From the NCBI RefSeq assembly GCF_014204515.1, contig NZ_JACHLI010000035.1:44454-76453 (forward strand): 32,000 nucleotides of DNA, given 5' to 3'. The notes beneath the pieces were generated by a model, which had not been told where the DNA came from, did not search any database, and saw nothing but the letters and a program-made list of their open reading frames with translations. The translations under genes were made by a program, and so were the position numbers. This document shows, piece by piece, positions 1-32,000 of the stretch. Every line of letters begins with the position of its first letter. Position 1 is the first letter of the stretch. This DNA is from Pseudomonas nitroreducens. GTDB taxonomy: Bacteria; Pseudomonadota; Gammaproteobacteria; Pseudomonadales; Pseudomonadaceae.

Positions 1-1205
1 CCGTCGAGCACTGGAGCGGCGCGGCGAAAACCATCGCCCGGCTGTGTACCCAGCTGGAGATCAAGACCGTCCACGTCAATGAGGAATACGGCATCAACGA
101 GGCGCGCCGCGACGCCGAGGTCGAGATGGCCCTGGAACAGGAAGGCGTGCGTTTTCGCAGCCACCTCGACCAGTTGTTCTTTACCCCCGGCACCATCCTC
201 ACCAAGGGCGGCACCTACTTCCAGGTCTACAGCCAGTTCCGCAAGGTCTGCTACGAGCGCCTGAACCTCGGCGTTCCCGCGCTGCTGCCGGCGCCGCCGC
301 GCCAGCAGCGACCGGATGTCGACAGCGATCCGCTGCCCACCAAGGTGAAGGGGTTCGAGACGCCCCCGGACACGCTGCGCGAGGAATGGCCTGCCGGCGA
401 GGAGGCCGCCCACGAGCGCATCGAACTGTTCGTCGACGAAATCCTCAAGACCTACCAGGACACCCGCGATCTCCCCGCCCGCGATGGCACCAGCCGCCTC
501 TCGCCGTACCTGGCCGCCGGCGTGCTGTCGCCGCGGCAATGCCTGCACGCGGCGCTGGCGAACAACCATGGCGAGTTCGAGACCGGCAACAGCGGCGCGG
601 TGAGCTGGATCAACGAGCTGCTCTGGCGCGAGTTCTACAAGCACATCCTGGTCGGCTTCCCGCGCGTCAGCCGGCACCGCGCCTTCCGCGAGGACACCGA
701 GAAGCTAAAGTGGCGCCGCTCGCAGAAGGACCTGGAAGACTGGCAGCAGGGCCGCACCGGCTTCCCCCTCATCGACGCCGCCATGCGCCAGCTGCTGGCC
801 ACCGGCTGGATGCACAACCGCCTGCGCATGGTGGTGGCGATGTTCCTCACCAAGAACCTGCTGATCGACTGGCGCGAGGGCGAGCGCTGGTTCATGCAGC
901 ACCTGATCGACGGCGACCTGGCGGCGAACAACGGCGGCTGGCAATGGAGTGCCTCCACCGGCACCGACGCGGCGCCCTACTTCCGTATCTTCAACCCGGT
1001 CTCGCAGTCCGAACGCTTCGACCCGGACGGCCGCTTCATCCGCCGCTGGGTGCCGGAACTGGCAGGCGTGGAGGGCAAGGCCGTGCACGACCCATCGCGC
1101 CTGGGGCTGTTCGGCGTACAGGGTTATCCACAGCCGATGTGCGACCTTTCCGCCACCCGCGGGCGGGCGCTGGAGGCATTCAAGAGCCTCGCCGCCTCTG
1201 TTTGA
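1..1205 (+). CDS. phrB: Deoxyribodipyrimidine (CPD) photolyase, C-terminal ~400 aa; the 5' end lies upstream of the window
   Basis: The reading frame is open from base 3 to the TGA at 1203-1205; the track only shows it from an internal Met at 126. Photolyase/cryptochrome FAD-domain stretches are visible: SRLSPYLAAGVLSPRQ, TGFPLIDAAMRQLLATGWMHNRLRM, DGDLAANNGGWQW, PYFRIFNP. Position matches PAO1 PA4660 as I recall. Confidence 0.9.
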   Translation, partial: VEHWSGAAKTIARLCTQLEIKTVHVNEEYGINEARRDAEVEMALEQEGVRFRSHLDQLFFTPGTILTKGGTYFQVYSQFRKVCYERLNLGVPALLPAPPRQQRPDVDSDPLPTKVKGFETPPDTLREEWPAGEEAAHERIELFVDEILKTYQDTRDLPARDGTSRLSPYLAAGVLSPRQCLHAALANNHGEFETGNSGAVSWINELLWREFYKHILVGFPRVSRHRAFREDTEKLKWRRSQKDLEDWQQGRTGFPLIDAAMRQLLATGWMHNRLRMVVAMFLTKNLLIDWREGERWFMQHLIDGDLAANNGGWQWSASTGTDAAPYFRIFNPVSQSERFDPDGRFIRRWVPELAGVEGKAVHDPSRLGLFGVQGYPQPMCDLSATRGRALEAFKSLAASV

Positions 1206-1225
1206 GCGCCTCTCTGCCAGTGGGC

Positions 1226-1296
1226 GTAGGAGCGGACTTCGTCCGCGATCGGCCCGAACCCCGCTGGAGCTCACCGCGGACGAAGTTGGCTCCTGG
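1226..1296. repeat. Inverted pair of REP-like elements (GTAGGAGCGGACTTCGTCCGCGA type)
   Basis: 1226-1249 gtaggagcggacttcgtccgcgat and 1274-1296 ccgcggacgaagttggctcctgg are near reverse complements. Each contains the GCGGAC-N3-GTCCGC hairpin typical of Pseudomonas REP sequences. They sit in the convergent phrB/pagL intergenic region. Confidence 0.5.
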
Positions 1297-1312
1297 CCAA
1301 GCAACCAGCCAC

Positions 1313-1345
1313 AAAAAAGCCGGGCTCCTGGCCCGGCTTCTTGTC
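1313..1345. terminator. Bidirectional rho-independent terminator between convergent phrB and pagL
   Basis: Stem agccgggc (1318-1325) pairs with gcccggct (1331-1338) around loop tcctg. An A-run lies upstream (1313-1318) and T-rich ttcttgt lies downstream. Confidence 0.6.
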
Positions 1346-1354
1346 AGCGTTCTG

Positions 1355-1876
1355 TTACAGAGGATGCGTGTAATAGAGGCTGTAGGACTCGATACCGTCG
1401 TTCGGCTGGCTGATGCCGGCGTTCGAATAGTGCATGGCACGCAGGCCGATCTTCTGGCCGCCGCCGAACTTCAGGCCCGCGCCGATGCGGTCCTCGAAGT
1501 TGAAGGCGCCACCCAGGTTCTGGTCGCCGACGCGGGAGCCGCTGAACAGCGCCACGCCGATACCGGCCTCGATGAAGGGCTGTACGCGCTCGCCGGAAAA
1601 CTCGTAGACAAACACCGGGCTCAACGAAAGCGAATGACGGCCGCTGGCCTCGTCACCGCCTTCCCAATAGGTGTAACCCGCATCCCAGTAGCCGGTCAGG
1701 CGTCCGCTGGAGCTTTCCCACCAGCTCTTGTCCCAGTTCATGCCCAGGCCCAGGCGATAGGTCATGCCATTCTGGCCGGTGAACCCCACCGCGCCGGTAA
1801 GGTCGGCAGCGTGGGCGCTCAGGCAGGCGCCCAGGGACAGCGCGGCCACGGCGATCAGCGACAGATATCTCTTCAT
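1355..1876 (-). CDS. pagL: Outer-membrane lipid A 3-O-deacylase PagL
   Basis: 173 aa with a signal peptide (MKRYLSLIAVAALSLGACLSAHA). The beta-barrel sequence ends in the block HYSNAGISQPNDGIESYSL, which contains the His/Ser catalytic motif I remember from P. aeruginosa PagL (PA4661). Same position and orientation as in PAO1. Confidence 0.85.
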   Translation of the reverse strand: MKRYLSLIAVAALSLGACLSAHAADLTGAVGFTGQNGMTYRLGLGMNWDKSWWESSSGRLTGYWDAGYTYWEGGDEASGRHSLSLSPVFVYEFSGERVQPFIEAGIGVALFSGSRVGDQNLGGAFNFEDRIGAGLKFGGGQKIGLRAMHYSNAGISQPNDGIESYSLYYTHPL

Positions 1877-1993
1877 CGGGTAAGTCCTTTATTAGAAAGC
1901 TGAATGAAAATTCCCCGCGAATAGCTGGCAATTATAAGACCATTTGTCGGAATACAACGGAAGACAAAAGTCGATAGCTGGCTACTTTTTCTC

Positions 1994-2788
1994 TCAGCCC
2001 GGGTAGAAACTGACCGGTTCGTCAGTGCCCCAGAGTACTGGCAATACGCGTTCAAGGCCTTCGACCGCGCCACTGGTCCAGAACTCAGTTTTTCTTGCCT
2101 GGCCTTGCGCCAGCAACTCGCGAGCCCCCAGCAGCCGCTCCAGCTGGCGGGCCACGGCGGCGCCGGTGTCGATCAGCGAGACCGTGGCCGGGACCATCTC
2201 GCGCAGCAGCGGGCGCAGGAAGGGGTAATGGGTGCAGCCCAGGATCAGCGTGTCGCAACCCTCGGCCAGCAGCGGCGTGACGTAACCCTGCAACAACTCG
2301 CGGGTCTGTGGGCCGGCGAGATCGCCCAGCTCGATGCGCTCCACCAGCCCCGGGCAGGGCTGGGTGATGACCCGCACGTCACTGGCGAAGCGATCCAGCA
2401 AGGCCGCAAAGCGCGCGCTCTTCAGGGTGCCGGTGGTGGCCAGTACGCCGACCACGCCGCTACGCGTGGCCTCGGCCGCCGGCTTCACCGCCGGCTCCAT
2501 GGCCACGATGGGCAGTTGCGGATACAGCTCGCGCAGGTCCGCGGCGGCTGCCGCGGTGGCCGTGTTGCACGCCAGCACCAGCGCCTTGGCGCCACGGGAG
2601 AGCAGGAACTCGGCGATGGCGCGGCAACGCGCGCGGATGTACTCGGGGGTCTTCTCGCCATAAGGCACGTGGCCGCAGTCGGCGAGGTAGATCAGGGATT
2701 CGTGGGGAAGCCGTCCACGGATTTCGTGGAGGACGCTGAGGCCGCCCACGCCGGAGTCGAACACGCCGATGGGCGCGGCTTCAGCCAT
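1994..2788 (-). CDS. murI: Glutamate racemase
   Basis: 264 aa. The N-terminus has [13 protein letters not shown], with LACNTA and GCTHYP catalytic-cysteine motifs. 8-nt overlap with moeB. Confidence 0.95.
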
Positions 2789-3536
2789 GCGTGGCTCCGC
2801 ACACGGCGCACTGCGGGTCGCGCTTGACCCGCAGTTCGCGGAAGCGCGAACCCAGCGCGTCGATCAGCAGCAGTCGCCCCACCAGCGGCTCGCCGAAACC
2901 GGCCAGCAACTTCAAGGCTTCCAGCGCCTGCAGGCTACCCACCAGCCCCACCAGCGGGCCGACCACGCCGGCCTCGCTGCAGGTCAGTTCGGCTTCGCTG
3001 CCATGGCCGTAGAGGCAGTGGTAGCAGGGGCTGTCCTCGCGGCGCAGATCGAACACCGAGAGCTGCCCTTCCAGGCGGATGGCCGCGCCGCTCACCAGCG
3101 GTTTCTTCGCGGCGACGCAGGCGGCATTCACCGCCTCGCGGGTACCGAAGTTGTCGCAGCAGTCCAGCACCAGGTCCACGGCCGCCACGGCGGCGTCGAG
3201 GGAGTCGGCGTCCAGCGCCTGGCGATGGGCGACCAGTTTCACCTCGGGGTTGATCGCCTGCAGGCGAGCGCTCGCCGAGTCCACCTTGGTCGTGCCGACC
3301 GTGGTGGTGTCGTGGATGATCTGCCGCTGCAGGTTGGTCAGGTCGACGGTGTCGAAGTCCGCCAGGTGCAGTTCGCCGACGCCGGCAGCGGCGAGGTACA
3401 GCGCCACCGGCGCTCCCAAGCCACCAAGGCCGACGATCAGCACGCGGCTGTCCTTCAGGCGCAGCTGGCCGTCGACGTCGATCTGCGACAGCAGGATCTG
3501 CCGGCTGTACCGCAGCAGTTCGTTGTCGCTCAGCAT
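2781..3536 (-). CDS. moeB: Molybdopterin-synthase adenylyltransferase (ThiF/MoeB family)
   Basis: 251 aa with LRYSRQILL, the Rossmann motif [12 protein letters not shown], and two C-terminal CxxC pairs (CYHC, CAVCG). Confidence 0.9.
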
Positions 3537-4360
3537 GTCCAGCGCCCCAGGCTGATGCGCTCGTGACCGCCCAGGTCGCGGCGGCTTTCCACGGCGCTGA
3601 AGCCACGCCTGAGCAGCAGCTCGCGTACGGCATCGGGCTGGTCGAAGCCGTGTTCGAGCATCAGCCAGCCGCCGTTTTCCAGGTGGTTCGGCGCCTGCTC
3701 GATGATCAGGCGGATGTCGTCCAGCCCATCCTGCCCGGAGACCAGCGCGCTCGAGGGTTCGAAGCGCACGTCGCCCTGCTTGAGGTGCGGGTCGGTGCTG
3801 GGGATGTACGGCGGGTTGCTGACGATCAGCGAAAAACGCTCGCCGTTCACCGCGGAGAACCAGTGGCTGGCGCGGAAGGCGACGTTGCCCAGGCGCAGGC
3901 GTTCGCGGTTGCGTTCGGCCAGGGCCACGGCCTCGGGGATGCGGTCGACGCCCAGCACCTGCCAGCTCAGGCGTTCACACGCCAGCGCAAGGGCGATGGC
4001 ACCGGTGCCAGTCCCCAGGTCGAGCACGCGCGATGGCGAGGCCGGCAGCAGCGCCAGCGCGGTCTCCACCAGCAGCTCGGTGTCCGGGCGCGGGATCAGG
4101 GTGTGCGGCGCAACTTCCAGGTCCAGGCTCCAGAAGCCCTGGCGGCCGAGGATGTAGGCCACCGGCTCGCCGGCTACCCGGCGCGCCAGGTAACGGTCGT
4201 AGAGGTCGTGGGCCTCGCGGCTGACCACGCGCTCGGGCCAGGTGCGCAGGAAGCTGCGCGGCTTGCCCAGGGCGGCGCTGAGCAGCAGCTCGGCATCCAG
4301 GCGCGCGCTGGGCGAGTCCGGCAATTGCGCCTCGTTGAGCAGGGTCATGATGGTTGCCAT
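3530..4360 (-). CDS. prmC: Release-factor glutamine N5-methyltransferase PrmC/HemK
   Basis: Contains the SAM motif VLDLGTGTGAIAL and the NPPY catalytic motif (VSNPPYI). The track ORF extends to 4477, but that extension would overlap prfA. I take the ATG at 4360 (MATIMTLLNEAQ), 29 nt downstream of the prfA stop. Confidence 0.9.
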   Translation of the reverse strand: MATIMTLLNEAQLPDSPSARLDAELLLSAALGKPRSFLRTWPERVVSREAHDLYDRYLARRVAGEPVAYILGRQGFWSLDLEVAPHTLIPRPDTELLVETALALLPASPSRVLDLGTGTGAIALALACERLSWQVLGVDRIPEAVALAERNRERLRLGNVAFRASHWFSAVNGERFSLIVSNPPYIPSTDPHLKQGDVRFEPSSALVSGQDGLDDIRLIIEQAPNHLENGGWLMLEHGFDQPDAVRELLLRRGFSAVESRRDLGGHERISLGRWTC

Positions 4361-4388
4361 GGTCTTTCGCTCTCTCAGTTGCCCGCGC

Positions 4389-5471
4389 TCAATCGCCGAG
4401 CGCGGCCAGCTGGTCGGCCTGGAACTCTTGCAACAACGGCTCGATGACCTGCTCCACCGCGCCTTCCATGACTTCACCCAGGGAATACAGGGTGAGGTTG
4501 ATGCGGTGGTCGGTCACCCGGCCCTGGGGGAAATTGTAGGTGCGGATGCGCTCGGAGCGATCGCCCGAACCGACCAGCAGCTTGCGTGTGCTGGCAATCG
4601 CCTGCTGGGCGGCGGACTGCTGCTGGTCGTTGAGCCGGGCCGCCAGCCAGGCCATGGCCTTGGCGCGGTTCTTGTGCTGCGAACGTTCTTCCTGGCACTC
4701 GACCACGATGCCCGACGGAATGTGCACGATGCGCACCGCCGAGTCGGTCTTGTTCACGTGCTGGCCGCCAGCGCCGGAGGAACGGTAGGTGTCGATGCGC
4801 AGGTCGGCCGGGTTGATCTCGATGGCCGCCTGTTCGTCCGGCTCGGGCAGCACCGCCACAGTGCACGCCGAGGTGTGGATACGGCCCTGGGATTCGGTGG
4901 CCGGCACGCGCTGCACGCGGTGGGCGCCGGACTCGAACTTGAGCTTGGCGTAGACGTTTTCGCCTTCGACTCGGGCGATCACTTCTTTATAGCCGCCGTG
5001 CTCGCCCTCGTTCTCGGACATGACTTCCACGCGCCAGCCCTGTTTCTCGGCATAGCGCGAGTACATGCGGAACAGGTCTCCGGAGAAGATCGCCGCTTCG
5101 TCGCCGCCGGTGCCGGCGCGGATTTCCAGGAAGACGTTGCGCCCGTCGTTGGGGTCCTTGGGCAGCAGCATGCGCTGCAGGCGATCCTCCAGGCCGACCA
5201 GCGCAGTCCTGGCCTCGGCCACCTCTTCCTCGGCCATCTCGCGCAGGTCCGGGTCGCTGTCCTTGAGCAGCGCCTGGGCGCCTTCGAGGTCCGACTGCAC
5301 CTTGCGGAACTCGCGGAAGGCGAGGATCACCGGCTCCACTTCCGCGTATTCGCGGGAGTAGGCGCGGAACCGGGTCTGGTCGCTGATGACTTCGGCGTCG
5401 CCCAGCAGAGCGGTGAGCTCTTCGTAGCGGTCGCTGAGGATATCCAGCTTTTTCAGGAGGGAGGCTTTCAT
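4389..5471 (-). CDS. prfA: Peptide chain release factor 1
   Basis: 360 aa with the GGQ motif ([12 protein letters not shown]) and the PAT tripeptide ([10 protein letters not shown]). ATGA overlap with the hemA stop. Confidence 0.97.
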
Positions 5472-6736
5472 CGCTTGTCAGTGCCCTCCTCGAGGGCGAA
5501 CAGTTCCTGCGCGACGGCCAGCGCATCGATGCGGCCCTCGGCGGAGAGTTTCTTCATCTGCACGCTGGGCGCGTGCAGCAATTTGTTGGTCAGGCCACGG
5601 CTGAGCTGGGCGATGACTTCCATCGGGTCGGCGCCATTGGCCAGCAGGCGCTGGGCCTTCTGGGTTTCCTCGTCGCGCAGGCGCTCGGCCTGCTGGCGGT
5701 AGGCGCGCAGCACGTCGACCGCGGCCAGCTCGCGCAGACGCTGCATGAACTCGCCGACGCCGTCGCCCACCAGCTCCTCGGCAGCCTGGGCAGCACCCTG
5801 GCGGCTCTTGAGGTTCTCGGCGACCACTTCGTGGAGGTCGTCGACGCTATAGAGGTAGACGTCTTCCAGCTCGCCGACTTCCGGCTCGATGTCGCGCGGT
5901 ACGGCAATGTCGACCATGAACATCGGCTTGTGCCGGCGCTGCTTCAGCGCGCGTTCCACTGCACCCTTGCCGAGGATCGGCAGCTGGCTGGCGGTGGAAC
6001 TGATGACGATGTCACTGTTCACCAGCTCGTCGGGCATGTCCGCCAGCAGGATGGCGCGGGCGCCGAACTGCTCGGCGAGCAGACTGGCGCGCTCCAGGGT
6101 GCGGTTGGCGACGACGATGCGCTTCACGCCCTGCTCGTGCAGATGCCGGGCGACCAGGGTGATGGTCTCGCCGGCGCCGATCAGCAATGCCTGGCTGCGG
6201 CTCAGGTCGCTGAATATCTGCCGGGCCAGGCTGACCGCGGCGAAGGCCACGGACACCGGGTTCTCGCCGATGGCGGTGTCGGTGCGCACGGTCTTGGCGG
6301 TGCTGAAGGTGGCCTGGAACAGCCGGCCGAGCATCGGTCCGACGGTACCGGCCTCGCGCGCCACGGCGTAGGCGGACTTCATCTGGCCGAGGATCTGCGG
6401 CTCGCCCAGCACCATGGAATCCAGGCCGGCGGCGACGCGCATCATGTGGCGCACGGCTTCCTCGTCCTGGTGGACGTAGGCGCAGGCACGCAGGTCGTCG
6501 ATCCCCAGGTTGTGGTAGTCGGCCAGCCAGGCCAGCACGTCGCCGGCGTCCGGGTGCTCGATCTCCAGGTAGAGTTCGCTGCGGTTGCAGGTGGAGAGGA
6601 TCGCGGCCTCACGGCTGGAGGTCAGCCGGCAGAGCAGCTGCAGCGCCTCGACCATCTGCTCGGGAGTAAAGGCCACGCGCTCGCGGACGGCCACGGACGC
6701 GGTCTTGTGGTTGATGCCGAGGGCAATGAAGGCCAT
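5468..6736 (-). CDS. hemA: Glutamyl-tRNA reductase
   Basis: Canonical N-terminus [15 protein letters not shown] starting at the ATG at 6736; the track start at 6769 adds 11 non-conserved aa. Also [10 protein letters not shown] and the NADPH motif LIGAGETI. 422 aa. Confidence 0.95.
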
Positions 6737-6923
6737 GCAGAATCGCTGAGCTGATCGGAAAGCCCGCAATTGTCCTACTTAGCCTTGTGAAGGACAACCA
6801 CCCGCGACGGATCGCACACGGCAAATCGACGACAAGGGCAGAAGCGGGACCTGCCCATGGGATTGGCACTTTCCTTATGTCATGATGGTCTCATTTCGCA
6901 GGTCAGGCCCTCGTCCTTCCTCT

Positions 6924-8648
6924 ATGAACAAGTCTCTTGCGCTGCTGACTGCTCTGCTGCTGCTCGGCGGCTGCCAGTCTCTTACACAGAAAAATCCCGA
7001 TGGTGCTTCCGCGGAGAAGGACAAGGCTGCGGCTGCCCAGAAGAACCAGCAGTACGGCTCCTTCAGCGAAGACACGCTGTTCTCGCTGCTGACCGCGGAA
7101 ATCGCCGGCCAGCGCAACCGCTTCGACATCGCCCTGGCGAACTACGTCGAGCAGGCCAGGGAGACCCAGGACCCGGGCGTCGCCGAGCGCGCGTTCCGCA
7201 TCGCCGAGTACCTGGGCGCCGACCAGGAAGCCCTGGACACCTCGCTGATCTGGGCCAAGGCCGCGCCGGACAACCTCGACGCCCAGCGCGCCGCCGCCAT
7301 CCAGCTGGCGCGCACCGGCCAGTACGACGAATCCATGGTTTACATGGAGAAAGTCCTCAACGGCCAGGGCGATACCCACTTCGACTTCCTCGCGCTGTCC
7401 GCCGCCGAGACCGACCCGGACACCCGCGCCGGCCTGCTGCAGAGCTTCGACCGCCTGCTGAAGAAGTACCCCAACAATGGCCAGCTGCTGTTCGGCAAGG
7501 CCCTGCTGCTGCAGCAGGATGGCCGTCCGCAGGAAGCCCTGCACCTGCTGGAGGACAACGCCGCCAGCAAGCACGACGTCGCCCCGCTGCTGCTGCGCGC
7601 GCGCCTGCTGCAGAGCATGAAGCGCAGCGACGAAGCGCTGCCGCTGCTCAAGAACGGCATCAAGGAGCACCCGGACGACAAGCGCGTGCACCTCGCCTAT
7701 GCCCGCCTGCTGGTGGAGCAGAACCGCCTGGAAGACGCCAAGGCGGAGTTCTCCGCGCTGGTCGAGCAGTTCCCCGATGACGACGACCTGCGCTTCTCCC
7801 TGGCCCTGGTCTGCCTCGAAGCCCAGGCCTGGGACGAAGCCAAGGTCTACCTGCAGGAACTGGTCGAGCGCGACAGCCATGTCGATTCCGCGCACTTCAA
7901 CCTGGGCCGCCTGGCCGAGGAGCAGAAGGACAAGGACACCGCGCTCAAGGAATACGCCCTGGTCGGCCCGGGCAACGACTTCCTCCCGGCCCAGCTGCGC
8001 GCCACTGAGATCCTGCTGGACCAGAAGCGCTACGACGATGCCTCGCGCCGCCTCGCCGAAACCCGCGAGCGCCAGCCCGACTACGCCATCCAGCTGTACC
8101 TGATCGAAGCCGAAGGCCTGTCCAACCGCGACCAGGTGGACCGTGCCTGGAGCGTCATCCAGCAAGGCATCAAGCAGTTCCCCGACGATCTCAACCTGCT
8201 CTACACCCGCTCCATGCTCGCCGAGAAGCGCAACGACCTGGCGCAGATGGAGCAGGACCTGCGCCTGATCATCCAGCGCGAGCCGGACAACGCCATGGCG
8301 CTCAACGCGCTGGGCTACACCCTGGCCGACCGCACCACCCGCTACAGCGAAGCCCGCGACCTGATCCAGAAGGCCCATTCGCTGAACCCGGACGACCCCG
8401 CGATCCTCGACAGCCTGGGCTGGGTGAATTACCGCCTGGGCAACCTCAGCGAAGCGGAAACCTACCTGCGCAAGGCGCTGGAACGCTTCCCCGACCACGA
8501 AGTGGCGGCGCACCTGGGCGAAGTGCTCTGGGCCCAGGGCAAGCAGAGCGAAGCGCGCAAGGTCTGGGCCACCGCCCTGCAAAGCCAGCCTGACAGCCCC
8601 GTCCTGCGCGACACCATGCTGCGCCTGACCGGCTCCGGAACCCTCTGA
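6924..8648 (+). CDS. TPR-repeat lipoprotein (PA4667-like)
   Basis: Start chosen at the ATG at 6924, giving the lipoprotein signal MNKSLALLTALLLLGGC. The rest of the protein is repeated TPR-like helical pairs. Divergent from hemA, as in PAO1. Confidence 0.8.
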   Translation: MNKSLALLTALLLLGGCQSLTQKNPDGASAEKDKAAAAQKNQQYGSFSEDTLFSLLTAEIAGQRNRFDIALANYVEQARETQDPGVAERAFRIAEYLGADQEALDTSLIWAKAAPDNLDAQRAAAIQLARTGQYDESMVYMEKVLNGQGDTHFDFLALSAAETDPDTRAGLLQSFDRLLKKYPNNGQLLFGKALLLQQDGRPQEALHLLEDNAASKHDVAPLLLRARLLQSMKRSDEALPLLKNGIKEHPDDKRVHLAYARLLVEQNRLEDAKAEFSALVEQFPDDDDLRFSLALVCLEAQAWDEAKVYLQELVERDSHVDSAHFNLGRLAEEQKDKDTALKEYALVGPGNDFLPAQLRATEILLDQKRYDDASRRLAETRERQPDYAIQLYLIEAEGLSNRDQVDRAWSVIQQGIKQFPDDLNLLYTRSMLAEKRNDLAQMEQDLRLIIQREPDNAMALNALGYTLADRTTRYSEARDLIQKAHSLNPDDPAILDSLGWVNYRLGNLSEAETYLRKALERFPDHEVAAHLGEVLWAQGKQSEARKVWATALQSQPDSPVLRDTMLRLTGSGTL

Positions 8649-8651
8649 TTT

Positions 8652-9293
8652 ATGCGTTTACATCACCTCATCGGCGCCGCGGCGCTGGCCCTGCTCGCCG
8701 GCTGCTCCAGCTTCGGCACCCACGAAGCCCTGGAAGGCCAGGGCAATGCCACCGCCTGGAACGCCCACAAGGCCCGCATCGCAACCCTCGACGGCTGGCA
8801 GATCGACGGCAAGGTCGGCATCCGCGCCCCCAAGGACTCCGGTAGCGGCACCCTGTTCTGGCTGCAGCGCCAGGATTACTACGACATCCGCCTGTCCGGC
8901 CCGCTGGGGCGTGGCGCCGCTCGGCTGACCGGCCGCGAAGGCGCGGTGACCCTGGAAGTCGCCGGGCAAGGCCGCTTTGAAGCCGCCTCCCCCGAGGAGC
9001 TGCTGGAACAGCAGATGGGCTGGCGCCTGCCGGTCTCGCACCTGCTCTGGTGGATTCGCGGCCTGCCCGCGCCCGACAGCAAGAGCCGCCTGACCCTGGA
9101 CGGCGACAGCCGCCTGGCCAAGCTGCAGCAGGACGGCTGGGACGTCGAGTACACCCGCTACAGCGAACAGGACGGCTACTGGCTGCCCGAGCGCCTGAAG
9201 CTGCACGGCCAGGACCTCGACGTCACCCTGGTGGTGAAATCCTGGCAGCCGCGCCAGCTGGGCGCTCAATCGAGCAATGCGGGCCAGCAGTGA
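8652..9293 (+). CDS. lolB: Outer-membrane lipoprotein receptor LolB
   Basis: 213 aa with lipobox LLAGC. Size and position (immediately upstream of ispE) are typical of lolB. Confidence 0.85.
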
Positions 9294-9294
9294 C

Positions 9295-10143
9295 ATGCAG
9301 GACCGCCTGACCCTGCCGGCGCCGGCCAAGCTCAACCTGTTCCTGCACATCACCGGCCGTCGCGCCGACGGCTACCACGAGCTGCAGACCCTCTTCCAGT
9401 TCCTCGACCACGGCGACGAACTGCAATTCGCCGTTCGCGAAGACGGCGAAATCCGCCTGAACACCGAGATCGACGGCGTTCCCCACGACAGCAACCTGAT
9501 CGTCAAGGCCGCACGCCGGCTGCAGGAGCAATCGGGCTGCAAGCTGGGCGCCGACATCTGGCTGGACAAGCGCCTGCCCATGGGCGGCGGCATCGGTGGC
9601 GGCAGCTCCGACGCCGCCACCACCCTGCTCGCGCTCAATCATCTCTGGCAGCTGGCCTTCAGCGAAGATCGCCTCGCCGCGCTGGGCCTGACGCTGGGCG
9701 CCGACGTCCCGGTGTTCGTGCGTGGCCGCGCGGCATTCGCCGAGGGCGTTGGCGAACAGCTCACGCCGGTGGCGCTGGATGAACCCTGGTTCCTCGTTGT
9801 CGTGCCGCAAGTCTTTGTCTCAACAGCAGAAGTTTTCTCCGATCCCGAGTTGACACGGGATACTCCGCCCATTAAAGTTCGCAGCCTTCTCGGGGTGGAC
9901 GGTCATAACGACTGCCAGCCGGTCGTCGAGAAGCGTTACCCGGATGTACGTAACGCACTGATCCAGCTAGGTAAATTTACCCAAGCGAGATTGACCGGCA
10001 CCGGAGCTTGTGTGTTTGGGAGCTTCCCAAACAAGGGCGATGCTGATAAAGTTCGCCGCCAACTTCCGGCCACTCTGCCGAGTTTCGTAGCTCAGGGGCG
10101 TAACATCTCGATGTTGCACCGCAAGCTGCAAAACCTGGCCTGA
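9295..10143 (+). CDS. ispE: 4-diphosphocytidyl-2-C-methyl-D-erythritol kinase
   Basis: Start chosen at the ATG at 9295, just after the lolB TGA (9291-9293), giving [27 protein letters not shown] kinase motif [14 protein letters not shown]. 282 aa. Confidence 0.9.
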
Positions 10144-10174
10144 GAAGAAAGCAATGTAATCGGTTGTACGATAC

Positions 10175-10249
10175 AGGGGCGTCGCCAAGCGGTAAGGCAG
10201 CAGGTTTTGATCCTGCCATGCGTTGGTTCGAATCCAGCCGCCCCTGCCA
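10175..10249 (+). tRNA. tRNA-Gln (anticodon UUG), copy 1
   Basis: 75-nt cloverleaf read by hand: acceptor aggggcg/cgcccct, anticodon arm gcagg-ttTTGat-cctgc, T arm gttgg-ttcgaat-ccagc, and an encoded CCA. Confidence 0.95.
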
Positions 10250-10311
10250 TTAACCCACAGGGTTACACGTACAGCGTCAACGAACACATTGCTCCGCAAG
10301 TTGTAAGCTAC

Positions 10312-10386
10312 AGGGGCGTCGCCAAGCGGTAAGGCAGCAGGTTTTGATCCTGCCATGCGTTGGTTCGAATCCAGCCGCCCCTGCCA
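10312..10386 (+). tRNA. tRNA-Gln (anticodon UUG), copy 2, identical to copy 1
   Basis: Base-for-base identical 75 nt, following a 62-nt spacer. Confidence 0.95.
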
Positions 10387-10438
10387 TTTTCTTCTGGCTC
10401 AACCGGGCCTACCCTCAAGCCGACACAGGTACCGCAGC

Positions 10439-11380
10439 GTGTCCAAAATGATGGTTTTCACGGGGAACGCCAACCCCGATCTGGCACGCCGTGTCGTACG
10501 GCAGCTGCACATCCCCCTCGGTGACGTTTCTGTCGGCAAGTTCTCCGACGGCGAAATCAGTGTCGAAATCAACGAAAACGTCCGTGGTAAGGACGTCTTC
10601 CTGATTCAACCGACCTGCGCACCGACCAACGACAACCTGATGGAACTGGTGGTGATGGCCGATGCCTTCCGCCGCTCCTCGGCGACTCGTATCACGGCCG
10701 TCATCCCCTACTTCGGTTACGCCCGCCAGGATCGCCGTCCGCGTTCCGCCCGCGTGGCCATCAGCGCCAAAGTCGTTGCCGACATGCTGACCGTCGTAGG
10801 CGTCAACCGCGTACTCACCGTTGACCTGCACGCCGACCAGATCCAGGGCTTCTTCGATATCCCCGTCGACAACATCTACGGCTCGCCCGTACTGGTCGAC
10901 GACATCGAAGACCAGCGCTTCGAGAACCTGATGATCGTCTCCCCGGACATCGGTGGCGTGGTGCGTGCTCGCGCCGTCGCCAAGTCCCTGGGCGTCGACC
11001 TGGCCATCATCGACAAGCGTCGTCCGAAGGCCAACCAGTCCGAAGTCATGCACATCATCGGTGATGTCGAAGGCCGTACCTGCGTACTGGTCGACGACAT
11101 GGTCGATACCGCCGGCACCCTCGGCCACGCCGCCAAGGCTCTGAAAGAGCACGGCGCCGCCAAGGTCATCGCCTATTGCACCCACCCGGTGCTGTCGGGC
11201 CGTGCCATCGAGAACATCGAGAATTCCGTACTGGACGAGCTGGTGGTGACCAACACCATCCCGCTGTCCGCTGCTGCGCAAGCCTGTGGCCGCATCCGCC
11301 AGCTGGACATCGCTCCGGTTGTCGCTGAAGCCATGCGCCGCATCAGCAATGAAGAATCGATCAGCGCCATGTTCCGCTAA
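10439..11380 (+). CDS. prs: Ribose-phosphate pyrophosphokinase
   Basis: Contains the PRPP-binding motif [12 protein letters not shown] and [11 protein letters not shown]. The track ORF start (10355) lies inside tRNA-Gln copy 2. I take the in-frame GTG at 10439 ((M)SKMMVFTG, 313 aa). The ATG at 10448 is the alternative. Confidence 0.93.
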
Positions 11381-11405
11381 CGCGGGACAGAGCTGACGTA
11401 AAGCG

Positions 11406-11428
11406 CTCCGCCGTGTTGGCGGGGTTTT
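11406..11428 (+). terminator. Rho-independent terminator after prs
   Basis: Stem ctccgcc/ggcgggg (one mismatch) with loop gtgtt, followed by TTTT. Confidence 0.55.
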
Positions 11429-11492
11429 AACAAAATCGCCCGAACGCTGGTCGCAAGCGTCCGGGCGATCTTGTCATTTTGGAGATACTCAA

Positions 11493-12104
11493 ATGGTTGA
11501 CTTTGTACTCAATGCTCAAGAGCGTTCCGACCTGGGGAAAGGTGCGAGCCGCCGCCTGCGTCGTAACGCCGGCCTGATCCCGGCTGTGATCTACGGTGGC
11601 GAGAAAGCCCCGCAATCCGTCACCCTGGAACTGCGCGAAATCACCAAGCTGCTGGAAAACGAGGCTGCCTTCAGCCACGTGATCGCCCTGAACGTCGGTT
11701 CCGCCAAGGAAACCGTACTGATCAAGGCCCTGCAGCGTCACCCGTCCAAAGGCTTCGTCATGCACGCTGACTTCCAGCGCGTCGTTGCCGGCCAGAAGCT
11801 GTCCGCTCACGTTCCGCTGCACTTCATCAACGAAGCGACCGCTGTTGGCGTCAAGACCGGTGGTGGCGAGATCTCCCACGTGATCTCCGAAGTCGAAGTT
11901 TCCTGCCTGCCGAAAGACCTGCCGGAATTCATCGAAGTCGACCTGGCCCAAGTTGCTCTGGGTCAGATCGTTCACCTGTCCGACCTGAAACTGCCGAAAG
12001 GCGTAGAGCTGGTGCAACTGGCCCACGGTAACGACCTGGCCGTCGCCAACATCCACGCTTCCCGCGTTGTGAAAGAAGAAGGTGAAGGCGAAGCTGCCGA
12101 GTAA
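11493..12104 (+). CDS. rplY: 50S ribosomal protein L25 / general stress protein Ctc
   Basis: 203 aa beginning [24 protein letters not shown], with an acidic C-terminal tail. Located between prs and pth. Confidence 0.95.
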
Positions 12105-12142
12105 TTTCGCGCACCATTGCCTTTAAGGAAGGGGCCCCCGTC

Positions 12143-12727
12143 GTGACTGCCGTACAACTGATCGTTGGCCTGGGAAATCCAGGCCCTGAATACGACCAGA
12201 CCCGGCATAACGCGGGGGCCCTTTTCGTTGAGCGACTGGCGGACGCGCAACGCGCGAACCTGTCTCTCGACAAGAAGTACTTCGGCCTGGTCGGCAAGTT
12301 CAGCCACAAGGGCCGCGACGTTCGTCTGCTCATCCCCACCACCTACATGAACCGCAGCGGCCAGGCCGTGGCGGCGCTCGCCGGATTCTTCCGCATTCCG
12401 GTCGAAGCCATCCTGGTGGCCCACGACGAACTCGACATGCCCCCCGGCGTCGCCAAGCTCAAGAAGGGTGGCGGACACGGCGGGCACAACGGGCTTCGCG
12501 ATATCATCGCCCAGCTCGGCAACCAGAACGGTTTCCATCGCCTGCGGCTTGGCATCGGCCATCCGGGGCACAGCAGCCTGGTCTCCGGCTTCGTCCTCGG
12601 CCGCGCTCCGCGCTCCGAGCAGGAACTGCTCGATACCAGCATCGACTCCGCCCTCGGCGTGCTGCCGGAAATGCTCGACGGGGACTGGACCCGCGCGATG
12701 CAGAAGCTGCACAGCCAGAAGGCCTGA
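12143..12727 (+). CDS. pth: Peptidyl-tRNA hydrolase
   Basis: 194 aa with a GTG start. Motifs [15 protein letters not shown] and [11 protein letters not shown]. Confidence 0.95.
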
Positions 12728-12767
12728 TCACACCTCTATTTCCGCCACGTGGCGCGAGGAACCTAGC

Positions 12768-13868
12768 ATGGGATTCAACTGCGGCATCGTCGGCCTGCCC
12801 AACGTCGGCAAGTCCACCCTGTTCAACGCCCTGACCAAATCCGGCATCGCGGCGGAAAACTTCCCCTTCTGCACCATCGAGCCGAACAGCGGCATCGTCC
12901 CGATGCCCGACGCCCGCCTCGATGCGCTGGCCGAGATCGTCAAGCCCGAGCGCGTGATCCCGACCACCATGGAGTTCGTCGATATCGCCGGCCTGGTCGC
13001 CGGTGCGTCCAAGGGTGAAGGCCTGGGCAACAAGTTCCTCGCCAACATCCGCGAGACCGACGCCATCGCCCACGTCGTGCGCTGCTTCGAGGACGAGAAC
13101 GTCATCCACGTCTCCAACAGCGTCGACCCCAAGCGTGACATCGAGATCATCGACCTCGAACTGATCTTCGCCGACCTCGACAGCTGCGAGAAGCAACTGC
13201 AGAAGGTCGCGCGCAACGCCAAGGGCGGCGACAAGGAAGCCCTGGTGCAGAAAGCCCTGCTGGAAAAGCTCATCCCCCACTTCACCGAAGGCAAACCCGC
13301 CCGCTCGCTGATGAAGAACATGGGTGATGACGAGAAGCGCGTCGTCCGCGGCTTCCACCTGCTGACCAGCAAGCCGGTCATGTACATCGCCAACGTCGCC
13401 GAAGACGGCTTCGAGAACAACCCGCACCTGGACGTCGTGCGCGCCATCGCCGAAGAAGAAGGCGCCATGGTCGTGCCGGTGTGCAACAAGATCGAAGCCG
13501 AGATCGCCGAGCTGGACGACGGCGAAGAGAAGGACATGTTCCTCGAATCCCTCGGCCTCGAAGAGCCGGGCCTCAACCGCGTGATCCGCGCCGGCTACGA
13601 GCTGCTGCACCTGCAGACCTACTTCACCGCCGGTGTGAAGGAAGTCCGCGCCTGGACCGTCCGCGTCGGTGCCACTGCTCCGCAGGCCGCCGCCGTGATC
13701 CACACCGACTTCGAGAAAGGCTTCATCCGCGCCGAAGTCGTTGCCTACGACGACTTCATCCAGTTCAAGGGCGAACAGGGCGCGAAAGAAGCCGGCAAAT
13801 GGCGCCTGGAAGGCAAGGAGTACATCGTCAAAGACGGCGACGTGATGCACTTCCGCTTCAACGTCTAA
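12768..13868 (+). CDS. ychF: Redox-regulated ATPase YchF (Obg-like)
   Basis: True start is the ATG at 12768 ([23 protein letters not shown]). 366 aa with a C-terminal TGS/YchF domain ([20 protein letters not shown]). The track start at 12468 overlaps pth. Confidence 0.95.
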
Positions 13869-13887
13869 GCCCCTGCGATCCCCGAAA

Positions 13888-13915
13888 AGCCTCGGCCACC
13901 CGCCGGGGCTTTTTC
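13888..13915 (+). terminator. Rho-independent terminator after ychF
   Basis: Stem agcctcgg/ccggggct (one G-U pair) with loop ccacccg, followed by TTTTT. Confidence 0.7.
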
Positions 13916-14005
13916 TTATGTGCACCCTACCCCGCCGCTCATCGCGAAAATCTCTCGCGACCGGCTAAACGATTGATAGATCAGAACAATATTCAAGAAA
14001 AGGGG

Positions 14006-14034
14006 TTGACACCCCCCCTCGATCTGCGGAAAAT
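14006..14034 (+). promoter_or_regulatory. Candidate sigma70 promoter for tRNA-Met
   Basis: TTGACA (14006-14011), a 17-bp spacer, then GAAAAT (14029-14034). A GC-rich discriminator gcgcgcc follows, and the tRNA starts at 14046. Confidence 0.45.
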
Positions 14035-14045
14035 GCGCGCCACTC

Positions 14046-14122
14046 GGCTACATAGCTCAGTCGGTTAGAGCGCAGCATTCATAATGCTGATGTCCCAGGT
14101 TCAAGTCCCGGTGTAGCCACCA
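14046..14122 (+). tRNA. tRNA-Met (anticodon CAU, elongator type)
   Basis: 77-nt cloverleaf: acceptor ggctaca/tgtagcc, anticodon arm cagca-ttCATaa-tgctg, T arm ccagg-ttcaagt-cccgg, and an encoded CCA. Same position as PAO1 PA4673.1, as I recall. Confidence 0.95.
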
Positions 14123-14130
14123 TACAAAAC

Positions 14131-14165
14131 AAAGGGTTAGCGAAAGCTAGCCCTTTGTGCTTTCT
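14131..14165 (+). terminator. Hairpin terminator immediately 3' of tRNA-Met
   Basis: aaagggttagc-gaaa-gctagcccttt (one mismatch), followed by gtgctttct. Confidence 0.5.
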
Positions 14166-14464
14166 GCGGTAGTGACTACGAAGTGACTACACCCTGTCTA
14201 CTACCGCACCTCAGTACCTTTTCAACTCGCTCAAATCCTGAGCTTCGTTCGACTCTGCGAGCTACCGCCGTCCTTAGACGCAGGATTGCGGAGCTCCTCA
14301 TGCGCTTTGATCACTAAATATAGTCGGTTCATCCTCTGTATATTCCAGGTGCGTCACCCTGATATTTCAGTTCCTCCTCTGAAAAGCATTGTTCTGATAG
14401 GAATTAAGGATTAAATGTAGGTCACTCTTTCCTAAGAGCGCCCACAGGAAGTGCAAACCGATAA

Positions 14465-14495
14465 AGCCCGGCAGACTAGCCGGGCTTTTTCATTT
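14465..14495 (+). terminator. Terminator-like hairpin about 45 nt upstream of the Rhs start codon
   Basis: agcccggc-agacta-gccgggct followed by TTTTTcaTTTT. It lies inside the GTG-extended track ORF (14451), which argues for the ATG at 14538 as the real start. Confidence 0.5.
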
Positions 14496-14537
14496 TCGCC
14501 TTTTAATTCCCACTCAAAAAATCAGAGTGAGCCACAA

Positions 14538-16076
14538 ATGCCAAACCTAAAACACATAGCAATACTTATCAGCGCACTGTGTATCAGCGAAACATCTAAC
14601 GCGGAGAGCTTTTGGGGAGCCCCCTATCGTCACTCTGGATATATGTTCAACGGCCCCTGGCTGACAACTAAAGACGCGATCAATGCATGGTGGCAGTCTT
14701 ATCAAAACGTCTGGCACATGCCAAATTGCAGCTTTGTAAGAGAGGTTTACTACCCATCAGATGCTAACAATGGTCAAGTCTACAACTTGATCCTCGGGAA
14801 CGGCTGTGGTGGCGGGGACGGCATATTCGCTACAAAACGAGACTATCTGCCCGAGAAAAACTTTGGACCAGCACAAATGTGCGCGTCAGGCGGCAATCCG
14901 ATCAATGCCTTGACCGGCACGAAGTATCAAGAAGCTGAAGATCCAATTTCTCCATCACTACGATTTCGCCGATACTTCAACGGCAGTGATGTCGTAGCTG
15001 CAGGCAATATGGGAAAGTCCTGGAGGCATGAATACTCCTACCAGCTTGCATACTTCAAGGAAACAATTTCGGAATCTGCAGTTCTCTTCAGACCTAACGG
15101 CCTACAAATGGGATTCCGCACCGTCGGCGACCAATGGATCCCAGATATTGGCTCTAAAGGATCCTTAACCTCACAAAAAGACCCTGCAGGAAATGTGATT
15201 GGCTTGACCTATCTTGATCCTGAGAGCGGCAACAAAGAGCGCTATTCGACCGACGGAAATATTCAATCAATCACTAACAACTTGAGCAGAGCACTTAGCT
15301 TTGAATATAGCGACAACTCGACCCCTGGCAGCGTAGCCCCGAGCCTGGGACTGCTCATCAAGATCAGCGACGACCTGGGGCATTCCATCAGCTTCACCTA
15401 CAATCAAGACAAGAACATAGCCAAAGCAACAAATGATTCCGGGGAAAACATCAATTACGGATACGACACGACTGGCAACCTGATTGCCGTCCACTATCCG
15501 GATAATACTTCCATGCAGTACCTGTATAACGAGCCGTCCATGGTTGCTGTTGGTACGCCTAATAGCCTGACAGGGATCATTGATCGAAATGGAGTTCGGT
15601 TCGCATCCTGGACGTACGACCAGCTTGGCAGAGGTTTGTCCAGCGAACATGCGGGAAGCGCAGAACGAGTGACTTTGGCTTACAACGCTGATGGGTCCAC
15701 TACGATCACCAACGAATATGGCAAAAAAGCCGTATACCGTTATGAAGTGTTGCAAGGCAAAAAACTCCTAACCTCGCTTGAGGGAGAGCCCACCCCAAAC
15801 TGCCCTGCAAGTAACTCCACCTTCACCTACGACACCCAAGGGCTTCTAAAAACCAAAACCGACGCCAAAGGCAACCTCACCACCTACGACTACAACGACC
15901 GCGGCCTCGAAACCAGCCGCACCGAAGCCTCCGGCACCGCGCAGGCTCGCACCATCGCCACCGAGTGGCACCCGACGCTCTACCTGAAAACCAAGGTCAC
16001 CGAACCCGACCGCATCACCACCTACCAGTACGACGCCCAGGGCCGCCAGACCGGTCAGACCGTCACCTCCCGCTAA
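14538..16076 (+). CDS. Rhs/YD-repeat protein, N-terminal half (Sec signal + N-terminal plug-like region + first YD repeats)
   Basis: 512 aa from the ATG at 14538. Signal peptide MPNLKHIAILISALCISETSNA. The block GNPINALTGTKYQEAEDP is typical of Rhs N-terminal regions. Multiple YD repeats are present (YGYDTTGNLIAV, FTYDTQGLLKTKTDAKGNLTTYDYNDRGL, YQYDAQGRQT). The 5' ~1.25 kb is AT-rich and the last ~0.3 kb is GC-rich. Confidence 0.8.
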   Translation: MPNLKHIAILISALCISETSNAESFWGAPYRHSGYMFNGPWLTTKDAINAWWQSYQNVWHMPNCSFVREVYYPSDANNGQVYNLILGNGCGGGDGIFATKRDYLPEKNFGPAQMCASGGNPINALTGTKYQEAEDPISPSLRFRRYFNGSDVVAAGNMGKSWRHEYSYQLAYFKETISESAVLFRPNGLQMGFRTVGDQWIPDIGSKGSLTSQKDPAGNVIGLTYLDPESGNKERYSTDGNIQSITNNLSRALSFEYSDNSTPGSVAPSLGLLIKISDDLGHSISFTYNQDKNIAKATNDSGENINYGYDTTGNLIAVHYPDNTSMQYLYNEPSMVAVGTPNSLTGIIDRNGVRFASWTYDQLGRGLSSEHAGSAERVTLAYNADGSTTITNEYGKKAVYRYEVLQGKKLLTSLEGEPTPNCPASNSTFTYDTQGLLKTKTDAKGNLTTYDYNDRGLETSRTEASGTAQARTIATEWHPTLYLKTKVTEPDRITTYQYDAQGRQTGQTVTSR

Positions 16077-16092
16077 CGCCAAGGAAGTCATC

Positions 16093-18729
16093 ATGCAGGT
16101 ACATCCCATGTACAGGCTGGGCGCGCTCGCCCTTGCCTGCGGCCTCGCTATGTCCGCAACAGCGGCCGAGCGCAGCTGGAATTACACCTACACCGCCCAG
16201 GGACTGATCGAAACCGCCGACGGCCCGCGCACTGACGTGCAGGACGTCACCCACTACACCTACGACGCCAAGGGCAACCTCACCAAGGTCGCCAACGCCC
16301 TGGGGCAGGAAACCCTGCTCGGCAACTATGACGAGCGCGGCAACCCCGGCTCCGTCACCGACGCCAACGGCGTGGTCAGCACCCTGACCTACAGCGGCGT
16401 CGATCCCAAGCTGGCCAGCATCACCACCGACGGCAGCACCACCAGCTTCGAGCACGATGCAGTCGGCCAACTGACCAGGATCACCCGCGCCGACGGCAGC
16501 TGGCTGCAATACACCTACGACCCGGCGCGCCGCCTCACCGCGATCACCAACAACCTTGGCGAGCGCGTGGAGTACGACGTCGACGTCGCCGGCAAACGCA
16601 CTGCCCAGCGCCTGAAAGACGCCACCGGCACCCTCAAGCAACAACAGAGCTGGGTGTATGACGAACTGGGCCGCCTGCTGCGCTCGGTCGGCGCGGGTGC
16701 GCAGACCGATCACTACCAGTACGACCTCAACGACAACCCCACCGGCCACACCAACCCGCGCCAGTTCAGCAACTCCAGCAGCTTCGATGCCCTGGATCGT
16801 CTGGTCGGCCAGACCGACGCACTGAATGGCGTCACCCAGCTGGGCTACGACGCCCAGGACAACCTCACCCAGGTGCAGGACCCGCGCGGCGTCACCACCC
16901 GCTACGAGTACGACGGCCTGGGCAACCTGACCAAGCTGATCAGCCCGGACAGCGGTACCAGCACCTTCGAATACGACGCTGCTGGCAACGTCACCCAACA
17001 GACCGATGCCCGGGGCGTGGTCGTCACCTTCAGCTACGACGCGCTGAATCGTCTGACTGCGCGCCACTACCCGGCCACGCCGGCACTGGACGCGACCTAC
17101 AGCTACGACGCCACAGCGAACGGCAACGTAGGCATCGGCCGCCTCACCGCGATCCAGGATGGCAGCGGCACCCTCGCCTATCGCTACGACGCCCGCGGCA
17201 ACCTGATCGAGCAGGCGCGCAGCCTCAGCGTCAACGGCCAGACCCTGGCAGACAGCGTGACCTTCCAGTACGACGCCGCTGACCAACTGGTGGGCATCGG
17301 CTACCCAGGCGCCGTGCAGGTGGGCTACCCGCGCAACACCGGCGGGCAAGTCAGCAGCGTGACGCTGGCCCTGGAAGGTGGCAGCCCCGGTAACCTCGCC
17401 AGCGGCATCAGCTACCTGCCGTTCGGCCCGCTGCAGCAGCTGACCTGGGCCAACGGCATCCAGCTCAAGCGCGAGTACGACCAGGACTACCAACTGACCC
17501 GCCAGGACGTCGGCCCGTGGCGCAACGACTACCAGCGCGACGCCAACGGCAACATCACCGAGCTGGCCAACAATCTCTGGGGCACCCTGACCTACGGCTA
17601 TGACGCCCTGGACCGGCTGACCAGCGAGAACAGCGCCAACCAGCAACGCAGCTACACCTATGACGCGGTAGGCAACCGCACCCAGCGGCAGCAAACCGAA
17701 AACGGCACCACCGCGACCACCACCTACCAGTACGCCAGCGACAGCAACCGCCTGACCGCCATCGACAACCAGGCCGTCACCAGCGACGCCGCCGGCAACC
17801 TGACCCAGGACCGCGCCAGCCGCCTGCTCGGCTACGACGCCCAGAACCGCCTGGCCAGCGTGAAGGTCAATGGCCAGCAGGTCGCCGAGTATCGCTACAA
17901 CAGCCTCGGCCAGCGCATCGCCAAGCTCACCGGCCAGGGCTTTACCACCTACCTGTACGGCCCCGACGGTCAGCTGCTGGCGGAGCAGGACTACAGCAGC
18001 GCCGGCACCGCCCTGCGCAGCCAGGCCTACCTGTGGCTGGACAGCATGCCGCTGGCCAGCGTGGAGACCCAAGGCAGCAGTTCGCCGCGGGTGATCTACC
18101 TGCACAGCGACCACCTGAACACGCCCCGCCTGGCCACTTCAGCGAACCAGCAGATCATCTGGCAGTGGCAGTCGGATGCATTCGGCAATGGCGCTCCGAA
18201 TCAGGATCCGCAAGGTACTGGGCAGCAGGCGATACTCAATCTACGTTTTCCGGGACAATATTTCGACTTAGAGAGCAGTTTGCACTATAACTACCTCCGC
18301 GATTACGACCCACAAACAGGACGATACATCGAAAGTGACCCGCTTGGTTTGGATTACAAGTCTCTTGATCCGGGAGTCGAGCTAGCTGAAGGGCTTGGAC
18401 TAGTAAATTACTCATCGCAATCTGAGTACATGAACAAGCTTTATCACTATACAGAAAACAACCCTATCAATTTTTTCGACATTGACGGGCTTGTCCGAGA
18501 CAAATATAAAAAACCTGAAAACCCAAACAAAAGAAAAGGTGCAGATGAAAGGCAAAAGTCTGGGGAGCGTGAACGAAATGTCGGGCACCCTGAAGGTGAA
18601 GAGCATTCGCGACGCCCCAAAGGCGGAATTAGGATGCGAATGCCAATCCCGTTTATGCTTAACCCATGCCTAGTCATCCCGACTCTCTGCAATCCTAATT
18701 GGCCGTATGGCGATGACCAGAACTGTTAG
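16093..18729 (+). CDS. Rhs/YD-repeat core protein with its own signal peptide, Rhs C-terminal core motifs and a short variable tip
   Basis: 878 aa. SD aaggaag lies 7 nt upstream of the ATG at 16093. Signal-like N-terminus MQVHPMYRLGALALACGLAMSATAA. There are dozens of YD repeats. Core end is YNYLRDYDPQTGRYIESDPLGL (DPLGL at 18337-18351), with a second motif NNPINFFDIDGL (18478-18492), followed by a 78-aa basic, Cys-containing tail. Confidence 0.85.
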   Translation: MQVHPMYRLGALALACGLAMSATAAERSWNYTYTAQGLIETADGPRTDVQDVTHYTYDAKGNLTKVANALGQETLLGNYDERGNPGSVTDANGVVSTLTYSGVDPKLASITTDGSTTSFEHDAVGQLTRITRADGSWLQYTYDPARRLTAITNNLGERVEYDVDVAGKRTAQRLKDATGTLKQQQSWVYDELGRLLRSVGAGAQTDHYQYDLNDNPTGHTNPRQFSNSSSFDALDRLVGQTDALNGVTQLGYDAQDNLTQVQDPRGVTTRYEYDGLGNLTKLISPDSGTSTFEYDAAGNVTQQTDARGVVVTFSYDALNRLTARHYPATPALDATYSYDATANGNVGIGRLTAIQDGSGTLAYRYDARGNLIEQARSLSVNGQTLADSVTFQYDAADQLVGIGYPGAVQVGYPRNTGGQVSSVTLALEGGSPGNLASGISYLPFGPLQQLTWANGIQLKREYDQDYQLTRQDVGPWRNDYQRDANGNITELANNLWGTLTYGYDALDRLTSENSANQQRSYTYDAVGNRTQRQQTENGTTATTTYQYASDSNRLTAIDNQAVTSDAAGNLTQDRASRLLGYDAQNRLASVKVNGQQVAEYRYNSLGQRIAKLTGQGFTTYLYGPDGQLLAEQDYSSAGTALRSQAYLWLDSMPLASVETQGSSSPRVIYLHSDHLNTPRLATSANQQIIWQWQSDAFGNGAPNQDPQGTGQQAILNLRFPGQYFDLESSLHYNYLRDYDPQTGRYIESDPLGLDYKSLDPGVELAEGLGLVNYSSQSEYMNKLYHYTENNPINFFDIDGLVRDKYKKPENPNKRKGADERQKSGERERNVGHPEGEEHSRRPKGGIRMRMPIPFMLNPCLVIPTLCNPNWPYGDDQNC

Positions 18730-18739
18730 TAGGTGAGAT

Positions 18740-19216
18740 ATGACCGATCCATTCATAGAAATTCATGAGCTATTGCGCGGCAAGGATTATGAAACCGCGT
18801 TCAACAGGCTATACAATAAAAATACAAATTCCATAAGCGAGGAATTCAAGGAGGACTACAACCATGCGTGGTACATAATTGGAGACATATTCTTTAAATC
18901 CTCCAACTATGAAATGGCGATACACTCATTCAAGAAGGCATTAGAAAGCCGGATTGACGACATTGAAGCCTACCGCGCCCTGGCCAATAGTTACTCCGCA
19001 ATTGGAGCCCCTGAGAAGTCATGTGAGCAGCTTAATACGGCACTTCAATTTTCTCCAAACGACCCAATTCTTAATTACAACCTAGGGAATGCGTTCTTCG
19101 ATATTGGGGACTACAAAAAAGCCATAAAAGCATACGAGAAGGTTCCTCATGACCAAGGAGAGATTTACACACTAGCCCAAGAAAATATCAAGAGATCGAA
19201 AGATCTAGTCTCTTAA
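18740..19216 (+). CDS. TPR-repeat protein, candidate cognate immunity protein for the Rhs tip
   Basis: 158 aa, AT-rich like the Rhs tip. Good SD (aggtgag). Starts 11 nt after the Rhs stop. At least three TPR-like repeats (AWYIIGDIFFKSSNYEMAIHSFKKAL, AYRALANSYSAIGAPEKSCEQLNTAL, LNYNLGNAFFDIGDYKKAIKAYEKV). The immunity role is inferred from position only. Confidence 0.55.
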   Translation: MTDPFIEIHELLRGKDYETAFNRLYNKNTNSISEEFKEDYNHAWYIIGDIFFKSSNYEMAIHSFKKALESRIDDIEAYRALANSYSAIGAPEKSCEQLNTALQFSPNDPILNYNLGNAFFDIGDYKKAIKAYEKVPHDQGEIYTLAQENIKRSKDLVS

Positions 19217-19224
19217 AATGACTC

Positions 19225-19250
19225 GGGGCGTTTCAATAGCGCCCCTCTTT
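19225..19250. terminator. Weak hairpin between the convergent TPR gene and the integrase
   Basis: ggggcg-tttcaatag-cgcccc followed by tcttt. Confidence 0.35.
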
Positions 19251-20238
19251 AATTGCCGAAAGAATTCATCTGAGCAATTGGAGATAAGCGCAGGGCCGAC
19301 TCCAAATGCTCCGGCGACAAATGCGCATACCGCATCGTCATCGTGATCGACGAGTGCCCCAGGATCCGCTGCAGCGTGAGGATGTCCCCTCCTCCCATCA
19401 TGTAATGGCTGGCGAAGGTGTGGCGGAGAATGTGGGTCAGTTGGCCCGGCGTCTGGAATCCACAGCGCTCATAGGCGCAATGGAAGGCGGCGCGGCATGA
19501 CATGAACAGGCGGCCGGTTCCCGGCATGCCCACCTTGAACATCAGTTGCTCCAGCTCGGCCGGGATCGGCACTGAGCGGCTCTGACGGTTTTTGGTCCGG
19601 TGGTAGTGGACCTTTCCCCCATGCACGGCCCCACGGGCGATGCTCTCGGCCTCTTCCCAGCGGGCACCTGTAGCGAGGCATAGGAGAGCGACCGGGTACG
19701 TGTGGTTGTTCGTGCTGGCCTTGCACTCCTCGAGGAGCTGGCCGACCTGATCCAGGGTGAGGAAGGTCAGTTCGACCTGATCGGTTTTGATCTGCCGGAC
19801 GTTGGCCAGCGGGTTTGCCTTGTGCCACGAACCGAGGCGGATCAGCTCGGAGAAGATCGCCGACAGGTAGCGCTGTTCGTGGTTTACCGTCTCCGGTTTC
19901 ACCTCGGTCAGTCGACGTTGGCGATAGCGTGCCCAGGCAAGCGAATCGAACTCGAAGGCCTGCGGATCTCCGAGGCGTTCGGCCAATGCTTGGCAGCGTG
20001 CCAAACGCTGTTTGCCGTCCTTCAGGGTGCAGCCGTGGAGGTCGTACCAGACCTTCACCAGATCCGAGAGGCGATCATCCAGCGGGCGGCCAGTCTCGCC
20101 CAGGACGGTGAAGAAGTCCTGCTCGTAGCGAATGGCTGCAGACTTGGTAGCGAAGCCTTTCTTGCGGATCCTGCGACCGGAACGACCGTTCTCGTAGAAG
20201 TCAGCCGTCCACGTTTTCCCATCCTTGCGCGCGGTCAT
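19249..20238 (-). CDS. Tyrosine recombinase / phage integrase (IntF-like)
   Basis: 329 aa. The C-terminal catalytic region has ATGARWEE, HILRHTFASH and LGHSSITMTMRYAHL (the R..HxxR..Y signature). ATGA overlap with the rep stop. Confidence 0.9.
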   Translation of the reverse strand: MTARKDGKTWTADFYENGRSGRRIRKKGFATKSAAIRYEQDFFTVLGETGRPLDDRLSDLVKVWYDLHGCTLKDGKQRLARCQALAERLGDPQAFEFDSLAWARYRQRRLTEVKPETVNHEQRYLSAIFSELIRLGSWHKANPLANVRQIKTDQVELTFLTLDQVGQLLEECKASTNNHTYPVALLCLATGARWEEAESIARGAVHGGKVHYHRTKNRQSRSVPIPAELEQLMFKVGMPGTGRLFMSCRAAFHCAYERCGFQTPGQLTHILRHTFASHYMMGGGDILTLQRILGHSSITMTMRYAHLSPEHLESALRLSPIAQMNSFGN

Positions 20239-21527
20239 ATCGCGTAGCCCCGCCTGATGTATCGATCGTTGATCAGTCCGATGACGTGCTTTTCGAGGTC
20301 GCGAGTGCTGTAGCCCTTGGCGGTGTAGTGGTCTTCGATCACGTGCCAGAAGGGAAGCGTTCTCCCGACCTCAAGCGCTTTTTTTGGCGGGATGCGCTCC
20401 CGTGCGATCAGGCTGGCGAACTGTCCCAGGAACATCTCGCAGTTCTTGCCGGAGAAGCCCTGAGCGGTCTTGTAGTAGCGGCGGTACTCGGTGCGTTCGA
20501 TGAGCGGATCGGCTTCCACCTGCACCTGGGTGTCGAGGCTGATCAGCGACCAGAAGGCGTCGAAGATCCCTTCCCGGGAAATCAGCTTGTAGTTGTCGCA
20601 GGCGTACTGCCAGAGGCCCTGCAGGTGCGGGCAAAGGCCCTCATAGGTGCGGCAGCCGATCACCTCGCCAGAGGTCATCGTGGAACCTTCGGAGAACTGC
20701 TGGATGATGGAGTGGTGATAGCGGAACTCGATACGCCACACGGTTTCCAGCGGGTTGAAGGCGGGCTCACCATCGCCGAACGGATCGCCGTTCAGGGATG
20801 CCCACACGGACTCCCAGTAGTCGAGTTTGTCGGTCGCTCTCGCCTGCAGCGTCTTGTTGTACAGGCACATCTGCAGGCCGTTAGCCGAGCCGAACATGAA
20901 GGTCTCGCCACGCCCGTAAACCGAGGCGTTGCCGTCGTACTCGATGCGGTCAATGCCGCTGATCTGGCGCACACGGCGGGAGCGGCAGTGCATGCGGTCC
21001 ACGAAGTCTGCAGGCGGGGTCCAACCCTGGACGTCTAGGGCGATATGGACGGCGCACTGGTTCACTTCGAAGGCTGAGAGCACTCCGGCGGCCAGGTCAT
21101 CCATTACGCCCTGCAGGATCTTCGGATCGGCATCATCCAGGGCGTGTGGAGAAACTTCGATCTTGAGGTGCGGGCCGATGTTTTCCAGCTTCACGTTATG
21201 GTTCTTGATCAGCAGGATCAGGCCCATGTCGGCGTTCTGCAGGCGGTACTGGTAGCCCGAGTCGCGACCGATGCGGCCCTTGGCCCACTTGTAGCCGGCG
21301 AAGTTGACGAGATCCTCGGGCTCATCGAACAGCGCCATGACCTCCGGGCGGATCATGCCGTTGTACAGCTGCCGCACGGTATCGACGCCACAACGCAGCA
21401 GGCGAACAGCCGACAGGTCGGCGAATCTGCCGTTGCTCGGGTCCATGAAAATCCGTCCTTCGGACGACTCATAAAAATCCCCGTTCTCCTTGAGGATCAG
21501 GCGGAGGGGGTGAACTGCCTTTTTCAT
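20235..21527 (-). CDS. Filamentous-phage replication initiation protein (PA0727-like)
   Basis: 430 aa. Position between zot and int, and size, match the Pf4 replication initiator. The assignment rests on synteny plus remembered similarity and was not searched. Confidence 0.75.
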   Translation of the reverse strand: MKKAVHPLRLILKENGDFYESSEGRIFMDPSNGRFADLSAVRLLRCGVDTVRQLYNGMIRPEVMALFDEPEDLVNFAGYKWAKGRIGRDSGYQYRLQNADMGLILLIKNHNVKLENIGPHLKIEVSPHALDDADPKILQGVMDDLAAGVLSAFEVNQCAVHIALDVQGWTPPADFVDRMHCRSRRVRQISGIDRIEYDGNASVYGRGETFMFGSANGLQMCLYNKTLQARATDKLDYWESVWASLNGDPFGDGEPAFNPLETVWRIEFRYHHSIIQQFSEGSTMTSGEVIGCRTYEGLCPHLQGLWQYACDNYKLISREGIFDAFWSLISLDTQVQVEADPLIERTEYRRYYKTAQGFSGKNCEMFLGQFASLIARERIPPKKALEVGRTLPFWHVIEDHYTAKGYSTRDLEKHVIGLINDRYIRRGYAI

Positions 21528-21598
21528 TCTTTCGTACCTTCAATGAGGTTTATTGAGGTGCTTACTCGTTAGCTATCCGACGTGTTACAGGGTCGTCG

Positions 21599-21651
21599 GC
21601 CGCGCCGCCGGCCTACCGCTCGTGCCTTACGCTCTCGGCCGGCGGCGCGGC
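21599..21651. repeat. Perfect 15-bp GC-rich inverted repeat with a 23-nt loop in the zot/rep intergenic region
   Basis: gccgcgccgccggcc (21599-21613) is the exact reverse complement of ggccggcggcgcggc (21637-21651). A second small hairpin, ccgacg...cgtcgg (21577-21599), abuts it. Confidence 0.8.
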
Positions 21652-21659
21652 TCGCCAAT

Positions 21660-21770
21660 TCAAAAGGGAAACGCCGCCATCGGCTGAACCAGCTGCAACG
21701 CGCTGAAGAATCCGAGCGCAAAGGCGAGTACGAGCAGTCCGAGGGCATTGATCAGTCCGGGGATGTTCAT
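21660..21770 (-). CDS. 36-aa hydrophobic protein translationally coupled to zot (below the ORF-track cutoff)
   Basis: The ATG at 21770 overlaps the zot TGA (ATGA). A strong SD GGAGGAAGCA lies directly upstream. Translation is [36 protein letters not shown], with high GC3 like its neighbours. Confidence 0.55.
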
Positions 21771-23053
21771 TGCTTCCTCCAGGGCCGTGAGGCGTATTCG
21801 CTGTCGGGTACCACGACCACCTGTTGAGGAGGCGTTGGTGGACTGCTGGCGGGAGATATCGCAGCGGTAAGCGGGGCGTTGGAGGTCGTTGGTCTGGCCG
21901 CAGCTCCAGCGCAGGTAACGGTCTGCTTCCAGCGCTCGTACATCAGCTCGGCGATGCAGGCGCCCTTGCTGCGGACGGCGTAGCCGGAGCCGATCAGTTC
22001 CCAGCTGGTGAGGTCGAGCCGGCGGCCATCGAGGTCGACCAGGGCGAACATGTACTGGTCGCCTTTCTTCTTGCTGTAGAGGTGGGCGGTGATGGTGATG
22101 GAGCGGCCGGCGAAGGGGTGCGGATTCAGATCAGGAGGCGGATCAGCTGGCCGACCAGGTAGAGGCTGAGCAGGAACAGTCCCAGGCGCAGGAGGACGCG
22201 TCGAAGCAGCCACAGCAGCGGCTTGAGCAGGGGCCGCAGGACTGCCCGGAGCAGTCGCAGCAGCAGACGCGGCAGGGGCTTGAGCAGCATGCCCGCCGAC
22301 GACCTTGAGAGGTCCCATATAGCTGACAAAGCCAATAGTGCAGGCCAGCAGTGCCAGTAGAAAAACCAGCTTAGGGGACCGGAGCAGGCTCTTGCCGGCT
22401 TTGGTGTCCTGGGTCTTGCCGGTGGCGGTGGACTGGTAGAGGGCGAAGGTCTGTTTCTTGATTCGCTTGTATTCGACGATGGTGCCGTCGGCGGGTGGTC
22501 GGTTGAGCTGGGCGTCATGCTGAGCCTCCTTGTAGCGGCCGGGGATGCCGATCACTGCGAGGTTGGAGTGCTTGTAGGCCATCTCGCAGGTCATGCGGAT
22601 GTCGTCGCGGATGTAGCTGATGTTGGGGGTGGTGAGGACGATGTCCCAGTTGAAGTGGCGGTGCCGGGTCCAGGCGTCGAGCCAGCCCATGGGGCGGTCG
22701 GCGGCGTGGGCGGCTTCGGGGCCGCCGGGGTAGTCGAATTTTTCCAGGTCCTTTTCCCGCCAGGATTTGGGGAACAGCAGCTGGGTTTCGTCGAAGATCA
22801 GAAAGGCGCCCCGCGGCGCCCACTGGAACCAGCTGCGCATTTTGTCGAGGTCGGCGAGGGATTCGAGATCGAGGTTGATGATCTCGGCGCTGGCCGGCAG
22901 CTCGGGGAAGACGTCGTAGGCGCGCTCCAGGGTGAAGCCGCGGACGTTGGTGATGATGACGCGGCCTTCCTGCAGGGCCGGGACGGCGTCGTCCTGAATG
23001 GCGCCGGAGGTCTTGTAGGAGCCGTTGGGGCCGTGGTGGATCTTGATGGACAT
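21767..23053 (-). CDS. Zot-like / pI-type filamentous phage assembly ATPase (PA0726-like)
   Basis: 428 aa. N-terminal Walker [12 protein letters not shown], a central TM segment ([17 protein letters not shown]), and an Ala/Pro-rich C-terminal region. Confidence 0.88.
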
Positions 23054-23056
23054 GGG

Positions 23057-23413
23057 TCACCTCCCGATGAAGGGCACGAAGCGCATGCAGAAGCGCGTGA
23101 CGGCCGCGACGAAGATGATGTTGAGGGCCTGCGGGACGCCGAAGAACGTCAGCGCGGAGACGATGGGGGCCGGTAGTGCGCCGTACATCGAGCGCACCAG
23201 CTGGCCGACACCGAGGCTTTCGATGAGGTCGTTGGCGACGGTGAAACTGACGTCGATGAGCAGGAGGAAGGTCTGCAGGGCGCTGTACATCGCGGCCTTG
23301 GTGGCGACGACAAGGCCGTCCTTGACGAAGTCGTAGACGCCCTGGGCGAAGAAGTTCCAGATCCACTGGAAGAAGCCGATGATCTGATCGAGGAAGCCTG
23401 ATAGCCATTCCAT
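23057..23413 (-). CDS. Minor coat / pVI-like membrane protein (PA0725-like)
   Basis: 118 aa, very hydrophobic and aromatic-rich. SD AGGAG. Lies between coaA and zot. Confidence 0.7.
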   Translation of the reverse strand: MEWLSGFLDQIIGFFQWIWNFFAQGVYDFVKDGLVVATKAAMYSALQTFLLLIDVSFTVANDLIESLGVGQLVRSMYGALPAPIVSALTFFGVPQALNIIFVAAVTRFCMRFVPFIGR

Positions 23414-23417
23414 GAGG

Positions 23418-24683
23418 TCACTCCTTGAGGACGATGAGGGCGGCGATGACGGAGGCCATGAGCAGCAGCGCGAGCCGGAGGTTGATGAGCTGTTCGCCGT
23501 AGTCGGCGACGCAGAAGCGGTAGGACTTGCCCCAGACGCTGATGGAGTCGCAGGGCAGCTGGCCGCCGCCGGCGGAGAGGTTGAGGTCGAAGGCGCTTTT
23601 CATCTGATCGACGTTGGCCTTCACCTTGTCCTTGAGTTCTTTCTTGGCCTCTTCCAGGCGCTGGTCCCACTCTTCGTTGGCCTTGTCCCAGCTGCCGGAC
23701 TCGGGGGCGTTCAGGCCGGACTCGGGGCCTTCGCCGCCGCCGCAGAGGTAGCCTTTGCGCGGGTCGCATTCGCCCTCGCCTTCGCCGTCGTCATCTCCTT
23801 CGCCGTCGCCACTGCCGCTGCCTGATCCGCTACCGGAGCCGCTTCCCGAGCCGCCACCGCTGTCGTCGTCATCCCAGCAGTCGCCCTCGATGTCGCAGGG
23901 TTCACCTGGGGTATCGTCGTCCTCGCCGTCGTCACCGCCCTCATCGTCGGCCGGGTCTTTCGTGCAGGCGCCGCCATCCCATGCCTGGCCGGCGGGGCAG
24001 CCGGGGTCGTCGGGGTCCGATGGCGGCGACGGGGTATCGGGGGTGTCGTCGGGGTTTGGGGGATCGCCGACGTCCGGGCCGGGGGCGTCTTCGCTGCTGC
24101 AGCGTTCGCCGTTGCTGGCCATCGTGTAGTTGCAGAAGCCGGTGTCGGCGGATCCGCTGAGGAGGTAGCAGGAGGCGGCCTTGCTGCTGGTGGAGATGTA
24201 CAGGCAACTCGCGCTGCAGACGCTGGAGGGCGGGGTACTGAGGACGAGGACGCGGCCGGAGACGGTGGTGACGGGAGAGTCGGCGCCGCGGGTCAGCAGT
24301 TGCAGGCCGCTGTCGCAGGAGGGCGGTGCGACGCACAGGCCGGTAGCGTCCTGCTCCTGGCCTTCGGGGCAGGCGCAGCCATAGATGGTTTCACTGTAAA
24401 CACGGCCACCGGAGCATGAGTCGCCATGTCGCCTGAAGTTGATAATGCCAACGTGTACGCCACTGTCCCGCCATCTCCATTTGCAGTAACCGGAGGTACC
24501 AGACGGGTTCATGACGAACTCGTACATTTCCTGGTTGCCGCCATCAACTACTGGCCCGAGATAGCAAGCCTCCATCGCCGTCTTGTAGCCGGTACGCGTC
24601 CTGCCATCGTCCCAGTTGTAATCCTCCGCCCCCGCCTGCCCCACAAACAGCACCACCAGCAGCCACACCCATTGCCTCACCAT
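23418..24683 (-). CDS. coaA: Minor coat adsorption protein CoaA (pIII-like)
   Basis: Start chosen at the ATG at 24683 (SD GGAG), giving the signal peptide MVRQWVWLLVVLFVGQAGA. The track start at 24722 lies inside the coaB terminator hairpin. Cys-rich N-terminal domains are followed by a Gly/Ser/Asp/Glu linker (GGGSGSGSGSGSGSGSGDGEGDDDGEGEGE) and a C-terminal membrane anchor. Confidence 0.85.
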   Translation of the reverse strand: MVRQWVWLLVVLFVGQAGAEDYNWDDGRTRTGYKTAMEACYLGPVVDGGNQEMYEFVMNPSGTSGYCKWRWRDSGVHVGIINFRRHGDSCSGGRVYSETIYGCACPEGQEQDATGLCVAPPSCDSGLQLLTRGADSPVTTVSGRVLVLSTPPSSVCSASCLYISTSSKAASCYLLSGSADTGFCNYTMASNGERCSSEDAPGPDVGDPPNPDDTPDTPSPPSDPDDPGCPAGQAWDGGACTKDPADDEGGDDGEDDDTPGEPCDIEGDCWDDDDSGGGSGSGSGSGSGSGSGDGEGDDDGEGEGECDPRKGYLCGGGEGPESGLNAPESGSWDKANEEWDQRLEEAKKELKDKVKANVDQMKSAFDLNLSAGGGQLPCDSISVWGKSYRFCVADYGEQLINLRLALLLMASVIAALIVLKE

Positions 24684-24699
24684 TGGAAATCTCCAGGCC

Positions 24700-24731
24700 A
24701 AAAAAAGCCCCCAACGGCGCACCGTGGGGGC
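24700..24731 (-). terminator. Strong rho-independent terminator downstream of coaB
   Basis: On the minus strand, gccccc-acgg-tgcg-ccgt-(t)-gggggc forms a 10-bp stem with one bulge. It is followed by seven U (an A-run at 24700-24706 on the plus strand). This is analogous to the terminator after the major-coat gene in Ff phages. Confidence 0.8.
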
Positions 24732-24833
24732 TTCCGCTGTCGTGTCAGCGCGTCAGAAGAATTCGCCGCAGCGGTACCCGGTGATGAAGGCGCCGGCGAA
24801 GAACGCCCCCAACCACACCGACCACAGCACCGC

Positions 24834-25070
24834 TTACGCCTTGCGCAACATGCTGTAGATCAGGCCTGCGCAGGCGAGGATGACCAGGGCGCCGACGATG
24901 TAGCCGCCGATGCTGGACATGTCTTCCTTGCCTTCGGAGATGGCGGTTTCGACGCTGGAGATATCGATGACCTTGGCCCAGGCCGGAACGGAGGTGGCAA
25001 CAGTCACGGCGCCGGCGATGCACAGGTTGCGGAAGGCGGTGACCGGGTTGATGGTTTGCAGTGCGTTCAT
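24834..25070 (-). CDS. coaB: Major coat protein CoaB (pVIII-like) precursor
   Basis: 78 aa. The mature region ...IDISSVETAISEGKEDMSSIGGYIVGALVILACAGLIYSMLRKA is almost the Pf1 coat sequence as I remember it (GVIDTSAVESAITDGQGDMKAIGGYIVGALVILAVAGLIYSMLRKA). Confidence 0.95.
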   Translation of the reverse strand: MNALQTINPVTAFRNLCIAGAVTVATSVPAWAKVIDISSVETAISEGKEDMSSIGGYIVGALVILACAGLIYSMLRKA

Positions 25071-25083
25071 AGGTAGTTCCTCT

Positions 25084-25332
25084 CTATCGGGCTTTACGGA
25101 GAAGTGACGCGACCCAGCCCGTCAGCAGGCCCGTCACGAAGGCTCCCAGGACGCCTGCAGCACCCACGCTGAAGGCCTCCAGGGAGAACCCGCCATTGGC
25201 CAGGAGCTCTACTGCTCCGGCGGCCTCGGGCGGTATCAGGTAGGCCTGTTGCCATTCGAACTGCTGGCAACGCATCAGGCCGTCCGCAGTGGACTCCCAA
25301 CTGCTGCAGACCTGTACGGCAACAACGCCCAT
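25084..25332 (-). CDS. Pf hypothetical membrane protein (PA0722-like position)
   Basis: 82 aa with a C-terminal TM helix and basic tail (GVLGAFVTGLLTGWVASLLRKAR). Immediately upstream of coaB. Confidence 0.6.
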   Translation of the reverse strand: MGVVAVQVCSSWESTADGLMRCQQFEWQQAYLIPPEAAGAVELLANGGFSLEAFSVGAAGVLGAFVTGLLTGWVASLLRKAR

Positions 25333-25494
25333 TCACTCGTCCTCCACGTCGTTCAGCTCGGTCAGCTCCAGGCAGTCCGGGCAGATGTGGCGGGTGGGTT
25401 CGGGCAGCAGAGCGGGGGCGACTGCCGGTTCGTTCCACAGGTGGCCGATGGCGCTGCCGCAGCGATCACAGAAGAGGTAGCCGTCCACGTTCAT
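25333..25494 (-). CDS. 53-aa protein with two CxxC motifs (zinc-ribbon-like), below the ORF-track cutoff
   Basis: Hand translation: MNVDGYLFCDRCGSAIGHLWNEPAVAPALLPEPTRHICPDCLELTELNDVEDE. SD GGGAGA lies 9 nt upstream. The stop TGA abuts the next ATG (TGAATG). High GC3. Confidence 0.6.
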   Translation of the reverse strand: MNVDGYLFCDRCGSAIGHLWNEPAVAPALLPEPTRHICPDCLELTELNDVEDE

Positions 25495-25509
25495 GTGCCC
25501 GTCTCCCGG

Positions 25510-25941
25510 TCAGTTCTTCGGCTGCTCGCCGGGCTTGTCAGCGGCAGGCTTGTCGCTGGTGGGCTGCGGCTGAGTCGGACGTTGGGTGGGCTGCTGTACA
25601 GAGGGCTGGCGGGGTTGCGTGGTGGCGTCCTTGCCCACGCTCAGGAGCTCGGTCAGCACCTGGGTATTGGTGGTGCGGCCGAAGCGGTCCTGTGTCGGGC
25701 GGACGACGCTGCCGAACTTGCACAGCAGCGGCTGGCCCTGGAAGACGATGCCGTCGAGCAGGCTCGGCTCGATGTTGTATTCGCTGATCTCGAAGCCCTT
25801 GGCGTTGCCGCGAGCGCCTTCGGGGATTGGGGAAATGGCCTGAACGCTGGCGTAGATTTCGCCGGTCTTGGTGGAGGTGTAGGTGTCGGTCTTGGTGACC
25901 CAGAGTTCGACTACGCCGCCGGTGGTGGCAAACATGTTCAT
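25510..25941 (-). CDS. Pf ssDNA-binding protein (gene 5 protein / PA0720-like)
   Basis: Start at the ATG at 25941 (SD GGAG) gives MNMFATTGGVVELWVTKTDTYTSTKTGEIYASVQAISPIPEG..., which matches my memory of Pf1/Pf4 gene 5 protein. Pro/Gln-rich C-terminal tail. 143 aa. Confidence 0.9.
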   Translation of the reverse strand: MNMFATTGGVVELWVTKTDTYTSTKTGEIYASVQAISPIPEGARGNAKGFEISEYNIEPSLLDGIVFQGQPLLCKFGSVVRPTQDRFGRTTNTQVLTELLSVGKDATTQPRQPSVQQPTQRPTQPQPTSDKPAADKPGEQPKN

Positions 25942-26169
25942 GTGAAGCTCCTTTGCCTTTTTCGGGCATGAGTTGGCCCGCTGCTGCAATTTGGGCGCGT
26001 TGGTGGCCGTCATTCAGCGGGTGGGGTGGTGCCGTGGTTTGGGGTGTGGTGCGTGGTGGGAGCGAAGATCAACGTCGTAAGGGCGCTGCCCTTACCATCC
26101 CGCTCTCGCCGCCGAGGGCTCAGGAGCGCGGGGTGGTGGAGCTACCCCACCCTCCCGAGCTGAGGCTGT

Positions 26170-26376
26170 TCAGGGGGGAGCGCGGTCAAGGGTGCGCTTC
26201 GCCCGGCGCTCCGTTTGTCCGAACGGTAGAGCGTGTTCGGACAAGCCGGTGCGGCGGCCCCTGACCTGATTGGCCCAGGTGGGGCGGATGTGGCGAGCGG
26301 GGTATCGGCTCACCAGCAGCGCGACGGCGATGAAGGCGAGGCGGACGATCAGGTATGCGATGAACCTAGTGGACAT
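26170..26376 (-). CDS. Pf early-region hypothetical protein with an N-terminal TM helix
   Basis: 68 aa. SD GGGAGGG. Starts 4 nt after the upstream stop. High GC3. Confidence 0.5.
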   Translation of the reverse strand: MSTRFIAYLIVRLAFIAVALLVSRYPARHIRPTWANQVRGRRTGLSEHALPFGQTERRAKRTLDRAPP

Positions 26377-26379
26377 GGT

Positions 26380-26727
26380 TCAGCCCTCCCACTCGAATGG
26401 CTGGTGAATGGGCACGAAGGGCGTGGGCCTGCCGCTGTCGTAGACAACGTGCCAGTACTGCGGCGGACGGCGCGCGGGCGTGTGTTTGTCGCAGGTATAT
26501 CCCCGCTCCACACGATAGGTACTCGAAACCAGCCTCCAGGCACCGGAGACTCGACTCATGATCCCAACGACCGTGAATACTCGCGTAGGGCGGCACTGGG
26601 TGCATCGTGTGGACGGGCTGGAGTGATCCAGGGGCGAAGGGGTTTGCAGGATCCGGTTCGCGGCGCAGACAGAGCAGTCGCAGCCCGAAGAGTGGGGCTT
26701 GCCCAGGTAGGCATTGAAGAGGTTCAT
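26380..26727 (-). CDS. Pf early-region hypothetical Cys-rich protein
   Basis: 115 aa with GCDCSVC and CTQC clusters. Tightly packed between its neighbours (3-4 nt gaps). Confidence 0.55.
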   Translation of the reverse strand: MNLFNAYLGKPHSSGCDCSVCAANRILQTPSPLDHSSPSTRCTQCRPTRVFTVVGIMSRVSGAWRLVSSTYRVERGYTCDKHTPARRPPQYWHVVYDSGRPTPFVPIHQPFEWEG

Positions 26728-26730
26728 GGC

Positions 26731-26949
26731 TCATGCCCTCACCCCGCGCACTCGGTAGGCCTGCAAGGCGCGTTCACGGGTCAGGCTCCAGGAGCGAGGG
26801 GCTTCGGCTTCTGAGGGGAAGCCGGCGACGGTTTCGTTGATCCACTGCTCGCATTCGGCGCGCGAGGTGCCCTGATGCACGCGGTGCCAGCGACGACGGC
26901 GGGTAAGGCCATGGAAGGTGCACATCTCCACCAGATAGCGATTACTCAT
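26731..26949 (-). CDS. Pf early-region hypothetical protein
   Basis: 72 aa from the ATG at 26949 (MSNRYLVEMCTFHG...). 8-nt overlap with the xis stop (ATGAGTAA). The longer track ORF (to 27102) would overlap xis out of frame. Confidence 0.5.
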   Translation of the reverse strand: MSNRYLVEMCTFHGLTRRRRWHRVHQGTSRAECEQWINETVAGFPSEAEAPRSWSLTRERALQAYRVRGVRA

Positions 26950-27214
26950 CGTCGTAATCCCCCTGGCAGAAGATCGACTTGCCCTTGTCGAGGTCGCGGC
27001 GGATTTTGTGGAGGTTGATGACGCGGCGGCGGCCAATCTTGGCGGTCGGCACGGTCCGGGTTTCGACCCAACCGCGCACCACGTCTTCCGTGATGTCCTC
27101 AAGGCCCAGCATCTGGGCGAATACCGCTTGGGAGCAGAACGGCGCAGTTCGGAAGTCAGTAACCTTTTCGACAGCTCCCGTGACCGTGAACCCCACTATT
27201 CCAGAATCTTCCAT
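26942..27214 (-). CDS. Excisionase / early activator (XisF-like, PA0718 position)
   Basis: 90 aa. First gene of the leftward phage operon, divergent from the repressor, with SD AGGGAG. Contains an HTH-like segment (CSQAVFAQMLGLEDITEDVVRGWV). The call is by position and by resemblance to my memory of Pf4 XisF4. Confidence 0.65.
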   Translation of the reverse strand: MEDSGIVGFTVTGAVEKVTDFRTAPFCSQAVFAQMLGLEDITEDVVRGWVETRTVPTAKIGRRRVINLHKIRRDLDKGKSIFCQGDYDDE

Positions 27215-27334
27215 ACGAACTCCCTATAATCGGGCCGGACGTTCCCAGCGCTTAGCTGGAGTAAAATTTACGCATGAGTAAAGGCTACCCCCGCAAATTG
27301 CGTGCGTAAAGGTTACTCTCCGTGAGAAAAGTCG
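27215..27334. promoter_or_regulatory. Pf lysogeny switch region (divergent xis / repressor promoters with repeated operator-like motifs)
   Basis: Three GTAAA-N-TAC type sites: 27261-27271 GTAAAaTTTAC (a perfect 5-1-5 palindrome), 27278-27288 GTAAAGGCTAC and 27306-27316 GTAAAGGTTAC. Also a GCAAaTTGC palindrome at 27293-27301 and a perfect TATAAT on the plus strand at 27225-27230. Confidence 0.55.
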
Positions 27335-27604
27335 ATGGATTCTGTAAGAAATAGAGCGCTTCAACTGATCCGAACGCTTGGTCCTAAGCACCTCAGTGAG
27401 CTTGGCGGGAAGAACTACGATCGCTGGAGAAATATCAGTAGCGGCAAGATCAGGATTAGTACTGAGGAAGTCGGCATCTTGGCGGACGCATATCCTCATT
27501 ACGCGCTTTGGCTGATATCGGGACGGACAGAACCCGAGAATGGGCACCGAAGCCCGGAGTATGACGAAGCTGATCGAAACTTGGCCGGACACGACGCGGG
27601 ATAG
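27335..27604 (+). CDS. Pf repressor C (Pf4r/PA0717-like immunity repressor)
   Basis: 89 aa, divergent from xis. The pattern ...STEEVGILADAYPHYALWLISGRTEPENGHRSPEYDEA... resembles the Pf4r family as I recall it. Confidence 0.7.
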   Translation: MDSVRNRALQLIRTLGPKHLSELGGKNYDRWRNISSGKIRISTEEVGILADAYPHYALWLISGRTEPENGHRSPEYDEADRNLAGHDAG

Positions 27605-27761
27605 AGATTACTCAGACGGTAGCTAGGCGCTGGTACGCCCGAGAGAAATCCGCCAGGAAGGAATGAAGCAGAAACACAGGCCACGCCTGCCACAGCTAGT
27701 AAGACGGTGAAGCGCATGACCAGGGAATAGGCGCCGCTTTCCGAACTTCAGTCTTTTCCGA

Positions 27762-27789
27762 TTGACGCTGGATGCCACGGGCATATGGT
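27762..27789 (+). promoter_or_regulatory. Candidate sigma70 promoter for the small secreted-protein gene
   Basis: TTGACG (27762-27767), a 16-bp spacer, then TATGGT (27784-27789), about 60 nt upstream of the ATG at 27849. Confidence 0.3.
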
Positions 27790-27848
27790 CTGGCTAAGCC
27801 CCTATTTGCTAGGCCCAATCAACCTACAGCTACAAGGACGTGAATCAG

Positions 27849-28181
27849 ATGAAAACCATACTGACCAGCCTTGCCATCCTGAGCTGCACCACCCTCGCAT
27901 CCGCTGAAGAGAAAACCGCCCTAGCCGAAGCCGCCGAGGCGATGAAACCCATCATCGAAATCCCTGCGGACTACCTCCAGAAAAGCATCATGCAAAGCCT
28001 TGCCGGTGGTAAAGGACCACTAGCGGAAGGGGCCAGGCGAAACCTTACGATGCAGGCTCAACGCGACAGAGAAGCCTATAGAGGCGTGCGCAGACCCATG
28101 AGGGAGTGCATAAAGCCCGACAACGTCATTGATGATGACGTGAAGGAGTGCACAGAAGGAACTCGCGAGAAAACTTGGTGA
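27849..28181 (+). CDS. Small secreted (possibly lipo-) protein of unknown function
   Basis: 110 aa from the ATG at 27849 (SD aagga). The track starts at the GTG at 27840. Signal peptide MKTILTSLAILSCTTLASA, then a charged helical region and a CxxxxxxxxxxxxC pair near the C-terminus. Confidence 0.6.
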   Translation: MKTILTSLAILSCTTLASAEEKTALAEAAEAMKPIIEIPADYLQKSIMQSLAGGKGPLAEGARRNLTMQAQRDREAYRGVRRPMRECIKPDNVIDDDVKECTEGTREKTW

Positions 28182-28187
28182 GCATTC

Positions 28188-28211
28188 GGGTGAATCCGTT
28201 CACCCCTTTCC
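28188..28211 (+). terminator. Hairpin terminator after the secreted-protein gene (convergent with the three-gene operon)
   Basis: gggtgaa-tccg-ttcaccc followed by ctttcc. Confidence 0.5.
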
Positions 28212-28217
28212 ATTAGT

Positions 28218-29363
28218 TTACCGCACAGCCTCACGAACTTTCCGCGCGGCAACTTTACTTTCAAACTCAAGAACCTCTAGAGCCACAGCCTCAATATGAT
28301 GGTTTGTATCAAAGGCAATCCAGTCAGAAGAATTCCCTTTTATTTCCCCATGACTGCATCTCAGAATCTGCGCATCCCCCCAACTAAGGCCAGGCATATA
28401 GTGGCCAGAATCAATAATAGTTTGAGCAAGATCATAGTACTGAGCGCCTTTCAAGCCTTCCTTGATAGGATATCCTCGAGCTATAAAGTATTCCTTTTCG
28501 ATTGTATACCTAATCTTTCCGTTGGTACTTGAAGGGCCCCCAACGTCATTCGAATTAGGCCCGCGAATCCCGTAATCGGAGAAAACAACTGCTCTCGGAC
28601 CGACCTCATTCAAAACCAAGTCTCGCCATACCAACATTTCTTTACGGAGCACTAAGCCCGTTGAATTCTGTTCTTTTACAGCATCTGAAATAAAAGCGGG
28701 CAACGAGCAACCAGAAACACTTATATCAATAAATCCCGCACGACGAAGAAGAGGAATAGCCTTTCCGGCAACTTCGAGAGTAGCTGGGACTGTATGTCGC
28801 TGCGAAGACAAATCTCCGAAATCAACCATGATCCGAGTTAGCCCCGGGTCTAGGGCAAGCACATCGCAAATCTCCTCCAATCTTGCGAAGAAAACATCTT
28901 CCTCAGACATCTCCTCTATCGTATCGCGATCAATTGGGAAACGAACAATGAACTCTCGCCCAGACTCTAACCGCATACCCTGCAACGCGTTGACATAGAC
29001 CGGGTCGTCCCAGCGTACTATATCAACTACTGGACTTACCTTTACCCCCATAGACTCGAGCTGATTCCTCATAAAAGGAATAACGTGCTCACCACCCTCT
29101 GTTTGTGCATTGGTAGCCCAACGAGGTAAATCCAAGTATACAGACCGACCTTTACACGCTCGCGACATCTCAAACGTGATGGAATTAAGGAATGACTCCA
29201 CAGGAGGAGAATGCCGCTCCAGCAATTCCATCCGACGTTTATCACTAAGCGGAGGCACATCAAACCACGGCTGTATAGCTCTCAACGCTCTATCCGAAAG
29301 CAAAGACACCGCTCTCAGTTCCCCTTCCTTCGCTTTCAGAATCGGAATGTATCTCGCGCTCAT
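28218..29363 (-). CDS. Beta-family protein (Pfam Beta_protein-like, named after satellite phage P4 beta as I recall); third gene of the operon
   Basis: 381 aa. The N-terminal MSARYIPILKAKEGELRAV matches the Y-x-P-I-L-K-x-K-x-G-E signature I associate with this family. The ATG (29361-29363) directly abuts the upstream TAA (29364-29366). About 42% GC. Confidence 0.6.
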   Translation of the reverse strand: MSARYIPILKAKEGELRAVSLLSDRALRAIQPWFDVPPLSDKRRMELLERHSPPVESFLNSITFEMSRACKGRSVYLDLPRWATNAQTEGGEHVIPFMRNQLESMGVKVSPVVDIVRWDDPVYVNALQGMRLESGREFIVRFPIDRDTIEEMSEEDVFFARLEEICDVLALDPGLTRIMVDFGDLSSQRHTVPATLEVAGKAIPLLRRAGFIDISVSGCSLPAFISDAVKEQNSTGLVLRKEMLVWRDLVLNEVGPRAVVFSDYGIRGPNSNDVGGPSSTNGKIRYTIEKEYFIARGYPIKEGLKGAQYYDLAQTIIDSGHYMPGLSWGDAQILRCSHGEIKGNSSDWIAFDTNHHIEAVALEVLEFESKVAARKVREAVR

Positions 29364-30575
29364 TTATACACCCTCAGGAGTATCTAGAAATAGCTTCCTC
29401 ACTTCACCGCGCCCAAGCATATCCGTAAAAATCTGATAATTTTCACTTTCCCTTTGAATTCTTCCAACAATAATAGAAGGATGAATTCTTAGCTCTCGAG
29501 ACAATTTGTCAATATTTTCTCGAGTTGGCGACAGCGAAACCTCGCTTCTCTTCCAAGAAACCCTAGGAATAAAAGCTTCTCGTGCCAACCTATTAGCCTC
29601 GGCCTCCCGACCATCATCAGACGAAGCGTCTAGGTCATCTAAAAACGTCTCTTCTCTTCCAATATGTTTCCAAATATGGGCAACTTCATGAAGAAGAGTG
29701 AACCAGAAATTATCTAAACGGTCATGTCTCAAAGTCAACGCAACAACCGGTGTTCCATCAGCATCCTTCAATGATGCTCCGTCCAGCATGGTCCCTTTTA
29801 AATGCGGCTCTACCACTACCACAATTCCATTTTTCTCTAAAAACTCTACAGCCAAGACAGGTCCATGCTCCGACCAACTCAACTGGGCCAGATCGCGCAA
29901 AAACGAACTAGATAGCGTACGTTCATCAAAAACACCTACGCGACCTTTTTTTTCCCTTGCCTTCTGAATGACTCGAACCAGCCATGCATAGAGGGCGTAT
30001 TTTGTTGCCGGTGAATATGCATCCCCCAGCGGCGCTCGTTTAAATGCGGCCCCTCCAACACCCCAGCCAATCTGGGAAATAAAGTCCCTTACCGTTTCCT
30101 CGGTAGTTCGCGTAGCTTTTCCAACAATTTTTTGAATCCAACCTCTCGCAACCATTTCTTTGACTGGAAACTTAGTCCAATCAACGTCCTCTTTAGAGGA
30201 AGAATTTTCCGGCACTGAGACACCAACTAGAGTCTCAGCAGAAATCCCAAGCCCAACCGCCAAAGCCCTAATCATTGGAACTGTCAGAGGCCGCTTTCTT
30301 CCTAAAACCTCAGACACTCTACTTCTAGTACCAAAATAAGGAATCAAATCAGCTTGTTTATAACCTTTTTCCTGCATCCTAAATAGAATTGCATCGATCG
30401 GATCAGGAGCCTCTACTGGATGCTTCTTATCTTCGTATGCTTCCACTAGCACAGTAAGCAATTCAAGACGATCACTTTCTAGAGATCCTGGAGCAGGCTC
30501 TAACTCTATTAGCCTGCCAATCTCTTCGAGGTAAGCCGAATGCTGTTCCTCTGTTCGTATGACCTTAGTGTCCAT
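29364..30575 (-). CDS. Fusion protein: HigA-type XRE helix-turn-helix antitoxin domain + ImmA/IrrE (M78, COG2856) zinc metalloprotease domain
   Basis: 403 aa. Residues ~1-115 resemble E. coli K-12 HigA (YgjM)-type antitoxins, including GTRSRVSEVLGRKRPLTVPMIRALAVGLGISAETL. Residues ~240-340 carry FWFTLLHEVAHIWKH (HEVAH at 29676-29690, verified on the DNA) and EAEANRLAREAFIP, the HExxH...ExxANxFA..P pattern of ImmA/IrrE peptidases. Confidence 0.75.
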   Translation of the reverse strand: MDTKVIRTEEQHSAYLEEIGRLIELEPAPGSLESDRLELLTVLVEAYEDKKHPVEAPDPIDAILFRMQEKGYKQADLIPYFGTRSRVSEVLGRKRPLTVPMIRALAVGLGISAETLVGVSVPENSSSKEDVDWTKFPVKEMVARGWIQKIVGKATRTTEETVRDFISQIGWGVGGAAFKRAPLGDAYSPATKYALYAWLVRVIQKAREKKGRVGVFDERTLSSSFLRDLAQLSWSEHGPVLAVEFLEKNGIVVVVEPHLKGTMLDGASLKDADGTPVVALTLRHDRLDNFWFTLLHEVAHIWKHIGREETFLDDLDASSDDGREAEANRLAREAFIPRVSWKRSEVSLSPTRENIDKLSRELRIHPSIIVGRIQRESENYQIFTDMLGRGEVRKLFLDTPEGV

Positions 30576-30843
30576 TGCTTTCTTCTATAGTTATCAACGT
30601 CGTAATCAACGCCACTCGTTGAGGAAACGCTACGCGCACCTCAATCATGTAGTTTCCCGTCACGACACAAAATCTAAAAATCCCAGACGCGATCTGTTGC
30701 GCCTTCGGAAATTGGGCCAGCAAATCGGCAGAATCGTTCCACGATGCGTGAATCACTTCTGAAACCCAGCTGACAATCCATTTATCTAGTCCCTTGTCAC
30801 GCCCCTTAAGCGGCCCGAGCTTGTCTCTTCCCAGCAGATGCAT
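30565..30843 (-). CDS. HigB-type (HigB_toxin / E. coli YgjN-like) RelE-superfamily mRNA interferase toxin
   Basis: 92 aa. MHLLGRDKL...LLAQFPKAQQI...FCVVTGNYMIEVRVAF parallels E. coli K-12 HigB (MHLITQKAL...LKAVFPSLD...FNVGGNELRVVAMVFF) as I remember it. 11-nt overlap with the downstream HTH gene. Toxin-first order is typical of hig loci. Confidence 0.7.
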   Translation of the reverse strand: MHLLGRDKLGPLKGRDKGLDKWIVSWVSEVIHASWNDSADLLAQFPKAQQIASGIFRFCVVTGNYMIEVRVAFPQRVALITTLITIEESNGH

Positions 30844-30852
30844 AGCTTAAAT

Positions 30853-30865
30853 TCCCAATTTGGGA
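30853..30865. promoter_or_regulatory. Operator-like palindrome O1 (TCCCAAtTTGGGA), overlapping the predicted transcription start and leader
   Basis: Perfect 6-1-6 inverted repeat. It is part of a 17-bp direct repeat, aaattcccaatttggga, shared with O2. Confidence 0.6.
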
Positions 30866-30867
30866 TC

Positions 30868-30896
30868 AAATTACGCCGTCACGACTGAACAGTCAA
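30868..30896 (-). promoter_or_regulatory. Near-consensus sigma70 promoter of the higB-like operon
   Basis: On the minus strand: TTGACT (complement of 30891-30896), exactly 17 bp, then TAATTT (complement of 30868-30873). The ATG at 30843 lies 25 nt downstream of the -10. Confidence 0.65.
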
Positions 30897-30903
30897 CAAA
30901 AAT

Positions 30904-30916
30904 TCCCAATTTGGGA
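30904..30916. promoter_or_regulatory. Operator-like palindrome O2 (TCCCAAtTTGGGA), just upstream of the -35
   Basis: Identical 13-bp palindrome, 51 bp (about 5 helical turns) from O1. Together the two bracket the -35/-10 hexamers. Confidence 0.6.
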
Positions 30917-31223
30917 ACAACGGCAATCCTTTACCATGGCTTATAGCCACTATACCCTCACGATGAGAAGGGCTAAGACGAGCACAAAAGTTGATTTGCG
31001 CAGCAGAGATAAGGTGAACTGCTCATCGAAATAGTTGTCTGGGGAGAGCACTGCAGGTGGCCATTTACCGCAGAAAATGGCTTCGACAGGTTCAAAAACA
31101 CCCAGCGGTATGCCAACAGGGAGGAGCCGCAGCATCCGGCATAGCCTAGAAGCTCTGCTGTCCCTATCGACGCATAAACGCGCCAGTCCAAAAGACCCGA
31201 AATATGGTGCTCTATTTGAGAAA

Positions 31224-32000
31224 TCACCCCATCGGGCTAAATGAGCTTTCAGCGGTGCAATATCGCTCCTTCATCTGGTAGCTCCAATCCGAGCGATCTT
31301 TGCCAGCACGAGCAGTCCAAGCGCGGCATTGCTCACGAAAATGCACCTTGGCTCCTTTTCGGCACTCACGATACTCAACGGAACCCCAGCCTTGGTTCCG
31401 GCAGACAGAGCCGCCATCAATAACGTTGTTAATAGCAACCCACTCAGCCAGATAGCTGCTTCCGCCATCCCAGCTCTTTATCCACTGCGAATTGCGCTCC
31501 TGGGTGTGATTTTGAGTTCTACCCTGCCGAGCTATCCGCCGATCCCGCTCAGCCTGAAACCGCGCTAAGTATTCTTGGGAAACCATGCCTTGAGGCTCAG
31601 CAGGCTTCTGCGAAGCGCGGGCCCGCGGTAGCTCGCCACCGTTTTGGCAACGAATCACTTCTTCATCAATGGCATTACGGCCATGCAGGCAATCGCGCAG
31701 TGTGCGTCGGCTGGAGGCTTCTGGGGCAGTTTGGCGATGGGCCACTTCAGGAGGAGGTGCCGGAAGAGTCCGAGGGTCTTCGGCGATCGGAATACTTTCT
31801 TCGACGGGCTCGGAAGCCAACAGTCGATCTACAAGTGATCGGAGCGATGGCCAAGTAAGAGCGAGAACCGCAAGGAGCACCATGCCGCCAAGCAAGTGCA
31901 GAGCGTTCCAACGGAAAGTCCTGGGACGCTTTCGAGCCCTTCCCTCTCGTTGACGCTCGCTACTTTCGCGGCGCATCCATTCACGGTCATCCAGTCCCAT
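31224..32000 (-). CDS. Hypothetical single-pass membrane protein with a Cys-containing C-terminal domain
   Basis: 258 aa. The ATG sits exactly at the window edge (31998-32000), so the true start could be further upstream. It has a basic N-terminus (MGLDDREWMRRESSERQREGRARKR), one TM helix (ALHLLGGMVLLAVLALTW), a Pro-rich linker, and a C-terminal ~100 aa with four Cys. About 55% GC, lower than the core genome. Confidence 0.55.
   Translation of the reverse strand: MGLDDREWMRRESSERQREGRARKRPRTFRWNALHLLGGMVLLAVLALTWPSLRSLVDRLLASEPVEESIPIAEDPRTLPAPPPEVAHRQTAPEASSRRTLRDCLHGRNAIDEEVIRCQNGGELPRARASQKPAEPQGMVSQEYLARFQAERDRRIARQGRTQNHTQERNSQWIKSWDGGSSYLAEWVAINNVIDGGSVCRNQGWGSVEYRECRKGAKVHFREQCRAWTARAGKDRSDWSYQMKERYCTAESSFSPMG

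Follow-up and report, generated by a model that had tools for sequence, protein, structure and literature searches.

A three-gene operon and its Pf prophage setting

We analysed a window of 32,000 nt from Pseudomonas nitroreducens (contig NZ_JACHLI010000035.1), in which three tightly coupled minus-strand ORFs, here called genes A, B, and C, encode proteins of 92, 403, and 381 aa, respectively. The operon and a hairpin beside it comprise the following features:

30565..30843, minus strand: gene A, PD-λ-2 A by its PADLOC PD-Lambda-2_A match; HigB-fold protein of 92 aa, probable neutraliser of B (PADLOC, Pfam, motif loss)
29364..30575, minus strand: gene B, PD-λ-2 B by its PADLOC PD-Lambda-2_B match; HigA-like HTH plus ImmA/IrrE (M78) metalloprotease, 403 aa
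28218..29363, minus strand: gene C, PD-λ-2 C by its PADLOC PD-Lambda-2_C match; Beta_protein (Pfam PF14350), 381 aa
28188..28205, no strand assigned: GC-rich hairpin, a terminator-like site and possibly a shared terminator, between the convergent gene C and ORF 27840-28181

Positions 30565-30575 are common to A and B (an overlap of 11 nt), and the ATG of C (29361-29363) directly abuts the TAA of B (29364-29366) with no gap; re-deriving the coordinates bore out the initial view, taken from the letters alone, of one operon of three same-strand genes joined by an overlap and abutting codons. Terminator-like sites were no more numerous than in shuffled sequence, so support for the hairpin at 28188..28205 is weak. 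The GC content of the operon is 46.5% (48.7% in A, 44.9% in B, and 47.5% in C), compared with 65% in positions 1-14000 of the window; the low GC first noticed by eye holds as a contrast with the surroundings, but the value given for it, 40-45%, lies below the measured one. The NCBI annotation names the three proteins as a HigB family toxin, an ImmA/IrrE metalloendopeptidase, and a beta family protein; NCBIfam returned no matches for A, B, or C.

On either side of the operon lie genes of a Pf prophage:

19249..27214, minus strand: Pf prophage backbone (integrase, replication protein, Zot, CoaA, coat, and ssDNA-binding protein, to the excisionase)
27335..27604, plus strand: Pf repressor, 89 aa (phrog_147, a transcriptional regulator family, 7e-22; 80% identical to the annotated PfAC11 repressor)
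27840..28181, plus strand: Pf accessory ORF, 113 aa, with a signal-peptide-like N-terminus (phrog_5121, 2.3e-49)
31224..32000, minus strand: Pf accessory ORF, 258 aa, flanking the operon on the side away from the repressor (phrog_7381, 7e-46)

The backbone shares ~80% nucleotide identity with Pf phages, has Pfam Zot and integrase matches, and is colinear with PfAC11 and with a P. aeruginosa locus (L083). Homologues of the 113-aa ORF were found only in Pf phage records, adjoining the repressor; Pf phage records were also the sole source of homologues of the 258-aa ORF, such as PfAC08 ORF5, which adjoins the repressor. Because Pf-specific genes occupy both flanks, gene content places the operon inside the accessory region of the Pf prophage. 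It had been described as lying next to a Pf prophage; the phage-end cargo location stands, but “next to” becomes “inside”. Similarly, the trio recurs in a Pf prophage of P. aeruginosa, inside att boundaries formed by tRNA-Met and a partial tRNA-Met copy. No second tRNA-Met att copy was detected in the window (exact 12-25-mers, and a 23-mer with at most three mismatches), so the assignment to the prophage is based on the flanking Pf genes and the P. aeruginosa parallel. The slot beyond the Pf repressor holds Avs in PfAC11 and IetAS in PfAC08. When GenBank phages were searched by tblastn, C gave no match and B no close full-length match; thus, no Pf genome deposited there carries the trio, and the Pf genomics literature that we searched makes no mention of PD-λ-2.

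Domain content of the three proteins

The assignment of gene A to the HigB family is upheld by a match to Pfam HigB_toxin PF09907, which is marginal (29.3 bits with a cut-off of 27; a canonical relative of A reaches 100 Pfam bits vs 29 for A). Three motifs of this family, K-RY, FNiKGN-YRL (FNxKGNxYR), and GTHaEY (GTHxEY), are present in E. coli HigB (5ifg_A) and in 26 canonical PF09907 relatives, and canonical HigB motifs are retained in distant relatives of the operon; all three are absent from A and its 51 subclade relatives. With this loss, the further claim that A is a bona fide RNase toxin is not supported; A is instead predicted to be catalytically inactive as an RNase. Sequence searches of the PDB gave no match for A and none for a canonical relative used as a single query; E. 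coli HigB was reached in the PDB only with a profile of canonical relatives.

Gene B contains two recognizable parts:

30231..30560, minus strand: HigA-like Xre HTH, B residues 6-115 (alignment with E. coli HigA, phrog_11202)
29556..29828, minus strand: Peptidase_M78 core, B residues 250-340 (Pfam PF06114, 4.4e-8)

Residues 6-115 align with E. coli HigA (5ycl_A and 5ifg_B, E = 0.005-0.006), and the HTH region matches phrog_11202 (4e-28) and shares 48% identity with a HigA-like region of Stx phages; a Pfam search of B returned no HTH match. The sequence HEVAH is found at residues 296-300 (29676-29690), with EAEANRLAREAFIP downstream, and H296, E297, H300, E324, E326, and N328 are invariant among the aligned homologues, as are the HExxH and E-x-E-A-N motifs. 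A HigA-type HTH running on into an ImmA/IrrE protease had been recognized in this gene from the letters, and the 5ycl/5ifg alignment and the Peptidase_M78 match with its invariant HEVAH both agree.

Gene C matches Pfam Beta_protein PF14350 over its full length (4.2e-55), which confirms the family proposed for it, kin to β of satellite P4. Its AlphaFold2 model (pLDDT 93.3) has a predicted (β/α)-barrel and a helical C-terminal domain, and the closest PDB folds to this model are TIM and aldolase barrels; by sequence, C against the PDB gave noise only. With acidic, basic, and His residues invariant among its relatives, C is probably a TIM-barrel-like enzyme.

Identity of the operon and its conservation

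The system PD-λ-2 was described in E. coli ECOR42 as a HigB-like protein, a HigA-HTH-peptidase fusion, and a P4-β-like protein (Vassallo et al., 2022; PMC9519451). There, B is toxic by itself and A relieves this toxicity; the defence, which is of the abortive-infection type and acts against λvir, requires C, but the neutralisation does not (PMC9519451). All three window proteins match the PADLOC PD-Lambda-2 models full-length: A matches PD-Lambda-2_A (PDLC03978) with E = 3e-30 (residues 1-84 on positions 1-84 of the 87 in the profile), B matches PD-Lambda-2_B (PDLC03982) with E = 8.4e-184 (positions 1-397 of 402), and C matches PD-Lambda-2_C (PDLC03984) with E = 4.8e-135 (positions 1-373 of 377); the three genes follow one another on one strand in the defining order A-B-C. 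The operon is very probably an orthologue of PD-λ-2, an abortive-infection anti-phage system, carried as cargo in the Pf-like prophage slot beyond the repressor. The sequence-only reading had put the trio forward as an undescribed system, naming as its refutation an already named system with this architecture; PADLOC holds one, published in 2022. Thus, the operon belongs to a system type that is already known, and the claim of novelty fails.

A survey of co-occurrence, proposed together with that claim, showed the trio with its order kept in 60 of the 80 species-representative loci, including 48/48 of those whose B has an identity of at least 55%; a chance juxtaposition of three genes was rejected in view of the 60 loci that keep the trio. 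E. coli carries the same trio, with 31% (A), 63-64% (B), and 39-40% (C) identity to the window proteins; the roles given to A, B, and C here are those of E. coli PD-λ-2, carried over by homology at these levels of identity, the lowest being those of A and C. The ECOR42 system probably falls in the same subclade, as judged by operon length and PADLOC model PDLC03980. Our search of the literature for follow-up on the mechanism of PD-λ-2 or Beta_protein found surveys only.

Promoter and operators

Upstream of gene A, a promoter lies between two operator-like palindromes:

30903..30917, minus strand: palindrome O1, TTCCCAAATTGGGAA, directly ahead of the -35 (detected as a repeat)
30891..30896, minus strand: -35 hexamer TTGACT, read in the sequence (TTGAC(A/T) at the equivalent place in homologous loci)
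30868..30873, minus strand: -10 hexamer TAATTT after a 17-nt spacer (position equal to that of TATATT, TATAAT, and TACAAT in homologues)
30853..30865, minus strand: palindrome O2, TCCCAAATTGGGA, downstream of the -10 and before the start codon (detected as a repeat)

The promoter had been called near-consensus, which is apt for the -35 (5/6 positions) but generous for the -10 (3/6); because the -10 is weak, the promoter was missed by a consensus scan. The two palindromes said to bracket the promoter were indeed found on either side of it; each is a 6-7-nt inverted repeat with one central base, a 13-nt core is identical in both, and the distance from O1 to O2 is 51 nt. Paired operator-like sites (TTCCCAnnnTGGGAA) are conserved across the family of PD-λ-2 loci: the O1 motif recurs at the equivalent place in P. 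aeruginosa and in most PD-λ-2 loci, and at least two sites lie upstream of A in 48/76 loci and at least one in 74/76, with a spacing of 44-54 nt and a background density of 0.44 sites per kb. A direct-repeat scan of the window returned the RHS repeats and the operators, and nothing else.

Proposed mechanism and alternative explanations

The defence role suggested from the start fits the evidence, and a mechanism can be proposed for the PD-λ-2 orthologue. The HigA-like HTH of B would bind the two conserved palindromes, so that the operon is autorepressed. The toxic part would be B, whose ImmA/IrrE site is intact and which arrests growth (as demonstrated in the E. coli homologue alone); A would keep B harmless, as its neutralisation in E. 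coli indicates, probably by docking on B as HigB does on HigA, its RNase activity having presumably been lost. C, a relative of P4 β and a probable TIM-barrel-like enzyme, is needed for defence in E. coli and may be a sensor or a co-effector. An infection cue would free B, or B and C, and growth would stop before phage progeny form; the host population would be shielded from lytic phages, from which the prophage would gain.

Alternatively, A-B may work mainly as a switch of transcription, like CapH/CapP or ImmR/ImmA: a damage or infection cue would activate the protease, the HTH would be cleared from the operators, and the induced C would be the sole killer. The conserved pairing of operators across the promoter would suit such a switch, as would the enzyme-like invariant residues in C, a weak capP similarity of B (E = 9e-4), and six Burkholderiales loci in which a homologous B is found upstream of a Multi_ubiq gene, with no Beta protein. 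A HigB-like A precedes B in five of these six loci (tblastn), the Multi_ubiq gene itself also carries Prok-E2_E in 5/6, and JAB-E1 was confirmed in one only (L074); the arrangement looks like a portable regulator ahead of exchangeable effectors. We nevertheless consider the switch unlikely: E. coli B is toxic without C, neutralisation also works without C, and a single promoter serves A, B, and C, so C is not induced separately.

Less likely again is that the main role of the operon is prophage addiction or lysogeny control for the Pf element, as a stabilising TA module whose phage defence is incidental. The operon adjoins the Pf repressor/excisionase switch, the E. coli system behaves like a TA, and Pf prophages carry TA and regulatory genes as cargo, with effects on the maintenance and production of Pf, according to two reports (PMC11341870, PMC12328805); but no Pf genes lie within 6 kb of PD-λ-2 in any of the 80 species-representative loci, so PD-λ-2 is independent of Pf, the dedicated defence genes Avs and IetAS occupy the same Pf slot, and defence against λvir was shown for the homologue. 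The model first drawn from the sequence, in which A is an active HigB RNase and B a HigA-type antitoxin whose built-in protease destroys B itself or its HTH on a cue, leading to derepression and mRNA cleavage by the freed HigB, is very improbable: A is in the HigB_toxin family, the B N-terminus is HigA-like, the gene order is toxin-first as in HigBA, distant operon relatives keep canonical HigB motifs, and a later review repeats the HigB-toxin reading, but A is only just above the Pfam threshold, the subclade of A is without the K-RY, FNiKGN-YRL, and GTHaEY motifs, and the polarity in the E. coli homologue is the opposite, with B toxic by itself, A rescuing it, and C serving defence.

Returning to the PD-λ-2 family, we tentatively suggest a wider picture, which is possible although we hold it with considerable reserve. 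This subclade may be a role-reversed TA, with a catalytically dead HigB as the antitoxin of a protease-bearing HigA; A-B may be a portable trigger or regulator module with varied executors (a Beta enzyme here, a ubiquitin-like conjugation module in some Burkholderiales); and the slot past the repressor may be one in which Pf phages swap modules of this kind with Avs and IetAS.

Significance

As a discovery claim the operon matters little, since standard defence-finding tools would label the locus PD-λ-2, a system also included in DefenseFinder. PD-λ-2 is now documented as Pf inovirus cargo in two Pseudomonas species, in a slot used elsewhere for Avs or IetAS, which bears on phage therapy where the target Pseudomonas is lysogenic for Pf. 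For the mechanism of PD-λ-2, the comparisons offer testable leads in the degeneration of the HigB-like A, the conservation of the operators, the barrel fold of the Beta protein, and a third component that is exchanged.

Comparison with known systems

The pairs ImmR/ImmA, DdrO/IrrE, and CapH/CapP resemble the operon in pairing an Xre-type HTH with an M78 HExxH metalloprotease at the start of an operon that is defensive or borne on a mobile element. Here, however, HTH and protease form one polypeptide and a HigB-like partner is present; a separate HTH repressor gene is absent from the operon, unlike in CapP-like pairs, and B contains both HExxH and the downstream Glu ligand motif.

E. coli K-12 HigB-HigA (YgjN-YgjM) shares with the operon the HigB_toxin scaffold of A, a stretch that aligns with HigA in the first 115 residues of B, a HigB-like gene in first place, and palindromic operators at the promoter. 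A HigA-type HTH is thus present downstream of A, as one domain of the 403-aa B, but B has ~290 extra residues that include the M78 protease, A is without the conserved HigB motifs, the tested homologue has toxin and antitoxin the other way round, and a third gene is required. A plain type II HigBA module was rejected, given the lost motifs and the roles reversed in the homologue.

In both gop-β-cII of P4 and PD-λ-2, a β protein and an HTH accompany a peptidase-like toxic protein. The β of P4 is in the same Pfam family as C (PF14350), although the PADLOC “beta” model matches C with 1.8e-9 over residues 184-358 only, and gop-β-cII is likewise TA-like, anti-phage, and borne on a mobile element. 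The differences are that the cII HTH is a separate gene whereas the HTH here is fused to the peptidase in B, that a HigB-like protein is added, and that the context is a Pf prophage and not the P4 satellite hotspot; β neutralises Gop in P4, whereas the neutraliser of B in PD-λ-2 is A, with C dispensable for this step. No PADLOC gop model was among the matches of B at E up to 0.1, and membership in gop-β-cII was rejected for want of a Gop match and for the fused HTH.

PD-λ-2 of E. coli differs in host genus and in sequence (identities of 31% for A, 63-64% for B, and 39-40% for C); the window copy is inside a filamentous (inovirus) prophage, whereas the E. coli copy is in an integrase island. 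The two are alike in their three proteins, gene order, domain content, and full-length HMM matches, in the 11-nt A/B overlap, as in the E. coli locus L001, and in their paired operators.

Operon layout and identity

All three proteins of the operon were matched by the PADLOC models for PD-λ-2, an E. coli anti-phage system (Vassallo et al., 2022; PMC9519451): A matched PD-Lambda-2_A (E = 3e-30), B matched PD-Lambda-2_B (E = 8.4e-184, profile positions 1-397 of 402), and C matched PD-Lambda-2_C (E = 4.8e-135, profile positions 1-373 of 377); these matches are the decisive result for the identity of the operon. On every sequence-level criterion it is PD-λ-2, a system that came from a functional selection in E. 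coli ECOR42 and acts by abortive infection (PMC9519451). The sequence-only reading had taken the operon for a candidate undescribed system, a claim it made dependent on there being no named system of the same architecture; PD-λ-2, published and matched by all three proteins, is such a system, so the claim falls, and there is no categorically new feature at the window locus. In NCBI the window proteins are WP_184596341, WP_184596339, and WP_184596332, under Pseudomonas nitritireducens. The genes are:

30565-30843, minus strand: gene A, ORF of 92 aa
29364-30575, minus strand: gene B, ORF of 403 aa
28218-29363, minus strand: gene C, ORF of 381 aa

These ORFs, with an 11-nt overlap of A and B and the stop codon of B directly adjoining the start codon of C, are present exactly as first read from the sequence. 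Their contrast in GC content with the surroundings is also real (46.5% for the operon vs 65% for the first 14 kb of the window), although the initial estimate of 40-45% was too extreme. Upstream of A, the order is O1 (TTCCCAAATTGGGAA, 30903-30917), TTGACT, a 17-nt spacer, TAATTT, O2 (TCCCAAATTGGGA, 30853-30865), 9 nt, and the ATG. The two operator-like palindromes, O1 and O2, do bracket the promoter, but to call it near-consensus was generous: the -10 hexamer TAATTT agrees with the consensus at only three of six positions, and a consensus promoter scan did not call the operon promoter.

Among 76 homologous loci, 74 have at least one TCCCAnnnTGGGA-type site upstream of A and 48 have at least two (the background density of such sites is 0.44 per kb); paired sites lie 44-54 nt apart, flanking a TTGAC(A/T) hexamer. 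Because the two operator palindromes are conserved and bracket the promoter hexamer, autorepression of the operon by the HigA-like HTH of B, acting through the palindromes, is a well-supported inference. A terminator scan flagged O1 with its T-run (30902-30918) as an intrinsic-terminator-like hairpin; this call is most likely false, given the conservation of the palindrome as an operator beside the promoter. The hairpin could shield the operon from read-through out of the gene at 31224-32000.

Conservation of the trio

The same trio occurs on integrase islands of E. coli chromosomes, where RefSeq names the products HigB family toxin, ImmA/IrrE family metallo-endopeptidase, and beta family protein; identities between the window and E. 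coli proteins are 31% (A), 63-64% (B), and 39-40% (C). Genomes with a B relative belong to Pseudomonas, Enterobacterales, Acinetobacter, Burkholderiales, Methylococcales, and Acetobacteraceae, with more distant matches in other phyla. The conserved co-occurrence that the sequence-only reading had proposed as a check was found: the A-B-C order is kept in 60 of 80 species-representative genomes holding a B relative, and in all 48 where B is at least 55% identical. In an uncultured gammaproteobacterium (L070:5830-7206), the A and B frames seemingly form one 458-aa ORF, in which the N-terminal half of HigB leads straight into the HigA-protease; either a natural fusion or a frameshift introduced in assembly could account for this.

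Functional annotation of the three proteins

The families assigned in the sequence-only reading (HigB-type, HigA-HTH/M78 protease, and Beta) were borne out by Pfam and by alignment to HigA structures, and PF09907 and PF14350 appear in the supplementary HHpred tables for PD-λ-2 (PMC9519451). Protein A is a marginal match to Pfam HigB_toxin (29.3 bits; cut-off 27), and searching with a profile of its canonical relatives recovers E. coli HigB (5ifg_A; E = 2e-9). In B, residues 250-340 match Pfam Peptidase_M78, and the ImmA/IrrE site is intact, with HEVAH and EAEANRLAREAFIP invariant; the Pfam search of B gave no HTH match, and E. coli HigA structures can be aligned to residues 6-115, which are 48% identical to a HigA-like region of Stx phages.

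The motifs K-RY, FNiKGN-YRL, and GTHaEY are conserved in 26 canonical relatives of A, and all are gone from window A and 51 other members of its subclade, E. coli loci included. E. coli HigB shares FNxxGNxxR and THxEY with the canonical relatives and does not have K-RY. Conservation, together with what is known of RelE-superfamily RNases in general, suggests that the motifs form the active site; a literature search found no mutational data. The roles of the proteins were demonstrated for the ECOR42 system only, in which B is toxic when alone, co-expression of A rescues this toxicity, and C is dispensable for neutralisation and required for defence against λvir (PMC9519451). This polarity is opposite to the scheme first proposed, of a HigB toxin and B as its antitoxin, and the motif loss in A fits the experiment. 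We thus rejected a functional HigBA module, since the HigB motifs are absent from A and the ECOR42 roles are reversed. The tested ECOR42 system itself very probably falls in the degenerate-HigB subclade, since PADLOC model PDLC03980 is matched by E. coli locus L001 with 190 bits (92 of 92 positions), and the L001 operon has the same length, 2625 bp, as listed for ECOR42, where the system lies at QOYB01000002 229385-232009.

Protein C matches Pfam Beta_protein over its full length (E = 4e-55). In its confident predicted model (pLDDT 93.3), a barrel of alternating β/α units precedes a helical C-terminal domain; the top PDB matches, to triosephosphate isomerases and aldolases, hold at the fold level only (E = 3e-5; TM 0.33-0.37 relative to the query). 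Eleven residues (E15, R141, D181, R240, D263, Y264, G297, S327, D330, H355, and H356) are invariant in 44 homologues, which suggests that C is an enzyme.

Location in a Pf prophage

The operon had been described as next to a prophage of Pf, a filamentous Pseudomonas phage. The association holds, but the operon is not merely adjacent; it lies inside the accessory region, with Pf-only genes on both flanks:

19249-27604: Pf backbone, from the integrase through replication protein, Zot, CoaA, coat, ssDNA-binding protein, and excisionase to the repressor
27840-28181: gene between repressor and operon, homologues only in Pf phage genomes
31224-32000: gene on the far side of the operon, likewise with homologues in no genomes but those of Pf phages

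P. aeruginosa CP124638 has the operon together with its operators, at 73% identity, in the same prophage position, inside the att boundaries, with tRNA-Met on one side and a partial tRNA-Met copy on the other. The Pf phage record PfAC11, with a backbone almost identical to the CP124638 prophage, has an Avs gene in the PD-λ-2 slot, and PfAC08 has IetAS there; sites of this kind for defence cargo are thus already known, and PD-λ-2 is one further occupant of the slot. Pf genes were found near none of the 80 species-representative PD-λ-2 loci, so the Pf association is specific to this lineage. No second att copy was found within the window.

The P. aeruginosa counterpart lacks about 5 kb (14201-19248) that in the window separates tRNA-Met (14046-14122) from the Pf integrase. 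This stretch holds a low-GC ORF (14451-16076), a gene for an RHS-repeat protein with 10 RHS repeats and an RHS core (16093-18729), and beside the latter a small low-GC ORF (18740-19216), whose product could be the immunity protein for the RHS-repeat protein. A tRNA-Gln(ctg) was called inside the RHS ORF, at 17101-17187, probably falsely. Tandem tRNA-Gln(ttg) genes (10175-10249 and 10312-10386) lie 63 nt apart, the second overlapping the start of an ORF call (10355-11380). In the P. aeruginosa Pf prophage locus L083 (7269-7388, 7465-8060), a ~40-residue integrase fragment just outside the prophage att copy, with 71% identity to the C-terminal end of the window integrase, may be a relic of an earlier Pf integration. 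It adjoins a canonical HigB-like (PF05015)/HTH_3 pair, so that a genuine HigBA pair neighbours the PD-λ-2 pseudo-HigB.

Comparison with related loci and systems

In six Burkholderiales genomes (Acidovorax L074:5663-9925, L075, L078, L079, L080, and L081), a B homologue ~41-45% identical to window B is followed by a same-strand Multi_ubiq gene, with no Beta protein. The Multi_ubiq gene also has Prok-E2_E in five of the six (the 182-aa ORF of L079 matches Multi_ubiq only), and a Prok-JAB+ThiF(E1) gene was confirmed in L074 only. Five of these loci have a canonical, motif-bearing HigB-like A upstream of B; for L079, tblastn gave none. At another locus (L056), a pro-kumamolisin/S8 protease gene follows B. 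Leads on the mechanism of PD-λ-2 are the putatively dead HigB in the neutralising role, the conservation of the operators, the barrel fold of the Beta protein, and the position of A-B before ubiquitin-like conjugation genes in some Burkholderiales; they are family-level features and do not distinguish the window locus.

Membership in the gop-β-cII system of satellite P4 was rejected. The window locus is related to it through the Beta protein only, and differs from it in that none of the PADLOC gop models matches B, B contains the HTH as a fused domain, and the neutralisation logic is different.
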